The position numbers were made by a program, and so were the translations under genes. From Bacteroidota bacterium (lineage in GTDB: Bacteria > Bacteroidota > Ignavibacteria > Kapaibacteriales > UBA2268), in assembly GCA_004322215.1 (NCBI GenBank), contig SCSM01000010.1, positions 5,001-69,000 of the forward strand: 64,000 nucleotides of DNA. The letters are read 5' to 3'. This document shows positions 1-64,000 of the stretch, in pieces (position 1 is the first letter of the stretch; each line of letters begins with the position of its first letter). The notes beneath the pieces are model-generated. The model saw nothing but the letters and a program-made list of their open reading frames with translations, ran no database searches and had not been told where the DNA came from.

Positions 1-1788
1 GTAATAATAGCTTGAATATTGAAAGTTTAATCCGAGAATAAATCCGGCATAATTATAGTCAAAAGAACCTGCTATTAATTCCTGCGGGACGTAAGGTATC
101 AGCATTCCAAAAGTTATCGAATCAGGACTTTTATCAATAGCTTCCTGTAGTGTATAAACTAATTGAAAATTAAATGTCTTATCGAATAAAGAAGATTGTA
201 ATCTTATTTCCAATCCTTTGGTTTGTACTTCACCGTAATTTCTTGCACTCCACTGGATCGGACTATTTGGTACTGAAATAATTTGATTTTTTGTTGATAT
301 TAGAAATGTTTCTATTTCGATAGTTGTATTTGAAATTATCCAGCTACTTAATCCAAGATTAAATGAATGAGAGCGCTCAGGTATTAAGTTGGAAGTGCCG
401 TAATTGAGGTAATACATTTCATTAAAATTCGGAGGTCGGAAGTTATAAGCATAATTGAACCTGAATTTTAATGGTAATGAACCTGCATTAAAAATTAATC
501 CAACAAGTGGGGATATAGCATTCCCAGCATCAGAAAACACATCGGCTCTCAATCCAAGCTGACAAGTAATATATGATTCATTATAAATTCCGAATGAATT
601 TTCTAAAAGCCCTGAAATTCCGAATGAATTCCTTTTTTTATAGTTGCCAACTCCTGGCTGAAGCATATTTCCGCGAATATCCGAATAACCACCCTCAATA
701 TTAATGTCTGCTAAAAATTTTTGAATTTTATAAGAATATTTTGTTGAAAGCTGAAAATCTCTGTTTATAAAAATTTCGTCTAATCCGGTTGGAGAATACC
801 ATTTGAGAAGTGGGTCATTGTATAGGTAATCATTTACTCTAAAAAGTGAAGTTAAATTTATAATTTGATCATCATTGATAATCAAAGATGATGAACCAAG
901 AATAATTAATTCTTTTTCTTTAAGACGTGCAAAAGCATTTTCGACATTATTCTGAGTAACTGCACCCGGAGTGCCTCTGTCTGAAATTCTTCCGATTCCT
1001 TTAATTGAATAATTCAAATCAGATGGTTTTGAATTAAATGATAATGAAACTGATAAGTTCTCAAAGTCCGCATTTTCTCTATGCAGGATTTTTCTTTCAC
1101 CAAAATCAATTACTTTAAATTTGTAATTACCCTTAGAACTTAAGTATTCGAGAGAACCATCAATATCAATTGCTGATGAAATTATTCTGCTATTAAAAGC
1201 AGAGTGAAAATCATCATACGAACCGTATTTTAAATTTCCTTTAAAAAAACTGATGGAATCACTGCTTCTTGTAATCAGATTTACGATACCTCCAATTGCA
1301 TTAGCACCAAACAAAACGGAATTTCCTCCCCTGATAATCTCAATTTCATTTACCATATCAACAGGTATTATGCTTAAATCGCACATACCGTTTTGAGTTG
1401 AATTAATCCTAACACCGTCAATCATTAAGATGGTTTGTTTGGCTGTTGTTCCTCTTATAGACAGATTTTTAAATCCACCCATTCCACCATAATTTTTTAT
1501 AAATACTCCGGGAATAAATTGAAGGACATCTGAAATTTGCACTGCGCCGATTTTTGTTAACTCTGATTTTGTAATAGTAGAATAAGCTGAAAATTCTGTA
1601 CCGGGACTTTTATTCAAGCGGGATGCAGTAACAACGATTTCAGGGAATTTGGTTTTGACAGAATCTTTCTCATTTTTGTTCTGAGAATATACAATTGCAG
1701 AGAATACTATTATTAAGTATGCAAATACAAAAACCGAACCGCAGTACTTAAAAAAGTAAAAACGATGATTAAAGAAATAATATTTCAT
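1..1788 (-). CDS. TonB-dependent outer-membrane receptor, BtuB-like (C-terminus lies beyond the window start)
   Basis: A minus-strand reading frame starts at ATG 1788 and stays open to position 1, so it has no stop and is absent from the ORF track. My translation begins MKYYFFNHRFYFFKYCGSVFVFAYLIIVFSAIVYSQ (signal-like). Plug-domain motifs follow: PEIVVTASRLNKSPG and NEIEIIRGGNSVLFGANAIGGIVNLIT. The frame ends mid beta-barrel (...FDYNYAGFILGLNFQYSSYYY). A cobalamin riboswitch lies directly upstream. Confidence 0.85.
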   Translation of the reverse strand, partial: MKYYFFNHRFYFFKYCGSVFVFAYLIIVFSAIVYSQNKNEKDSVKTKFPEIVVTASRLNKSPGTEFSAYSTITKSELTKIGAVQISDVLQFIPGVFIKNYGGMGGFKNLSIRGTTAKQTILMIDGVRINSTQNGMCDLSIIPVDMVNEIEIIRGGNSVLFGANAIGGIVNLITRSSDSISFFKGNLKYGSYDDFHSAFNSRIISSAIDIDGSLEYLSSKGNYKFKVIDFGERKILHRENADFENLSVSLSFNSKPSDLNYSIKGIGRISDRGTPGAVTQNNVENAFARLKEKELIILGSSSLIINDDQIINLTSLFRVNDYLYNDPLLKWYSPTGLDEIFINRDFQLSTKYSYKIQKFLADINIEGGYSDIRGNMLQPGVGNYKKRNSFGISGLLENSFGIYNESYITCQLGLRADVFSDAGNAISPLVGLIFNAGSLPLKFRFNYAYNFRPPNFNEMYYLNYGTSNLIPERSHSFNLGLSSWIISNTTIEIETFLISTKNQIISVPNSPIQWSARNYGEVQTKGLEIRLQSSLFDKTFNFQLVYTLQEAIDKSPDSITFGMLIPYVPQELIAGSFDYNYAGFILGLNFQYSSYYY

Positions 1789-1964
1789 TTCACACCTTTA
1801 CAGGAATACCAGATAACATGTGATTATGTAAAAAATATTTTAAATAAATTTGATGAGAAAACAACCGGATTGTAGAGCCATATAATACGATGCCTTAAAT
1901 AAATCGGGTATTTCCTCACAGCATTCGTCAAAGCGCGAATGTCTTATACTAAAAGTATAAACCA

Positions 1965-2140
1965 ATGAGCCATGCAGGCAGGTATTCTGACTTGAGTATC
2001 AACCTTGCTTTTCGCCTTCCCGTCATTTGCAGTGGCTGCTTTCGCATGAAAAGCTTGTACACCCTTACAGCGGCGCTACCGTGCAGGATTTTCACCTGCT
2101 TCCCTATTCACACATCCATTCAGTTAGGAATGTCTGTGAA
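1965..2140 (-). promoter_or_regulatory. Cobalamin (B12) riboswitch
   Basis: The minus strand reads GAATAGGGAAGCAGGTGAAAATCCTGCACGGTAGCGCCGCTGTAAGGG (conserved core, plus-strand 2061-2108). It is followed by GCAGCCACTGCAAATGACGGGAAGGC and a B12-box-like AGTCAGAATACCTGCCTGC (plus-strand 1974-1992). The element sits between a promoter and the TonB receptor ATG. Confidence 0.8.
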
Positions 2141-2153
2141 CCTACAATAAATT

Positions 2154-2185
2154 CAAATCTATTTAATTTTATTTTTAATACCAAA
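2154..2185 (-). promoter_or_regulatory. Bacteroidetes-type promoter (TTTG-N20-TAGATTTG) for the riboswitch/receptor transcript
   Basis: The minus strand reads TTTG (2185-2182), then a 20-nt spacer, then TAGATTTG (2161-2154). This is an exact match to the -33 TTTG / -7 TAnnTTTG consensus. It lies about 15 nt upstream of the riboswitch. Confidence 0.5.
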
Positions 2186-2198
2186 TATGTGGAAAACT

Positions 2199-3089
2199 TT
2201 AATGCAGGAACAGAATTGCAACACCAGCTACACTAATAAAAGCACCAAGAATTGATTTCCAGCTTAGCTTTTCTTTATATATTAAAACTGAGAGAGGAAG
2301 CATAATGATTGGAATAGTTGCCATCAATGTTGATGCAATTCCGATTTTTGTGTAAATAATTGCATAGAAACTGAATGTTATTCCGAGATAAGGACCAATT
2401 ATTGAACCAAGAAGAATAAGTCCGAATGATTTTTTATCACCTGCAAATATTTTGAATGGATTTTTAAAACTGCCTATGATAGCAGTTGCCGGGAATAAAA
2501 TAACTGCTGCAATAGCCAGACGGATGAAAGTAGCAACCAAACCATGAATGTCTCCGTGAACAAAGGCAAGCTTTGCAAATATAATCCCAACACCCTGACC
2601 GGCAGCACCTATAAAAGCAAATACCACCCCTCTCTTGTTTAATTTAAATCTTGAATTTTCATTTTGCTTTTTATCCAATATAACGAGAGCTATTCCGGCA
2701 AGTGTAACTAACATTCCGATGATGGCAAAAACACCCATTCTCTCATTGAGAGCGAAGAATGCAATTATTGCTGCAATCGCAGGATTAATTGACATTATCA
2801 GTAAAGTATGCCGCGGACCGATTAAATCAAATCCCTTAAAAAGAAATGTATCTCCGATAACTAATCCTATGATACTGCTCAATCCGAGGTATAAAACCTG
2901 CATCGGGTCTGCAATAATTTTAATATTAAATATGAAAAATGTGATTAAAAGAAATATTGATGCAAAAAGCAAGCGATATATATTCAGTTGAATTGTCCCG
3001 ATTCTTTGACCGACAGTTGTGAAAATAAATGATGAAAACGACCATAAAACAGCCGTTAATAATGCAAAAAGCTCACCAACATATTCCAT
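2199..3089 (-). CDS. EamA/DMT-family permease (10-TM drug/metabolite transporter)
   Basis: The 296-aa ORF is almost entirely hydrophobic helices. It shows the duplicated EamA pattern (ALLTAVLWSFSSFIF..., GAAGQGVGIIFAKLA...). Confidence 0.8.
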   Translation of the reverse strand: MEYVGELFALLTAVLWSFSSFIFTTVGQRIGTIQLNIYRLLFASIFLLITFFIFNIKIIADPMQVLYLGLSSIIGLVIGDTFLFKGFDLIGPRHTLLIMSINPAIAAIIAFFALNERMGVFAIIGMLVTLAGIALVILDKKQNENSRFKLNKRGVVFAFIGAAGQGVGIIFAKLAFVHGDIHGLVATFIRLAIAAVILFPATAIIGSFKNPFKIFAGDKKSFGLILLGSIIGPYLGITFSFYAIIYTKIGIASTLMATIPIIMLPLSVLIYKEKLSWKSILGAFISVAGVAILFLH

Positions 3090-3216
3090 ACAGATTTAAG
3101 TTAAATTTGGTTTAACAGGTTTTAATTGGAAATTGACAAATTAAATTTGTAAAAATTGTATGGTGTTAATAAATATTAACAAATGAGAAATTTATTCATA
3201 TTAATCAGGGACTATT

Positions 3217-4524
3217 ATGAAAAATTCAATTATAATTTTTATAAGTTTTTTTCTTTTGATTTCAAATCTTCATTCTCAATCCGATTCTCTGAAACATAAT
3301 GACTGGAAGTTCAGCGGACAAGTTCTGATGAGGTCAGAAGTGGACGGAAAGGATTTCGATAATAAGACATATCCTCCTACTTATACCCTTATGAGGACAA
3401 GGGTAAATGTCGAGAAGAATTTATTTGATGATGTTTCTTTTTTCATCCAATTACAGGATTCAAGGGTATGGGGACAGACGGCAAGTCCGACAAAGAACCT
3501 TGCAAACATTGATATGCACCAGGGTTATGTAGATGTGAAAAATATTTTTAATGTCCCATTATCGGTACGGGTCGGAAGGTTTGAAATTGAGTATGGCACA
3601 GGAAGGATACTTGGTCCGAATCCGTGGAATTATGTTGCACGTGCCTGGGATGGCTATAGAATAAGATACGGAAACGAAAAAAAATTCTATATTGATGCCT
3701 TCAGCCTTGCTCATACGGCTCTAACTACTATCCCGATACGTTATCCTTTTTCATCTATGATTGACACAAGCTTTAACATTTATGGTTTATGGTCAACTGT
3801 CAATATCGGGGATGAACAAAAAGTTGAATTGTTAGCCTATTACGAGAATAATAATAAAATAACGGATACAGAGACTAAAGATGCAGAAGGATTTCCTTAT
3901 AAAGATGCTGAATTGTTAACTGCAGGTCTTAATTATGAATATAAATCAGGTAGTATTGATATAGCACTCGAAACTGCTTATCAAACAGGACGTTCATTAT
4001 TCGGTGGAAAAAAGAATAAAGAGGCATCTTCATATTTAGGGTGCCTGAAAATACAGTATACTTTAAATTCATTGACTGCATCTATGAATGCAGAAACTGT
4101 ATCAGGTACTAATCAGACAGAAACCGAAAAGACAAATACTTTCTGGAGACCATGGGGAACAGTACACCAGTTCTATGGTTATATGGATTATTTCACGGGA
4201 GACCTGACTCAATCAACAAATAATCTCGGATTGAGTGATTTGCATATTAAATGTAAATATACTCCTAAAGGAAAACCATTTTCTCTTGATGTTGCATTAT
4301 GGTATTTTATGACAAACCAAAAAAGTGCTACTGATAAATCCACTCTTGGTCAGGAAGTTGATATTGTCGGCAGATATAATTTGCACGAGAACATTTTTGT
4401 TGAGCTTGGAGGGGGTTTATACTTTGCAGGAGAGGCAATGAAAGAAATTTATTATCTTAATACAACCAGAACTGTAAAGGATGTTTCATTCTGGTCTTAT
4501 CTCAGGTTTGATGTGAGATTGTAG
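3217..4524 (+). CDS. Outer-membrane beta-barrel porin, alginate-export (AlgE)-like family
   Basis: The 435-aa ORF has a signal peptide (MKNSIIIFISFFLLISNLHSQ). It shows alternating beta-strand periodicity and a WKFSGQVLMRSEVDG...LMRTRVNVE start typical of alginate_exp-type barrels. It ends in an aromatic-rich ...FWSYLRFDVRL. Confidence 0.55.
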   Translation: MKNSIIIFISFFLLISNLHSQSDSLKHNDWKFSGQVLMRSEVDGKDFDNKTYPPTYTLMRTRVNVEKNLFDDVSFFIQLQDSRVWGQTASPTKNLANIDMHQGYVDVKNIFNVPLSVRVGRFEIEYGTGRILGPNPWNYVARAWDGYRIRYGNEKKFYIDAFSLAHTALTTIPIRYPFSSMIDTSFNIYGLWSTVNIGDEQKVELLAYYENNNKITDTETKDAEGFPYKDAELLTAGLNYEYKSGSIDIALETAYQTGRSLFGGKKNKEASSYLGCLKIQYTLNSLTASMNAETVSGTNQTETEKTNTFWRPWGTVHQFYGYMDYFTGDLTQSTNNLGLSDLHIKCKYTPKGKPFSLDVALWYFMTNQKSATDKSTLGQEVDIVGRYNLHENIFVELGGGLYFAGEAMKEIYYLNTTRTVKDVSFWSYLRFDVRL

Positions 4525-5210
4525 AATTAATAATTAATAATTCACAATTAGACTGTAGACTGTAGGAGGTAGGCAGTTAGGTTATATAAAATAGAAAATT
4601 TTTACCCGATGGAGCGGGATTATATTACAATCCATCTTAAATCAAAAATCGCTAATCGTTATTCTTAAATCATCACTGTCATTACATACTTGATACGGAA
4701 CCCATAGCGTATAATCCAAATCAACATTATTTTTCACGCAGAGTCGCAGAGAATTTTGGTTATATTGAGTTAAAAATGGGCAGTTTTATTCATTTTGAAC
4801 AGTTTGGACAGGATTTTTTTGTTTTCAGTTTTGTACAATGTCATGGTTTGTCGTGTTTTGCCTCACTTTTTTTTAATTTAACATTACTCTTTAGAAATAA
4901 AACTGATTTTTAAGGAATTAGTATATTACGCACAAGGAATTTTTGTCCTGTTTTGTCACATTGTGTCTCATTTTGTCCTATTGATGTCCTATCGGTTGTG
5001 ACATAAGTGACTAAAGTCGTGTGGTGGGGGAACCAAACTCCACTATCTAAAGATAGTGGCTATTCATCCCGGAATTTCAAAGAACAAGCGGGGCAAAGAT
5101 AAGAAGGGAGGGATGATATAAAAATAAAATGGTTTTAAAAGGATTTTAAAATAATTTTTATTTTATACACATACACTGCCCTTCCTCGAGGAATGGAATT
5201 TTATATAATC
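4525..5210. repeat. Mosaic intergenic repeat element, copy A (inverted relative to copy B at 47640-48151)
   Basis: The reverse complement shares ordered blocks with 47671-48125. A 29-nt block is identical (4964-4992 = rc of 47956-47984). A 19-nt block is identical (4856-4874 = rc of 48084-48102). The promoter-like block 5078-5155 contains TATCTTTG (rc of 5094-5101). The element fills the gap between two convergent genes. Confidence 0.7.
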
Positions 5211-6365
5211 TCATCCGAATGGATTGAAAATAAATACAACAATGAATAATAAGCTCAAAGATAAAATTACTCTGAAAGATAACTCTGGCGACCTTGCTTT
5301 GAATCCATTCCAGATGAAAGCGAGCCAGTAATTAACAACACATAACAATAGTGTTACAAGAAAAGTTCCGTAATAATTAAAATTATTTCCAACGAACTGC
5401 TTTAATCCAAGATTCACGACGGAGCCATAGACTACCATGAGATGGAAAATATAAACAAATAACGATTCTTGTCCGCAGACTTTCAGAACATCCCCGATTT
5501 TTCTTTCCTTATAGAATCTCTCGAATAAATATAATAAGGAAAAAGTCATCACTGTGCCTCCCAGACGGAAGAAAGTGTGCTGGGGTGAACCCTGCCACCA
5601 ATCCGGGACACCCATCCAGCCCTCAGTGATATGGCGTGTTGCAAATAATATTGCAGCAACAGAAAAACCAGAGATTGCTACAATAATCGAGAATTTCTTT
5701 TTATCCTCAACACTATAAAATAATGCTGTGAAAGCTGCTCCTGCAAAGAAATAAGCTACCCATGGGAACAAAGGAAATTTCGAAACCGGAGGTCCAACAA
5801 AATATGTACCCAGCCAGGGAGGCATATATGTCATAGCATTAGATGCCCTGACTGATGGGGACAGAAAGATAAATATAATCGCTAATACGATATAAATGTA
5901 TGGAAGGTATTTCATATTCCTGATAGTGAGTAGTAAAATCAAAGAAAGAACCGAAGCTATTATAATAGTATGAAGCACATCACATTGGAACAAACCAACC
6001 AATTCTGCAGGCGAATAACTCAATATTCTCTGCAATGACAAATTAGGAATATGGAGCCAATATCCCATCATAATAACAAATCCCAGTCTCCTGAGATATA
6101 CCCAAAGTGGTTTTCTTAATGACTTATAATCATCCCCTTTTCTCATTGCTGCAAGCCAGAAACCGCATCCTGCACAAAAAATAAATGCAACAGAAACATA
6201 TCCGTTTGAGATATTAAGCCAGGTGTAGAAAAATCCGTGCTTGAGATAATTGAACATATTGGCATCAACAACATGTGTTTCAATCATCCATAAAACTGCA
6301 AGCCCCCGCATTACGTCAATAAATATAAGACGGTGCTTTTTTGGTTGAGCTATTTCTTCTGACAT
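5211..6365 (-). CDS. DUF1624 / heparan-alpha-glucosaminide N-acetyltransferase-like membrane acyltransferase
   Basis: The 384-aa polytopic membrane ORF has the family N-terminal signature RLIFIDVMRGLAVLWMIETHV. Confidence 0.65.
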   Translation of the reverse strand: MSEEIAQPKKHRLIFIDVMRGLAVLWMIETHVVDANMFNYLKHGFFYTWLNISNGYVSVAFIFCAGCGFWLAAMRKGDDYKSLRKPLWVYLRRLGFVIMMGYWLHIPNLSLQRILSYSPAELVGLFQCDVLHTIIIASVLSLILLLTIRNMKYLPYIYIVLAIIFIFLSPSVRASNAMTYMPPWLGTYFVGPPVSKFPLFPWVAYFFAGAAFTALFYSVEDKKKFSIIVAISGFSVAAILFATRHITEGWMGVPDWWQGSPQHTFFRLGGTVMTFSLLYLFERFYKERKIGDVLKVCGQESLFVYIFHLMVVYGSVVNLGLKQFVGNNFNYYGTFLVTLLLCVVNYWLAFIWNGFKARSPELSFRVILSLSLLFIVVFIFNPFG

Positions 6366-6484
6366 AATTGTTAAATTTGTATTTTTGGTTTGAAAAAATG
6401 GAACAACAATTTTTTAAAACGAGCAAATATAAGAGTTTTAAAAATTCTCACAAATTATTATTTGATTTTGCAAAATAAATTTTA

Positions 6485-7276
6485 ATGAAGGAAGAAGAAG
6501 AGAATAAACAGGAAACAAATACAGAACAGGATGAATCCCAGGAAGAAATGGGATTTCTCGGACATTTGCAGGAACTCAGAAAACGAGTGATATTAGCAAT
6601 GGTTGGTATAATAATCGGATGTATAATATCCGGTGTATTCATCAACCAATTAATGGATTGGATTTTACTGAAGCCGGCTACATCAGTCCACATGAATCTG
6701 CAGAATCTCAGACCATTCGGACAGGCATTTTTATATTTTAAAGTAATTTTCGTTGTGGGAATTATTATTGCAATTCCTTTCATACTTTACCAGTTATGGA
6801 AATTTATTGCACCGGGGCTTTATCTCAGGGAAAGAAAATGGGTAAGTAAAATAACTTTTTTCACTTCATTATGCTTTTTTTCCGGTGTAGTTTTCGCTTA
6901 TTTTGTGATGATACCCACAATGTTGAAGTTTGCAGCGAGCTTTGGTTCTTCAGACATAAAGAATATCATTGATATAAATGAGTATTTCAGCTTTTTATCT
7001 TTGATGCTTCTCGCTTCGGGAATTGTCTTTGAAATGCCTATGATTTCTTATGTTTTATCCAGAGTGGGCATACTTTCACCCAGATTCCTCAGAAAATACA
7101 GGAGACATTCCATAGTCGTAATATTAATAATTGCCGCAGTTTTGACACCAACCCCCGACCCAATAAACCAGCTCATATTCGCAATGCCTTTGTTTGTCTT
7201 ATATGAATTAAGCATTTTAATTTCTAAAATTGCAGAAAAGAGATATAGCACTGAACCGAAGAACAAAGAAAAATAA
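6485..7276 (+). CDS. tatC: Twin-arginine translocase subunit TatC
   Basis: The ORF has the LGHLQELRKRVI motif, six TM helices and the FEMPMISYVLSRVGI segment. It carries an unusually acidic ~20-aa N-terminal extension. Confidence 0.9.
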   Translation: MKEEEENKQETNTEQDESQEEMGFLGHLQELRKRVILAMVGIIIGCIISGVFINQLMDWILLKPATSVHMNLQNLRPFGQAFLYFKVIFVVGIIIAIPFILYQLWKFIAPGLYLRERKWVSKITFFTSLCFFSGVVFAYFVMIPTMLKFAASFGSSDIKNIIDINEYFSFLSLMLLASGIVFEMPMISYVLSRVGILSPRFLRKYRRHSIVVILIIAAVLTPTPDPINQLIFAMPLFVLYELSILISKIAEKRYSTEPKNKEK

Positions 7277-7354
7277 ATAATAATTTTTTTATACAATATT
7301 GTATATTGCTTTTTATCAAAATGTACAATTATCCCAAGAAAAAAATAAAATCAG

Positions 7355-8329
7355 ATGTTAATTAAAGAAATAACGAAACCAATCGAGCCGCATTTGAAGG
7401 AATTTAATTCATTTTTTAAGAATTTAATGAAATCGGATGTGTCTCTCTTAAATTTGATTATCAGTTACCTGACAAGGAAGAGAGGTAAACAAATCAGGCC
7501 TGCCCTTGTACTTTTATCAGCACAACTGTGCGGAGAAATCAGCCACAGGACTTATGCCGGTGCCTCGATGGCCGAACTGCTGCATACAGCAACCTTAATC
7601 CACGACGATGTGGTTGACGAATCAAAAGAACGCCGGGGTATGGCTTCTGTGAATGCAATATGGAAAAATAAAATCGCAGTATTAATCGGTGATTATTTGC
7701 TTGCAAAAGGATTACTGACAGCTATAGACAACGGTGAATTTGATTTTCTCAGGGCAACATCCCACGCTGTGCGAAGGATGAGTGAGGGTGAACTATTGCA
7801 AATTCAAAAAAGCAAAGATTACAACATAGATGAATCCACTTATTTCAGGATAATTTCAGATAAAACAGCATCATTAATGGCTGCCTGCTGTGAAATCGGG
7901 TCAATAAGTTCGTCGGACAATCCTGCATATCATAAGAAAATGAGAGAATACGGGGAGTTTCTCGGAATGTCTTTCCAGATTCAGGACGATATTTTGGATT
8001 ATGAAGGTAAAAGCGGAACTATAGGTAAACCTGTTGGTAACGACCTGAAAGAAAAGAAAATCACGCTTCCTCTGATTTATTCTTTTTCAAAAGTTTCAAA
8101 AAAACAATCTAAAGAAATTCTTTCACTAATGAAAAAGAAGAAAATAAAAAAAGATGACATAAAAAAAATAATTTCTTTTGTCAGAGAAAACGGCGGTATT
8201 GAATATGCGTTCGAAAAGGCACAGGAATTCAGCTCTAAAGCTGTTGAAAAACTTAATATTTTCCCTGATTCTCCTGCAAAGACATCACTATCGGTACTTA
8301 CGGATTTTGTTATAAATAGAAATCTGTAA
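7355..8329 (+). CDS. Polyprenyl diphosphate synthase, long-chain (IspB/octaprenyl-type)
   Basis: The FARM motif is LIHDDVVDES and the SARM motif is FQIQDDILDY. The ORF is 324 aa. Confidence 0.85.
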   Translation: MLIKEITKPIEPHLKEFNSFFKNLMKSDVSLLNLIISYLTRKRGKQIRPALVLLSAQLCGEISHRTYAGASMAELLHTATLIHDDVVDESKERRGMASVNAIWKNKIAVLIGDYLLAKGLLTAIDNGEFDFLRATSHAVRRMSEGELLQIQKSKDYNIDESTYFRIISDKTASLMAACCEIGSISSSDNPAYHKKMREYGEFLGMSFQIQDDILDYEGKSGTIGKPVGNDLKEKKITLPLIYSFSKVSKKQSKEILSLMKKKKIKKDDIKKIISFVRENGGIEYAFEKAQEFSSKAVEKLNIFPDSPAKTSLSVLTDFVINRNL

Positions 8330-8443
8330 AACCGGCATTAGCAAATAATTTGAATAAATTATCGTGAATAATGTCTATAATATTAAAATTCAGCTATATG
8401 TTAATTTATATATGAAAATAAATAAAAGAATAAAGGAGTAAAT

Positions 8444-9145
8444 ATGAGAAATACAAATGAAATGATAATGCCTGAAAGCGAAATTGTCAAGGCACAACAG
8501 GACTTCCTCTCAAAAGTATATGCATGGATGGTCGGTGGATTATTAATAACTTCATTAACTGCCTGGTATGTATTCTCATCAGGATTTTGGATGCAGATTG
8601 TTTCAAACACAATACTTTTCTACGGGTTGATTATAGGTGAACTTGCGATTGTATTCGTAATATCTGCAAAAGTACAAAGCATGACAACATTTCTCGCAGG
8701 CAGTTTGTTCATACTCTATTCGGCATTGAACGGATTAACATTATCAGTAATTTTAGCGGTTTATACGGCAGAATCGGTTCAGCAGGTTTTTCTTATATCA
8801 GCAGCTATGTTTGCCGGTCTGAGTGTTTTCGGATTTGTAACAAAAAAGGATCTTTCGGGGCTAGGCAGATTTATGTTTATGGGTTTGATTGGATTGTTGA
8901 TAACAATGTTCATCAATATATTCATTGGAAGTTCAATGCTCGAATTTCTATTCTCGGTTGTAGGGGTTATAGTATTTGCGGGATTAACAGCTTACGACAC
9001 ACAAAAATTAAAAGAGATGTACATGGTGCAATTCGAGGGAGGTGAAATTGCAGCAAAAGCATCAATAATAGGTGCTTTGACTTTATATCTCGACTTCATA
9101 AACTTATTCCTGTTCCTGTTAAGATTATTCGGCGATAGAAGATGA
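8444..9145 (+). CDS. Bax inhibitor-1/YccA family membrane protein
   Basis: The ORF is 233 aa with seven hydrophobic helices. It has the FLSKVYAWMVGGLLIT start and a basic C-terminal tail (LLRLFGDRR). Confidence 0.8.
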   Translation: MRNTNEMIMPESEIVKAQQDFLSKVYAWMVGGLLITSLTAWYVFSSGFWMQIVSNTILFYGLIIGELAIVFVISAKVQSMTTFLAGSLFILYSALNGLTLSVILAVYTAESVQQVFLISAAMFAGLSVFGFVTKKDLSGLGRFMFMGLIGLLITMFINIFIGSSMLEFLFSVVGVIVFAGLTAYDTQKLKEMYMVQFEGGEIAAKASIIGALTLYLDFINLFLFLLRLFGDRR

Positions 9146-9161
9146 ATTATTTTTAAAAAAT

Positions 9162-9203
9162 AAAATCGCTTGGGGTGAATTCTCTGAGCGATTTTTTATT
9201 TTT
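9162..9203 (+). terminator. Rho-independent terminator after the BI-1 gene
   Basis: The stem pairs AAAATCGCT (9162-9170) with AGCGATTTT (9187-9195). A T-rich run follows. Confidence 0.6.
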
Positions 9204-9247
9204 GCAAGATAGATAAACCATATTTGAATTTTTTTATTTTATAGCAG

Positions 9248-10057
9248 ATGAATTACCTCTTTGCTTATGAAGCGGAAATGATGATGAACGATGGTTTCAT
9301 CCGTGAAGGAATAGAATTGTGTAAAAAGGGTTTGAGGGATTACCCTACTTATACGGTGGCTTATTCTGTTTTGGCAAACGGATATATCTTATTGCAGGAC
9401 TATGATTCTGCATTAACAACAATAGAAGCTGCACTCGACAGGTATCCCGAAAACAAATCATTACTATATCTTCGGGGTAAATTAAATGATATATTCAATA
9501 ATTCCAACCAATTTGTGATTGGTGATTCTATCATAAACAACTACGAAATAGAATCAGGTAAAAAAGATGAAAAAATAATATACATTGAACATAAAATATT
9601 GAATGAAGAAGAAGTAGAGAAATTATATAATGAATACAAAACTGAAAATATAATTCTGACAAATGGCAGAATAGAACAATTTGTTCATAGTGATTTCGAT
9701 AGTGAATTATTCGGGCAAATAAATAATTTTGAGAATTTAAGGGATTTAATTGCATCGTTCAAGGAAGAAAAGCATGAAATCGAAAAAGAAACAGAAACCG
9801 AAGAAGAAAGAGACTATTTCTCTTTGGTGGCTGGTAGAATAGGAGACGGGAAATTAATCGTAAAGCAAGAAGTAACAAAACCAACCGATTCGGATGATGA
9901 GCCATATCTTGTTTCAGAAACAATGGCTCAAATTTATGAAATTCAGAAAGCATATACTACAGCGATAAAAGTATATAATAAATTGTGTGAAAAATTTCCT
10001 GAAAAAAAAGAAAAATTCCAAGAAAAAATTTCCGAACTGAAAAACAAATTAAATTAA
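9248..10057 (+). CDS. TPR-like repeat protein, function unknown
   Basis: TPR-like helices occur at both ends (YTVAYSVLANGYILLQDYDSALTTIEAALDRYPEN; AQIYEIQKAYTTAIKVYNKLCEKFPE). The middle is charged. The stop overlaps the tsaB ATG (TAATG). Confidence 0.5.
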   Translation: MNYLFAYEAEMMMNDGFIREGIELCKKGLRDYPTYTVAYSVLANGYILLQDYDSALTTIEAALDRYPENKSLLYLRGKLNDIFNNSNQFVIGDSIINNYEIESGKKDEKIIYIEHKILNEEEVEKLYNEYKTENIILTNGRIEQFVHSDFDSELFGQINNFENLRDLIASFKEEKHEIEKETETEEERDYFSLVAGRIGDGKLIVKQEVTKPTDSDDEPYLVSETMAQIYEIQKAYTTAIKVYNKLCEKFPEKKEKFQEKISELKNKLN

Positions 10058-10770
10058 TGGCAAAATTATTAGCAATCGAAAGCACCGGTTCAGTTTGTGG
10101 AGTATGCCTAACAAATGATGATACGATAATATCGGAATATTCCCTCGATGGTACTAATGTCCATGACCAAAAGTTAGCCGATTCGATAAGAAAGATTTTA
10201 TCGGAAAGTGGAATATCAAATTTAAAATCTTTAGATGCAGTTGCTGTATCAGCTGGTCCCGGCTCGTTCACAGGTATTCGTATCGGCTCGAGTATCGCAA
10301 AAGCATTATGTTTCGGTGATGAGCCGAAATTTATTGCTGTCCCGACTTTGAAAGCAATTGCAATGTCCTGTCTTAAAATTATTATAGATAAAAATTATAT
10401 AAATATCGTTCCGGTAATTGCATCTGTTAATAACAATTGTTTTTATGCAAAGTATGATAAGCATTTGCAGGAACAATCTGTTCCAGAACTAATTAATTTA
10501 CATGAATTACAATCGAAATTATCAGATACAGACATTTTATGCGGTAATACCGGAGTATTTAATGAGCAGGAGAAAAGCGAAGACAATCGGAGTCAATTAC
10601 CCATAGGAAATGAATTTTATAATATTGATTTATCGGCAATACAGATTGCCAAGCTTGGATTAGAGATGTTCAAACAGGGATTATTTACAAATCCTGAAGA
10701 ATTCAAACCTATTTATGCACAGGAATTTGTTCCGAAATTCAAACTCAAAACACATAAAAATTTGTTTTGA
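10057..10770 (+). CDS. tsaB: tRNA t6A37 biosynthesis protein TsaB
   Basis: The N-terminus is LAIESTGSVCGVCL. The GPGSFTGIRIGSSIAKAL motif is also present. Confidence 0.8.
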   Translation: MAKLLAIESTGSVCGVCLTNDDTIISEYSLDGTNVHDQKLADSIRKILSESGISNLKSLDAVAVSAGPGSFTGIRIGSSIAKALCFGDEPKFIAVPTLKAIAMSCLKIIIDKNYINIVPVIASVNNNCFYAKYDKHLQEQSVPELINLHELQSKLSDTDILCGNTGVFNEQEKSEDNRSQLPIGNEFYNIDLSAIQIAKLGLEMFKQGLFTNPEEFKPIYAQEFVPKFKLKTHKNLF

Positions 10771-10779
10771 TGAACAGAA

Positions 10780-12111
10780 TTATAGTTCATAATAACTAAT
10801 TTCGCCAAATCCTTTTAATTCTTTTTCCAAATATTTCATGTCTCCGGCAGCAGCTATAACCATATTTTCAGGTGAGAAATATTTTTGCTGAACTTCGAAA
10901 AGCTCTTCTGGTGTAAGATTTGAAATCTTTAGGTATGCATCTTCATAATAATTCTTTTTTAAATTGAACAAATTAATAACTCCGATTAATGACATTATTT
11001 GCTGATTCGACTCTGTGTTACGCAGGAATGTACCAAGAGAATATTGCTTTGCTCTCTGAAATTCTTTAACTTTCACAGGTTCTCGTGTAAACTTTTCCAT
11101 TAATTTGAATACTTCACTGACTGTTTTGGCAGTTGTAGATTTGTTTACACTCGATGTAACCTGGAGAGTAGAACCGTTCAGGCGATAATCAATAAAAGAA
11201 TGTATTCCATAAGTATAGCCCAATTTTTCCCGAATCAATCCGTTCAGTCTCGACATAAAATAACCACCGAATATAGTATTTGCCAGTGACAAGGGAATAT
11301 AATCCGGGTGATTGATACCGATTGTCAATTTACCTATTCTCAGAACTGTTTGTTCTGCTGATTCTTTTGAAGCAATTCGAATACTGTTATGTTTCGGAAT
11401 TATATTTCGGATTCTATTTCTTTGTTTACCTTCAGTTCCATTATCGAATTTAAAATAACGATTTAAAAGATTTAATGTGTCTTCAAGATTATTTTGAGAT
11501 GAAGAAATTATAGTTATATTTTTTTCATAAAATAATTCATTAAATCTGTTAATCAGATTATTGCGGGAAATGGCAGAAACCGATTTTTCATCACCGGTTA
11601 AAGGATTTCTATATGGATTGTTTTGATATATACCCGAATAAAATGCCTGCTTCGCCAGATAGGACGGTTCAGCCTTTTTTTGGGAAATATCTGCAACTAT
11701 CCTTCCTTTTGAAATATCAATTTCCCTTTTTGGAAAATTGGAATTATTAATACAATCCCCGAGTAAATCCAAAGCATTTTCTTTATTTTCTTCCATGCAT
11801 GATAAATTCCAGTAAGACATATCCCACGAAGCGCCGGCATTAAGATTTAATCCGAGAAAATCCATTTCATCAGCTAATTTTTCCTGGCTGCGTTTTTTTG
11901 TCCCTTTTGTTGTCATCTGGGCAGAGAGATAAGTCAGTCCGGGTATTTCTTCATCATAAGAACCCGATTTTGAAATTATTTTTATGTTAAAAAGAGGTGT
12001 ATCATCCCTCTTGCAATGATATATTTCCAAATTTGGACTTAGAGTTCTTTTAGTAAACGAAGGAAATTTAAAATCATAAATTTTTTCAGAAACAGGAGGT
12101 TTAAATTTCAT
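10780..12111 (-). CDS. M16 (pitrilysin/insulinase) family protein, probably the non-catalytic type
   Basis: The 443-aa ORF has two-domain M16 architecture. The position of the HxxEH zinc motif reads GLTYLSAQMTTKGT, so no His-x-x-Glu-His is present. Confidence 0.7.
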   Translation of the reverse strand: MKFKPPVSEKIYDFKFPSFTKRTLSPNLEIYHCKRDDTPLFNIKIISKSGSYDEEIPGLTYLSAQMTTKGTKKRSQEKLADEMDFLGLNLNAGASWDMSYWNLSCMEENKENALDLLGDCINNSNFPKREIDISKGRIVADISQKKAEPSYLAKQAFYSGIYQNNPYRNPLTGDEKSVSAISRNNLINRFNELFYEKNITIISSSQNNLEDTLNLLNRYFKFDNGTEGKQRNRIRNIIPKHNSIRIASKESAEQTVLRIGKLTIGINHPDYIPLSLANTIFGGYFMSRLNGLIREKLGYTYGIHSFIDYRLNGSTLQVTSSVNKSTTAKTVSEVFKLMEKFTREPVKVKEFQRAKQYSLGTFLRNTESNQQIMSLIGVINLFNLKKNYYEDAYLKISNLTPEELFEVQQKYFSPENMVIAAAGDMKYLEKELKGFGEISYYEL

Positions 12112-12112
12112 A

Positions 12113-12787
12113 TTATAATTCGGATTTTATTAATTCTAAAAATTCATCATATAAAAATAACAATTCTTTCAGTATCATCGCTGTTGCTCCCCATAAAGGA
12201 GTCGTCGGATGAACATTCCAAAACGGAACTTCAACTTCATTCCCTTTAAGATTCCATAATTCTTTTCTATAAACATTTTTATCGAGTAAGGTACTCAATT
12301 TAATAAAAAATACTTCATCAACTTCTTCTTTATTTACATTTAAATCATTAATTTCACTTATATAAGCTAATACCGGTGTTATTAAAGTGTTTGAGGGCTG
12401 AACATATAAATCCGACAGACTTCCAAGAATTAAAATGTTGTCAGCTTCTATTCCGATTTCTTCCTTTGCTTCACGTAAAGCCGTAATGATTGCATCTTCA
12501 CCTTCTTCCTTGAATCCTCCCGGGCAACTTATCTGTCCGCTATGCCTTATATTGGTACTTCTCAAAGTTAATAAAACTTCAAAATCATTGATTTCTTTGT
12601 TTTTTGTCAAAAGTACAAGTACGGCACTCGGTGTCGTATCGTTATTTGGAGTTAATGAACGAAATTCTCTGTTTCCGTGCATTGGCTGCATCTTGAGATG
12701 AGCAGTATGACCCGGCAGAGGTTTTGTTAATCTTTCTTTCAGAAAAGATAAAAAATCAACTTCTTTTTGTATTTTATAATTATTCAA
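12113..12787 (-). CDS. NUDIX hydrolase, CoA pyrophosphatase-like
   Basis: The Nudix box is GGFKEEGEDAIITALREAKEEIGI. It is preceded by the NuCoA-like LLTLRSTNIRHSGQISCPGG. Confidence 0.75.
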   Translation of the reverse strand: MNNYKIQKEVDFLSFLKERLTKPLPGHTAHLKMQPMHGNREFRSLTPNNDTTPSAVLVLLTKNKEINDFEVLLTLRSTNIRHSGQISCPGGFKEEGEDAIITALREAKEEIGIEADNILILGSLSDLYVQPSNTLITPVLAYISEINDLNVNKEEVDEVFFIKLSTLLDKNVYRKELWNLKGNEVEVPFWNVHPTTPLWGATAMILKELLFLYDEFLELIKSEL

Positions 12788-12880
12788 ATTAATTTCAAAT
12801 ATATAAAAAATTTTTTTTGATTAAAACGTTTGTTTAATGCGATTGTTTTTATATTATTTTATTTAGTAAAGTTATGAATA

Positions 12881-13237
12881 ATGAGAAGAACGGATAATAA
12901 AAATAAAGTTAAAGCGAATAATGAAGATTTTTTTAAAAAAGTATTCGGAATTGTTGCAAAAATTCCAAAAGGGAAAGTAACAACGTATGGCGAGATAGCA
13001 AAGGCATTAGGCGCCAAATCATCAGCCCGGATGGTCGGATGGGCATTGAATTCTGCGGCAGGAGACGATTCATATCCATGCCACAGGGTTATTAACCGTA
13101 ACGGAGATCTCACCGGGAAAAGACATTTCAGAACCCCCACATTAATGAGAGAACTCCTTGAAAATGAAGGGATAGAATTCATCGGAGAACAAGTAAACCT
13201 CAAAAAGCATTTATGGCTGCCAAAACAATATTCTTAA
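12881..13237 (+). CDS. MGMT-family DNA-binding domain protein (short, 118 aa)
   Basis: The motif GKVTTYGEIAKALG...ARMVGWAL...YPCHRVINRNG is present. This is only the C-terminal Ogt/Ada domain. The PCHRV cysteine is retained. Confidence 0.7.
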   Translation: MRRTDNKNKVKANNEDFFKKVFGIVAKIPKGKVTTYGEIAKALGAKSSARMVGWALNSAAGDDSYPCHRVINRNGDLTGKRHFRTPTLMRELLENEGIEFIGEQVNLKKHLWLPKQYS

Positions 13238-13372
13238 AAATAAAATAATTACTTATACTGAATTTTCAAGCCGAATAAGACTTTGAAACCTTGGTAATTT
13301 TGCAGATATTTGTATTCTTTAAAAATTACTAAATTTATGAATAATAATTGATTGAAGATTCGGAGGACTTAG

Positions 13373-14566
13373 GTGGATTTATTTGATAAATGTTACAATT
13401 TCACAAGAGCAGACGATGTAAAAGCTCTCGGATTATACCCATATTTTCATCCAATAGAACAAAACGAGGGACCCGTTGTCAGAGTAGAAGGAAAAGAAAT
13501 GATAATGGCAGGTTCAAACAACTATCTCGGATTGACATCGCATCCGGAAGTCAAAAAGGCGGCTGCAATGGCAATCGAGAAGTATGGAACCGGCTGTTCA
13601 GGTTCACGCTATTTAACAGGTACATTGGATTTACATATCGAATTAGAAGAAAGATTGGCAAAATTTCTTGGTTATGAGGCAGTTCTTCTTTTCAGCACAG
13701 GGTATCAAACATCTTTAGGAACAATCTCTACACTTGTTACAAAAGGGGAATATGTAATTTCTGATAAAGAAAATCATGCATGTATTGTGAACGGTTGTGT
13801 TCTTGCCAAAGGAGGATTTGCTGAATTCGTAAGATTTAAACACAATGACATGGATGATTTGGACAAAGTTCTTTCTGGAATACCCACAAAAGCACCGAAA
13901 CTTATTGTTTCGGATGGAGTTTTTTCAGTTACAGGAGAATTAGTTAATCTCCCGAAAATGAATGAGGTAGCAAAAAAATACGGTGCAAGAATTTTGATTG
14001 ATGATGCACACGGGATTGGGGTAGTCGGTAATGGAGGCAGAGGGACTGTGTCCAATTATAATTTGGAAAGTGAAATTGACCTTGTGATGGGTACTTTCTC
14101 AAAAACATTCGCATCGCTCGGCGGTTTCGTAGCCGGAAAAGAAAGAGTTATTAATTATTTGAAACACTTGTCGCCTGCTATTATTTTCAGTGCAAGTCCG
14201 ACTCCTGCTTCATGCGCAGCAACATTGAAAGCACTCGATATACTCGAAGCACATCCTGAATTAGTATCGCAACTTATATCAAATGCCGATAAAATGAGAA
14301 AAGGATTTACCGAGCTTGGGCTTAGAATCGTACCTAACCAGACTGCGATTGTACCTGTAATTGTAGGAGATGTTGACAAGGCATTTTTATTCTGGAGAAA
14401 ATTATTCGATAGCGGTGTTTTTGTCAATACTTTCATACCCCCGGGTGTTCCACCTAACATGAGTATGATGAGAACGAGTTATATGGCTTCGCATGAAGAC
14501 ACACATTTAAATAAAATACTTGAGGTTTTCAGTAAAGTTGGTAAAGAGCTTGGTTTGATTAATTGA
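13373..14566 (+). CDS. Alpha-oxoamine synthase family PLP enzyme (KBL / 8-amino-7-oxononanoate synthase / serine palmitoyltransferase-like)
   Basis: GTG start. Motifs present are [24 protein letters not shown] and the PLP-lysine motif [13 protein letters not shown]. Confidence 0.8.
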
Positions 14567-14758
14567 TTATTAAATTACGCTTGAGCGATTAATTCACATT
14601 TAATGGAAAAACCATGTTTTTTTCATTAAATTAAAATCACTATTGACTTTAACCGTTATTTTTCGTAAGTTCAGGAAAATTTTAAATGTTGGGTTGTTAA
14701 ATTAATAGTAGTTTGAGAATATAGTTAATTAATTTACGAACAAAATAGTACTAATACT

Positions 14759-17722
14759 TTGAAAGTGGGACGCTTTAAAAAAATACTGCTACCCATTATC
14801 ATGCTTTTATCTCTGGTTGGAATAGAAGCAAGTGATAAAAATATATCAGTTCCTCAACGCACTATAGACAAACCGTTACTTTGGGAACCTGGACTACCCC
14901 CGGTTAAATATGAATCAATTCCACCTGTTCAGGATTTGTTGTTTAGCAGTGAAGAGATTAAAACTTATTATTATATGGACCCTCCCTTACTCTGGGAGCC
15001 AAAAGCGCCATTAATTGAATTTGATACAATACCGCCATTTCCGATTTATATACTGAATTGCGACGGTTCAACCTATAGGGCAAGAGTAATAGACTTGCCT
15101 GACAATGACAATGTCAGAACCAATCTGAATATTATAACGATGCAAAACCAATCGTTCAATTATGTATTTAAATATAATGAAAAACAATTCGTTTCCTGCA
15201 AGACTCCACAGATAGATTGGGAATTGAAGGTCGTTGACCCGAGATCTGATGCACTTGCCATACTTGAGTTTTCAGATTGTGCAAATAATTCTGATACAAT
15301 TACTGTAAAGTATTTTGCTCCAAAAGTAATAATAAGTCCAGATTATGCAAATTTCGGAATAGTAAAAAAAGGAAATAGTGTATTCAGAGATTTCTGGCTT
15401 GTTAACAAGGGAAATGATACTTCTATTATAAAAAAACTTGAATTGAAAGACAAAACTCAGGGATTTTCAATTTCTGAAGTAAGTTTACCAATTACAATTC
15501 CACCCATGGATTCCGTAAAATTCACAGTGAATTTTACGGCTACCGAAGAAGGCAAGTATATTGATTCGATAGGAATAGGAAACGGTTGTATTTTCTTCAA
15601 CGTTGCAAAAGTTGAAACCGATGTCAGACAATCAATAATAAATGTATCTGATGCATTATTTGAAGACTTACCAATTAAAACAACTGCTACTAAGATAGTA
15701 GAAATTAAAAATTATGGAACAGTTGATTTAATAATAACAGGTTACAAGGGACCAAATAATCCTGCATATAAAACAGATCTTCCTGAAATATCTGAATTGA
15801 AGCCGTTAACAATAAAACCGGATGACCCACCGTATAAATTTAAAGTTGAATTCAGCCCCTTACTCGAAGAGGTTTATCACGATTCCATTGTCTTTTTCAG
15901 CGATGCTTTTGTTACTGACAGTATTGCAATATTGAATGGGAACGGAATCCAGCCAGGTATGATTTCAACATCGTTCGATTGGGGAAGAAGAAGAATCGGC
16001 AACGAATATCCTGCAGGCAACCAAAGCATTACGATTGAAAATACGAGTGACGGTGATGTTACAATATATGGTTTTGCAACAAAAGTAAATAAAGGTGGAG
16101 ATGTTTTCATATTCGACTGGAAGCATCTTGAAAATGTAACAATTCCTTCAGGTGAAAACATATATGTTCCTGTCAAATTTAAGCCACTCGATACCGGTAG
16201 ATATGAACTTGTTCTTGTTTACGATAACTCAATAAACTCTCAAACTGAAACGCGGCTTTCAGGTGTCGGTGTATTGCCAATAATGGAAACGTCCAATGTC
16301 GTATTCGATACATCGGTAGTGGGAAAATACCCATATCCAATAAATGACACTGTAAGATTCAAGAATGTTGATTGGGAGTATGGCGACACGATTAAAATCA
16401 ACGATTTGAAAATCCTTCCGAATGGAGACGAAATTTCACCTGATTCAAATTGGAGCAGATTAGGATTCAAATTCGATAAAAAAGCACTTCGACTTCCCAG
16501 GATTCTTTTACCGGGTGATGAACTTGAAATACCGATTTTATTCGTTGCCAGGGATACAGGTATTGTCAGTGCAGCAATTAAAACAGTTAGTGATATAGAG
16601 CCGGAGGATACTGCTCATATTTATGGAATCGGTGTTAATGAAAGATTAGAGGTTTATGTAAAACAGCCCCCACCAAGTATATGTTTGGGAAACCAGGATA
16701 CAATAGATTATTTTGTGGAAAATGCAGGAAATACATTTATTAACGTTACATCTTTAAATATAAAAGATTCTTCACAACAATTCGGATTTATTGATTCCTC
16801 TAATATATTAGGATTTGATATGAACCCCGGAAATAAAGTAAAAGTAAGTATTTTATATAAACCAAACCTACCGGGAATATCGTTGGCTGATTTTATTGTT
16901 TATAACGACACAAAATTCAATAGTATAGCCCATAATAAGCTCGAAGGTGAAGGAATTCAGAAAAAACGGAATTTGCGTGTTGAATTAACACAGGATAATT
17001 ATAACGTACAAATCGGGAGTGCATTCCAATGTAATATATTCCTTGAACCCGGTGATGATATAGATGTATTCGATATTAAAGAATTAGCGTTGAATATCAA
17101 ATACAATGGCGGTATAATCAAAGCTGAACCTGACGAAATTAGAATCGGTGAATTATTAGAAGGAAAATTTCAAATTAATGAACTTGGGATAAAAGATAAT
17201 CCCGGAATCATAAGATTGAAATTAGATACATTAAGAGGTATACCAAACGAAAGATTAAGCGGTGCCGGTGAAATATTGAAAATAATCTTCCACGCTTATT
17301 TACCAAACTCAAAGGATTCGAGCAATCTTTCAATTATTGACCCGACAGTTATCCCAATTACCAATCAATGCGTAGATTTTTCAGATAAGAAAACAATTAC
17401 TGTACAAATAGACCCTGTCTGCATGAACGATATAATGAAAATAAGCATTAATTCGCTTAATTATGGCCTGGGAGCGATTAACCCTAATCCCGTAGGAGCA
17501 GGAAACAGCAAGGTTTATTATTCAATTGGTTTAGACGGAAATACAAAATTCGAGATATTGAATTACGATGGCAGTAGTGTTTATACTGTAACATTCACAA
17601 ATCAAAAATCCGGTGTTTACAATTTCGATATTCCATCCGCAATGCTTGGGTCGGGAGTTTATTGGTGCAGAATGACCTCCGGACCGTTTTCTTCAATCAA
17701 AGAATTTGTAATAATTAAATAA
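14759..17722 (+). CDS. Large secreted protein with T9SS C-terminal sorting domain (HYDIN/ASH-like Ig repeats, cohesin-like module)
   Basis: The ORF is 987 aa with a TTG start in the track, so the exact start is uncertain. It has an N-terminal hydrophobic signal and repeated FG.V..G......F.L.N.G motifs. The last ~83 aa (17471-17719) match the Por-secretion tail pattern (PNP...GVYWCRM...KEFVIIK). Confidence 0.6.
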   Translation: MKVGRFKKILLPIIMLLSLVGIEASDKNISVPQRTIDKPLLWEPGLPPVKYESIPPVQDLLFSSEEIKTYYYMDPPLLWEPKAPLIEFDTIPPFPIYILNCDGSTYRARVIDLPDNDNVRTNLNIITMQNQSFNYVFKYNEKQFVSCKTPQIDWELKVVDPRSDALAILEFSDCANNSDTITVKYFAPKVIISPDYANFGIVKKGNSVFRDFWLVNKGNDTSIIKKLELKDKTQGFSISEVSLPITIPPMDSVKFTVNFTATEEGKYIDSIGIGNGCIFFNVAKVETDVRQSIINVSDALFEDLPIKTTATKIVEIKNYGTVDLIITGYKGPNNPAYKTDLPEISELKPLTIKPDDPPYKFKVEFSPLLEEVYHDSIVFFSDAFVTDSIAILNGNGIQPGMISTSFDWGRRRIGNEYPAGNQSITIENTSDGDVTIYGFATKVNKGGDVFIFDWKHLENVTIPSGENIYVPVKFKPLDTGRYELVLVYDNSINSQTETRLSGVGVLPIMETSNVVFDTSVVGKYPYPINDTVRFKNVDWEYGDTIKINDLKILPNGDEISPDSNWSRLGFKFDKKALRLPRILLPGDELEIPILFVARDTGIVSAAIKTVSDIEPEDTAHIYGIGVNERLEVYVKQPPPSICLGNQDTIDYFVENAGNTFINVTSLNIKDSSQQFGFIDSSNILGFDMNPGNKVKVSILYKPNLPGISLADFIVYNDTKFNSIAHNKLEGEGIQKKRNLRVELTQDNYNVQIGSAFQCNIFLEPGDDIDVFDIKELALNIKYNGGIIKAEPDEIRIGELLEGKFQINELGIKDNPGIIRLKLDTLRGIPNERLSGAGEILKIIFHAYLPNSKDSSNLSIIDPTVIPITNQCVDFSDKKTITVQIDPVCMNDIMKISINSLNYGLGAINPNPVGAGNSKVYYSIGLDGNTKFEILNYDGSSVYTVTFTNQKSGVYNFDIPSAMLGSGVYWCRMTSGPFSSIKEFVIIK

Positions 17723-17857
17723 AATAACTAACTATTTATTATACTACAATCATATTCCTTTGACAACCGTATAACAACAAACGGCTTGTTTTCTCGTTAT
17801 AATACTGCAATTTAATTTGATATTTTTAAATATATATTCTTGGCAGGAGTAAAGTTT

Positions 17858-19387
17858 ATGAACAAAAAGCTTTTTAAAACAGCAAGTTTGATTGGAGGAG
17901 GATTCGTAATTGGAGCTGTTTTGGTTTTATTTGTGTTCTCCTCGCTCGGTACCAATCTGCTGGCAGATGGTCCGAATATAGGAGCAAATAAACCACCGGT
18001 AGTGGTTAGTGAAACTGTTAAAGCTTTGAATGATGCTTATGTTAATGTCAGCAATGCAGTAATTCCAACAGTTGTTACTGTCAGTGTTGTCGTTGAAAAT
18101 AAAGATGCAGGAAAAATGAACGAGCAGTTCAAGGATTTCTTCAAATTCTTCGGACACCCGTTTGGTGACGAAGATTCTCCCGAATTGAGAAAATCCGAAG
18201 GAAGCGGCTCAGGTGTAATAATTTCAGAAGACGGATATATCGTAACTAATAATCACGTCGTTGAAAATGCTACGGAAATTACAGTAACAACAAATGATAA
18301 AAAAGAACATAAGGCAAAATTGATTGGCAGAGACCCGTTAACAGACCTTGCAGTAATCAAAATCGAAGGCAGTGGATTTCCGGTTGCACATTTCGGAGAC
18401 ATTGATAATGTAAAAATCGGTGAAATGGTTATTGCTGTAGGTAATCCTCTCGGCTTGAATTCCACCGTAACGAGCGGTATAGTCAGTGCAATTGGCAGAG
18501 GTGGGCTGGCACTCGGTAATGACCAAAGCGGTTATTCTGTGGAAAATTTCATCCAGACCGATGCGGCAATTAATCCGGGAAACAGTGGCGGCGGCTTATA
18601 TAATCTCGAAGGAAGTCTAATCGGGATAAATTCAGCTATCGCAACAAGGACCGGCACGTATATAGGTTATGGTTTTGCAATTCCGATTGATTTAGTGAAA
18701 GCAGTAATAATGGACCTGATTGATGACGGTAAAATCAACAGGGGTTACATTGGCGTAAGAATTAAAACCGTTGATGAAGTTGAAGCAAAATCCTCGGGAC
18801 TCGATAAGGTTGAAGGGGCTATGGTTCACGAGGTGATGAAAGGGCAGGCAGCAGAAAAAGCAGGAATTGAAATCGGCGATATAATACTCGAAATCAACGG
18901 CAAACCGGTCACATCATCAAATGAACTACAAAGTCAGATTGTACTGCATAGAGCAGGTGATATTGTTAATTTGACTATATGGAGAGACGGCAAGAAAATC
19001 AATAAATCTGTGAAATTGCTTGCACGCGATGAAGACAAGGATAAAGAAGAAACTGTGGCAGGTGAAGAACCCAAAAAGGAAGAAGGAACAAACAAGCCGA
19101 TTTCTTTCGATAAACTCGGCTTCAGTATTGCTCCCTTGACAAGTGATGTAAAAAAGAACAATGATGTGAGCAAAGGTGTTCTTGTAACAAAGGTTGACAG
19201 GTACAGTAAAGCGGCAGAACGCGGTCTTGCTCCGAACGGTGTCATCGTCAAAGCAGACAGGAAAGATGTTAGCACACCTGAACAATTGAAGAAAATTATT
19301 GATTCGAAGAAACCGGGAGATGCAATTCTATTGCAGTTGAAATATCCGGACGCAAGTAGAATTGTTGCCCTGGAGATTCCCGACTAA
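17858..19387 (+). CDS. htrA: HtrA/DegP-family serine endoprotease with two PDZ domains
   Basis: The catalytic triad contexts are TNNHVV, DLAVIKI and GNSGGGL. I prefer ATG 17858, preceded by AGGAG at 17845-17849, over the track's TTG at 17840. Confidence 0.9.
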   Translation: MNKKLFKTASLIGGGFVIGAVLVLFVFSSLGTNLLADGPNIGANKPPVVVSETVKALNDAYVNVSNAVIPTVVTVSVVVENKDAGKMNEQFKDFFKFFGHPFGDEDSPELRKSEGSGSGVIISEDGYIVTNNHVVENATEITVTTNDKKEHKAKLIGRDPLTDLAVIKIEGSGFPVAHFGDIDNVKIGEMVIAVGNPLGLNSTVTSGIVSAIGRGGLALGNDQSGYSVENFIQTDAAINPGNSGGGLYNLEGSLIGINSAIATRTGTYIGYGFAIPIDLVKAVIMDLIDDGKINRGYIGVRIKTVDEVEAKSSGLDKVEGAMVHEVMKGQAAEKAGIEIGDIILEINGKPVTSSNELQSQIVLHRAGDIVNLTIWRDGKKINKSVKLLARDEDKDKEETVAGEEPKKEEGTNKPISFDKLGFSIAPLTSDVKKNNDVSKGVLVTKVDRYSKAAERGLAPNGVIVKADRKDVSTPEQLKKIIDSKKPGDAILLQLKYPDASRIVALEIPD

Positions 19388-19408
19388 TTTAGTATAGTGA
19401 AGTCTGAA

Positions 19409-19444
19409 AGGCGGTGGGTTTTTAAAAACTTACCGCTTTTTTTA
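19409..19444 (+). terminator. Rho-independent terminator between convergent htrA and the AddB-like gene
   Basis: GCGGTGGGTT...AACTTACCGC forms a stem with two G-U pairs (19411-19436). It is followed by T8 (19437-19444). It overlaps the stop codon of the minus-strand gene. Confidence 0.6.
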
Positions 19445-22400
19445 TTCTTCAGGGGTAAATGTATCTTCACTGTTTCCAGCCCAGCCCTTCTCATCAATTC
19501 TGCAGACTGATTGATATGTACAATTCCTACAGGCACCTGATACCGGCTTGACAGGAAATTCTCTCCGATTTATTGATTCGATTATCGAATTGCATTTTTC
19601 TACTGAATCATCGAGTATTTCACTCATTTTTTCGGATGATACATAATAACGAGCGGAAGATTTTGATTGCATCGGAATTATATCTGTATTCTGAAGGAAG
19701 AATAATTCCTTTTTTAATTTATCCTTATCATAAATTGGATTTAATATGTAATACAAAGCTCCTGCAAGTTCCGGATGAATATCATAATAATGCTCCAATA
19801 TGCTCTTAGCAGCGAGCATATATAATGGCATTTGAAAAGATGTTTCAATTACATTCTCGGTATATGATTTAATATAAGTTGATTTGCTTTTGTAATCTGT
19901 TACCAATAATAATGGTTTATTATTATTAAACCCTATTTCAATCCTGTCAATTTTCCCTCTCATATAAAAATCATCGCAAATTTTAACCGGAGGAATCGCA
20001 GACGATTTGCCGTGATGGAGTGATAATCCGAATCCGAATTCAAACAGGCAAGGTAGAAATTGCCAGCCGGAATCAATTCTTTGAATTTCAGATTTTAACC
20101 AGTTCTCTAATATTCCCGGTTTACTTTTTGAACCGGTTATTTCTTCTGCTTCCAATTCAAAAAAGGGATGTACGAACTGAATTTTTTTCAGTTCATCCTC
20201 TGCAATTTCTTTCAGAAGTTTTAAATAACCCGATTCGCTTTCTTTTTCAAGATAGACACTCGCAATAACAGGAAACCCTTCTGATTTTGGTAAAATCATT
20301 ATCTCAGAATTTCCTGATTTAATAGTTTCTTCCTGGAGTGTTGAATAAAATCTGTACAATATATTATGATATATACTACCCTTTTCAAATGCTTCGAGAG
20401 TAAAATCTTCAACTTTTTCTTCAAGTGGCTTAATCTGTTTCTTAACAAAATATTTAAATGGACAGGATGCATAAGTTTCCAAATCGGAAACAGAAAATAT
20501 CTTTTGTTGAACTTCACTATCATTCTGAACAGTTTCTAATCTGCTCGTTAAATCAATTTCCCCTTTCTTGTTTTTTCTACAAAAGTTTATATACTCAATA
20601 CTTTTTGATAATGATTGCTTATTCAACAAGTATTCATCTGGTATTTTGGTTTGTCCTTTCTTTGTTAAATACTCGAGTAATTCAGATTCATTTGCTATAG
20701 AGTAAAGCCATTCAAAATCATTCACCTCAGTGTTACCCTCATTAATATCTTTTCTTATTCGGGCGAGGTCGAATTCAAATTCATTTTTATCTTCAGCAAT
20801 AATATTTAAGAGACTATCAACAAAAGGAGATTTAACCAATTGCTCTCCTTCGTTATACTTAGGATAAGTTATAAATATCTTTTTAATTCCAGAATTCAAA
20901 TTTTCAGTTGAATTGGTGAGGAATTGGAAAAATTGCATCCTTTCCGATAAAATATGCTTATCCTCGGAATCAGGAAGTTCTTTTCCAAGGAATACTTCGG
21001 TTTGGTATTTTAAAGGAAATTCTCCGTCCAATGCACCGCAAAGGAACATAACTTTGTATGAGATTCCTCTTGTCTGCTCAATTGAAGTTACAGTTACACC
21101 ATAATTATGCTTTTCCCTGATTTGATATTTAGCAGAAGACACCATTGTTTTAAACCTGCCGGCAAGCTCATCCAAAGTGAATTTCTTTTTTGGGTATCTT
21201 TCCTCATAAATAAATGCAAACTCATCAAGTAAATTTATGATTGTTGAAAAAGCCCTGCCGTCCCTTTCAACTTCTTCAAGTAAATTATTTCTTTCAATGG
21301 ATGACAAATCTGCAGATGATTTAATAAATTCATAAAGCTTGAGTATATTTCCCTTAACATTAAAATTACTTAAAATATTTTCTTTTATTATCTCCAGGAA
21401 TTCAGTAGGTGAATATCTGGCTTTACCATCAGGAAGTAACTTTTGTAATTGTTTAAAATCCGAAAATGCTTTTATTATATTAGATAAATCAGCTAAATTC
21501 ATTTCAATTTCCATTTGGTCCGGGGTATCCGATTTTTTTAGAAGGGCAATTTTATTATTAATCGCATCCCTGTAACTCGTAAGCCGTGTTTTCCAGAATT
21601 CAGCTCCTCCTCTTCTTAAACCACCTGTGATTCTCAGCTTCAAGGCAATTGAAAATAAATTATCCCCATCAATTGATTTTTCATCACCTTCTGTTTTTCT
21701 CAGATATGACAAGTATGGGCTTAAAATAGTTCTATGAATATCATCCCTGCGAAATCCCCGGGTGATAATGTCGAGAACTGAAAATACCGCGATTGCAACA
21801 GGTGAGCGGTCGAGAGGATACCTGTCAGAGATATTCACAGGAATATTATATAAAGAAAAGATTTCCCTGTAAAGTTCCGAATAATTATCAGGCGTTCTAA
21901 TGCAGATGCAGATTTCACCGGGTTTATAATTATTTTTCTGGATTAGAAATTTAACAAGTTTGGAAATTGAAACAACTTCTTCCAACCTTGAATCTGCTGC
22001 ATAAACTTTAATAATATCTCCAAAATCAGGTCCCTTAACTTTTGTTTCAGATGTGAATAGCCACCTGCTTAAAAAATATTTTCTATTCTGTTGTTGAGAT
22101 ATTTTATCTTCTTCATTTTTTTCAGTAGATACAAGCTTAAAACCTTTTCCCGTTAGTGCCAATATTGTATTTTCGAGTGTAACCCCTAATGGTCCCAATT
22201 CTGTCGAATAATCAATAACAATTGCTAACGGAACTGTACTTTCAGCAAAATGAGAAATAAATTTTAGCTCAGGTTGTCTGAATTCGCTGAATCCGTCAAT
22301 TAAAATCAATGATTTTTCAGAAAATAATTGATTCAAAACATTTACTTTTTGCTCAATTATTTTATTTGTCCCCGATAGCAGTTCTGCGAAATCGAGATAC

Positions 22401-23032
22401 TTACTGCCAAGAAGCTCTTGATATGTTTCGTATAATGAAATGATATCAGACAGTTTTTTCGGTTCGATTTCTGTTTGATTCTCTTCAGATGAAGCCAGGT
22501 CTTCGCTTAATTGTTCAACGGTAATTCCATCCTCCTTCAAGCCATAAATCAAATCGGACAATTTTTGCAATATAACAGGTGAAAGAGGTTGAGCTGTCTG
22601 CTTATAAAATTTCAATTTTGCTTTTTCTGAAGCTTCTTCAAAAAGTGCAAAACGATAAGCATCAGAAATGAGTTTATAATCATTATTATCTGTGATTTTC
22701 CAAAAAATTGATGTAATAAATGATTTTAATGTGAATATGTTAAAATTAGTAACAGGTTTATTATATCTCTCATAATATTTTCTTACTGCTTTCAGGTTAT
22801 GATGGTTTACTAGTTTTCCAGTAGGAACAATCAGGTTTGCCATGTTAGGATTATTGTTTTCGATTGTATAATTAATCAGATTTTCGGAATCTGCAAGATT
22901 CAGAAATTGCTCAAATGATTCATTATAAATAACCTGTGGCATAGCTAATAAGAAAATTAGTGAAAACTGTGTGCCATTATAACATTTCGCAAATATGAAA
23001 TTAACAAAAGTTTGGGAATTATCGTAAGCCAT
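19442..23032 (-). CDS. AddB/RexB-like PD-(D/E)XK nuclease with C-terminal Fe-S cysteine staple
   Basis: The ORF is 1196 aa. The C-terminal nuclease motif is GKIDRIEIGF...LLLVTDYKSKS. The cysteines are YASCPFKYF plus CRNCTYQSVC. I saw no Walker A motif. The start could instead be the internal ATG at 22942. Confidence 0.65.
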   Translation of the reverse strand: MAYDNSQTFVNFIFAKCYNGTQFSLIFLLAMPQVIYNESFEQFLNLADSENLINYTIENNNPNMANLIVPTGKLVNHHNLKAVRKYYERYNKPVTNFNIFTLKSFITSIFWKITDNNDYKLISDAYRFALFEEASEKAKLKFYKQTAQPLSPVILQKLSDLIYGLKEDGITVEQLSEDLASSEENQTEIEPKKLSDIISLYETYQELLGSKYLDFAELLSGTNKIIEQKVNVLNQLFSEKSLILIDGFSEFRQPELKFISHFAESTVPLAIVIDYSTELGPLGVTLENTILALTGKGFKLVSTEKNEEDKISQQQNRKYFLSRWLFTSETKVKGPDFGDIIKVYAADSRLEEVVSISKLVKFLIQKNNYKPGEICICIRTPDNYSELYREIFSLYNIPVNISDRYPLDRSPVAIAVFSVLDIITRGFRRDDIHRTILSPYLSYLRKTEGDEKSIDGDNLFSIALKLRITGGLRRGGAEFWKTRLTSYRDAINNKIALLKKSDTPDQMEIEMNLADLSNIIKAFSDFKQLQKLLPDGKARYSPTEFLEIIKENILSNFNVKGNILKLYEFIKSSADLSSIERNNLLEEVERDGRAFSTIINLLDEFAFIYEERYPKKKFTLDELAGRFKTMVSSAKYQIREKHNYGVTVTSIEQTRGISYKVMFLCGALDGEFPLKYQTEVFLGKELPDSEDKHILSERMQFFQFLTNSTENLNSGIKKIFITYPKYNEGEQLVKSPFVDSLLNIIAEDKNEFEFDLARIRKDINEGNTEVNDFEWLYSIANESELLEYLTKKGQTKIPDEYLLNKQSLSKSIEYINFCRKNKKGEIDLTSRLETVQNDSEVQQKIFSVSDLETYASCPFKYFVKKQIKPLEEKVEDFTLEAFEKGSIYHNILYRFYSTLQEETIKSGNSEIMILPKSEGFPVIASVYLEKESESGYLKLLKEIAEDELKKIQFVHPFFELEAEEITGSKSKPGILENWLKSEIQRIDSGWQFLPCLFEFGFGLSLHHGKSSAIPPVKICDDFYMRGKIDRIEIGFNNNKPLLLVTDYKSKSTYIKSYTENVIETSFQMPLYMLAAKSILEHYYDIHPELAGALYYILNPIYDKDKLKKELFFLQNTDIIPMQSKSSARYYVSSEKMSEILDDSVEKCNSIIESINRREFPVKPVSGACRNCTYQSVCRIDEKGWAGNSEDTFTPEE

Positions 23033-23093
23033 TTGACATTATTTTAGTAGTTTTGTTTTTTATTTTTTTCTAATTGTCAATAAAGTAATTAAA

Positions 23094-24698
23094 ATGAATA
23101 AAACGTTATTATTAGGTGATGAAGCGATTGCACAGGGTGCATTAGATTCAGGTATCTCAGGTGTATATGCTTATCCCGGCACTCCTTCGACTGAAATAAT
23201 GGAATATGTTCAGAGAACGAAGGATGGAAAAGAGGGAAAAGTACATTGCACTTGGTCTGCTAATGAGAAAACTGCAATGGAAGCCGCTCTCGGTATGTCA
23301 TACACTGGGAAAAGAGCTTTGGTATGTATGAAGCACGTTGGATTGAACGTAGCTGCTGACCCGTTTATGTGCTCTGCGATTACAGGAGCAAACGGCGGGT
23401 TAATAATTGCTTCTGCCGATGACCCTTCGATGCACTCATCACAAAATGAGCAGGATTCACGCTTTTACGGTAAGTTTGCTATGGTGCCTGTGCTTGAACC
23501 ATCAAACCAGCAGGAATCTTATGATATGATGCATTACGGATATGATTTATCTGAGAAATACCAGGTTCCCGTTTTGTTGAGAATCACAACTCGGCTGGCT
23601 CATTCCCGTTCCAGTGTGAATACAATCGAACCAAAAGAACAAAAGCCAGTATATACTCCTGAGGATTCAATCCAATATGTTCTGCTTCCTTCGAATGCCC
23701 GAAAGAGATACAAGAAACTTCTCGGAATTCAAAATTCATTAGAGGAAGAATCAGAAAATTCAATTTATAATAAATATTTCGAAGGTAAGGATAAATCACT
23801 TGGAATAATTGTGAGTGGAATTGCATATAATTATTTTATTGAAAATTTTGATTATGGAGATATTCCTTATCCATTCATAAAGGTAAGCCAGTACCCGCTT
23901 CCAAAGAAAATGATAGAGAAATTATGCGATGAATGTAAAGAAATTTTGGTGATTGAAGAAGGTTACCCCTTAATTGAAGAATCACTCTCAGGATTGCTCA
24001 GAAGAGGCATAAAAGTCAGAGGAAGATTTGACGGTTCAATTCCCAGGGATGGTGAATTAAATCCGAATATAGTTGCTAAATCACTTGGAATAGAAGTACA
24101 ACAAACAATTCCGATTTCAGATACAATAGTAGGAAGACCCCCTTCGTTATGCGACGGGTGTCCTCATTCAGATACATTCAGGGCAATAAATGAGGCAATG
24201 TCCGGATATTCAAAAGGAAGAAATTTCTCAGATATTGGATGTTACACTTTAGGAGCATTACCTCCTTATCAATCCATTAATTCATGTGTGGATATGGGTG
24301 CCTCGATTACAATGGCAAAAGGTGCAGCAGATGCCGGTTTATTACCTTCAATCTCTGTAATTGGCGATTCCACATTCACTCATTCCGGAATCACAGGTTT
24401 GCTCGACGCAGTAAACGACAAATCCCCAATCACTGTTTTTATTCTGGATAATTATACCACAGCTATGACTGGAGGACAGTTCTCACCAGCAAACGGAAGA
24501 ATTGAAGAGATTTGCAAAGGTATCGGTGTAGAAGAAGAACATATCAAAATAATCGAACCTCTTAAAAAGAATCACAGAGAAAATGTTTTGATAATCAAAG
24601 AAGAAGTTGCATATAATGGTGTATCAGTAATTATTCCGAGGCGTGAGTGTGTAGTAACATTAACTCAGAAATCGAAAGAAAAGAAAAAAGCTAAATAG
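23094..24698 (+). CDS. iorA: Indolepyruvate:ferredoxin oxidoreductase alpha subunit (TPP-binding)
   Basis: Motifs present are LLLGDEAIAQGALDSGISGVYAYPGTPSTEI, CDGCPH and the TPP-binding GDSTFTHSG...NYTTAMTGGQ. Confidence 0.8.
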   Translation: MNKTLLLGDEAIAQGALDSGISGVYAYPGTPSTEIMEYVQRTKDGKEGKVHCTWSANEKTAMEAALGMSYTGKRALVCMKHVGLNVAADPFMCSAITGANGGLIIASADDPSMHSSQNEQDSRFYGKFAMVPVLEPSNQQESYDMMHYGYDLSEKYQVPVLLRITTRLAHSRSSVNTIEPKEQKPVYTPEDSIQYVLLPSNARKRYKKLLGIQNSLEEESENSIYNKYFEGKDKSLGIIVSGIAYNYFIENFDYGDIPYPFIKVSQYPLPKKMIEKLCDECKEILVIEEGYPLIEESLSGLLRRGIKVRGRFDGSIPRDGELNPNIVAKSLGIEVQQTIPISDTIVGRPPSLCDGCPHSDTFRAINEAMSGYSKGRNFSDIGCYTLGALPPYQSINSCVDMGASITMAKGAADAGLLPSISVIGDSTFTHSGITGLLDAVNDKSPITVFILDNYTTAMTGGQFSPANGRIEEICKGIGVEEEHIKIIEPLKKNHRENVLIIKEEVAYNGVSVIIPRRECVVTLTQKSKEKKKAK

Positions 24699-24728
24699 AT
24701 TTAAATAAGAAAAAAAGAATTTGCTCGT

Positions 24729-25301
24729 ATGAAAAAAGATATTATTATAGCCGGTGTTGGCGGACAGGGAATTGTTTCAATAGCCGCAGTAATCGGCTAT
24801 GCAACCGTAGAAGCAGGATTATTCCTCAAGCAAAGTGAAGTTCACGGAATGAGCCAGAGGGGTGGAGAGGTATATTCCCATTTCCGGCTGTCGGACAAAG
24901 AAATCGCATCAGACCTGATACCTCAAGGGAAAGCAGATTTAATCATTTCAGTCGAACCGATGGAAGCTTTGAGATACTTGCCCATGCTCAATTCCGATGG
25001 CTGGTTAATTACAAACACAACTCCATTTATAAACATTCCGAACTATCCCGATGTTAATAAAATACTCGATGAAATTAAAAAGTATCCGAGAAATATTTCA
25101 GTTGATGCCGATAAAATTGCGAAAAACCTCAAATCACCAAAATCGGCAAATATTGTGATTCTCGGCTGTGCTTCTCCTTATGTCGGACTTGAGTATGACA
25201 AGTTAGAGAATGCCATTCGGCTGATGTTCAAACGCAAAGGCGATAATGTAGTTAATGTCAATCTTGAAGCGTTGAAAGCTGGAAGAGAATACAAAAACTA
25301 A
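24729..25301 (+). CDS. iorB: Indolepyruvate oxidoreductase beta subunit
   Basis: The 190-aa ORF has IIIAGVGGQGIVS...HGMSQRGG, the gamma-domain signature of 2-oxoacid:ferredoxin oxidoreductases. It lies directly after iorA. Confidence 0.8.
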   Translation: MKKDIIIAGVGGQGIVSIAAVIGYATVEAGLFLKQSEVHGMSQRGGEVYSHFRLSDKEIASDLIPQGKADLIISVEPMEALRYLPMLNSDGWLITNTTPFINIPNYPDVNKILDEIKKYPRNISVDADKIAKNLKSPKSANIVILGCASPYVGLEYDKLENAIRLMFKRKGDNVVNVNLEALKAGREYKN

Positions 25302-25372
25302 TAAAATATTTTCAATAATTACCTGTTTATATTCATTAATTAAGTGTGTTAACAACAGAATTAAATTGATTT

Positions 25373-25615
25373 ATGAATAATGCAATTACAGAATCTGATG
25401 ATGATTCCAATAATTTAATTGAGGTTGATGACACGGAATATCTGCTCTCTATTCCAGGTATGCGAGAATCAATTATTGAAGGTAACAATACGCCGTTAGA
25501 TGAATGTTCAGAAGATCCAGGTTGGTGATGTAGGTATTTCCAATTATCTCGATATCAAATTTTAGATAAAGAAAAAACTGTAAAGATAATTAGAATGTGG
25601 AGCCATTATGAGTAA
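25373..25615 (+). pseudogene. Decayed YefM(Phd)/YoeB(Txe) toxin-antitoxin remnant
   Basis: A 51-codon ORF MNNAITESDDDSNNLIEVDDTEYLLSIPGMRESIIEG... resembles only the C-terminal half of YefM-type antitoxins. After the TGA at 25526-25528 the same frame reads ...SRYQILDKEKTVKIIRMWSHYE*. This resembles the last ~22 residues of YoeB (HRLVY......I..CRYHY). Confidence 0.5.
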
Positions 25616-26126
25616 AATGAAATTATCAATCAAAGTTGGTTTATATATTATTATCTTTTTTATCTGCATTAAAATATCTTCTCTGAATGAAAAAAATGAG
25701 AATTATAAAATCACATTCATTAATGAAAAAGTTTTCTCTAACTATATTCTTATTGGTGTTGAAACAACTATAAATCCGGTAAAAGAAATGTTATTATTAT
25801 CACAAAAACTTGATTCGTATTTCACATCTCACATTAATATTAACAATGTAGGTGAAGAATCTCAACAAAGTTTTTTTTCTTTAATTGACACAGGAAAGAT
25901 TTATCAATTAGAATTATATAAATATATGTATTCTCCACTATCAAAATTAATATGTTTAAATGGTTATCAGTTGGGTGAAAAAGGTGGTTATGATTCTACA
26001 AGATTAAGACTGTTTGGAATGCCTCCTAATTTGTATGTATTGTGGAAAAAAGATACTATACGTGGAGATATTTATTATTCTCCAAATATATTAGATAAAT
26101 TTTATATTAATTATAATAAAAAATAA
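25608..26126 (+). CDS. Hypothetical protein with N-terminal signal-anchor; very AT-rich orphan
   Basis: The 172-aa ORF has one N-terminal hydrophobic helix (VGLYIIIFFICIKISS). I recognise no motifs. It overlaps the end of the TA remnant. Confidence 0.4.
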   Translation: MSKMKLSIKVGLYIIIFFICIKISSLNEKNENYKITFINEKVFSNYILIGVETTINPVKEMLLLSQKLDSYFTSHININNVGEESQQSFFSLIDTGKIYQLELYKYMYSPLSKLICLNGYQLGEKGGYDSTRLRLFGMPPNLYVLWKKDTIRGDIYYSPNILDKFYINYNKK

Positions 26127-26149
26127 TATTAATCAAGAGTATATAATTC

Positions 26150-27145
26150 TCACTTCTTCCTCTTATTCAATGTATCAATTAACCAGTGCAGCATTTGTGT
26201 ATATTGATTCACTTTCAGCTTTGCTGTGGAATTCTTAGCTTTTTCAAAATAGGTGTCTGCAAATGAAATGGCATCATCAAATACATTCAATTTTGTAAAT
26301 AGAGTAACCATTTCCGGCAGTTGGTTTTCATCTTTTAAACCATTATTATTTAGAAAATCATTCAGCAATATTTTATCATATTCATCTTTTGCTTTTTCAA
26401 TTGCTTTTATTATTAAAAAAGTCTTTTTCCCTTCGAATAAGTCCTGTCCTATTTTTTTCCCGAGTTCGGCTTGTTCTGCTGTCAGGTCAAGCAAATCATC
26501 CTGCGCCTGGAATGCAATGCCGAGACAATTAGCATAATCTTGTAATGAATTAATTTCTTCTTCACTGCCATTTCCGATATGTCCACCAATCATAGCAGAA
26601 GTTTCAAGAATCTTTGCTGTTTTTTTGTCTATCATATTTAGATAATCATCCAGCGTTACATCCTTTTGCTCATTGAAGTCCATATCATACGCTTGCCCTT
26701 CACATACCTCAATCAGACCCCTCGTGAATACTTTGTAAATTTCATCAGAACGCGAGTGTTGTTTGGAAGTAGGTAATAACTTGTAAGCAAAACCGACCAT
26801 TACATCTCCTGTGAGAATAGCTGATGCCTCATTCCATTTCTCGTGAACTGTCTGCCGGTTTCTTCGCAGAGGAGACCTGTCCATTATATCATCGTGAACA
26901 AGTGTGAAATTATGAAGAAGTTCTATTGCAACTCCACAATCGAGTGCATCTTCAGGATTCCCTCCAACTGCTCCGGTGCATATCATTGTAAGAACCGGCC
27001 GGATTCGTTTTCCTCCTCCGGTTATCAAATAATGAAACGGAGCATATAATGATTCCGGTTGTTTATCTTTTACTATGCAATCAAGTTTATTCTCAACTTT
27101 TTTCAGATATTCATCGTATAGATTTTTATAATGTCTGTTATTCAT
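26150..27145 (-). CDS. Polyprenyl diphosphate synthase, short-chain (FPP/GGPP synthase-like)
   Basis: The FARM motif is LVHDDIMDRS and the SARM motif is FQAQDDLLDL. The ORF is 331 aa. Confidence 0.85.
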   Translation of the reverse strand: MNNRHYKNLYDEYLKKVENKLDCIVKDKQPESLYAPFHYLITGGGKRIRPVLTMICTGAVGGNPEDALDCGVAIELLHNFTLVHDDIMDRSPLRRNRQTVHEKWNEASAILTGDVMVGFAYKLLPTSKQHSRSDEIYKVFTRGLIEVCEGQAYDMDFNEQKDVTLDDYLNMIDKKTAKILETSAMIGGHIGNGSEEEINSLQDYANCLGIAFQAQDDLLDLTAEQAELGKKIGQDLFEGKKTFLIIKAIEKAKDEYDKILLNDFLNNNGLKDENQLPEMVTLFTKLNVFDDAISFADTYFEKAKNSTAKLKVNQYTQMLHWLIDTLNKRKK

Positions 27146-27159
27146 AATTCACCAATAAA

Positions 27160-28278
27160 TTAATATTTCCTGATATAATATTTGCCCGGAAGTTGCCTTA
27201 TAATGTCTTTGAATTCCATCTCGAGCATAGCAACGAGAATTTCATTTATTTCATATTCTGTGCGCGAGGCAATCTCGTCAATATGTATTGGTTCATTGCT
27301 AAGTAAATCAAATATACTTTGTTCAATATGATTCATTTTGATAAGAGTCTTTTTGCTATCAATTAAAACTGAATCAGGTTTTAACAAACCAAGGTCAATC
27401 AAAACCAGTTCGGGACTTAATGCAGGAGCGGCACTATTATTTTTTATCAGCAGATTTGTACCCTTGCTTTTCTCGGAATCAATTCTTCCGGGAATTGCAA
27501 ATACTTCTCTTTGCTGGTCAAGTGCGAACTTAGCTGTAATTAGCGCGCCGCTTTTATATCCACATTCGACAATTATAGTTGCCAATGATATACCGCTTAT
27601 TATTCTGTTCCTTTGTGGAAAATAACCGATTTGAGTTGCTGTTCCGAATTTGTATTCGGAAATTATTGCTCCACCCGATTCAACAATTTTATTAGAATTG
27701 CGAACAGCTTCTTCTGGATTAATCATATCTAAACCACAAGCGACTATCGCATAACTTATACCTTTTTTATTGATTGCCGACAAATGAGAAATTGTATCTA
27801 TACCATAAGCCATGCCACTTGTAACGATTATGTCATGCAAAGCAAAATATTCTGCAAAGCTTTCAGCAGTGAGTTTTCCGTATTGAGAGCATTTCCTCGT
27901 ACCTACCATAGATATGGAGACTGAGCCATTTGATTGTAAAGTCCCTTTGACATATAATATTATGGGTGGAAGAACAATATCCTTCAATAATTCAGGATAA
28001 CCATCATCCCAGATTGATATGATATTGTAATTATCATTATTTAAAAACTCAATCTGCCTTTTTGCTTCCTCTCTTGCCGAACCCCAAGCCGATGCTTTAA
28101 TATCATTGAACAGCTCATGCTGGTTAATCTTGTCTGCAAATAATCCGTCACCCGAATCCAGCAATTCTTCAAAGCTGTTATAACTCTCAACAGCTTTTCT
28201 CAACATGGATGAATTTATACCTTTGGTATAAGAAAAGGTCAGTATATCTTCAAGTTTCCAGCTTCCGGGATACGACAT
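27160..28278 (-). CDS. dprA: DNA-processing protein DprA
   Basis: The Rossmann-like core is VGTRKCSQYG...SGMAYGIDTISH...GAIISEY....FPQRNRIISG. A C-terminal winged-helix tail follows. Confidence 0.85.
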   Translation of the reverse strand: MSYPGSWKLEDILTFSYTKGINSSMLRKAVESYNSFEELLDSGDGLFADKINQHELFNDIKASAWGSAREEAKRQIEFLNNDNYNIISIWDDGYPELLKDIVLPPIILYVKGTLQSNGSVSISMVGTRKCSQYGKLTAESFAEYFALHDIIVTSGMAYGIDTISHLSAINKKGISYAIVACGLDMINPEEAVRNSNKIVESGGAIISEYKFGTATQIGYFPQRNRIISGISLATIIVECGYKSGALITAKFALDQQREVFAIPGRIDSEKSKGTNLLIKNNSAAPALSPELVLIDLGLLKPDSVLIDSKKTLIKMNHIEQSIFDLLSNEPIHIDEIASRTEYEINEILVAMLEMEFKDIIRQLPGKYYIRKY

Positions 28279-28340
28279 TTTGTTAATTTCAAAGTTGAAA
28301 AAAATTAATTTACAAAAAAGATAAATTAAGATGAAGTAAT

Positions 28341-29129
28341 TTACTTATTCAATTTAAATATTTTCGATAAAATCACTGCACTGCTTGATGCAACATTTAT
28401 TGATTGCACTCTATCTGTAATCGGTATATAGATGACATCATCGCTGATATCAAGGACTTCGCCATCAATTCCTTTATCTTCATTTCCAAATACCAGTGCA
28501 AACTTTTCAGGGAAATTAAAATTTGTTATTGGTTTAGATATTGTTTGCAACTCGGCACATATAATTTTATAGGAATTTTGTTTTAATTTTTTCAAATCTT
28601 CTACTAAAAAATCCGAAAAGTAAACATTAATATCCAGAATTGCTCCCATCGAAACTCTCACAGCTCTTCTCAAATATGGACTGCTTGTCTGCTTATCAAC
28701 AATTATAGAATAAACACCGAATGCAGCACAATTTCGAATTATCGAGCCGACATTTTCGGAATTGATGATTCCGTTCATTACAATTACCGGAGATTTCAAT
28801 TCAGATAATTCAGGTGCTAATGGTTGGCTCGCAAGTGCCATTATTCCGGAATGATGTTTGAAGCCCACTATTTGATTAATCAAAGATTTATCGGCAAAAT
28901 ATAATTTATTGTCGGGAATCTTTTTCTTTGAAATTAATTTATGATAATTCTTATAAAATTCTTCTATTACAAATACGGAAATTATTTCGAAATCTGATTT
29001 TAATAATTTTATCGTTACTATTTCTCCTTCAGTAACAAACAATTTCTCTTTAGTATGAGATAATGGTGTATAACGAAGATTTTTGAAATAAGATATTCTA
29101 TTATCGTTTATATCAATGATTTCTTGCAT
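28341..29129 (-). CDS. TrmH/SpoU-family RNA 2'-O-methyltransferase
   Basis: SpoU motifs present are NSENVGSIIRNCAAFGV, LVFGNEDKGI and IPITDRVQSINVASSSAVIL. Confidence 0.8.
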   Translation of the reverse strand: MQEIIDINDNRISYFKNLRYTPLSHTKEKLFVTEGEIVTIKLLKSDFEIISVFVIEEFYKNYHKLISKKKIPDNKLYFADKSLINQIVGFKHHSGIMALASQPLAPELSELKSPVIVMNGIINSENVGSIIRNCAAFGVYSIIVDKQTSSPYLRRAVRVSMGAILDINVYFSDFLVEDLKKLKQNSYKIICAELQTISKPITNFNFPEKFALVFGNEDKGIDGEVLDISDDVIYIPITDRVQSINVASSSAVILSKIFKLNK

Positions 29130-29146
29130 AAAAAGGTAAATTATAT

Positions 29147-30037
29147 TTATCTTTCATTATCGCTTTCCGGTTCAGTATGTATGTGAACATTGCATTTTCT
29201 TAACTTCGATTTAATCTTATCTTCAACCAAATGGGATATTTCATGTGCCCTCTCGATTGAAATGGATGAGTCAACGTGTATGTTCATTTCAACAAATGTA
29301 TTTGAGCCCGAAGTCCTGAGCTTTATATTATGATAATGAGTAACTTCAGGAATCTGGGAAACAATATCGGCAATTTTAAGCTTCATTTCGATGGGAGAAC
29401 GGTCGAGCAAAGCATCAATTGACTTTTTTCCTAATCGTATCGAAATCCAGATTACAATTAATGCAACTACCAGTGCAGCTATTGAATCAGCAATATGATA
29501 ATCATAATATGCACTTACCAATCCGATTAATACGACAAAAGAGCTGAGAATATCTGTCGAAAAATGAAGTGCATCTGCCTCGAGTGCCTGACTGTTGTAT
29601 TTTTTTGCAGTTCTATTTAATGCACGTGACCTTGTGATATCAATAATGATTGAAACGATTATTACTGCAAAGCTCCAGAAAGTAACATCAATATGGGTTT
29701 TGCCGGAAGATAACCGTTCATATCCTTCGTAAATTATCCATATACATGTAAAAAATAAAAGGAGTGTTTCTCCGAGTGCAGACAGATTCTCTACTTTGCC
29801 GTGACCGAATTGATGTTCATCATCTGCCGGCTTATCGGCTATTTTAACTGCAAAAAAAGTCATGCCGGCTGCCACCAAATCCAGTCCCGAATGTAATGCC
29901 TCAGAAAGTATTCCAAGACTACCCGTTAATAATCCAACGACAAGCTTCATCCCGGTTAACAAAATTGCTGCAAATACAGACGTTAACGCAACAAATCTTT
30001 TTTCCCGGGTTTCCTTATTACCCGAATAATTCATCAA
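29147..30037 (-). CDS. Cation diffusion facilitator (CDF) family metal efflux transporter
   Basis: The ORF has six TM helices and the motifs HSGLDLVAAG....DDEHQFGHGKVENLSAL. A C-terminal cytoplasmic domain follows. Confidence 0.85.
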   Translation of the reverse strand: MMNYSGNKETREKRFVALTSVFAAILLTGMKLVVGLLTGSLGILSEALHSGLDLVAAGMTFFAVKIADKPADDEHQFGHGKVENLSALGETLLLFFTCIWIIYEGYERLSSGKTHIDVTFWSFAVIIVSIIIDITRSRALNRTAKKYNSQALEADALHFSTDILSSFVVLIGLVSAYYDYHIADSIAALVVALIVIWISIRLGKKSIDALLDRSPIEMKLKIADIVSQIPEVTHYHNIKLRTSGSNTFVEMNIHVDSSISIERAHEISHLVEDKIKSKLRKCNVHIHTEPESDNER

Positions 30038-30133
30038 TTATTTTACAAATAAAAAACACTTTGAAAATGGAAAAAAGTTCAAATATTTCCTGATTTTCAA
30101 AGCATGACCAACAATTTTCTTCAAATATAGTTA

Positions 30134-31681
30134 TTATTTTACTTTTTCACAGATTGATTTCCCTTGCAGGAATAATAATAAATAATCACGGCTTCCTGCT
30201 TTAGAATCCGTTCCACTCATATTAAATCCTCCAAAAGGATGGACATCAACTACAGCCCCTGTGCATTTCCTGTTGAAGTATAAGTTTCCTACATGGAATT
30301 CTCTTCTGGCTCTCTCTAACTTTTGCCTGTCCTTTGAATAAACGCTTCCTGTCAAACCATAAATAGTATTATTGGCAATCTTCAAGCCGTCATCAAAGTT
30401 CTTCGATTTGATTACTGCGAGCACAGGACCGAATATTTCTTCCTGTGCGAGCCGTGCATTTGGCTTTATATCAATAAATACTGTCGGTTCGATAAAGTAA
30501 CCGGGTAAATCTTTCAATTTATTTCCACCGATAAGAAGCTTACCTTCTTTCTTTCCGATTTCTATATATTGCATAACCTTTTGTTCAGAACTAGAATTAA
30601 CAACAGGACCTGCATAAACATTTTCTTCAGGACTTCCGATTTTCAGCTTTGACACTGCTTCTTTCAGCTTCTTTACAAATGGTCCATAAACTTTAATATC
30701 AACGACAACCCTGGAACAGGCAGAACATTTCTGCCCCTGGAAACCGAAAGCAGACGCAACAGTCCCTGCTACTGCCGAATCAATGTCTGCCTCTGAATCA
30801 ACGACGATGGTATCCTTGCCACCCATTTCTGCAACTACTCTCTTAATCCAGATTTGTCCTTCGCTTGCTTTAGCAGCAACCTCGTTGATATGTAAACCGA
30901 CTTCCATAGAACCTGTGAATGAAATAAACCGAATCTTGGGATGCTGTACCAGATAATCGCCGGCTTCGGCTCCGCTTGCAATAAAATAATTCAGAACGCC
31001 TTTTGGTAATCCGGCTTCATGCATGATTTCCTGGTATAGCCACGCCATCATCGGCGAATCGGATGAAGGTTTTAATATGATTGTATTTCCCGATACTATA
31101 GCTGCAGAGCTGATTCCAACCATAATTGCAAAGGGGAAATTCCATGGCGGGACACATAGACCTACACCAAGCGGAATATATGTATATTGATTCTTTTCTC
31201 CCGGGTATGGTGTCAATGGTTGTTCCTGTGCATATCTCAGTGCTTCGCGTGCATAAAATTCCATGAAATCAATCGCCTCGCATGTATCGGCATCTGCTTC
31301 TGCAAAGTTTTTACCGACTTCTTTTATCATCCACGCATTTATTTCCAATCTTCTTTTCTTCGCAATCTGTGCCGCTTTCAATAATATATTTGCCCTCTCT
31401 TTTGCCGGAGCATATTTCCATGTCTCGAATGACTTGAGTGCTGTTTGTAATGCCTGTTCTGCCTGTTCGCGTCCCGATTTCTGGAATATACCGACTTTTT
31501 CGTTTGTATTAGCCGGATTAATGGAAATTGTTTTCTTTTCGGAAAATACTTTCTTTCCTCCAATAATATTGGGATATTCCTTTCCCAACTTCCTGTTGAC
31601 TATTTTTAATGATTCTTTTTGTTTCTTAACATTTTCTTCTTTTGTAAAATCCAATGGCTTTTCATTTGCAAACTGTTTCAT
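30134..31681 (-). CDS. pruA: L-glutamate gamma-semialdehyde (1-pyrroline-5-carboxylate) dehydrogenase
   Basis: This is a 515-aa aldehyde dehydrogenase. The catalytic Cys context is FGFQGQKCSACSR and the EMGGKD motif is present. The size and ends resemble RocA/PruA group 2. Confidence 0.8.
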   Translation of the reverse strand: MKQFANEKPLDFTKEENVKKQKESLKIVNRKLGKEYPNIIGGKKVFSEKKTISINPANTNEKVGIFQKSGREQAEQALQTALKSFETWKYAPAKERANILLKAAQIAKKRRLEINAWMIKEVGKNFAEADADTCEAIDFMEFYAREALRYAQEQPLTPYPGEKNQYTYIPLGVGLCVPPWNFPFAIMVGISSAAIVSGNTIILKPSSDSPMMAWLYQEIMHEAGLPKGVLNYFIASGAEAGDYLVQHPKIRFISFTGSMEVGLHINEVAAKASEGQIWIKRVVAEMGGKDTIVVDSEADIDSAVAGTVASAFGFQGQKCSACSRVVVDIKVYGPFVKKLKEAVSKLKIGSPEENVYAGPVVNSSSEQKVMQYIEIGKKEGKLLIGGNKLKDLPGYFIEPTVFIDIKPNARLAQEEIFGPVLAVIKSKNFDDGLKIANNTIYGLTGSVYSKDRQKLERARREFHVGNLYFNRKCTGAVVDVHPFGGFNMSGTDSKAGSRDYLLLFLQGKSICEKVK

Positions 31682-31839
31682 AACTTTTCCTTTTTATTTA
31701 TATTATTTTCAATATCGTAAAAATTTAAACAGCAAAATTATAAATGCTTTTCAGTTTTTACAATTAATTATGGTTAATAAACAAAAAAATGCCGGATACC
31801 CGAAAGTACCCGGCATATAATTAAATAATTGTTTGTCAA

Positions 31840-34800
31840 TTACTTGACAATATTCAATAATCCTGTTTTAACATTATTACCTGACCTTAAGGTATAGTAA
31901 TAAGCACCACTTACAAGTTTATTGGTATTGAATACGACAACATGATTGCCTGAAGCAACCGAGTTGTTATCCAGGATTCTTGCTACTGTATGTCCGGTAA
32001 CATCTGTGAGTTCAAGTGATACATCGTTCAGGTCATGTTTCGCAATGAACTGGAATGTAACATTATTCGATGTCGGGTTAGGATAACAGTTTACAATTAC
32101 AAAATCGACATTTTGATTGTCATGGTCATCCAAATCCACCACTGATGTTACAAGCTGGAATGTTCCTTCTGTCATTTTCTCACCACTGTTGTTATAAGTA
32201 ATGAAGTCAATATTGACAGTACCTGTACCCCTCAAACTGATAAAAATCGGTTTAACCGATTCGCCTGGTAAAATCGCAGATACCTCGGCACTTGCCGGAA
32301 CCTGCGGAAGTAATTGGCTATTGCCTCCCTGAATACTATACGCACTCAATATTATCTGCTGCGGGTCTATGACTGGACCAACTGCAAGTAAATCTGCACC
32401 TGATGGAGTCTTGAGCTCAATACTTCTTATTCCTTCGTCATAAGAATTCGCGTTAGTTAAATTAAGAGCGTATGTATATACATTCTGCAGATTAGCCGTG
32501 TTGTCCAAAGCCATCTGGTCACCGCCCCCGCCTTCAACTCTTGAATTTATATTATGGAGTTCAATGTCGAATGTATCGAGTGGCAAATCATTATATACGC
32601 ACTTAATAACTAATTCATTATAGAACAATCCCTTTTCAAGTGCATTATCATAGCCGAGAGTAATGTCAGTTTGACCTCCTGCAGTGATATTGACTCTTAA
32701 TTTAGCAGTCGAATCCTCGATAACAGCATCATTGCCTGATGTATTATCATGCATTGAAGCTATCAACACTGGCAATTGAGGAGTCAGTTCAACATTTGTG
32801 TAAGTCATCGCATCTACTCCGTTCGTAGTGTTCGAAATATGAAGTGTACCTGTCTGGTAATCTGTCATAGTGATATATACGTCATTCTCTGCAGTTTGTC
32901 CTTGTATTTTATTATCTTTCCTTCCCTTCTCCGCTTCGCCGTGAGTCAGATTATCCGAATAATACTTCCTGTCAATGACATACTCGACAAGTTTATCGCA
33001 AGTACAGCAGTTTGTATCAGTGAATTCATACCTTACTAAGAATTTCAACCTGTCTCCGGTTCTGCTCGTTACAGGCGGAAATTCAATCAATACTTCCATA
33101 TTCGCTCCATTCAGGATAACACTCGACAACACATGCCGGTAATCACCCCAAATGACTTCCCTGCTGTAGAATGGCTCAGACCTGAAAGTTCCGAACACAC
33201 CCTGCAAACCGTTCCACGGAGTTGTACCTGGTCCACCCAGAGGACAAGGAATAATAGAGCCGGAAGGCACCCAATATGGATGGAATGCTTTAGCACCAAG
33301 AATATCGCTATATGAATGATATGCAATTGACGATGTCGGAGTCTGTATCTGAGCACTGACTATTGTCGCGGCTGCACGGATAATCGGACCCGGCAATGCT
33401 GTCAATGAATTCTGAAGCCAAATATACCTTCCCTGTCTGATTGGCAATTGCCTGATGTTTTTCTGCCTGATATCTATGGAATCAAATTTATCGCAGCAAT
33501 TCTTGCAATTTATTATCTGTTCGAATTTACATACGACATTTCCGTTTTGGTCGAGGAATGTAATAATCACCGGGAAGCTCGTTACTCCGTCTTTCAGTTC
33601 AAAGCAAAGCTTGAAGGGCCCGTGATTACCTGCCGTCAACATTCCCGGTGGAGTCGGAACATTCCAGGAAACTCCGTTCGATGGTGGAGGTGGATTAGGC
33701 CCTATCCAGTTCGATGGGCCAACAGCACCCACAATTGTAGCAGCCGGTGAATCAAAATGAACACTGTTAATGTTCGGGAAATTCGCCGTCGCTGTGAACA
33801 TAAATGACTGGCAACATTCTCCTTTTATCTGGTCATTCGGTGTTGGTTTATATGGAACTGAATTCAATTTGAGGTTTTCACAGGTACCATTTCCTTCACC
33901 GCATTTTACATCAACTGTATCACTACAAATTATCTTACCTTCCCTGTCCGTCATCGTTACTATCATCTGAAATGAAAATACATTTGCAGGCAAGTCAAAG
34001 CATAACCTGAAGTACTCATGTATTCCTGCAGGAATTCCATGAACACCTGAAAGTAAACCGGGAGTCAAATATCTAACTCCATTCGGCGGATTTGGTGTTG
34101 ATGAGCCCCATCCCGGAGGAGTACCCGGTGTAGATGCAAATGTAATATGCACACCCGGATTTACAGGCATAAAGTTCAGATAGAACACTCCCGGGAAATC
34201 GGTGTGAGCATAAAGTTTAAATGCATAACAGCAATCACCGAGATTGTTTGCAGTTGTCGCGGGTGTATTCACCTGCAGTCTTTCGCCGGTAATTTCAAAC
34301 TCGCAATCCTTCTTTTCACAATTCATCAGTAATGTATCTTTGCATATAATTTCCCCGTTTGCACCTGTAAACTGCACTTCGACAGGGAATGAAGTCACAC
34401 CTGCGGGCAAATAGAAGCACAACCTGAAATACTTATGAACGCCATTCGGTAAATTTGCACCTGCTGTTCCAGGAGTATGGAATTTAGCACCGTTCGGCGA
34501 AACAGGAACACCGGGCCCCCACCCTGAAGGTGAATATGCAGGAAGAGCAGAAGCGATTGTTACCCCTGGATTTATCGGAATAAAATTAACCCATGCAACG
34601 CCGGGAATCGCATTCTTTACAATCAAAGCAATCTTATAGCAGCAATCACCCTTCAGATTTTTATTATCAACCGGAATTTTTTCAGTGTACCATTCTACAT
34701 CGCATTTAACTGCTTCGCAAACAATTGGGACAGTGTCAATGCAAATCTCTTTTCCATCTCTGTTAGTGTAAGCAATCTCAACCGGGAGTGAATTAACGCC

Positions 34801-36726
34801 TGCCGGCATATCAAAGCATAACCTGAAATGAGCATGTGTTCCTTGATGAAGGAACCCTGCCGGAGCCATAAAGCTGACCTCTAGTCCCGGAGGAGTCGGC
34901 GATGCGCTTCCCCATCCCGATGGGCTTGATGGCGGCTGTGCCGAAGCAATAGGTATTGATGAAATTAAAGATTTAAACCTTACATAAAATACATCCGGCA
35001 TGTCCATACCTGCATTCAGTTTGAATTGATAGCAGCAATTACCCTGGTCATTTGCTCCCGGAGTTACTTTTTCATAATCCATTTTCAATGTATCGCAGCC
35101 ACTTGAAGTCTGGCATTTTATATCGATTGTATCAGTACAGACAGTTGCTCCTGCTGCATCGAGATAAACAATTTCCAATTTGAACTCACCCTGATTACCC
35201 TGGATATCGTAACAGATTCTGAATGAATCATGGACTCCGGAATGTAAATACCCTCCCGGTGGTATAAACGCAACAGATTGCCCCGGAGGAGCCGGTGGTG
35301 CCAGCGACCAGCCAGTAGGACTCGATGGTGGTAGTGCCGATGATATCTGAACTGCTGCACTCAAAGATACGAATTTGATATATTGTATCGTTGGGAAATC
35401 AATGCTTGTTGTCAATCTGAATTGGTAACAGCAATCTCCTTCATTTGGTGTCGGCTCTACTATTTCACGCTCCATATTCAAGCTGTCACATCTGTCAATT
35501 ACCTGGCATTCTATCAGTACTGTATCCAGGCAAATAACATTATTATTAGCTCCAAGATATTTAACAATAAGTTCAAATGAAGACACACCCGCAGGTAAAT
35601 TGAAACATAATTTGAATAATTCATGTGCTCCTGACGGCAAACCGGGACCTGCCCCGATTATACCTGGTGTGGCAAACTTGATTCCGTTCGGTGGGTCGCT
35701 GGTTCCTGCACCCCATCCCGAAGGTGAAGTTGGTCTTAATGCAGTTCCAATTGTAACAGCGTTATTGACCGGAGTAAAGGATACATGTGTTAATCCGGGA
35801 TAATTCCTGTCTGCCTGAAGTTTGATATTATAACAACAATCTCCCTGGTCATTATTATTTTTTGTAGTCTTTTCGGGATATAAATGCAATCCTGCACAAA
35901 TATCGCAGGTTAACGGAACCGTATCACTGCAAATGATACCTCCATCCCTGTTCGTGTATGTGATTTCCATCGGGAATGTTGTAACACCTGCCGGCATAAA
36001 TACACATAACTTAAAGTATTGATGAGTTTCAGGAGTTATGCCTGCAGCAGGCGTCTGGAATTGTGCACCATTGCCAAATGCGGTTGCGGTTCCCCATCCT
36101 GATGGTGTTGTTGGTGATAATTTTGTACCAACGCTGACACCTGGATTTAATGGCTTGAACCTGACATAAAAAATTGTTGATTGTGGAAATGCGGTTTTAG
36201 CTAATAAAGAGAAATTATAGCAGCAATCTCCCTGGTCATTCGGTGTCGGGTCTGAATTTGCCACTGTCATCACAAGATTATCGCAGCATATTCCGTAATT
36301 CGGTCGTTCAACCATGGTGGTACATACAACCTGTTTGTTGCTCAATGCCCTGAAAGTAAGAACAGGTCCTCCCTGTAAATCACCGGATAAGCAGAAATGG
36401 AACGTTCCTTTGGTTGAATTATTAGGGATAGGAGTACCTCCGGAAAAAGTAAGCATTGTAACATTCGGATTGTATGATGTCGGACTGAATGTCCAGCTTT
36501 CCGAATGTGCTGTTCCGGATACATCGCCCCAGCTAAAATAAAAGCTACCGCCACTTACTAATACCTGAATCTCATCGACCGGAGAGCCGGTGTTATTAGT
36601 AAATGTAAATTGGTAGCAGTTGCCGCATTCATTTGTTAAATTAGCGGTACATTGTTGTTGTGATAATGCCGAATTTACACAAACTGCAAGCAACATTGCA
36701 ATTAGTAAATAAAAGATTTTTTTCAT
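31840..36726 (-). CDS. Giant T9SS cargo protein built from tandem cysteine-rich repeats (unassigned domain)
   Basis: The ORF is 1628 aa with a signal peptide (MKKIFYLLIAMLLAVCVNSALSQ). It has eight ~128-aa repeats, then a ~470-aa unique region, then a Por-type C-terminal tail (last 83 aa, 31843-32091: CYPNPTSNNVTFQF...YYYTLRSGNNVKTGLLNIVK). An AAGGAG RBS precedes the ATG. Confidence 0.65.
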   Translation of the reverse strand: MKKIFYLLIAMLLAVCVNSALSQQQCTANLTNECGNCYQFTFTNNTGSPVDEIQVLVSGGSFYFSWGDVSGTAHSESWTFSPTSYNPNVTMLTFSGGTPIPNNSTKGTFHFCLSGDLQGGPVLTFRALSNKQVVCTTMVERPNYGICCDNLVMTVANSDPTPNDQGDCCYNFSLLAKTAFPQSTIFYVRFKPLNPGVSVGTKLSPTTPSGWGTATAFGNGAQFQTPAAGITPETHQYFKLCVFMPAGVTTFPMEITYTNRDGGIICSDTVPLTCDICAGLHLYPEKTTKNNNDQGDCCYNIKLQADRNYPGLTHVSFTPVNNAVTIGTALRPTSPSGWGAGTSDPPNGIKFATPGIIGAGPGLPSGAHELFKLCFNLPAGVSSFELIVKYLGANNNVICLDTVLIECQVIDRCDSLNMEREIVEPTPNEGDCCYQFRLTTSIDFPTIQYIKFVSLSAAVQISSALPPSSPTGWSLAPPAPPGQSVAFIPPGGYLHSGVHDSFRICYDIQGNQGEFKLEIVYLDAAGATVCTDTIDIKCQTSSGCDTLKMDYEKVTPGANDQGNCCYQFKLNAGMDMPDVFYVRFKSLISSIPIASAQPPSSPSGWGSASPTPPGLEVSFMAPAGFLHQGTHAHFRLCFDMPAGVNSLPVEIAYTNRDGKEICIDTVPIVCEAVKCDVEWYTEKIPVDNKNLKGDCCYKIALIVKNAIPGVAWVNFIPINPGVTIASALPAYSPSGWGPGVPVSPNGAKFHTPGTAGANLPNGVHKYFRLCFYLPAGVTSFPVEVQFTGANGEIICKDTLLMNCEKKDCEFEITGERLQVNTPATTANNLGDCCYAFKLYAHTDFPGVFYLNFMPVNPGVHITFASTPGTPPGWGSSTPNPPNGVRYLTPGLLSGVHGIPAGIHEYFRLCFDLPANVFSFQMIVTMTDREGKIICSDTVDVKCGEGNGTCENLKLNSVPYKPTPNDQIKGECCQSFMFTATANFPNINSVHFDSPAATIVGAVGPSNWIGPNPPPPSNGVSWNVPTPPGMLTAGNHGPFKLCFELKDGVTSFPVIITFLDQNGNVVCKFEQIINCKNCCDKFDSIDIRQKNIRQLPIRQGRYIWLQNSLTALPGPIIRAAATIVSAQIQTPTSSIAYHSYSDILGAKAFHPYWVPSGSIIPCPLGGPGTTPWNGLQGVFGTFRSEPFYSREVIWGDYRHVLSSVILNGANMEVLIEFPPVTSRTGDRLKFLVRYEFTDTNCCTCDKLVEYVIDRKYYSDNLTHGEAEKGRKDNKIQGQTAENDVYITMTDYQTGTLHISNTTNGVDAMTYTNVELTPQLPVLIASMHDNTSGNDAVIEDSTAKLRVNITAGGQTDITLGYDNALEKGLFYNELVIKCVYNDLPLDTFDIELHNINSRVEGGGGDQMALDNTANLQNVYTYALNLTNANSYDEGIRSIELKTPSGADLLAVGPVIDPQQIILSAYSIQGGNSQLLPQVPASAEVSAILPGESVKPIFISLRGTGTVNIDFITYNNSGEKMTEGTFQLVTSVVDLDDHDNQNVDFVIVNCYPNPTSNNVTFQFIAKHDLNDVSLELTDVTGHTVARILDNNSVASGNHVVVFNTNKLVSGAYYYTLRSGNNVKTGLLNIVK
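33505..36651 (-). repeat. Protein-level tandem array: 8 x ~126-135-aa six-Cys repeats (residues ~26-1074)
   Basis: The recurring pattern is C...(G/N)(D/E)CCY.F.L...SP(S/T)GWG...PPNG...H..F(K/R)(L/I)C(F/Y)..PAGV.SF...(I/V)C.DT(V/I/L).(I/V/L/M).C. It appears in residues 147-274, 277-407, 413-538, 544-670, 675-803, 808-942 and 949-1074, with a degenerate copy at 26-135. The DNA copies are diverged, with no long exact nucleotide repeats. Confidence 0.7.
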
Positions 36727-37285
36727 ATGATATGGCTCCTTGGATATTTATTAAACAGTATTGGAATTGTCTCAATAGATTTGATAAAATAATATAAATA
36801 AGTACGGTTTATTCCGACTATTATATTCCCGTTTGAATCGATATTCATTTTTTAAAGTTTATACCTGAATTTATGGAAATAGTTAATATTTTCTAATCTC
36901 AACTTCAATCCACTGAAAAACTTGTTTATTAGTAAACAAAATAATCGCCTACCTGATATAAACATTATTAAGATTCCCCCATCTTTTTTGAATTTATGAG
37001 GAATAACCACCTGCGAAAAATAATTGATTGATTTATATTATCAATTAATTTTCAATAATAATCTTATTATGATATAACCTTGAGTAAATATAACGATTTT
37101 TTTTAATAACAAGAAAAAATATATTTATACGATTATAAATATTATGGAATTATTTTTGCTATAATGTATTTACAAAAATTTTGACCAGTGTTTGCTTTTT
37201 TTAAAAAAAAAATGAAAAATATGTTAAAAAATTTCATAAATTATCAAATTATAATAATTTTAACCCAAATAAAGAGGGTTGTATT

Positions 37286-40200
37286 ATGAAAAAATTAATA
37301 CCGTTTATTTTTTTATGTATTGTCGGTTTTATTTCAATTGAAACCGCAGTATATTCTCAGGGTACTCCTTTTCCTCCGATATTTCAAAATATTACACTCG
37401 AAGGGGCAGGTTCTTATACTCAATTTAAGTTTGACTGGTCAATGCACCCTTCCGATACATCCAGAATCACCAAATTTAAAATTTATAAGGCAAATATCTT
37501 TACGAACAATTATGTTCTATTAACTTATTGGCAAACTGTCAACAGGTATGGTACCGATACGGCATGGACAGTAAACGTCAATCCGTTATTTGTAAATAAT
37601 TACACATTTTACATTACTTCAATTAGGAAAGAAGGTGTTATTGAAATTGAAAGCATGCATTCAAATTTATTACAGGCAAGATTCAAGCAGGGACACGTTG
37701 ATGTAGTATTCACAACATTACCTCCTTCAATCGGCTCTGTCGGTTCATTATATCAATATAATGCAAATGCTTATTCACCAGATCCTGCTACTATAAATTA
37801 TGTATTAAAAAATGGTCCCCAGGCAATGTTAGTGGAATCATTAACAGGACTTGTAACATGGTTGCCGGTTAATACAGGAAGGTATAATATAAGATTGAAT
37901 GCTTTCCTTAATTTTAATCCTATCGGTATTGCTGAAAAGGGAGACAAAGATGGCACTCTATCGAAAAATATTCTGATTGATACTTCAAATTGTGAGGTTG
38001 ACCAGAACTGGCTTCTTCTTGTAAAATCCTGTAACGAGCCAACATATTTTTCTGGCTCTGTTACAGATGAAAATGGTGATACAATGAGAAATGGAATTGT
38101 AACTGCTTACAGTGTAAATAATCTCGATATTGACAGTGTATATTATGGAATTATCGGAAATGACGGGCATTATTCGGTTGAAGTGCTTGAAGGTGCATAT
38201 AAACTATCAGCCGAAGGGGGTTCTTTTCAGAAAGAGTGGAATCATAATAAAGCTACATTCAATGAAGCGGATTCAACTATTGCCAACTGTGGCAGAACAA
38301 TGACTTTGAATTGGACAGTAACGAGAAACGCTCCCGATACAATTACATTTGCGTATGAACCCATTACAGATGAATTAGTTGGGAATGAATATATTTATAA
38401 TGGTGTTGCAATGTCCAGCAGCGGTAGAGAATTGAGATATTCTCTGAGTACTGCTCCACAGGGAATGATTATTGACCCATTAACCGGCTTAGTACATTGG
38501 ACACCCTCTGCAATCGGCAGATACTATGTTTCTATAAAAGCATACCTTCTTGATGATTCTCTGAATTCCTACGCTTTTAAAAACTTTTACATAAAAGTAC
38601 GTTCCTGCATAAATGGCACTTTCATAAAAGGTAATGTTTTAGATACAGCAGGAAATGCAATTAATCAGGGAAATATTTCCGTTCATAGCGATAGTGGGAT
38701 TGATTCAGCCGGTGTTTATTTTGGAACATTAAATCCTGATGGCACCTATTTTATTAATATTGATGAAGGAAATAGTAAAATATATTTAGAGGGTGAATCC
38801 ATATTCAGCCAATGGTATGACAATAAATTAACTCAGGATAGTGCTTACTCTGTGGCTTGCCCATGCGGCGATACTACCGAAGTTAATCTTCTGGCTTACA
38901 GAATTCCTCCGCTGACTCTTTCAATCACATCGACTCCTTCTAACTCAACAGTTGTAGGAAGCATTTATAATTATAATCCTGTTGTTACAGGTAATAATGA
39001 AAGGGAATTAAGATATATTTTAATCAACAGTCCTTCTGATATGACCATCAATCCGCAGAAGGGTGAAATTAATTGGTCTCCTTCAATTGTCGGTGGTTAT
39101 AAAGTAACACTGAAAGCATATTTATATACTGATTCGGCAAACTCTTTTGTTATTCAGGAATGGTGGCTAAAAGTCAGGTCTTGTACGAACAACACTTACA
39201 TTAGCGGAATCGTAAAAGATGATAAAAATAATCTCATACCTAATGGTACGGTTAAGATAATTGATGAGACAGGTATTGATTCATTAGGATATTACATTGG
39301 TTATATCAAAGAAGGTGCTTACCGCGTTTTAGTTGATGAAGGCAAATGTAAGGTGTATGTCGAAGGTCCGACTTTTAAAAGCCAATGGTATGAGAATGCA
39401 GATTCTGAGAATAATGCTTTAGTAATAACTGTACCTTGCGGTACTAATACAAGTGCGGATTTCACAGTCAATTTATTTAAAGATTATACGGTCAGCGGCA
39501 AAGTTACAGATGAATCAACAGGAAATCCGATAGAAAATGCAAGTTTATATTTTAAAAGTTCCGATACGATGGACAGTACTACAACTAACCAATCAGGTGA
39601 TTATTCAATCAGGTTGAATGAACAAAACAGTTATATTGCCTGGGCTAAGGTCCCTCAAAATCCATTATATATTACACAGTATTACAATCTGACTGGCAAT
39701 ATAACTGAGGCAACTCCTGTCGAATTTTCAGGCAATATCGGCAATATCAATTTTGCACTGAAAATGGCTCCTGTTGCAGATAACAGGATGTTCGGCGAAG
39801 TGAGAAGCGAAAACGGAGAGCCGGTGAAATCTATTGTGTTAAATTTTACTGTGTTCCCGCGGGACACGAGTATCGCTTCGATGTTCGATGCCAGAACATA
39901 TATCACAGGGATTGACGGCACTTTCGAATTCCCAGATTTAGCCGAAGGTGATTACTTATTACTTGCAATTCCAATTCCTGATGGGAATGTTCCCGGATAT
40001 TTTAAAAAGGATACACTTGCTGTTCACTCATGGCTCGACGCATCAGTAATCAAAATTATATCGGGAGAAGCCAGTGGACCCCATACAATAACACTCCCTT
40101 ATATCTACCCGACATCAGGAAGTGGTAAGATTTCAGGCATTGTAACAGGTGACCAACTTCCTGCATTTTTAAAGAATGATGACAGTCCTCTTGCAAAGGA

Positions 40201-40705
40201 AGATATTGATGGTGCTGTTGTTATAACAGTTGATAAGGATGAGAAAGTTAGGAAGTACAATTTGACTAATTCAATTGGAGTATATTCTCTCGACTCGCTT
40301 GAGAACGGTGATTATAATGTCAGCATAGATAAATTCGGATATGGGAACTATTCTTACGATATTACAATAGATGATAATAATCAAACTCATAGTGGCGATG
40401 CAGAGCTCGTTGTTGAGCTCCCGGTTGGAGTCAAAGATAATTTATCCGACTTGGCAAAATTGATAAAAATCTATCCGAATCCTGCTGATGGAATTTTTCA
40501 GCTTCAAAGCGACTACGACTTGAGTAATAGTCGAATATCAGCATTTAACTTATTCGGGCAATCAATCAATTTGGAAAAGTATATGTCCATCATCAATACG
40601 AATTCATTAAAAATTAAATTGGATAATGTTGCACAAGGTTTATATTTTATTAAAATTGATTTAAACGGGAAATCAATCATCAAAACAGTATTAATTATAA
40701 AATAA
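37286..40705 (+). CDS. Large modular T9SS cargo protein (Ig/cadherin-like modules alternating with carboxypeptidase-regulatory-like beta-sandwiches)
   Basis: The ORF is 1139 aa with a signal peptide. There are three paralogous modules (...ELRY.L...P..M.I.P..G...W.PS..G.Y.V..KAYL....NS.......KVRSC.N.T.I.G.V.D..GN.I..G...). Further G.V.DE..G.P-type beta-sandwich units follow. The Por-type tail covers the last 80 aa (40463-40702: IYPNPADGIFQLQS...GLYFIKIDLNGKSIIKTVLIIK). Confidence 0.6.
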   Translation: MKKLIPFIFLCIVGFISIETAVYSQGTPFPPIFQNITLEGAGSYTQFKFDWSMHPSDTSRITKFKIYKANIFTNNYVLLTYWQTVNRYGTDTAWTVNVNPLFVNNYTFYITSIRKEGVIEIESMHSNLLQARFKQGHVDVVFTTLPPSIGSVGSLYQYNANAYSPDPATINYVLKNGPQAMLVESLTGLVTWLPVNTGRYNIRLNAFLNFNPIGIAEKGDKDGTLSKNILIDTSNCEVDQNWLLLVKSCNEPTYFSGSVTDENGDTMRNGIVTAYSVNNLDIDSVYYGIIGNDGHYSVEVLEGAYKLSAEGGSFQKEWNHNKATFNEADSTIANCGRTMTLNWTVTRNAPDTITFAYEPITDELVGNEYIYNGVAMSSSGRELRYSLSTAPQGMIIDPLTGLVHWTPSAIGRYYVSIKAYLLDDSLNSYAFKNFYIKVRSCINGTFIKGNVLDTAGNAINQGNISVHSDSGIDSAGVYFGTLNPDGTYFINIDEGNSKIYLEGESIFSQWYDNKLTQDSAYSVACPCGDTTEVNLLAYRIPPLTLSITSTPSNSTVVGSIYNYNPVVTGNNERELRYILINSPSDMTINPQKGEINWSPSIVGGYKVTLKAYLYTDSANSFVIQEWWLKVRSCTNNTYISGIVKDDKNNLIPNGTVKIIDETGIDSLGYYIGYIKEGAYRVLVDEGKCKVYVEGPTFKSQWYENADSENNALVITVPCGTNTSADFTVNLFKDYTVSGKVTDESTGNPIENASLYFKSSDTMDSTTTNQSGDYSIRLNEQNSYIAWAKVPQNPLYITQYYNLTGNITEATPVEFSGNIGNINFALKMAPVADNRMFGEVRSENGEPVKSIVLNFTVFPRDTSIASMFDARTYITGIDGTFEFPDLAEGDYLLLAIPIPDGNVPGYFKKDTLAVHSWLDASVIKIISGEASGPHTITLPYIYPTSGSGKISGIVTGDQLPAFLKNDDSPLAKEDIDGAVVITVDKDEKVRKYNLTNSIGVYSLDSLENGDYNVSIDKFGYGNYSYDITIDDNNQTHSGDAELVVELPVGVKDNLSDLAKLIKIYPNPADGIFQLQSDYDLSNSRISAFNLFGQSINLEKYMSIINTNSLKIKLDNVAQGLYFIKIDLNGKSIIKTVLIIK

Positions 40706-40956
40706 ATCTGTTATTTACAGATAGCCAATTAAAAATATGTAAAATTTAATCCCGAATAAAATTCCGGGTAATAATCTCGAATTGTAAAATTCTTTTCCAA
40801 TAAGCTAATTCTATTCTGGGAATGACTAAAGAATAATTTAAATCAGGACCCATTTAAACCATCAAACTATCGGTCAAAAAATCGCCATCTAAATAAAACT
40901 GAAAATTTTTCTGTGTATATTTGTTGATGTATTTGATAAATAATATTTTTTAGTTA

Positions 40957-43900
40957 ATGAGGAAAATTGCATTACTAATATTACTTTTGAGCATTATCAA
41001 TATATTTTCTCTTGAGTCATGCTTCGGTCAGGATTGGAAAAAATATATTGATAGTTTAGACTTTTATTATAATAAGAATGATTTTCAAAATGCTGTACCA
41101 TTTATTGAAAAAGGATTGTTTAGTATTCAATCCGGAATAGAAAAAAAAGATTCTATTTATATACAAACATTAGAAAAATCAATAGACATATATCTTAATC
41201 TCGATGATTATGAAATGTCGCTTAAACTCGCTAAGGAAGACAGTTCGATAACTTCAGAATTATATGGTAAAATAAGCGAACAACATGCTAAATCCGTTAC
41301 ATTGCTTGCTATAACTTATAAATCTATTCGTAATTACAAGGAAGCAGAACTTTCTTATAGGGAAGCACTAAGTATAAAAAGAAAAATAAATAAGCAAGAT
41401 GACTCGGCTTTTGCTGCATTTTTAAGTCATACAGCAGAATTTTTCGATGATATTAACAAGACCGAATATGCCGAGAAACTGAATAAAGAAGCCCTGGATA
41501 TGAGAATCCGGCTATTCAAAAATGACCATGCCGATATAGCCGATAGTTACGTTAACGAAGCACTTTATCTCAAGAAACAGGGTAAATATGAAGAAGCAGA
41601 GCCATATTATAATGAAGCATTGAAAATTTACCGAAAATTAAATCATCCGGATTTACCTCTCTGTTTGACAAATTTAGCAGTATTATACAAAGATATGGGC
41701 AGATACCAGGACGCTGAAAATTTATATAAAGAAGCTTTGGATATCAGGAGAAAAATATATAATAAACCTAACCTTTCCCTGGCAAACAGCATCAACAATA
41801 TGGCAAGGATTTACAGGTTGACAGGTAAATACCAGCAAGCAGAAACACTATTTATGGAAGCTCTCGGTTTGTACAAGCAATTGGTAAAAGGAGACCACCC
41901 TATACTGGCTTTGCTTATGAACAACATTGCCGAGTTCTATACATCAATCGGGAAGTTCAGCATTGCTGAAAATTATTACAAAGAATCGTTGCAGATATAC
42001 AGGAATCTATATAAAAATGATAATCCCGAATTATCAAACATGCTGAATAATCTCGGTTCATTTTATCTTGAAATGGGGAGATATTCTGAAGCCGAGCAAC
42101 TATGCCGCGAAGCGTTGAGCATGAACAGACGTCTCTATGCCGAAGTACATCCTAACCTAGCAAAATCAATCAGCAATATGGCAAGATGCTGCCGTTTGCA
42201 AGGCAAATATGCCGAAGCAGAGCCACTATACAGGGAGGCAATGACAATGGCAAGGAAAATTTATTCTGAAGATAATCCCGAACTTGCAAACTTCATCAGC
42301 GCTGCTGCTTCGTTTTATAATATTAAGGGTATGTCGAACCAGGCGGGTCCACTTTATGAGGAAGCTCTTCGCATTCAGAGGAAAATTTTCAAAAATGACA
42401 ACTCTGAATTAGCTAACACAATAAGCAATATCGCTAATTTTTACGACGAACAAGGCGATGCTGACAAAGCAGAGCCACTCTATATCGAAGCACTCGAAAT
42501 GAGAAAGCGGCTTTTTAAAGAAGACCACCCCGACCTCGCCATCAGCATAAGCAACCTTGCTTCTTTTTATGATGCCCGTCACAATTATGATAAAGCTGAA
42601 TCATTGTACAAATCTGCTCTCGAGATGAGAAGAAGGATTTACAAAACTGACCACCCGGACATTGCCGTGAGCATGAACAATCTTGCTTTCCATCACTTAA
42701 ATCACGGGCAACCGGAATTAGCATTGGCTTTGCTCGACAGTTCCCTTGCTATGAACAGGAGATTGTTCACGAGCCAAAGCCCGGTTCTGCTCAACAGCAT
42801 CTACAGCATGGCAAAACTTTGCGAAGACATGGGCAAACTGAATGAAGCAGAAAAACTTTATAACGAGGCATTTTCCAATATTCAAAAAATCGTTTCATCT
42901 TACTTCCCTTCATTAAGTGAAAAAGAAAAGGGACAGTTCTGGAATACGATGAAAGGATATTATGATTCCTACAATTCATTTGCCATAAAAAGCATTAAGG
43001 GCAATCCTGCTCTTAGCGGGAACATGTACGACAACCAGCTTGCCACCAAAGCATTGCTTTTCACTTCAATCAGTAAGGTTAAAAGAAGAATTTTAAATTC
43101 CCGTGATTCCTCATTAATAGAAAATTACAAACAATGGATTTCATTGAAAGAGTATCTCGTCAAATTATATACATACACAAAGGATAAACTGCTTAAAGAA
43201 AATATCAACCTGGATTCCATTGAAAATTTAGCTAATGTTCTCGAAAAGCAGATAAGCTTAAAATCAGAATTATTTTCCGAATCCTACGAGAAAAAGAAAA
43301 TAAGCTGGAAAACCATCCAGGCATTTCTTAAACCGGATGAAGCAGCTATCGAGATTATCAGGTTCAGGTACAGGGAGAAAAACTGGACTGACACAATAAT
43401 CTATGCCGCACTGATTATCACCGACCAGACAACTGAACATCCCGAAATTGTTTTGTTCGAAAACGGAAACAAGCTCGAGGGATGGCTTTACAATTTTTAC
43501 AGGGAAAACCTCAAATCTGTTCAGCATGACAAAGAATCTTTCGATTTGTTCTGGTCAAAAATTTATGATGTTACCAAAAATGTTAAAAAGATTTATTTAT
43601 CTACTGACGGAATCTACAACAAAATCAATCCTTCCACTTTTGTCGGTCCCAACGATAAATACCTTCTCGAGGAAAAGGACATACAAATCTGCAACAGTAC
43701 ACGCGACATCATCGTCAGCTATTACAGGACACAAAAAGATGTCAATTTGCTGAACAGTGCCGAGTTGTTCGGCAATCCCGATTACCTATTGACAAAAGAG
43801 AAGAAAAAGAAAATAAACGGGAAAAACCGCTCATTGAGTGATGATTTTCCACAGCTCACAATTGATTCGACTTTCGTTTTGAAATCACTTCCGGCTTCCG

Positions 43901-44526
43901 AGGACGAAATACTTAATGTAGCAAAATTCCTCCACAGCAAAAGCTGGCTCGTCCATACACACTTAAGAGAAGATGCATTGAAATCGGAAGTAAAAAATGT
44001 TTCCAATCCACGCGTTTTGCATATCGCCACTCACGGAGTATTTCTTCCCGACATTACTGCCGAGCTTGCAAACATTTTCGGATTCGAAAGCAAACGTCTC
44101 CTCGAAAATCCCCTGCTCCGTTCAGGACTGTTTTTTGCCGGTGCATCAAATATTATCACAGGTAAAAACACAGAACTAAGTGAAGAAGACAACGGTATTC
44201 TTACTTCCTACGAAGCGATGGACCTGGACCTCGACCACACAGAGCTTGTAGTACTTTCAGCTTGCGAAACCGGGCTCGGTGAAATCAAAAACGGCGAAGG
44301 TGTTTATGGACTCCAAAGGGCATTCCAAACGGCAGGAGCAAAGACAGTGCTGATGTCGCTGTGGTCTGTCGGCGACGAATCCACAAACGAGCTGATGACT
44401 ATGTTTTACAACAACTGGGTAACAGGAATGTCAAAGCGCGAGGCATTCCGCACAGCACAGCTCGCAATCTTCAACAAATACAAAATCCCATATATCTGGG
44501 GAGCATTTGTCATGGTAGGGGAATAA
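40957..44526 (+). CDS. Signal-peptide TPR-repeat protein with C-terminal CHAT (caspase-like) protease domain
   Basis: The ORF is 1189 aa. The N-terminal signal is MRKIALLILLLSIINIFSLESCFGQ. About a dozen 42-aa TPR_12-type units follow (NLA..Y...G.Y..AE.LY.EAL.I.RK). The CHAT dyad contexts are VLHIATHGVF (His1026, nt 44032-44034) and LVVLSACETGLGE (Cys1103, nt 44263-44265). Confidence 0.8.
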   Translation: MRKIALLILLLSIINIFSLESCFGQDWKKYIDSLDFYYNKNDFQNAVPFIEKGLFSIQSGIEKKDSIYIQTLEKSIDIYLNLDDYEMSLKLAKEDSSITSELYGKISEQHAKSVTLLAITYKSIRNYKEAELSYREALSIKRKINKQDDSAFAAFLSHTAEFFDDINKTEYAEKLNKEALDMRIRLFKNDHADIADSYVNEALYLKKQGKYEEAEPYYNEALKIYRKLNHPDLPLCLTNLAVLYKDMGRYQDAENLYKEALDIRRKIYNKPNLSLANSINNMARIYRLTGKYQQAETLFMEALGLYKQLVKGDHPILALLMNNIAEFYTSIGKFSIAENYYKESLQIYRNLYKNDNPELSNMLNNLGSFYLEMGRYSEAEQLCREALSMNRRLYAEVHPNLAKSISNMARCCRLQGKYAEAEPLYREAMTMARKIYSEDNPELANFISAAASFYNIKGMSNQAGPLYEEALRIQRKIFKNDNSELANTISNIANFYDEQGDADKAEPLYIEALEMRKRLFKEDHPDLAISISNLASFYDARHNYDKAESLYKSALEMRRRIYKTDHPDIAVSMNNLAFHHLNHGQPELALALLDSSLAMNRRLFTSQSPVLLNSIYSMAKLCEDMGKLNEAEKLYNEAFSNIQKIVSSYFPSLSEKEKGQFWNTMKGYYDSYNSFAIKSIKGNPALSGNMYDNQLATKALLFTSISKVKRRILNSRDSSLIENYKQWISLKEYLVKLYTYTKDKLLKENINLDSIENLANVLEKQISLKSELFSESYEKKKISWKTIQAFLKPDEAAIEIIRFRYREKNWTDTIIYAALIITDQTTEHPEIVLFENGNKLEGWLYNFYRENLKSVQHDKESFDLFWSKIYDVTKNVKKIYLSTDGIYNKINPSTFVGPNDKYLLEEKDIQICNSTRDIIVSYYRTQKDVNLLNSAELFGNPDYLLTKEKKKKINGKNRSLSDDFPQLTIDSTFVLKSLPASEDEILNVAKFLHSKSWLVHTHLREDALKSEVKNVSNPRVLHIATHGVFLPDITAELANIFGFESKRLLENPLLRSGLFFAGASNIITGKNTELSEEDNGILTSYEAMDLDLDHTELVVLSACETGLGEIKNGEGVYGLQRAFQTAGAKTVLMSLWSVGDESTNELMTMFYNNWVTGMSKREAFRTAQLAIFNKYKIPYIWGAFVMVGE

Positions 44527-44720
44527 TTCACAATTCATAATTCATAATTAAGAATGAAAGCTGTCACACTGAGCCAGTCGAAGCATTAATTACCCCTCTT
44601 GAGAGGGGATTAAGGGGTGTGTACTTATCAAATCAAAAATCGTTAATACTTGTTCTTAATTTTATTCACCCTTACTCGGGGAAAGGTAGGTGTAGAAACT
44701 TTTGTCTTTCCCATATTTTC
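44527..44720. repeat. Partial mosaic intergenic element, copy C
   Basis: It starts right after the CHAT stop with TTCACAATTCATAATTCATAATT; compare AATTAATAATTCACAATT after the porin stop at 4527. It contains the perfect hairpin CCCCTC-TTGA-GAGGGG (44593-44608). A ~34-nt module AAATCAAAAATCGTTAATACTTGTTCTTAAT (44629-44662) recurs at 4639-4670. Confidence 0.5.
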
Positions 44721-44893
44721 TCCTTAAATTAATCTAAAATTAACATAAACATTCAATAAAACTTTTAGTTACAATACAGGAAGTGTACTATTTAATAGAT
44801 GTCAGTGTTGCCAAGAAAAAAAATAAAATAAAATAAAATATCTTTTATAAAATTGAAAAATAATAATTTAATAACATTTAAAATTAGGCTCAT

Positions 44894-45283
44894 ATGTATT
44901 TAAATTATAAAGAAAAGAAAACCGATGGAACGTTTGGTGCAGAAATATCTTATAAGATAGTTTATAATGAAACATTTATTCTACCATCAAATTCAAATTT
45001 AGATCTTCAAATAAAAATTGATGGGATAAATTTGAATTTTCAAATACAATTAGAAGATACAGGTGTAGATAAACCATATGTAAATTGGACTACAAAAGAT
45101 ATAATTAATAATGATTCAACTTTTTATATACATTTAACAGGTTGGAGAAATAGCATTGGTGCAGTTATGCCAGTACCAGCAAAAGTAGGAAATATTAATG
45201 GGAAATCTATATATTTTTATTTTTGCAGTCATTTCATTGCTAATTCAAATTTGATAACATTTCAAATTATGCAAGGAATTTAA
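44894..45283 (+). CDS. Hypothetical small soluble protein (orf129), first gene of the AIPR islet operon
   Basis: The 129-aa ORF has beta-strand-like alternation and no TM segment. I recognise no motif. Its stop is immediately followed by the next ATG. Confidence 0.45.
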   Translation: MYLNYKEKKTDGTFGAEISYKIVYNETFILPSNSNLDLQIKIDGINLNFQIQLEDTGVDKPYVNWTTKDIINNDSTFYIHLTGWRNSIGAVMPVPAKVGNINGKSIYFYFCSHFIANSNLITFQIMQGI

Positions 45284-45730
45284 ATGAATAAAGATAAGGA
45301 AGAGGAACTAGCTAAACAAAATAATGCTGAAGGAATTCAAACTACCGAAGCAGATTATACTAATTTAAAAAATAAATATGATAAACTATTTAATGAACTA
45401 AATATCAAAGTAGAAAAAATTACCTCCGATATAGAACAAGAAAGAAAAAGAATAATTGAGATTTTAGCTTTTTTTACAGCAGCTATGGCATTCATTTTAT
45501 CTACTATAAATATAAGCCAACAGTTCAGTTTTAATGATGCTTTATTTTTATTATTTTCTATGGGATTTATTCTTTCATGTTTTTTATTAGCTGGTCATTA
45601 TATATTTAATAAAACAATTTTAAATATTTCTAAAGCAAATTGGTTTTGTTATTTTATTTATTTAATTGCAATTCTTGGAATATATTTAGGATTCTTAATA
45701 TTAATGACTTATTTACATAAAAATTTATAA
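45284..45730 (+). CDS. Hypothetical membrane protein (orf148): charged coiled-coil N-terminus plus three TM helices
   Basis: Residues 1-55 are K/E-rich (DYTNLKNKYDKLFNELNIKVEKITSDIEQERKR). Three hydrophobic segments follow: IIEILAFFTAAMAFILSTINI, ALFLLFSMGFILSCFLLAGHYIF and WFCYFIYLIAILGIYLGFLILMTYL. Confidence 0.5.
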   Translation: MNKDKEEELAKQNNAEGIQTTEADYTNLKNKYDKLFNELNIKVEKITSDIEQERKRIIEILAFFTAAMAFILSTINISQQFSFNDALFLLFSMGFILSCFLLAGHYIFNKTILNISKANWFCYFIYLIAILGIYLGFLILMTYLHKNL

Positions 45731-45742
45731 TATTTATAATTC

Positions 45743-45862
45743 ATGATAAATCATTCTATCAAACCAGAAAAAGGAAAAGCATGGCATATATACATGCACC
45801 CTTATTTCACAAAACAAGCTTCTAATGTAGTTAGAGAATATCTTAAAAAATTAATAAAATAA
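45743..45862 (+). CDS. 39-codon ORF, possibly a fragment of a DNA methyltransferase-like gene
   Basis: The ORF is not in the track. Its translation is MINHSIKPEKGKAWHIYMHPYFTKQASNVVREYLKKLIK*. It sits 12 nt after orf148 and 9 nt before the AIPR ATG. It could be spurious. Confidence 0.2.
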   Translation: MINHSIKPEKGKAWHIYMHPYFTKQASNVVREYLKKLIK

Positions 45863-45871
45863 GGTGATTCG

Positions 45872-47548
45872 ATGCCAAATAGTACAAAAATAATACTTAT
45901 TGAAGTATTGAGACAGAAAAAGGTTGAATTAGCACCAGATCTAACAGATGATGAATTTTTTGGACTTTTTTCTTGCGAGCAAATTTTAAAGGATTATGAT
46001 ATATCATATGACCAAATTAAAAGTGGTATTGTTGACGGCGGGGGAGATGGAGGAATAGATGCTGTATATACTTTTATTAATGGGGAACTTTTAGAAGAGG
46101 ATACTGAGTACTTGTACTTAAAGAAAGAAATAAACATCGATTTATTTATCATTCAATCAAAGAATCAAGAATCATATAAAGAAGAAGCAATTAATAAATT
46201 ACATGCTTCAGCCATTGATTTATTTGATTTATCTAAAGAATTAGATACATTAAAAAGCACTTATAATTCTGAGCTATTATTTAAAATAGATTTATTTAGA
46301 ACAGCATTTCTTACTTTGGCTTCTAAATTTCCAAAACTTAATATTTATTATTATTATTCTACATTAGGTGATAAACCAGATCAAAAAGTTGAAAGGAAAG
46401 TAAGTGTATTAGAAAAAGTTATTAAAAGTGGATTTTCAGATTGTAATTTTATATTTACCTTTTTAAATTCAGATACTCTTTTACTATTAGCAAGAAAACA
46501 ACCTGTTATTACTAAATCATTAAATATTGAGGAAACACCTATATCAACAAAAGATGGTGGTTTTATAGTTTTGGTTAATCTATTCAATTATTATAAATTT
46601 ATTGTTGATGATAATGATAAAATATTAAAATCTATTTTTGATGCTAATGTAAGGGATTATCAAGGTAAGGTTGAAGTTAATAAAGCAATAAAAGATAGTT
46701 TACAAAATAATTTCAATGAAGATTTTTGGTGGTTAAATAACGGTGTAACAATTACATCAAATAAAACTGTTTTATCAGGTAAAGCCCTTCAAATTGAAGA
46801 ACCTCAAATTGTTAATGGATTACAGACTTCTTATGAGATATATAATTATTTTCACTCTGAAATTTCTAATAAAGCTGATAGAAAAATATTGATTCGTATT
46901 TTAAAACCCGAGAATGAAACAAGTAGATTAAAAATAATTAAAGCTACGAATAGCCAAACAAATATTCCAATCGCTTCATTAAGAGCCACTGATGAAATTC
47001 ATTTAAATATTGAGGATTATTTTCTTTCAAAAGGATTTTTCTATGATAGAAGAAAAAATTACTATAAAAACTTAGAAAAACCCATTGACAAAATAATTAG
47101 TATACCATATTTAGCTCAGATAATGACTGCAATTTTACTAAAGGAACCAGATTATTCGAGAGCACGGCCATCTTCATTAATAAAAAGTGAGGAAAAATAT
47201 AAAATGATTTTTGATAATTCAATAAGTCCAGAATTATATCTAAAATCAGTTATTTTACAAAAGCGAGTCGAATCAATTTTAAAAAATTTCCAACCTTTAT
47301 TAACAAAAAACGAAATTGGTGATTTGAAATTTCATTTGACAATGTCAATAATTATTAAATATTTAAAGAAAACAAATTATACAATTAAGGATTTCAGTAA
47401 TATTAATATTGAAAGCATTTCAGACAGTGACATAAAAGATGTTCTTAATATTTTAAAACAAATTTATCTAGATTTAGGAAATACTAACAAGGTAGCTAAA
47501 AGTCCAGAATTTGTAAAAAAAATTATTGAAACACTAATTAATATATAA
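45872..47548 (+). CDS. AIPR (abortive infection phage resistance) family protein with Mrr-like PD-QxK N-terminal module
   Basis: The ORF is 558 aa. The N-terminus reads VDGGGDGGIDAVY...INIDLFIIQSK (nt 46034-46162). The central region FWWLNNGVTITS...IEEPQIVNGLQTS...IKATNSQTN matches my memory of the AIPR core (NNGITI / NG.QT). Confidence 0.65.
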   Translation: MPNSTKIILIEVLRQKKVELAPDLTDDEFFGLFSCEQILKDYDISYDQIKSGIVDGGGDGGIDAVYTFINGELLEEDTEYLYLKKEINIDLFIIQSKNQESYKEEAINKLHASAIDLFDLSKELDTLKSTYNSELLFKIDLFRTAFLTLASKFPKLNIYYYYSTLGDKPDQKVERKVSVLEKVIKSGFSDCNFIFTFLNSDTLLLLARKQPVITKSLNIEETPISTKDGGFIVLVNLFNYYKFIVDDNDKILKSIFDANVRDYQGKVEVNKAIKDSLQNNFNEDFWWLNNGVTITSNKTVLSGKALQIEEPQIVNGLQTSYEIYNYFHSEISNKADRKILIRILKPENETSRLKIIKATNSQTNIPIASLRATDEIHLNIEDYFLSKGFFYDRRKNYYKNLEKPIDKIISIPYLAQIMTAILLKEPDYSRARPSSLIKSEEKYKMIFDNSISPELYLKSVILQKRVESILKNFQPLLTKNEIGDLKFHLTMSIIIKYLKKTNYTIKDFSNINIESISDSDIKDVLNILKQIYLDLGNTNKVAKSPEFVKKIIETLINI

Positions 47549-47639
47549 ATTTACAATAACCTGTAAGAAATTATATAAGCTCTATAACAAAGAGTAAATA
47601 GTTACTGATAAAATTCCATCAACTATAATTTTAGTAATA

Positions 47640-48151
47640 TTGTATTAGATGACCCTCTCCTTTTTAATTTTTAAAACCATTTTAAAATCCTTTTAAAACT
47701 ATTTTCTTGAAATATCACTCCCACAACCTTATCTTTGCACCGCATGTTCTTTGCTAAATAATGTCGGGCTGAATCTAGTCAATGCCGGTTGTAATGAAAT
47801 GGATATCCCGTTCCATCGGGATATTAATGTTCGGGGATTTTCCTTACACACTTTATACACTTTATAACTTTACAAACTTTCAACATTTCAATTATAAATC
47901 CACCATTCAAAACTTATCACTCAAAACTCAAAATTGTCTAATCTTGTCGCATCCAATAGGACATCAATAGGACAAAATGAGACAAAAACGGACAAAACAG
48001 GACAAATTGAGACAAATATTCCACATATACAATGTATTAACTCCTTACAAATCAATTTAATTTCTGGAGAGCAATACAAAAATAAAAAAAAGTGAGGCAA
48101 AATAGGACAAAATAGGACAAATATTCCCAATTAGTAATTCGTAATTAGTAA
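47640..48151. repeat. Mosaic intergenic repeat element, copy B
   Basis: Component blocks in order:
- promoter-like block 47671-47753 with TATCTTTG at 47730-47737
- hairpin ATATCCCG-TTCCAT-CGGGATAT at 47803-47824
- degenerate 9-mer tandem (ACACTTTAT)n at 47847-47893
- six GACA(A/T) boxes at 47960, 47971, 47981, 47991, 48001 and 48011
- A8-GTGAGGCAAAA block at 48084-48102
- three more CAAAAT boxes
- AATTAGTAATTCGTAATTAGTAATT abutting the POP stop. Confidence 0.7.
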
Positions 48152-50224
48152 TTATTTCATTCCCAGTTCTCCAAAGAGGAAAATCCATTCACGGGAAATG
48201 TTTTCGATTTGCTGTTCGATTGACTGCCCTGAACCATGCCCGCTGTCGAAATCAATATAAAGGAGCATTGGGTTTGTCTGCCCGGGATTGTTCTGCAATG
48301 CGGCGACAAATTTTTTCGCATGGAGAGGGTCAACGCGTGTGTCGTTCTCTCCTGCTTTGAAGTATGTTGCAGGATAGTTGAATCCCTCACGGATATTTTG
48401 ATAAGGAGAGTATTTCAAAATATTCAGAAAATCTTCTTTCTTGTCAGGGTCGCCGTATTCGGGAATCCAATAGCGTGCAATCAGGAATTTATGATAGCGG
48501 AGCATATCGAGCAGAGGCACACCGCAAATGACGGCTTTGAATAAATCAGGCCTTTGAGTCATTACAGCACCCATAAGCAAGCCGCCGTTGCTTCCGCCGC
48601 GAATTCCAAGCTTTTGTGGCTTTGTATATCCCTCTCTGATTAGGTATTCGGCAGCAGCGATGAAATCATCGAATGTGTGTTGTTTTTTGAATAACATTCC
48701 GTCTTGATGCCATCTTTCGCCGTACTCATCGCCGCCCCGGAGACAGGCAACAGCATAGACTCCTCCACGGTTGATGAAGGAGGCAGTCGTGCCGACATAA
48801 CCGGGAGACATCGAGATATTGAAACCACCATAGCCGGTTAATAATGTTGGATTTTCACCATCGAGTTTGATTCCTTTCTTATATACAATAAACATTGGAA
48901 CACGGGTGCTGTCCTTGGAATAATAGAATACCTGCTTTGCTTCGATATCTTTTGTATCAATCGGTGGTTTGTCCTGGTAAAAGAAGGTCCACTTCAGGGT
49001 TTTTCCGTCGAGCTTATATAAAACACCCGGTGCGGTGAAAGTAGAGAGTGACACAAACACTGTGTTCGATTCTTTATGATAACTCATACCACTTACATTT
49101 CCTGTTTCGGGAAGCTCAAGCTCTTTGATGAATTTTCCATTCGAATCATAGACAGTTAACCGGCTGAGAGCATCTTTCTTGTCCTGAGTGATAATGTAAT
49201 CGGTAGTAATGGTATAGCCCTCAAGCACAGTCTCTTTCTCGGGGAGCAGAACTTTTGCTTTTTCAAATTCGGGTTCTTTCAGGTCTGCAACGAGCAGTTT
49301 GTAATTAGGAGCATTTTGATTTGTATAATAATAAATTTTACCGTTCTTCACGAAGGCATCGGCTCTGAATTTGTCGCTCGAGTAGATGACTTTCGGTTCA
49401 TCCATTGTTCCTGCTTTGCGGATTTTCAGGGTGTTGGAATAGAAATCGCCTTCGCTGAAAAGTGTTACATCCTCATCTTCGGCATCCCAGACAGAAGCGA
49501 AATTCTTCGCATCTTTGGGAGCAACGAGAAAAATATCTTTTGATTGGTCGTCACCGAGCTTGTGCAGGTAAGTCTTAACAGGAACCTGGCTGTCAATCAT
49601 TGCACGTGTGCGGACTGACAGGTAGCAATGTTTTTCGTCTCTCGTCCAACTGAAATCATTCCCGTTTTTAATCACATTACCGATTACTTTTCCATTCTTT
49701 GTATCTATGATTCTGTACTCATTAATCTCATCACCTTTGAATTGAGTACCGACAGCAGCACTGTTTCCGTCTCTGGTCAGGTAAAAACCCGACATGGCGG
49801 TTTTACCAGTATTATCAATGGTCAAAGGGTCGAAAATTAAAATTTCCTTTCCTTTGATTCTTGTATAAAGTTTGTATTGCTGTTCGCCTTTTTTCTTAGC
49901 GTAGAAAAATTCCCTGTCAGCTTTGAAAAATGGGGCGCCGATGTAATCCCTGTCAATGAAAGCACGGATTTCATCATTCAATCCGGGAATTACGGGATAA
50001 TTCTGTTTGATGAAATCTATTGTAAAATCAGTTTGCTCGTGGGACCACTTCTCAACTTCGGGATTTTTCTTATCTTCGAGCCAGCGGTAATTGTCGGTAA
50101 TCTGGAAACCGTGAACCGTATCTTTATGAGGAATTAGCTTTGTCGCCGGAGGATTGAAATATACCTGTGCCTTCATTACTAAATTGAACATCATTAATAC
50201 CAATACAAAAAATAAAAACTTCAT
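48152..50224 (-). CDS. Prolyl oligopeptidase (S9A family), secreted
   Basis: The beta-propeller plus alpha/beta-hydrolase fold carries the catalytic Ser in IRGGSNGGLLMGA, Asp in ENDTRVDP and His in DSGHGSG. I prefer ATG 50224 (MKFLFFVLVLMMFNLVMKAQ, signal peptide) over the track's 50272. Confidence 0.85.
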   Translation of the reverse strand: MKFLFFVLVLMMFNLVMKAQVYFNPPATKLIPHKDTVHGFQITDNYRWLEDKKNPEVEKWSHEQTDFTIDFIKQNYPVIPGLNDEIRAFIDRDYIGAPFFKADREFFYAKKKGEQQYKLYTRIKGKEILIFDPLTIDNTGKTAMSGFYLTRDGNSAAVGTQFKGDEINEYRIIDTKNGKVIGNVIKNGNDFSWTRDEKHCYLSVRTRAMIDSQVPVKTYLHKLGDDQSKDIFLVAPKDAKNFASVWDAEDEDVTLFSEGDFYSNTLKIRKAGTMDEPKVIYSSDKFRADAFVKNGKIYYYTNQNAPNYKLLVADLKEPEFEKAKVLLPEKETVLEGYTITTDYIITQDKKDALSRLTVYDSNGKFIKELELPETGNVSGMSYHKESNTVFVSLSTFTAPGVLYKLDGKTLKWTFFYQDKPPIDTKDIEAKQVFYYSKDSTRVPMFIVYKKGIKLDGENPTLLTGYGGFNISMSPGYVGTTASFINRGGVYAVACLRGGDEYGERWHQDGMLFKKQHTFDDFIAAAEYLIREGYTKPQKLGIRGGSNGGLLMGAVMTQRPDLFKAVICGVPLLDMLRYHKFLIARYWIPEYGDPDKKEDFLNILKYSPYQNIREGFNYPATYFKAGENDTRVDPLHAKKFVAALQNNPGQTNPMLLYIDFDSGHGSGQSIEQQIENISREWIFLFGELGMK

Positions 50225-50274
50225 AGTGAACCTGATTAAAAAACAAAAAATTAATTGCAGATGGAAATTCATGG

Positions 50275-51690
50275 TTATATAATCAGAGAATGTGCGACCT
50301 TCTTAATTAATTCCCAGCCATGCTCAACGTGTCTCGATTCCACATTAGTTGTAGCAATAACAAACCTGATAACGAATTTACCATTCAATTTCGTGTGGGT
50401 GAGAAAAATTTTTCCGCTGTCATTTAAATTTGAAAGGAGCATTTCATTTATTTTATTTAATTCATCTTCATTTAATCCGGCAGGTTTGAACCTGAAACAA
50501 ATCACATTGAAAGGGACAGGAGCGAGAATCTCAAAATCATTCTCGGATTCGATTTTTTGTTTTAATTCCCTGGTAAGCTCCAAATGGTAACGTAATTTTT
50601 CCTGCAAGCCGTTAACACCGAAATTACGGATGACGAACCATAATTTGAGTGCCCGAAAACGTCTGCCAAGCTGGATGCCCCAATCCTTATAGTTGTTCAC
50701 TTGCGATTCTGCAGATTTAAGATATTCCGGGACGATCTCGAACGTTCTAATGAGAGATTCCTTATCGCGAACAAAATATGCAGAGCAATCGAAGTTAGTG
50801 AATAACCATTTATGCGGATTGAAAACAAAAGAATCAGCGTATTCGATACCATAGAGCATCCATTTATATTCAGGCAGAATCAATGCAGAGCCGGCGAAGG
50901 CAGCATCAACGTGGAGCCAGATATTATTCTCTATGCAAATTTCTCCGATTTCTTTTAAGGGGTCAATTGCCGTGCAACCGGTAGTACCGAGTGCATCAAC
51001 AACGCACAATGGCTTGTAGCCATTGATAATATCAATTTCTATTTGCTTTTCAAGTTCAGCAGGAAGCATTGCAAAATTTTCATCAACAGGGATTTTTACA
51101 AGATTTTCTTTTCCTATACCTGCAATTTTTACAGCTTTCTCGATTGATGAGTGTGCTTCTGTTGAACAATACACTCTGAACTGTTCATCACCTGAAAATC
51201 CTTTTGTATTTATATCGAAAGATGAAAATTTTTCGCGAGCAGTTAATATAGAACATAAAGTAGCAGTAGAAGCTGTGTCCTGGATTACTCCTGTAAAATC
51301 TTCAGGTAAGCCAATCATCTTGCGAAGCCAGTCCATAGTCAGTTCTTCAAGTTCTGCCGCTGCCGGTGAGGTCTGCCACATCATACACTGAGCGGCGAGA
51401 GCAGAGGTAAGAAATTCTGCGGCTATAGAAGGGAAACTTGTATTAGCCGGGAAATAAGCGAAGAAATTGGGATGCTGCCAGTGAGTCATTCCGGGAACAA
51501 TTATTTTTTTAAAATCATCGAGTATATTTTCAAATTTCTCTGAATCTTCAGGTGGATTTAAAGGTAATTGATTTTTAATAGCACCGGGCTGGATATTTGG
51601 CTTTACGTTGTACGCTTCGATATTTTTAAAATAATCTGAAATCCAGTCAACAATTTCATAAGCCCATTTCTTAAATTCGTCAGCATCCAT
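50275..51690 (-). CDS. Group II pyridoxal-dependent decarboxylase, aromatic-L-amino-acid (DOPA/tyrosine/tryptophan) decarboxylase-like
   Basis: The ORF is 471 aa. The PLP-lysine motif is SFVFNPHKWLFTNFDCS. The HWQHPNFFAYFP and LHVDAAFAGSA motifs are typical of DDC-type enzymes. Confidence 0.85.
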   Translation of the reverse strand: MDADEFKKWAYEIVDWISDYFKNIEAYNVKPNIQPGAIKNQLPLNPPEDSEKFENILDDFKKIIVPGMTHWQHPNFFAYFPANTSFPSIAAEFLTSALAAQCMMWQTSPAAAELEELTMDWLRKMIGLPEDFTGVIQDTASTATLCSILTAREKFSSFDINTKGFSGDEQFRVYCSTEAHSSIEKAVKIAGIGKENLVKIPVDENFAMLPAELEKQIEIDIINGYKPLCVVDALGTTGCTAIDPLKEIGEICIENNIWLHVDAAFAGSALILPEYKWMLYGIEYADSFVFNPHKWLFTNFDCSAYFVRDKESLIRTFEIVPEYLKSAESQVNNYKDWGIQLGRRFRALKLWFVIRNFGVNGLQEKLRYHLELTRELKQKIESENDFEILAPVPFNVICFRFKPAGLNEDELNKINEMLLSNLNDSGKIFLTHTKLNGKFVIRFVIATTNVESRHVEHGWELIKKVAHSLII

Positions 51691-51940
51691 TATTTTAATG
51701 CGAATAATTTTGAAAATTTTAAAAACAACAATATAATTATTTTCTATTAAACACTGTTAGTCAATTTTTGAATAAAATTAGAATTAATATCAAAGAAATC
51801 AATAATAAATTTTAAATAAATTCGCCATCTTATATATTCCCGAAGAATTAATGGAGGTATAATATGCGGAGAGATACAATAGTAGAGAATGAAAGAAAAC
51901 AAGACTTATAATATTAAAAATAATGTAAATGATATTATAT

Positions 51941-53038
51941 ATGAAATTCTCATTTTTTGCAATTTATATTGTGATAATATTCATTATTTGTAGTTGTAAT
52001 GAATCAATTGATGTTACACAAACTGGTTGCCCTTTGCCGAGGTATTTTACTGACCCTCCAGGTATTCATGAACCGATTTCAGTACATATTGAACAAAAAT
52101 TATCATCCGATGGTGTAAAATTAGCTTTTCTGCTTGATGAAGAAGTAATCTTAGAAATTTTAAATCTTAAAACCGGAAAAATTCAGAAAATAGATTTTTA
52201 TAAAAAACTTCCATCAAATGTTAGATTTATTGCCTACAGTGATTATGATTGGTGCCCATATAATGGTAATAGATTACTAATAAGTGCAGTTACCCTGACT
52301 GATACAGCAGGTGACGGTAAAAAATACGTTTGGGGTATTAATTTATATGTAATTTCATTAGATGGTACCGAATTAAAAAAAATAACACCAAAAGAATGTC
52401 CTAAAGAAGGCGCCCAAGGAATAGCATCATTAGTTTGGTTACACGAATCAACAAATGAAAGAGATTTAATATCGGGTTCTTTTTATACAATATATTCCAA
52501 TCATCCTTTAGATTATATTTATGAAGGAATTTATATTCCACAAACAAATGAGTTTATATCTCCGAGTCCATATAAATTACTAAGAAGACAAGCTAAAGAC
52601 GGTAGTTATTATAGTCATGAATATTATCAAACTTCACCAAGTTATAAATATAATATTCTAATAAATGGTCAAATTATTAATTTTGCCGAAAATAATGACA
52701 GCGTTACTGTAGGATATGTCAGTTGGTCGCCTGATTCAAAGAAATTAGCCCTTTCAGTCGGAATTAGTGAAAATGATTCAGTTCCATTGGATAATCATAG
52801 ATTTAGTGAAATATGGATAATTGATGTAGAAAAATATATGATAGAAAAACCATTGTTTATTCCGGTGCAAATAATAAATCTGAGAAAAATATTTTGTATG
52901 TATGGTGGTATGTGGGCTGAATTTATAACCGATTCAACATTAGCTGTATCAATGGGTGGTCCCAATGCCGATTTCCTTTATATTTATGAAATTACAACAG
53001 ACGGTAAAATGGTCAGGCAATTAACTTTTGAGCCGTGA
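51941..53038 (+). CDS. Hypothetical lipoprotein, beta-propeller-like (TolB/WD40-like)
   Basis: The lipobox-like N-terminus is MKFSFFAIYIVIIFIICSCNES. WSPDSKKLAL-type blades are present. The track starts 4 codons earlier at 51929. Confidence 0.45.
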   Translation: MKFSFFAIYIVIIFIICSCNESIDVTQTGCPLPRYFTDPPGIHEPISVHIEQKLSSDGVKLAFLLDEEVILEILNLKTGKIQKIDFYKKLPSNVRFIAYSDYDWCPYNGNRLLISAVTLTDTAGDGKKYVWGINLYVISLDGTELKKITPKECPKEGAQGIASLVWLHESTNERDLISGSFYTIYSNHPLDYIYEGIYIPQTNEFISPSPYKLLRRQAKDGSYYSHEYYQTSPSYKYNILINGQIINFAENNDSVTVGYVSWSPDSKKLALSVGISENDSVPLDNHRFSEIWIIDVEKYMIEKPLFIPVQIINLRKIFCMYGGMWAEFITDSTLAVSMGGPNADFLYIYEITTDGKMVRQLTFEP

Positions 53039-53105
53039 TAATTATTTATTAATTGAAAATTTTTTTTCCAAATGAGCGTTATCAGAAAATTGTTTGTATC
53101 TATTA

Positions 53106-54086
53106 TTACAATTTTTCTGCTACTCTCAGTTTAGCGCTTCTTGCACGGGGATTTGTGAGCAATTCTTCTTTTGAAGGGACAATAGGTTTTTTTGTTAAGA
53201 TTTTCAAAAGTGGCATTGTGTTTGCTATTTTATAATCTGTTCGTTCTTTCGAATAATCTTTAAAGAAGGTTTTAACTATTCGGTCTTCGAGTGAGTGGTA
53301 GGAAATAACAGCGAGCCGACCACCGGGAGAGAGGATGTTCAGGGTATTTTCCAGTGTCCTTTCAAGTATCTCAAGTTCATTATTGATCGCTATCCTTAAA
53401 GCTTGGAAGACACGGGAAAGAGATTTATATCGAAGTTTGTACGGGACGGATTGCTCGACAACTTCCCGAAGACCGAAAGTTGTGCTAATGGGGTGGGCAG
53501 TGCGGCGTCTTTCAATAATACGCCGTGCTATATTACGTGAAAAAGGTTCTTCGCCATAAATGCGAAGAACCTTTTCCAGTTCTTCCTCTGCTGCTGCATG
53601 CAAAAATTCTGCTGCCGATTTTCCATGCGAACCGAATCTCATGTCGAGACTGGAGTCTGAACGATAACTGAAACCGCGGCAACTTTGGTCGAGCTGCCGC
53701 GATGATACACCGAGGTCGAGAAGGAAACCTTGGACTTTTCCTCTCGTTCCTATTATGCTGCACGCCTTGTCGTAAGGCACGTTGTGAATGACAAGCAAAC
53801 TGTCTCTGCCATTAGAGAGCTCCCCCCAGAACTTTTTCCGGCAATGTTCGACAGCTTCCTCGTCAATATCAAAAGAATGAACTCTTCCTCTTTTGCTTAA
53901 TCTTTTGAGTATTTCTTCTGTATGTCCCCCACCGCCCAGCGTGCCGTCAATGTAGATGCCGTCCGGGTCGGTTACTAACAAATCAATACTCTCATTTAAA
54001 AGAACGGGGAGGTGGAAATCGTAATCAACTGCAAAAGCCCTGTTAATTTTAACTCTGCGGCTTTTTTTCTTTTTCTTTTTTTTCAT
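53106..54086 (-). CDS. rsmH: 16S rRNA (cytosine1402-N4)-methyltransferase RsmH
   Basis: Motifs present are HLPVLLNESI, DGTLGGGGHTE, LDLGVSSRQLD and ISYHSLEDRIVK. It has an unusual MKKKKKKKSRR N-terminal extension. Its start overlaps the mraZ stop (ATGA). Confidence 0.9.
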   Translation of the reverse strand: MKKKKKKKSRRVKINRAFAVDYDFHLPVLLNESIDLLVTDPDGIYIDGTLGGGGHTEEILKRLSKRGRVHSFDIDEEAVEHCRKKFWGELSNGRDSLLVIHNVPYDKACSIIGTRGKVQGFLLDLGVSSRQLDQSCRGFSYRSDSSLDMRFGSHGKSAAEFLHAAAEEELEKVLRIYGEEPFSRNIARRIIERRRTAHPISTTFGLREVVEQSVPYKLRYKSLSRVFQALRIAINNELEILERTLENTLNILSPGGRLAVISYHSLEDRIVKTFFKDYSKERTDYKIANTMPLLKILTKKPIVPSKEELLTNPRARSAKLRVAEKL

Positions 54087-54532
54087 TGCCTCCCGGACAT
54101 TACTTTGGCAGCAATTGCCTCGAACGATTCGCCACTTCCTTCAATATATTTATCAAACACTTCGGGATTCCATATTTCGATATGGTCACCGACGCCAATG
54201 ATTACAACCTTGTTATCAATCTCAGCATATTCCATTAGCTTTTTGGGGAGTATGATTCTTTGCTGTCCGTCGAGGTCGACTTCTTCGCTCCACATCAAAA
54301 GCTTTCGGAGGAAATACCTGCTTTCGGGTTCATACTGGTCAAGTTCTTCGAATCTTGCTTCTTTTAATTTCCAAATATCTGAAGGGTAAACTTCGATACA
54401 TTTATCCAAGCCACGTATGACAGTGAAGTTGTCATTAGCGTCGGGAGAGACAATCTTCCTCATCTTTGCCGGAAGATTGACCCTGCCTTTGCTGTCAACC
54501 GAATGTATTTCTTTTCCCTTAAAAAAAGCCAT
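54083..54532 (-). CDS. mraZ: Transcriptional regulator MraZ
   Basis: The ORF is 149 aa. It has the duplicated SpoVT/AbrB-like halves with DSKGRVNLPAKMRK and DGQQRIILPKKL. Confidence 0.9.
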   Translation of the reverse strand: MAFFKGKEIHSVDSKGRVNLPAKMRKIVSPDANDNFTVIRGLDKCIEVYPSDIWKLKEARFEELDQYEPESRYFLRKLLMWSEEVDLDGQQRIILPKKLMEYAEIDNKVVIIGVGDHIEIWNPEVFDKYIEGSGESFEAIAAKVMSGRQ

Positions 54533-54586
54533 TTTTTAGATTAAATTTGTACCTTACTTACTTTAAAAATGAAAAGATTAAACAAC

Positions 54587-54616
54587 TTTTCCCACTTTCT
54601 CCCACTTTTACACACG
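54587..54616 (-). promoter_or_regulatory. Putative MraZ operator: three 10-bp-phased GTG(G/T)G(A/T) boxes
   Basis: The minus strand reads GTGTGT-AAAA-GTGGGA-GAAA-GTGGGA. In plus-strand terms these are CCCAC at 54591-54595 and 54601-54605, plus ACACAC at 54610-54615. It lies 55-85 nt upstream of the mraZ ATG and just downstream of a TTGACT-N17-TTTATT sigma70-like pair (54647-54619). Confidence 0.5.
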
Positions 54617-54905
54617 CAAATAAAGTAAATTTTTTGATATAAGTCAACAGTTTTTTTTCAACATTGTAATTTTAAAGGTTTGTATTCTTGTAAATGTAAT
54701 AATAACAATTAATTATAGGGCTTAAAGATAAATTGTTAAAATGAAATAGCAGTACTTATTTGAATTTAGTAATTGTAAAGAAAGAATTCTGGAAATGTAT
54801 TATGGCTTACCAAATAGTCAATGCTTTTATTATTAAAAGAAAAATATTAATTTGAGAACTGTTTAATCAACACTTACATAAGCGTTATAAATTAAAGGTG
54901 AAGGT

Positions 54906-56171
54906 TTGAAAAGAATAATAATTTTAATCATATTAATAGATTTTGCCACTTTTAACTTATTATATTCAAAATGGACGAATGCACGCGACCCAGGGATTTT
55001 TGAGGATTTATATGCAATGAAGTTCATTAATAAAGATACAGGATTTGCTGCCGGATGGTCGAGATATGGAACAATAATGATAACGACAAATGGCGGTGAT
55101 GACTGGACCAAAAGAGACTCATTATCTTACCAGATTTTCTCAATCAATACTTTGGATGGAGTAATAATTTATGCTGCGGGTTACTCATTGCTTAATAATT
55201 GCGGTTTACTTTTGCTCAGCACAGACCGGGGAAAAAATTGGATGCCTGATTTATTTGATGGTAAAGACAGACCTTTTTCTTATGGATTTTACACAATCGA
55301 ATTACTAAACAGTCAAACATTTCTTATGTCCGGGTATTTAGGAATAATAGTTAAAACCACAAACGGTGGTATAAAATGGGATACAGTACATACAGGTGTA
55401 AATAACGAAGTTTTCAAAATAATGGATTTTGCTGATGAAAATATTGGCTATGCTGCATCAGGTGCAGAATATGATTATGAAAAGATAGATAAAATATATA
55501 AAACAACAGACGGAGGCAACAACTGGTTTGAAATCAGAGAAAGGGATTCATTACTCAAAATAGGCACAATAAAATTTGTAAATGCAGACGTAGGATATTT
55601 ATTCGGGAAGTATGATACAAGAGCTGTGGTGCTCAAAACGGTAGACGGTGGACAAAACTGGACAACAAATTATAATGGAAGATTCGATTACATGCTCAAT
55701 GCAGCAGATATAGTAAACGAAAATTTTATTTTAACTGCAGGGGAGAAAAATTATGTCATTAAAACAACTGACGGAGGACAAAACTGGGCAGAGGAAAATA
55801 CCGGTGGGGTAGGCGAAGGTTATTTATCTGTTGATTGTGTTGATGAATATTACGGATATATCGCTGCGACAAAAGGTTTAATTATGAAATACGATTTGTT
55901 TCTTGATGCGAAGGAGCCAAACAGGTTATCAGATATAAAACTTTACCCTAATCCTGTGGGAGATTTTGCATATCTGAAATTTGATGAATTAAATAATGTT
56001 AATTACATTTTAAAAATATTTAACAATGCGGGGAACGAATTAATAACACAATCAGGAATCGCAGATAGACAAATTGATTTAAACCTAAAAAATTTGAATA
56101 CAGGAATGTACTTTTATTCATTATTAATGAATAATAATAGAACATTGACAGGTAAGTTTATCAAGTTTTAA
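54906..56171 (+). CDS. BNR/Asp-box repeat (Ycf48/sortilin-like beta-propeller) protein with T9SS C-terminal domain
   Basis: It has six (S/T)xDGGxxW Asp-boxes: TTNGGDDWT, STDRGKNWM, TTNGGIKWD, TTDGGNNWF, TVDGGQNWT and TTDGGQNWA. The Por-type tail is at 55935-56168 (LYPNPVGDFAYLKF...GMYFYSLL...GKFIKF). TTG start. Confidence 0.65.
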   Translation: MKRIIILIILIDFATFNLLYSKWTNARDPGIFEDLYAMKFINKDTGFAAGWSRYGTIMITTNGGDDWTKRDSLSYQIFSINTLDGVIIYAAGYSLLNNCGLLLLSTDRGKNWMPDLFDGKDRPFSYGFYTIELLNSQTFLMSGYLGIIVKTTNGGIKWDTVHTGVNNEVFKIMDFADENIGYAASGAEYDYEKIDKIYKTTDGGNNWFEIRERDSLLKIGTIKFVNADVGYLFGKYDTRAVVLKTVDGGQNWTTNYNGRFDYMLNAADIVNENFILTAGEKNYVIKTTDGGQNWAEENTGGVGEGYLSVDCVDEYYGYIAATKGLIMKYDLFLDAKEPNRLSDIKLYPNPVGDFAYLKFDELNNVNYILKIFNNAGNELITQSGIADRQIDLNLKNLNTGMYFYSLLMNNNRTLTGKFIKF

Positions 56172-56183
56172 CCGGGCGTTTAT

Positions 56184-56747
56184 ATGTCATTAGGACCAAA
56201 ACAAATGGAAGAAGCAATCTACAGGAATCTTCCGAAAAATACAGGAAAAACTCTGGAGGAGTGGATTAAAGCACTTGTAAAATCCAAAGTAAAAGGAATT
56301 AAAGAACAGATTGTATGGCTCAAAACACAAGGGCTGGGTTCGGTTCAGGCAACATTTATAGCCAGAAGCCATAATAAAGTTGAAAATATTTATGAGGATG
56401 GAGATAAACTTGTTGATGATTTGTTTTCGGGAGATAATAAAAAATTCAGAAAAGACTATAATACATTATTAAGCAAAATAAAAAGATTCGGGAATGATGT
56501 TAGTGTAAGACCATGCAAAACATATATTCCATTATACAGGAACAAACAATTTATTACAATCAAACCTGTTAAGCAAGCCCTGGCAATAGGTTTGGCGATG
56601 AAAATTCCACTTACAAATAATCGAATTACATCACCAACAAATAATATCGGTTCGGGAAGAATTAACAAAATGGTTTTAATAAAACAATCAAGTGAAATTG
56701 ATGAAGAATTAATAGCCATTATCAAAAAAGCTTATGATGAGAATTAA
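56184..56747 (+). CDS. DUF4287/DUF5655-like protein
   Basis: The N-terminal NLPKNTGKTLEEWIKAL....QIVWLKTQGLGSVQATFIA pattern is typical of DUF4287. The C-terminal half is DUF5655-like. Confidence 0.55.
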   Translation: MSLGPKQMEEAIYRNLPKNTGKTLEEWIKALVKSKVKGIKEQIVWLKTQGLGSVQATFIARSHNKVENIYEDGDKLVDDLFSGDNKKFRKDYNTLLSKIKRFGNDVSVRPCKTYIPLYRNKQFITIKPVKQALAIGLAMKIPLTNNRITSPTNNIGSGRINKMVLIKQSSEIDEELIAIIKKAYDEN

Positions 56748-56926
56748 GTATTAGAAAAGATGAGTAATGAAATATGATATGGCAGGTCTGTGACCTATTT
56801 CAGAAACCACAATTGTTTATAAATAATACAAAATTCTGAATTATTTTTAACCAAATAAGATAAACAAGTTGTTTATTTTTGTAATTCCTAATTGGAAATT
56901 GAAAAGGTAATCGGGAAAATTGCTAA

Positions 56927-59560
56927 ATGAAAAATTCAAAAATTAATATTCACATTATTAAATTATTAATAACATTTATAATAATTATTCCCTCATTAAA
57001 CTTGTATGGTGGCTATAAGCCATTAACAGCAGATGAGATTAATTCATTGATACCATCCCCTACAAGATATGTAGCCAGCTTATACGGAAAATGGGAATCT
57101 TCATTTGATGAACAAAATTGGATACCTGTAACTATACCCTATTCAGGTAGGAATAAAAATGCAATAATATATAAAAGGACTATAAGAATTGACGATAAAT
57201 TACTTTCTAAGTTAGTCTGGAATTTGTATTTCCTGGGAGTTGATGACCAGGTCGAAGTATATTTCAATAATCAATATATAGGGAAATATTTAAGTTCGAT
57301 GACTCCCTTTTCAATAAGAATACCAGAAAGAATGCTTACAAATGAAAGTAATACAATCAAACTTGTTGTTTTGCCGGCATCGTCAGCAGCAAAACAAATG
57401 AAAGAACAAAACATATATTCGAAAAAAGTATCTACTGGTATTCCAAGAGAGGTATTGCTCATCGGCACTCCTCAAATTTGGGTAAGTCAGATAAAACAGA
57501 AAATGAGACATAACGATAATTTTTCTTTTTTCGAGGTATCTACTAATGTAAATGTATCATCTGCGAATATTCAAAAGCTCGGACCCGCTTTGCTTAATGA
57601 TTCACTTCAGAAGAAATTTAATATCAGGGGTGATGTACTTGTCGATATAGCAATAAAAAGAAAAGAGACGGGAGAAATCGTTTCAAAATCTGCTCCACAG
57701 AGAGTTGAAATCGCAAAGGAAAGAACAGTAACACTTAATTACACACTAACAGTAAATAATCCAATTTTGTGGACACCTTCTAATCCGGAATTATACGAAA
57801 TTGAAGTACGGATAACTAAGAACGGAGTTTTGATTGACCAATACAGCAATGATATAGGATTCAGAAGCATTACGACTCAAATTGTAAAAAAGTTGCCAAC
57901 AGCAATGAAACCGGGAATATACCTGAATGATTCTCTTCTTGAAATTAAAGGATTGGATTATATAGAAGATTATTCAACCGGTCAGACAGTTACAACAAAA
58001 AGAATGGAAAGAGATATTCTGATGATGAAGACGCTGGGTGCAAACCTGATCTGCGTCAAATATTCACTACCCCACCCATATTTCCTGAAACTTTGCGACC
58101 AATACGGAATGATGGTAATTTTTGAACTGCCTGTTTATAATGTACCTCAACAGCTAATCGGTTTAAATGAAATAAGGGTAAAAGTAAAAAACATTACAGA
58201 TTTGATGCTGACCGAATATTCCAATCATCCTTCGATTATTGCCTGGGGAATATCTGATGGATTATTCGATGACGATAAAAATGTTGGCGATTATTCAGAT
58301 ATTATGACAGGTATTATAAAAAATTGGTCTAATAATTTAATATATAAAACAGTAAATTTCGGAATAGATTCTATATATAAAAACAATATAGATTTCCTTG
58401 TATTTAAGGATAATCATAATTACAACAACTTTGAAGAAATTAATAATGAAATTTACCGGTTGAAAATATTATCAAAAGACCTACCCTCGATGATTAATTT
58501 TGGTTTGCAGATTCAGCCATTTAATCATAATGGTTTTTCAGACCCCGCATCATTAGAATCGCAGGCAAATTATATTAGTAATTTTTACCGGATAATTAAA
58601 GCACATAAATATGCAGGAAGCATATTTTGGTCATTTAATGACTATGAACTAAACCACCCGTTGTTAATACTGAATAATGATAATCTATATACGGGTACCT
58701 GCGGTCTCGTTGACAGAAGCAGGCAGGAAAGATTATCCTTCCTGACATTACAGTCTTTGTTTAACAATGAGAAGGAACCACTATTAAATGCAGGGAGCTA
58801 TAATGAGAAAAATCCATTGTTCTTTATGTTTGTCGGTTTGATACTTGTTGGAATATTAATATTCCTTATGAAAAGATTCAGAAGATTCAGAGAATATTTA
58901 ACAAGGTCAATTCTAAGACCTTTCAACTTTTATGCTGACATCAGAGACCAAAGAATCATGTCATCAGTCCAGACTTTCATTCTTGGATTTGTATTATCGG
59001 TTTCATTGGCAATTTTCATTGTAACAATACTGTATTATTACAAAACATTCGACAAGGCAGAATTTTTATTGATGTTATTAATTCCTTCAAATGATATTCA
59101 GGAGATAGTCTTCCGAAGTATATGGATGCCCGAAATATTAACAGGAATATTATCATTATTATTTTTCGGAATAATATTTTTAACAGCAGGAATAATAAAA
59201 TTATTTTCTTTGATAGTCAAAGGTAGAATTTACTACAGTGATACATATACAATAACAATCTGGTCCGGAGTTCCATTGCTTGCATTACTTCCATTGGATA
59301 TTATTCTAAGCCGTTTGTTATATTTAAGCCCTGTTATCACTTGGTTGATTTTAATAATGGCAGTCATAATATTAATTTGGATTTTATTGAGAATCCTAAA
59401 AGCGACTGCAATTGTATTTGACATACCTGTTTACAGGTCATATCTTATCGGCATCGGTATCACGATAATAACATCCGGTGCAATTTTAGCAATTTATCAG
59501 TACTATTATTCATTTCTATATTATTTATCATATTTTTTAAAATTATTAATAAAAAGTTAA
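56927..59560 (+). CDS. Glycoside hydrolase family 2-like ectodomain fused to a C-terminal polytopic membrane domain
   Basis: The ORF is 877 aa with an N-terminal signal/anchor. It has a GH2 sugar-binding jelly-roll (LYFLGVDDQVEVYFNNQYIGKY) and a TIM-barrel segment (GANLICVKYSLPHPYFLKLCDQYGMMVIFELP; NHPSIIAWGISDG). Residues ~630-877 (nt 58814-59557) form ~6 TM helices. Confidence 0.6.
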   Translation: MKNSKINIHIIKLLITFIIIIPSLNLYGGYKPLTADEINSLIPSPTRYVASLYGKWESSFDEQNWIPVTIPYSGRNKNAIIYKRTIRIDDKLLSKLVWNLYFLGVDDQVEVYFNNQYIGKYLSSMTPFSIRIPERMLTNESNTIKLVVLPASSAAKQMKEQNIYSKKVSTGIPREVLLIGTPQIWVSQIKQKMRHNDNFSFFEVSTNVNVSSANIQKLGPALLNDSLQKKFNIRGDVLVDIAIKRKETGEIVSKSAPQRVEIAKERTVTLNYTLTVNNPILWTPSNPELYEIEVRITKNGVLIDQYSNDIGFRSITTQIVKKLPTAMKPGIYLNDSLLEIKGLDYIEDYSTGQTVTTKRMERDILMMKTLGANLICVKYSLPHPYFLKLCDQYGMMVIFELPVYNVPQQLIGLNEIRVKVKNITDLMLTEYSNHPSIIAWGISDGLFDDDKNVGDYSDIMTGIIKNWSNNLIYKTVNFGIDSIYKNNIDFLVFKDNHNYNNFEEINNEIYRLKILSKDLPSMINFGLQIQPFNHNGFSDPASLESQANYISNFYRIIKAHKYAGSIFWSFNDYELNHPLLILNNDNLYTGTCGLVDRSRQERLSFLTLQSLFNNEKEPLLNAGSYNEKNPLFFMFVGLILVGILIFLMKRFRRFREYLTRSILRPFNFYADIRDQRIMSSVQTFILGFVLSVSLAIFIVTILYYYKTFDKAEFLLMLLIPSNDIQEIVFRSIWMPEILTGILSLLFFGIIFLTAGIIKLFSLIVKGRIYYSDTYTITIWSGVPLLALLPLDIILSRLLYLSPVITWLILIMAVIILIWILLRILKATAIVFDIPVYRSYLIGIGITIITSGAILAIYQYYYSFLYYLSYFLKLLIKS

Positions 59561-59576
59561 CTAATAAGGAGAGAAA

Positions 59577-60476
59577 ATGGCAATTGTATATAAAACAGAA
59601 TTTACGGGAGTGCCGAACCCAAGGAGAGGCAAAGTCAGAGATATATTTGAATTGGATAAGTATATATTGATAGTGGCAACAGACCGCATTTCTGCGTTTG
59701 ATGTTATAATGAACGAACCTATACCCGGCAAAGGGAAAATTTTATCGCAAATATCAGCGACCTGGTTCAATAAAACAAAAAACATAATTAAGAACCATTT
59801 TATTTCAAATAATGTAGATGATTATCCGAAAGAATTTCAGCAATTCCGTGAACAATTGACAGCAAGGTCAATGCTTGTAAAAAAATGCAAGCCATTACCT
59901 ATTGAGTGTATAGTGAGAGGTTATGTTGCCGGCTCGGGATGGAAAGAATATAAAATGAATCAAACAATTTGCGGAATAAAACTTCCTGACGGATTACTGG
60001 AGTTTTCAAAATTGCCAGAGCCAATTTTCACACCTTCAACAAAAGCAGAAGTAGGGCATGATGAAAATATATCACCTGAGAGAGCAGCAGAACTTGTCGG
60101 TAAAGATTTAGCGGATAAAATTGCACAAATATCAATTGAACTATACAAATTCGGAGCTGAATATTTAGAAAAAAATGATATAATTCTTGCGGATACTAAA
60201 TTTGAATTTGGGGCAGATGAAACAGGTGAACTTTTCCTTATTGATGAGGCACTGACTCCTGATTCGTCGAGGTTTTGGCTCAAAGAAGAATATGCACCGG
60301 GAAAACCGCAGACAAATTTTGACAAACAGGTTCTGAGGGACTATCTTGAATCTCTCGATTGGAACAAGCAAGCACCGCCACCGGCATTACCAAAAGAAAT
60401 AGTTGAAAAAACCCTGGAAAAATACAAAGAAGCATACAGGAGAATTGTTGGAACTGCATTTAATGATAATGAATAA
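59577..60476 (+). CDS. purC: Phosphoribosylaminoimidazole-succinocarboxamide (SAICAR) synthase
   Basis: This is the 299-aa long-form PurC. Motifs present are GKVRDIF, ATDRISAFD and ILADTKFEFG. Confidence 0.9.
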   Translation: MAIVYKTEFTGVPNPRRGKVRDIFELDKYILIVATDRISAFDVIMNEPIPGKGKILSQISATWFNKTKNIIKNHFISNNVDDYPKEFQQFREQLTARSMLVKKCKPLPIECIVRGYVAGSGWKEYKMNQTICGIKLPDGLLEFSKLPEPIFTPSTKAEVGHDENISPERAAELVGKDLADKIAQISIELYKFGAEYLEKNDIILADTKFEFGADETGELFLIDEALTPDSSRFWLKEEYAPGKPQTNFDKQVLRDYLESLDWNKQAPPPALPKEIVEKTLEKYKEAYRRIVGTAFNDNE

Positions 60477-60507
60477 CTAAGTGGAAAATTTCTAAATTTT
60501 TAACAAA

Positions 60508-61764
60508 ATGGCTGAACAACAAAACATATTTGAATTAAGAAAATCACCGGGGCAATTTTTTGACTGGCAGACGTTTCTCCTAACAATCATGTCAATCACT
60601 TTGGGATTAATCTCGATATACAGTGCCACATACGATGCAGGTATGAGCACATATTTTTTCAAGCAACTGATTTATACAGGTGTAGGAATCGGTGTTATGC
60701 TCGTATTGATGGTAATGCCTGAACGATGGCTACAGGCATATTCCCTTGCATTTTTTATCTTTATACTGTTACTATTGATATCAGTATTGATATTCGGAAG
60801 AACGATTTACGGAACTAAGGGCTGGTTCCAGATTGGAAGCATCAGCATACAACCATCGGAATTTGCAAAGCTGGCTTCATTGAATTTAATCGCTACTCAC
60901 CTGTCAAGAAAGGGAACAGATATAAAAACATTCAGGGATTTCGGAATCGTTCTTGCTATTATCTTTGCTCCATTCATACTAATATTATATGAACCGGATT
61001 TCGGTACCGCAACCGTTATACTTGCGATGTTTATCGGTATACTATTCTGGACCGGATTCGATTTATTACTCTTGTTTTTCGTTATCAGTTTACCAATAAT
61101 CATACTTTTATCATTGGTAAGTCCAATTCATTTCGTTGCTGCGGTATCTGTTTATTCAATTGCAGCAGCACTGATGAGAAAGAAAATAATATTGACATTC
61201 GCTACAATATTAATAGTTTTTGTAGCAGGTTATACAAGCCCGATGATTGTAGACAACCTGATGCCTCACCAGAAGAATCGAATAGATACATTTCTGAATC
61301 CTGATAAAGACCCATTGGGTAAAGGATATAATGTAATCCAGTCAAAACTGGCAGTAGGGAGCGGTGGTATAATGGGTAAAGGATTTTTACATGGTACACA
61401 GACCCAATTGAGATATATACCGAAACAATGGACGGATTTTATATATTGTGTGCCATCCGAAGAATTCGGATTTGCAGGAGGTGTATTTGTTATTCTGCTT
61501 TTATCGGGAATAATACTAAAAGCAACAAAATCGGCATTCGATTCCGAAAATAAATATTACAGTTTATTATCGTTCGGAATTGCTTCCGTATTTTTTTATC
61601 ATACGATTATAAATATCGGAATGGTTTTGGGATTAATGCCGGTGATGGGGATACCACTGCCATTCATGAGTTATGGCGGTTCTGCATTAATAGTTAATTG
61701 TGCATTTATCGGTTTGCTTTTGAATGCATACAGGTCACAAAAAATTAAAGTACAAAATAAATAA
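60508..61764 (+). CDS. rodA: SEDS-family peptidoglycan polymerase, RodA-like
   Basis: The 418-aa ORF has ~10 TM helices. Motifs present are IQPSEFAKL, QSKLAVGSGGIMGKGFLHGTQ and TDFIYCVPSEEFGF. Confidence 0.8.
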   Translation: MAEQQNIFELRKSPGQFFDWQTFLLTIMSITLGLISIYSATYDAGMSTYFFKQLIYTGVGIGVMLVLMVMPERWLQAYSLAFFIFILLLLISVLIFGRTIYGTKGWFQIGSISIQPSEFAKLASLNLIATHLSRKGTDIKTFRDFGIVLAIIFAPFILILYEPDFGTATVILAMFIGILFWTGFDLLLLFFVISLPIIILLSLVSPIHFVAAVSVYSIAAALMRKKIILTFATILIVFVAGYTSPMIVDNLMPHQKNRIDTFLNPDKDPLGKGYNVIQSKLAVGSGGIMGKGFLHGTQTQLRYIPKQWTDFIYCVPSEEFGFAGGVFVILLLSGIILKATKSAFDSENKYYSLLSFGIASVFFYHTIINIGMVLGLMPVMGIPLPFMSYGGSALIVNCAFIGLLLNAYRSQKIKVQNK

Positions 61765-61793
61765 TTAATTTAACCGATATTTCATAGAATGCT

Positions 61794-62792
61794 ATGAGAT
61801 TAATAATAACAATCGGTGATTGCAACGGAGTAGGTCTTGAGGTACTGATTAAAGCTATTGAAAAATTCTTTAATCAGGAAGCCACTTATGACCTTAAATT
61901 CGATATTGCAGGGAACAGGCAGACTATTAAGGATTATTGCGATTTGGTGGATTTGCAAGTACAGTTCGAAGGAAAAGGATTATGGGTAGCAAACACTTTT
62001 TGCGAGATTCTGGATTGCCCCACCTATTCAAAAATAGAATTCGGGAAAAGCACTCACGATTCCGGGAAATTAGCAATAGAAGCACTCGATAAGGCACTCG
62101 ACATGATTCTTGGAAACCACTACGATGCCATGGTAACGTTGCCTATTTCTAAATATTCTATGTACAATGCAGGATGGATGTTTACAGGACACACTGAATA
62201 TCTCTCATACAGGTGTAATATTCCCAATCCACTTATGATATTATTATCAGATAAAATCAGGGTAGCACTCGCAACTATTCATGTTCCATTCAAAGTTGTT
62301 CCCGAACTAATAAATCAAAAGCACCTGGTTGAGATGGTCGAATCATTAAATAAAAGTTTAACGAATGATTTCAAAATCGTCAATCCGAAAATTGGAGTAT
62401 TATCGCTTAATCCGCATGCGGGTGAAAATGCAACAATTGGAACCGAGGAAGCAGAAATTATAACCCCTGCACTCCAAAAATGTTTGCAAAATGGTATATA
62501 TTTAGAAGGACCTTTTGCATCAGACGGATTTTTTGGATTCGGACTTTATAAGCAATTTGACGGGATACTCGCTATGTATCATGACCAGGGTCTCATTCCA
62601 CTAAAATTGCTGTCTGAGGGTTCAGGTGTCAATTTTACAGCAGGATTACCCATCGTCAGAACATCACCCGACCATGGGACAGCTTATGAAATTGCAGGGA
62701 AAAACATTGCCGACCCCGAAAGTACTTTGCAGGCAATAATAGTAGCGGTAAAAATCTTTGAAAACAGGAAACACCACAAGCAAAACCAATAA
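61794..62792 (+). CDS. pdxA: 4-hydroxythreonine-4-phosphate dehydrogenase PdxA
   Basis: Motifs present are ITIGDCNGVGLEV, GHTEYL, NPHAGENA, YHDQGLIPLK and SPDHGTAYEIAG. Confidence 0.85.
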   Translation: MRLIITIGDCNGVGLEVLIKAIEKFFNQEATYDLKFDIAGNRQTIKDYCDLVDLQVQFEGKGLWVANTFCEILDCPTYSKIEFGKSTHDSGKLAIEALDKALDMILGNHYDAMVTLPISKYSMYNAGWMFTGHTEYLSYRCNIPNPLMILLSDKIRVALATIHVPFKVVPELINQKHLVEMVESLNKSLTNDFKIVNPKIGVLSLNPHAGENATIGTEEAEIITPALQKCLQNGIYLEGPFASDGFFGFGLYKQFDGILAMYHDQGLIPLKLLSEGSGVNFTAGLPIVRTSPDHGTAYEIAGKNIADPESTLQAIIVAVKIFENRKHHKQNQ

Positions 62793-62808
62793 TTTTTTCA
62801 AACAAATA

Positions 62809-62840
62809 TTTGTTAATTAATTAGAGAATCAGTAAGTTTG
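62809..62840 (+). promoter_or_regulatory. Bacteroidetes-type promoter for rplM-rpsI (TTTG-N20-TAAGTTTG)
   Basis: TTTG is at 62809-62812, the spacer is 20 nt, and TAAGTTTG is at 62833-62840. The -33 box lies inside the perfect 14-bp palindrome AACAAATATTTGTT (62801-62814). Confidence 0.5.
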
Positions 62841-62880
62841 TATTCTTTAATATTTGTTAAATGTGAGAAGGAAGTGTTTC

Positions 62881-63333
62881 GTGGAAACATCTGCAAAGAT
62901 TACAAAATCTGTAAGAAAAGAAGATACTGATAAAAAATGGTGGATAGTTGATGCTGCAGACCAGGTGCTTGGACGGCTTGCTTCGCAGGTTGCCGCAGTT
63001 CTCAGAGGCAAGCATAAACCCGATTATACACCTCATATAGATTGCGGTGATTATGTTATTATTCTTAATGCCGATAAAATAAAAGTGACAGGTAAAAGAG
63101 CTAATAAGAAGGAATATATTCATCATAGTTTATACCCGGGCGGACAGAAGATTGAAAAATACAAAATGGTTATGGAAACAAAGCCGTCATTTGTACTTGA
63201 ACATGCAATCAAGGGAATGCTTCCGAAAAACCGTCTCGGAAAGAAAATCGGGAAGAATCTCAAGGTATATGCAGGCACTGAACATCCGCACTCAGCTCAG
63301 AAGCCCGAGAATTTACAGTTTAAATACAATTAA
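62881..63333 (+). CDS. rplM: 50S ribosomal protein L13
   Basis: Motifs present are KKWWIVDA...[31 protein letters not shown] prefer GTG 62881, preceded by AAGGAAG and downstream of the predicted TSS, over the track's TTG at 62854. Confidence 0.9.
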
Positions 63334-63372
63334 TGAAAATTGCTAACAAAAATAAAATTTGATGGAGAATAA

Positions 63373-63759
63373 ATGAAAGCCGCTTTTGGAACAGGAAGAA
63401 GAAAAACAGCAGTTGCCCAGGCAAAGTTATTGCCCGGCAGCGGTAAAATAACTGTTAATAAATTAGCATTCGAACAGTATTTCCCGATTGAAGTATACAG
63501 GATGCATGCAATAGCACCACTTTATTCGACAAACAACGAAGGAAAATTCGATATAAATATCACTGTCAGAGGCGGAGGAAAAAGCGGTCAGACCGGTGCA
63601 ATCCAGTTAGCAATCGCACGTGCATTATTTGCACACGACCCGGAGATACACAAACAATTGAGAGATGCCGGACTGCTTACACGAGACCCGAGAATGGTTG
63701 AACGAAAAAAATACGGGCAAAAGAAAGCAAGGAAGAGATTCCAGTTCTCTAAGCGTTAA
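63373..63759 (+). CDS. rpsI: 30S ribosomal protein S9
   Basis: The ORF is 128 aa. Motifs present are [21 protein letters not shown] and the C-terminal [12 protein letters not shown]. Confidence 0.95.
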
Positions 63760-63875
63760 TATTGAAAATAATAATTTTATAAATAATCATGTTTCCGGAT
63801 TACCTGTGTGTGATAGCTTGCTATTGAGCAGGTAAAGTGAAAGAAACAGCAGTTTAAAACACAAAGGAGTAAAAA

Positions 63876-64000
63876 ATGAATCATTATGCAGACATCGAGC
63901 AACTGCTCGAAAGCGGCGCACATTTCGGACATCTGACACGCCGATGGAATCCCAAGATGGAAAAGTATATTTTCGGTGAACGCAACGGCATTCACATAAT
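63876..64000 (+). CDS. rpsB: 30S ribosomal protein S2 (5' end only; continues past the window end)
   Basis: AAAGGAG at 63863-63869 precedes ATG 63876. The translation is [41 protein letters not shown]..., the canonical S2 N-terminus. Confidence 0.9.

Follow-up and report, generated by a model that had tools for sequence, protein, structure and literature searches.

An AT-rich islet of a Bacteroidota bacterium with an AbiU-type gene and a candidate DUF6864-membrane protein pair

Four closely packed genes at positions 44894-47548 of the window, i.e. of the whole 64,000-nt stretch of DNA analysed here, raise the question whether they constitute one multi-gene abortive infection (Abi) system, as the initial annotation had proposed, or independent modules that became neighbours by chance. 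The second reading is the one we consider probable: a small AT-rich defence islet that was acquired horizontally and contains the known AbiU and an undescribed pair of genes for a DUF6864 protein and a transmembrane (TM) protein.

Layout, composition and flanks of the islet

The four open reading frames are all located on the + strand and share one reading frame according to their coordinates. They comprise orf129 (44894-45283, 129 aa), orf148 (45284-45730, 148 aa), a 39-aa ORF (45743-45862) that fills the spacer between orf148 and the next gene, and an AIPR gene encoding 558 aa (45872-47548). The gaps between them are 0, 12 and 9 nt, in agreement with the packing described earlier. The segment has a GC content of 24.4%, lower than any other 2.65-kb stretch of the window, which has 35.1% GC as a whole; orf129, orf148 and the AIPR gene are equally low in GC (22-25%). 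The flanking CHAT and peptidase S9 genes reach 38.5% and 41.9%, respectively, so that the segment was correctly described as more AT-rich than its neighbours. The entire low-GC islet (44541-48151, no strand assigned, 25.6% GC) extends from the TPR-CHAT gene to the peptidase S9 gene and encloses both modules. No terminator-like site was found between orf148 and the AIPR gene. Given this, the shared low GC content and the tiny gaps, a joint acquisition of orf129, orf148 and the AIPR gene is probable, and the three may share a transcript. The stretch looks horizontally acquired. Neither Rfam nor tRNA scans gave a match in the islet or in its flanks.

The right flank contains an intergenic repeat element (47673-48119, no strand assigned) of tandem GGACAAAA-type 10-mers, a motif that occurred 13 times against 0.66 occurrences expected. 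A second copy lies in reverse orientation at 4839-5158 and is about 75-80% identical by blastn; the element at 47673-48119 had no match in Rfam. On the left flank, 44630-44659 resembles 4639-4668 of the window. The locus had been described as bracketed by mosaic repeats; each flank does resemble another intergenic region of the window, but neither flank repeats the other. When an island-free allele was sought, the contig returned for the neighbouring peptidase gene broke off at the repeat region, 53 nt beyond the gene.

The adjoining gene encodes a CHAT protease (PF12770, E 4e-60), as had been stated. Its PADLOC matches were to generic TPR models, with weak matches to PrimPol and PDC-S39. This TPR-CHAT gene was rejected as a component of the system because of these matches, its core-like GC content and the signal-peptide-like start of its product.

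Assignment and expression of the AIPR gene

The 558-aa protein matched PF10592 with 128.4 bits (cut-off 25; E 5.8e-37), residues 256-529 aligning with positions 1-297 of the 308 positions of the profile, and the earlier identification of the last gene as AIPR was thus confirmed. The match to the AbiU model of PADLOC (PDLC02357) covered the full length, with residues 6-555 aligning with positions 3-534 of 537 (E 4.9e-191). The statement that the gene combination maps to no named system therefore had to be given up for this gene. Full-length homologues with 60% identity are present in Bacteroidota, and a 589-aa AIPR protein of the Lactococcus cremoris plasmid pC42, which may not be the AbiUi that has been studied, is 35% identical over 99% of the query. 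Residues D59, G60, G61, I62, D63, Q95 and K97 were invariant in 28 AIPR homologues. The N-terminus had been called Mrr-like, which would imply a restriction-endonuclease-like domain of the PD-(D/E)xK type; a nuclease-like fold was not recovered by whole-chain Foldseek (best E 0.09), and the putative nuclease-like character is based on the conserved motif and the literature. In a 2026 review (PMC13064643) AbiU, for whose activity in Lactococcus one gene suffices, is treated as a single-component, nuclease-like system that delays phage transcription. Its homology to lactococcal AbiUi suggests that the protein would act alone through its N-terminal nuclease-like domain with the invariant D...QxK motif; phage gene expression would be impaired and the infection aborted. 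Judged by its sequence, the 558-aa gene is best described as an ordinary single-gene phage-defence gene of the AbiU type.

The gene is preceded by a Shine-Dalgarno-like motif (AAGGTGA). Among the sigma-70-like promoter sites of the region, the best (TTTACA-17-TATAAT, 11/12) is located at 45712-45740 on the + strand, at the end of orf148 and upstream of the AIPR gene, and could possibly serve as the promoter of AbiU itself. The region contained 31 sigma-70-like sites, compared with 28 +/- 5.6 in shuffled sequences, which is no excess. The 141-nt spacer and the position of the best promoter-like site just upstream make separate expression of the AIPR gene plausible.

The 39-aa ORF within this spacer had been taken for a gene fragment, and no known gene was matched that would support this. 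It gave no match in Pfam, NCBIfam, PHROGs, the PDB, plasmids or the loci fetched, and it has no Shine-Dalgarno-like motif. The ORF is longer than expected by chance, since shuffling the 141-nt spacer produced one this long in 0.3-0.5% of cases. Restriction-modification (RM) systems frequently accompany AIPR genes (PMC3632139); a remnant of the N-terminus of a DNA methyltransferase was considered and rejected, as neither Pfam, NCBIfam, PHROGs, the PDB nor plasmids yielded a match. A likeness to a single TPR was insignificant (E 3-4) and was disregarded. The ORF is perhaps a remnant, or else a small leader gene.

If all four genes formed one Abi system, the small proteins would be the sensor and the membrane component and the AIPR protein the nuclease effector. 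The common strand and frame, the gaps of 0, 12 and 9 nt, the uniformly low GC content and the missing terminator-like site are in favour of such an arrangement, but the distribution of the genes contradicts it. DUF6864 matches (HMM, E ≤ 1) and homologues of orf148 or of the 39-aa ORF were absent from all 86 loci of AbiU homologues; at least 900 nt of upstream sequence was available in 52 of them. Eighty of these loci were supplied by a metagenome scan with the AIPR alignment, while a scan of genome contigs with the AIPR protein gave one distant locus only. The three closest homologues on long contigs are solo genes, as is the homologue on a Klebsiella plasmid, which has a spacer of about 685 nt upstream. 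The ORFs upstream of the AbiU homologues differ in size between loci, the comparison being one of size and not of family. Conversely, the eight other contexts of DUF6864 genes lacked an AIPR gene, as determined by tblastn for the six metagenomic contexts with DNA and from gene or annotation tables for the P0132 contig and the phage. Co-occurrence was hence negative in both directions, and AbiU is a named system for which one gene is enough in Lactococcus (PMC13064643). The proposal of a single four-gene system is largely refuted by these co-occurrence results, and we regard it as highly improbable. Functional cross-talk between AbiU and the genes upstream may still occur in this genome through possible co-transcription.

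The DUF6864 protein and its membrane partner

The orf129 protein matched DUF6864 (PF21732; E 1.9e-10, 41 bits, cut-off 27) over positions 6-110 of the 114-position profile. Its AlphaFold2 model is all-beta with nine strands (pLDDT 93), and the small beta-rich protein expected from the sequence was thereby borne out. No fold match to the model was found in the PDB (Foldseek best E 0.2). The single match in BFVD was the model of a phage protein, A0A8S5UAT7 of Siphoviridae sp. ctlIg4, on which orf129 superposes with a TM score of 0.63-0.67. A likeness to Eag/DUF1795 chaperones (EagT6, SciW) was insignificant (Foldseek E 0.57-1.1, TM score 0.16-0.24). PDB entry 9n30 'LM2379' matched the DUF6864 profile (E 0.0056), which was judged to be due to chance, because only half of the profile was covered, the target is repetitive and beta-strand-like, and Foldseek gave no support.

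A word-indexed homologue search with orf129 returned orf129 alone, and an exhaustive HMMER search was needed to find its 26 distant relatives (E ≤ 1e-3) among 1.84 billion representatives. The DUF6864 alignments lack any conserved stretch of 7-10 columns. Comparison with PADLOC-DB v2.0.0 gave no match for orf129 or orf148 at E ≤ 0.1 and none for the 26 family members at E ≤ 0.01. Sixteen of the 26 matched PHROGs that have no assigned function; the best E values were 6.4e-20 for phrog_32866 and 2e-07 for phrog_35122, and orf129 itself matched phrog_32866 weakly (E 1.3e-3). As these two PHROGs and A0A8S5UAT7 have no known function, the matches add to the distribution of the family and not to its mechanism. 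Single DUF6864 proteins gave no matches to viral contigs. When annotated collections were searched by tblastn, orf129 and the family member P0137 found no phage and P0137 no plasmid; P0138 was the sole DUF6864 query to find a phage. No paper naming DUF6864 or PF21732 was retrieved by a full-text literature search.

The ATG of orf148 directly follows the stop codon of orf129. Hydropathy analysis gave three TM segments (residues 57-75, 86-104 and 122-140) behind an N-terminal head of about 56 aa, of which 24 residues are charged, in line with the charged, putatively coiled-coil head and the three TM helices that had been claimed. No family in Pfam, NCBIfam, PHROGs or PADLOC was matched above threshold. 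The match to Phage_holin_3_6 (E 0.022, 15.2 bits) was below the Pfam cut-off of 28.4.

A small gene directly follows the DUF6864 gene in all nine independent contexts (the window, P0130, P0129, P0146, P0145, P0132, P0134, P0131 and phage Ab105-2phi). It encodes 88-148 aa, one copy being cut by the end of the contig, and the spacing ranges from an 8-nt overlap to a 12-nt gap. Its product consists of a hydrophilic head and one to three scored TM segments in all eight contexts with DNA, with one or two segments in the seven besides the window. The partners share this architecture, but their sequences are hardly similar at all (best pairwise E about 1e-4), so that their homology is inferred from position. 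By this recurrence the DUF6864 and TM genes are best described as a conserved, undescribed unit that is separate from AbiU.

The neighbours of the pair were defence or mobility genes in several loci. In locus L007, a dense defence island, they comprise a type II RM system, two HNH genes, UzuA (Uzume) and a PD-T7-5-like fragment, and in locus L013 PDC-S59 is located 1.1 kb downstream. An integrase and a Zot-like gene lie near the pair in locus L097, and a DUF1233 gene, which we take to belong to a putative excisionase family of Pfam, in locus L098. In the temperate Acinetobacter phage Ab105-2phi the pair, ORF36 and ORF37, directly follows a Q-like antiterminator and precedes the terminase. The expected linkage to defence islands thus held for the pair as such, which occurs in defence islands and mobile elements, but not for an association with AIPR, which was absent from the neighbourhood in the eight other contexts. 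A defence role of the pair is accordingly a candidate role, suggested through guilt by association at a few loci of a rare family.

Possible functions of the pair and comparison with known systems

The pair (44894-45730) may tentatively be regarded as an undescribed, self-contained two-gene anti-phage system of the Abi or exclusion type, with a sensor or regulator of a new all-beta fold and a minimal membrane effector, spread thinly over bacteria, mobile elements and temperate phages. We infer the following mechanism for it. Translational coupling would yield a cytosolic all-beta DUF6864 protein together with a small protein of the inner membrane that would turn its hydrophilic N-terminal head to the cytoplasm. 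The membrane protein would be the effector and would permeabilise or depolarise the membrane in a holin-like manner. Its cytosolic DUF6864 partner would keep it inactive until a phage cue arrives, or would sense this cue, and the conserved GW-N-S-L-G...P...G region of the DUF6864 protein may be the surface of interaction. Among its conserved residues are W84, G89, P95 and G99. As a result, the infecting phage would be excluded, or the infected cell would die early. That the pair also cooperates with the adjacent AbiU in this islet is a weaker possibility.

The phage-related matches could also indicate a phage-derived module for lysis timing (holin/antiholin-like) or for superinfection exclusion by prophages, kept as a remnant or as cargo and not serving host defence. 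In lambdoid phages lysis genes and morons lie after the Q-like antiterminator, which is the position of the pair in Ab105-2phi; moreover, 16 of the 26 DUF6864 members match PHROGs, the partner is a small 2-TM protein, and orf148 has its weak Phage_holin_3_6 match. This last match is, however, under the Pfam cut-off, no lysin-like or endolysin gene was found beside or after the pair in any locus table examined, and the window, L007 and L013 have defence genes and no phage structural genes nearby. Superinfection exclusion overlaps with an anti-phage system and does not contradict it. On balance such a phage module appears unlikely.

Even less probable is a toxin-antitoxin (TA)-like addiction module, in which the membrane protein would be the toxin and the DUF6864 protein the antitoxin. 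Such a module would stabilise islands and mobile elements and have no specific anti-phage role. Tight translational coupling, small genes, the location in integrative elements and islands and the fast divergence of the sequences fit this explanation. On the other hand, no likeness to known TA families was found in Pfam, NCBIfam or PADLOC, and the order of soluble protein first and membrane protein second is compatible with it and not diagnostic. TA and Abi functions are, furthermore, often identical.

Of the original proposal of an Abi system, the defence-related nature of the stretch, the AIPR assignment and the coupled, undescribed upstream genes were retained, and the single system was abandoned. 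The AbiU gene alone would be a matter of routine annotation; the value of the analysis lies in separating out the DUF6864-TM pair. With about 840 nt the pair is compact, its fold is confidently predicted and has no PDB match, and four profile libraries gave only a DUF and PHROGs without function. Its neighbours include RM, HNH, Uzume, PDC-S59 and AbiU genes, and a cultivated temperate phage of Acinetobacter carries it as well. Compact size, a fold absent from the PDB and this recurrence make the pair a candidate, open to cheap and direct testing, for a new minimal mechanism of defence or exclusion that acts at the membrane; Ab105-2phi with its host is a convenient system for such work. The locus is also a caution that tight packing in a defence islet is no proof of a single system.

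Among known systems, AbiU (AbiUi/AbiU1) of Lactococcus lactis is the counterpart of the AIPR gene, which matches the AbiU model at full length as well as AIPR, has the N-terminal D...QxK motif invariant among its homologues and belongs to a group organised as solo genes. The lactococcal system is located on a plasmid, whereas the AbiU of the window is chromosomal and lies in an islet of an organism that has 35% GC and T9SS-type sorting domains; moreover, no second gene of the AbiUii/HEPN-like type follows downstream, as 47549-48151 contains no such ORF. The DUF6864-TM pair shares with holin/antiholin pairs a small protein with two to three TM segments and a cytoplasmic N-terminus, and in one phage the position just downstream of the late-gene antiterminator. 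It differs from them by the missing adjacent endolysin, by the sub-threshold Pfam match and by a partner that is all-beta and soluble instead of a second membrane protein. Small transmembrane effectors are a feature of defence and Abi systems such as CBASS and Pycsar with TM effectors and premature lysis of the AbiZ type, and reportedly also of the '2TM-1TM-TIR' and 'Hydrolase-3TM' modules of Rousset. Although orf129 and orf148 differ from such two-gene TM-effector modules by having no similarity in PADLOC v2 and no enzymatic or signalling domain, they resemble them in coupling a small soluble protein to a small multi-TM protein and in occurring in defence islands and prophages.

Composition and flanks of the islet

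The islet comprises four ORFs on the forward strand: orf129, coding for a DUF6864 protein of 129 aa (44894-45283), orf148, coding for a small membrane protein of 148 aa (45284-45730), an ORF of 39 aa (45743-45862), and the AIPR gene of 558 aa (45872-47548). The ORF list confirmed the close packing described in the initial annotation, with gaps of 0, 12 and 9 nt in that order. The stretch was also AT-richer than its flanks, as had been stated; its GC content was 24.4% (21.7-25.8% for the single genes) compared with 35.1% for the whole window, of which it is the lowest-GC 2.65-kb segment, and with 38.5% and 41.9% for the flanking TPR-CHAT and peptidase S9 genes, respectively. orf129, orf148 and the AIPR gene are equally extreme in GC content, and no terminator-like site was found between orf148 and the AIPR gene. 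Joint acquisition of these three genes is probable, and co-transcription is possible. The best sigma-70-like match of the region (TTTACA-17-TATAAT, 45712-45740) would be a putative promoter of the AIPR gene itself; such matches were no commoner there than in shuffled sequences, and the consensus may not be that of the host.

The length of the 39-aa ORF exceeds chance expectation (0.3-0.5% of shuffles). It had no homologue in any collection searched. Its earlier designation as a fragment was unsupported. SD-like motifs precede orf148 (AAGGAA) and the AIPR gene (AAGGTGA), and none precedes the 39-aa ORF. Motifs of this kind were seen 5' of several window genes and fit typical Bacteroidota less well. 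All four ORFs lie in one reading frame (starts 44894, 45284, 45743 and 45872, all 2 mod 3), orf129 and orf148 being divided by one TAA, and the 39-aa ORF and the AIPR gene by a stop and three codons. The chance of such an arrangement is about 1 in 27, and it was read as coincidence because the corresponding gene pairs of other genomes overlap out of frame.

The CHAT gene reported beside the islet was found again as its left neighbour (40957-44526, 1189 aa; PF12770, E = 4e-60). The protein has a signal-peptide-like start, about ten TPR_12/TPR_10 repeats and the CHAT protease domain at its C-terminus; given its core-like GC content, it is likely to be extracytoplasmic and not to belong to the defence islet. 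A hairpin 70 nt past its stop codon (CCCCTC-TTGA-GAGGGG, 44594-44611), with TTAAT/ATTAA on its sides and no T-run, may be a terminator or a piece of a repeat element. Mosaic repeats had been described as bracketing the islet. Repeats do exist, but the two flanks are not a bracketing pair. Each resembles parts of another intergenic region. The right flank (47673-48119) and intergenic region 4839-5158 are 75-80% identical in opposite orientation, and this flank contains tandem GGACAAAA-type 10-mers (13 matches, 0.66 expected); the left flank has only a 30-nt piece (44630-44659 and 4639-4668) and a TAATTCATAATT-type motif in common with 4530-4668. The intergenic repeat element is about 450 nt long, is present in at least two copies in the window and has a hairpin at 47803-47824. 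The copy at 47673-48119 had no Rfam match, and neither tRNAs nor Rfam families were found within or beside the islet. A Logan contig of a sister sample stops 53 nt past the peptidase gene, at the intergenic repeat. The element may be MITE- or REP-like or a recombination hotspot for cargo genes. Elsewhere in the window, an ORF of 1628 aa on the reverse strand (31840-36726) contains internal repeats that recur about every 400 nt (33589-36038), and the C-terminal end of the adjacent 1139-aa protein (37286-40705) resembles a T9SS sorting domain (...KIYPNPADGIF...). This points to a host from the FCB group (Bacteroidota or Ignavibacteriota-like) with about 35% GC.

The DUF6864 gene and its membrane protein partner

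orf129 matched DUF6864 (PF21732) with 41 bits at a cut-off of 27. When 1.84 billion representatives were searched exhaustively with HMMER, only 26 relatives were obtained at E <= 1e-3 (85-126 aa, 22-39% identity to orf129); the family is therefore real but sparse. The AlphaFold2 model built from the alignment of these relatives was confident and all-beta with nine strands (pLDDT 93, pTM 0.81), in agreement with the small beta-rich protein anticipated. Foldseek found no match to the model in the PDB (best E 0.2, TM < 0.36) and one good match in BFVD, an uncharacterised metagenomic siphovirus protein (E = 2.3e-6, TM 0.63-0.67). The near-invariant residues W84, G89, P95 and G99 fall in the stretch that links strands 74-82 and 96-101 of the model and at the beginning of the second of these strands. 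Neither DUF6864 nor PF21732 was mentioned in the literature searched, no family member matched a PADLOC model, and 16 of the 26 members matched one of two PHROGs annotated without a function. For orf148 no protein family was found in Pfam, NCBIfam, PHROGs or PADLOC. Charged residues make up 43% of its first 56 positions, and three hydropathy-defined TM segments follow; the charged head and the three TM segments agree with the initial annotation.

In all eight other contexts retrieved, a small gene lay directly 3' of the DUF6864 gene. The partners were 119 aa with a 1-nt gap (P0130; L007-L012), 99 aa with a 4-nt overlap (P0129; L013), 128 aa with an 8-nt overlap (P0145; L015), 88 aa with a 4-nt overlap (P0132; gene table only), 88 aa with a 1-nt overlap (P0134; L097), 111 aa with an 8-nt overlap (P0131; L098, L099), and one cut by the contig end with an 8-nt overlap (P0146; L014). 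The eighth pair, ORF36 and ORF37 of Acinetobacter phage Ab105-2phi, is separated by a 12-nt gap. In all partners with available sequence, about 30-80 N-terminal residues form a hydrophilic head. The six metagenomic partners have one or two TM segments each above the hydropathy threshold, and the complete ones have two hydrophobic stretches each, judged by eye. The partners have almost no mutual sequence similarity (best pairwise E about 1e-4); synteny and architecture are conserved. As a two-gene module, the pair is conserved and truly uncharacterised.

Genomic contexts and possible role of the pair

In three of the nine contexts the pair has defence genes, known or candidate, as neighbours, and in three others it lies inside mobile elements or a phage. 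In the window it adjoins the AIPR gene in the low-GC islet. Locus L007 (2928-12318), a dense defence island, comes from a metagenomic bacterium that has been sampled widely. It begins with a PD-T7-5-like fragment, followed by a type II MTase and BsuBI/PstI-type REase, then the pair, one HNH gene, three genes without assignment (333, 312 and 171 aa), another HNH gene and finally UzuA, which belongs to the Uzume system. Further candidates may be among the three unassigned genes. At L013 the pair is followed, 1.1 kb downstream, by a PDC-S59 candidate defence gene (E = 6e-69), with a Prim-Pol/AAA_25 gene beyond it. The association of orf129/orf148-type genes with defence islands, raised as a question initially, was found in L007, with a candidate defence gene also near the pair in L013, and it extended to mobile elements and a phage. 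In L097 (12-5778) the pair is flanked by a tyrosine integrase and a Zot-like (PF05707) gene; the locus looks like an integrated element and may be inovirus-like with the pair as cargo. In L098 a gene of DUF1233, a putative excisionase family, is located upstream. These contexts indicate that the pair is accessory cargo of defence islands, integrative elements and a temperate phage.

In Ab105-2phi, a cultivated temperate phage, the pair (KT588075.2, 5962-6714) lies two genes downstream of a Q-like antiterminator (ORF34); on its downstream side are an HNH gene and the terminase. Both genes are annotated as hypothetical; ORF36 is DUF6864-like (phrog_32866, E = 4.5e-74), and ORF37 (117 aa) has two TM stretches, judged by eye only. 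One main rival explanation of the pair is a phage lysis-timing or exclusion module, for which this location speaks and against which the defence neighbours in L007 and L013 speak. If the pair acts against phage, its membrane protein would be a small pore-forming or depolarising effector with a cytoplasmic head; basic residues immediately ahead of TM1 are consistent with such an N-in topology. The DUF6864 protein would be present in the cytosol as a partner in fixed stoichiometry and would hold the effector in check or sense a phage cue. Translational coupling fits a constant ratio of the two. The other main rival is a TA-like addiction module, and the two alternatives are partly overlapping ideas. 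The evidence on function is associative and the family rare. An anti-phage function is proposed tentatively and with considerable doubt. The pair can reasonably be put forward as a candidate new small system for defence or exclusion. It is a clean and cheap experimental target, for which Ab105-2phi is a ready, experimentally accessible model.

The AIPR gene, a member of the AbiU family

The AIPR assignment of the 558-aa protein held against Pfam (128 bits, cut-off 25). The protein also matched the PADLOC AbiU model over its whole length (E = 4.9e-191) and PHROG 1841 ('Abi alpha-like abortive infection mechanism'). It adds a new member to the known AbiU family, and the initial view that the gene combination could not be mapped to any named system does not apply to this gene taken singly. 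AbiU homologues number in the thousands, the closest being 60% identical over the full length and coming from Flavobacterium, Runella, Sediminibacterium and other Bacteroidota. D59-G-G-I-D63 and Q95-x-K97 were invariant in an alignment of 28 homologues. In the AF2 model (pLDDT 81.5) D63 is placed just ahead of strand 64-69 and Q95/K97 close strand 88-97, a predicted arrangement that fits a nuclease-like N-terminus. As a whole-chain Foldseek search gave no significant match, the basis of this fold assignment is the motif together with published work.

Among homologues on long contigs, the three nearest to the window protein were all solo genes. One is located between recA and a rhodanese gene, another has a Ro60/TROVE gene on one side and the small gene dnstrm_HI1420 on the other, and the third lies among small genes unrelated to it. 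A copy on a Klebsiella plasmid was solo as well and adjoins a reverse transcriptase and AAA ATPase pair. A metagenome scan with the AIPR alignment yielded 80 further loci (38-60% identity). Six-frame ORFs of 86 AbiU-homologue loci were searched with the DUF6864-family HMM (E <= 1), phmmer and tblastn, and no homologue of orf129, orf148 or the 39-aa ORF was found above noise. In most of the 52 loci with at least 900 nt of upstream DNA, the nearest same-strand upstream ORF ends more than 100 nt from the AIPR gene; upstream ORFs at a distance of about 25 nt or less range in size from 100 to 861 aa. Conversely, tblastn detected no AIPR gene in the six metagenomic DUF6864 contexts with DNA, and none is present in the gene tables of the P0132 contig and Ab105-2phi. 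Co-occurrence of orf129/orf148 with AIPR in other genomes was therefore negative (86 AbiU loci, eight other DUF6864 contexts), and the proposed single four-gene abortive-infection system found no support. AbiU and the DUF6864 pair are two separable gene sets.

The AIPR protein of Lactococcus cremoris plasmid pC42 (589 aa) is 35% identical to the window protein over 99% of the latter's length. Its gene is followed by one of 341 aa, presumably the abiU1/abiU2 layout. Comparative work found AbiU1/AIPR genes frequently beside RM systems (PMC3632139, PMC3506569). A 2026 review describes AbiU as a single-component system, in which AbiUi protects alone and delays phage transcription, and the AlphaFold model of AbiUi resembles the nuclease FokI (PMC13064643). 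By analogy, the AbiU of the window would act alone, as in Lactococcus, probably via its N-terminal nuclease-like domain.
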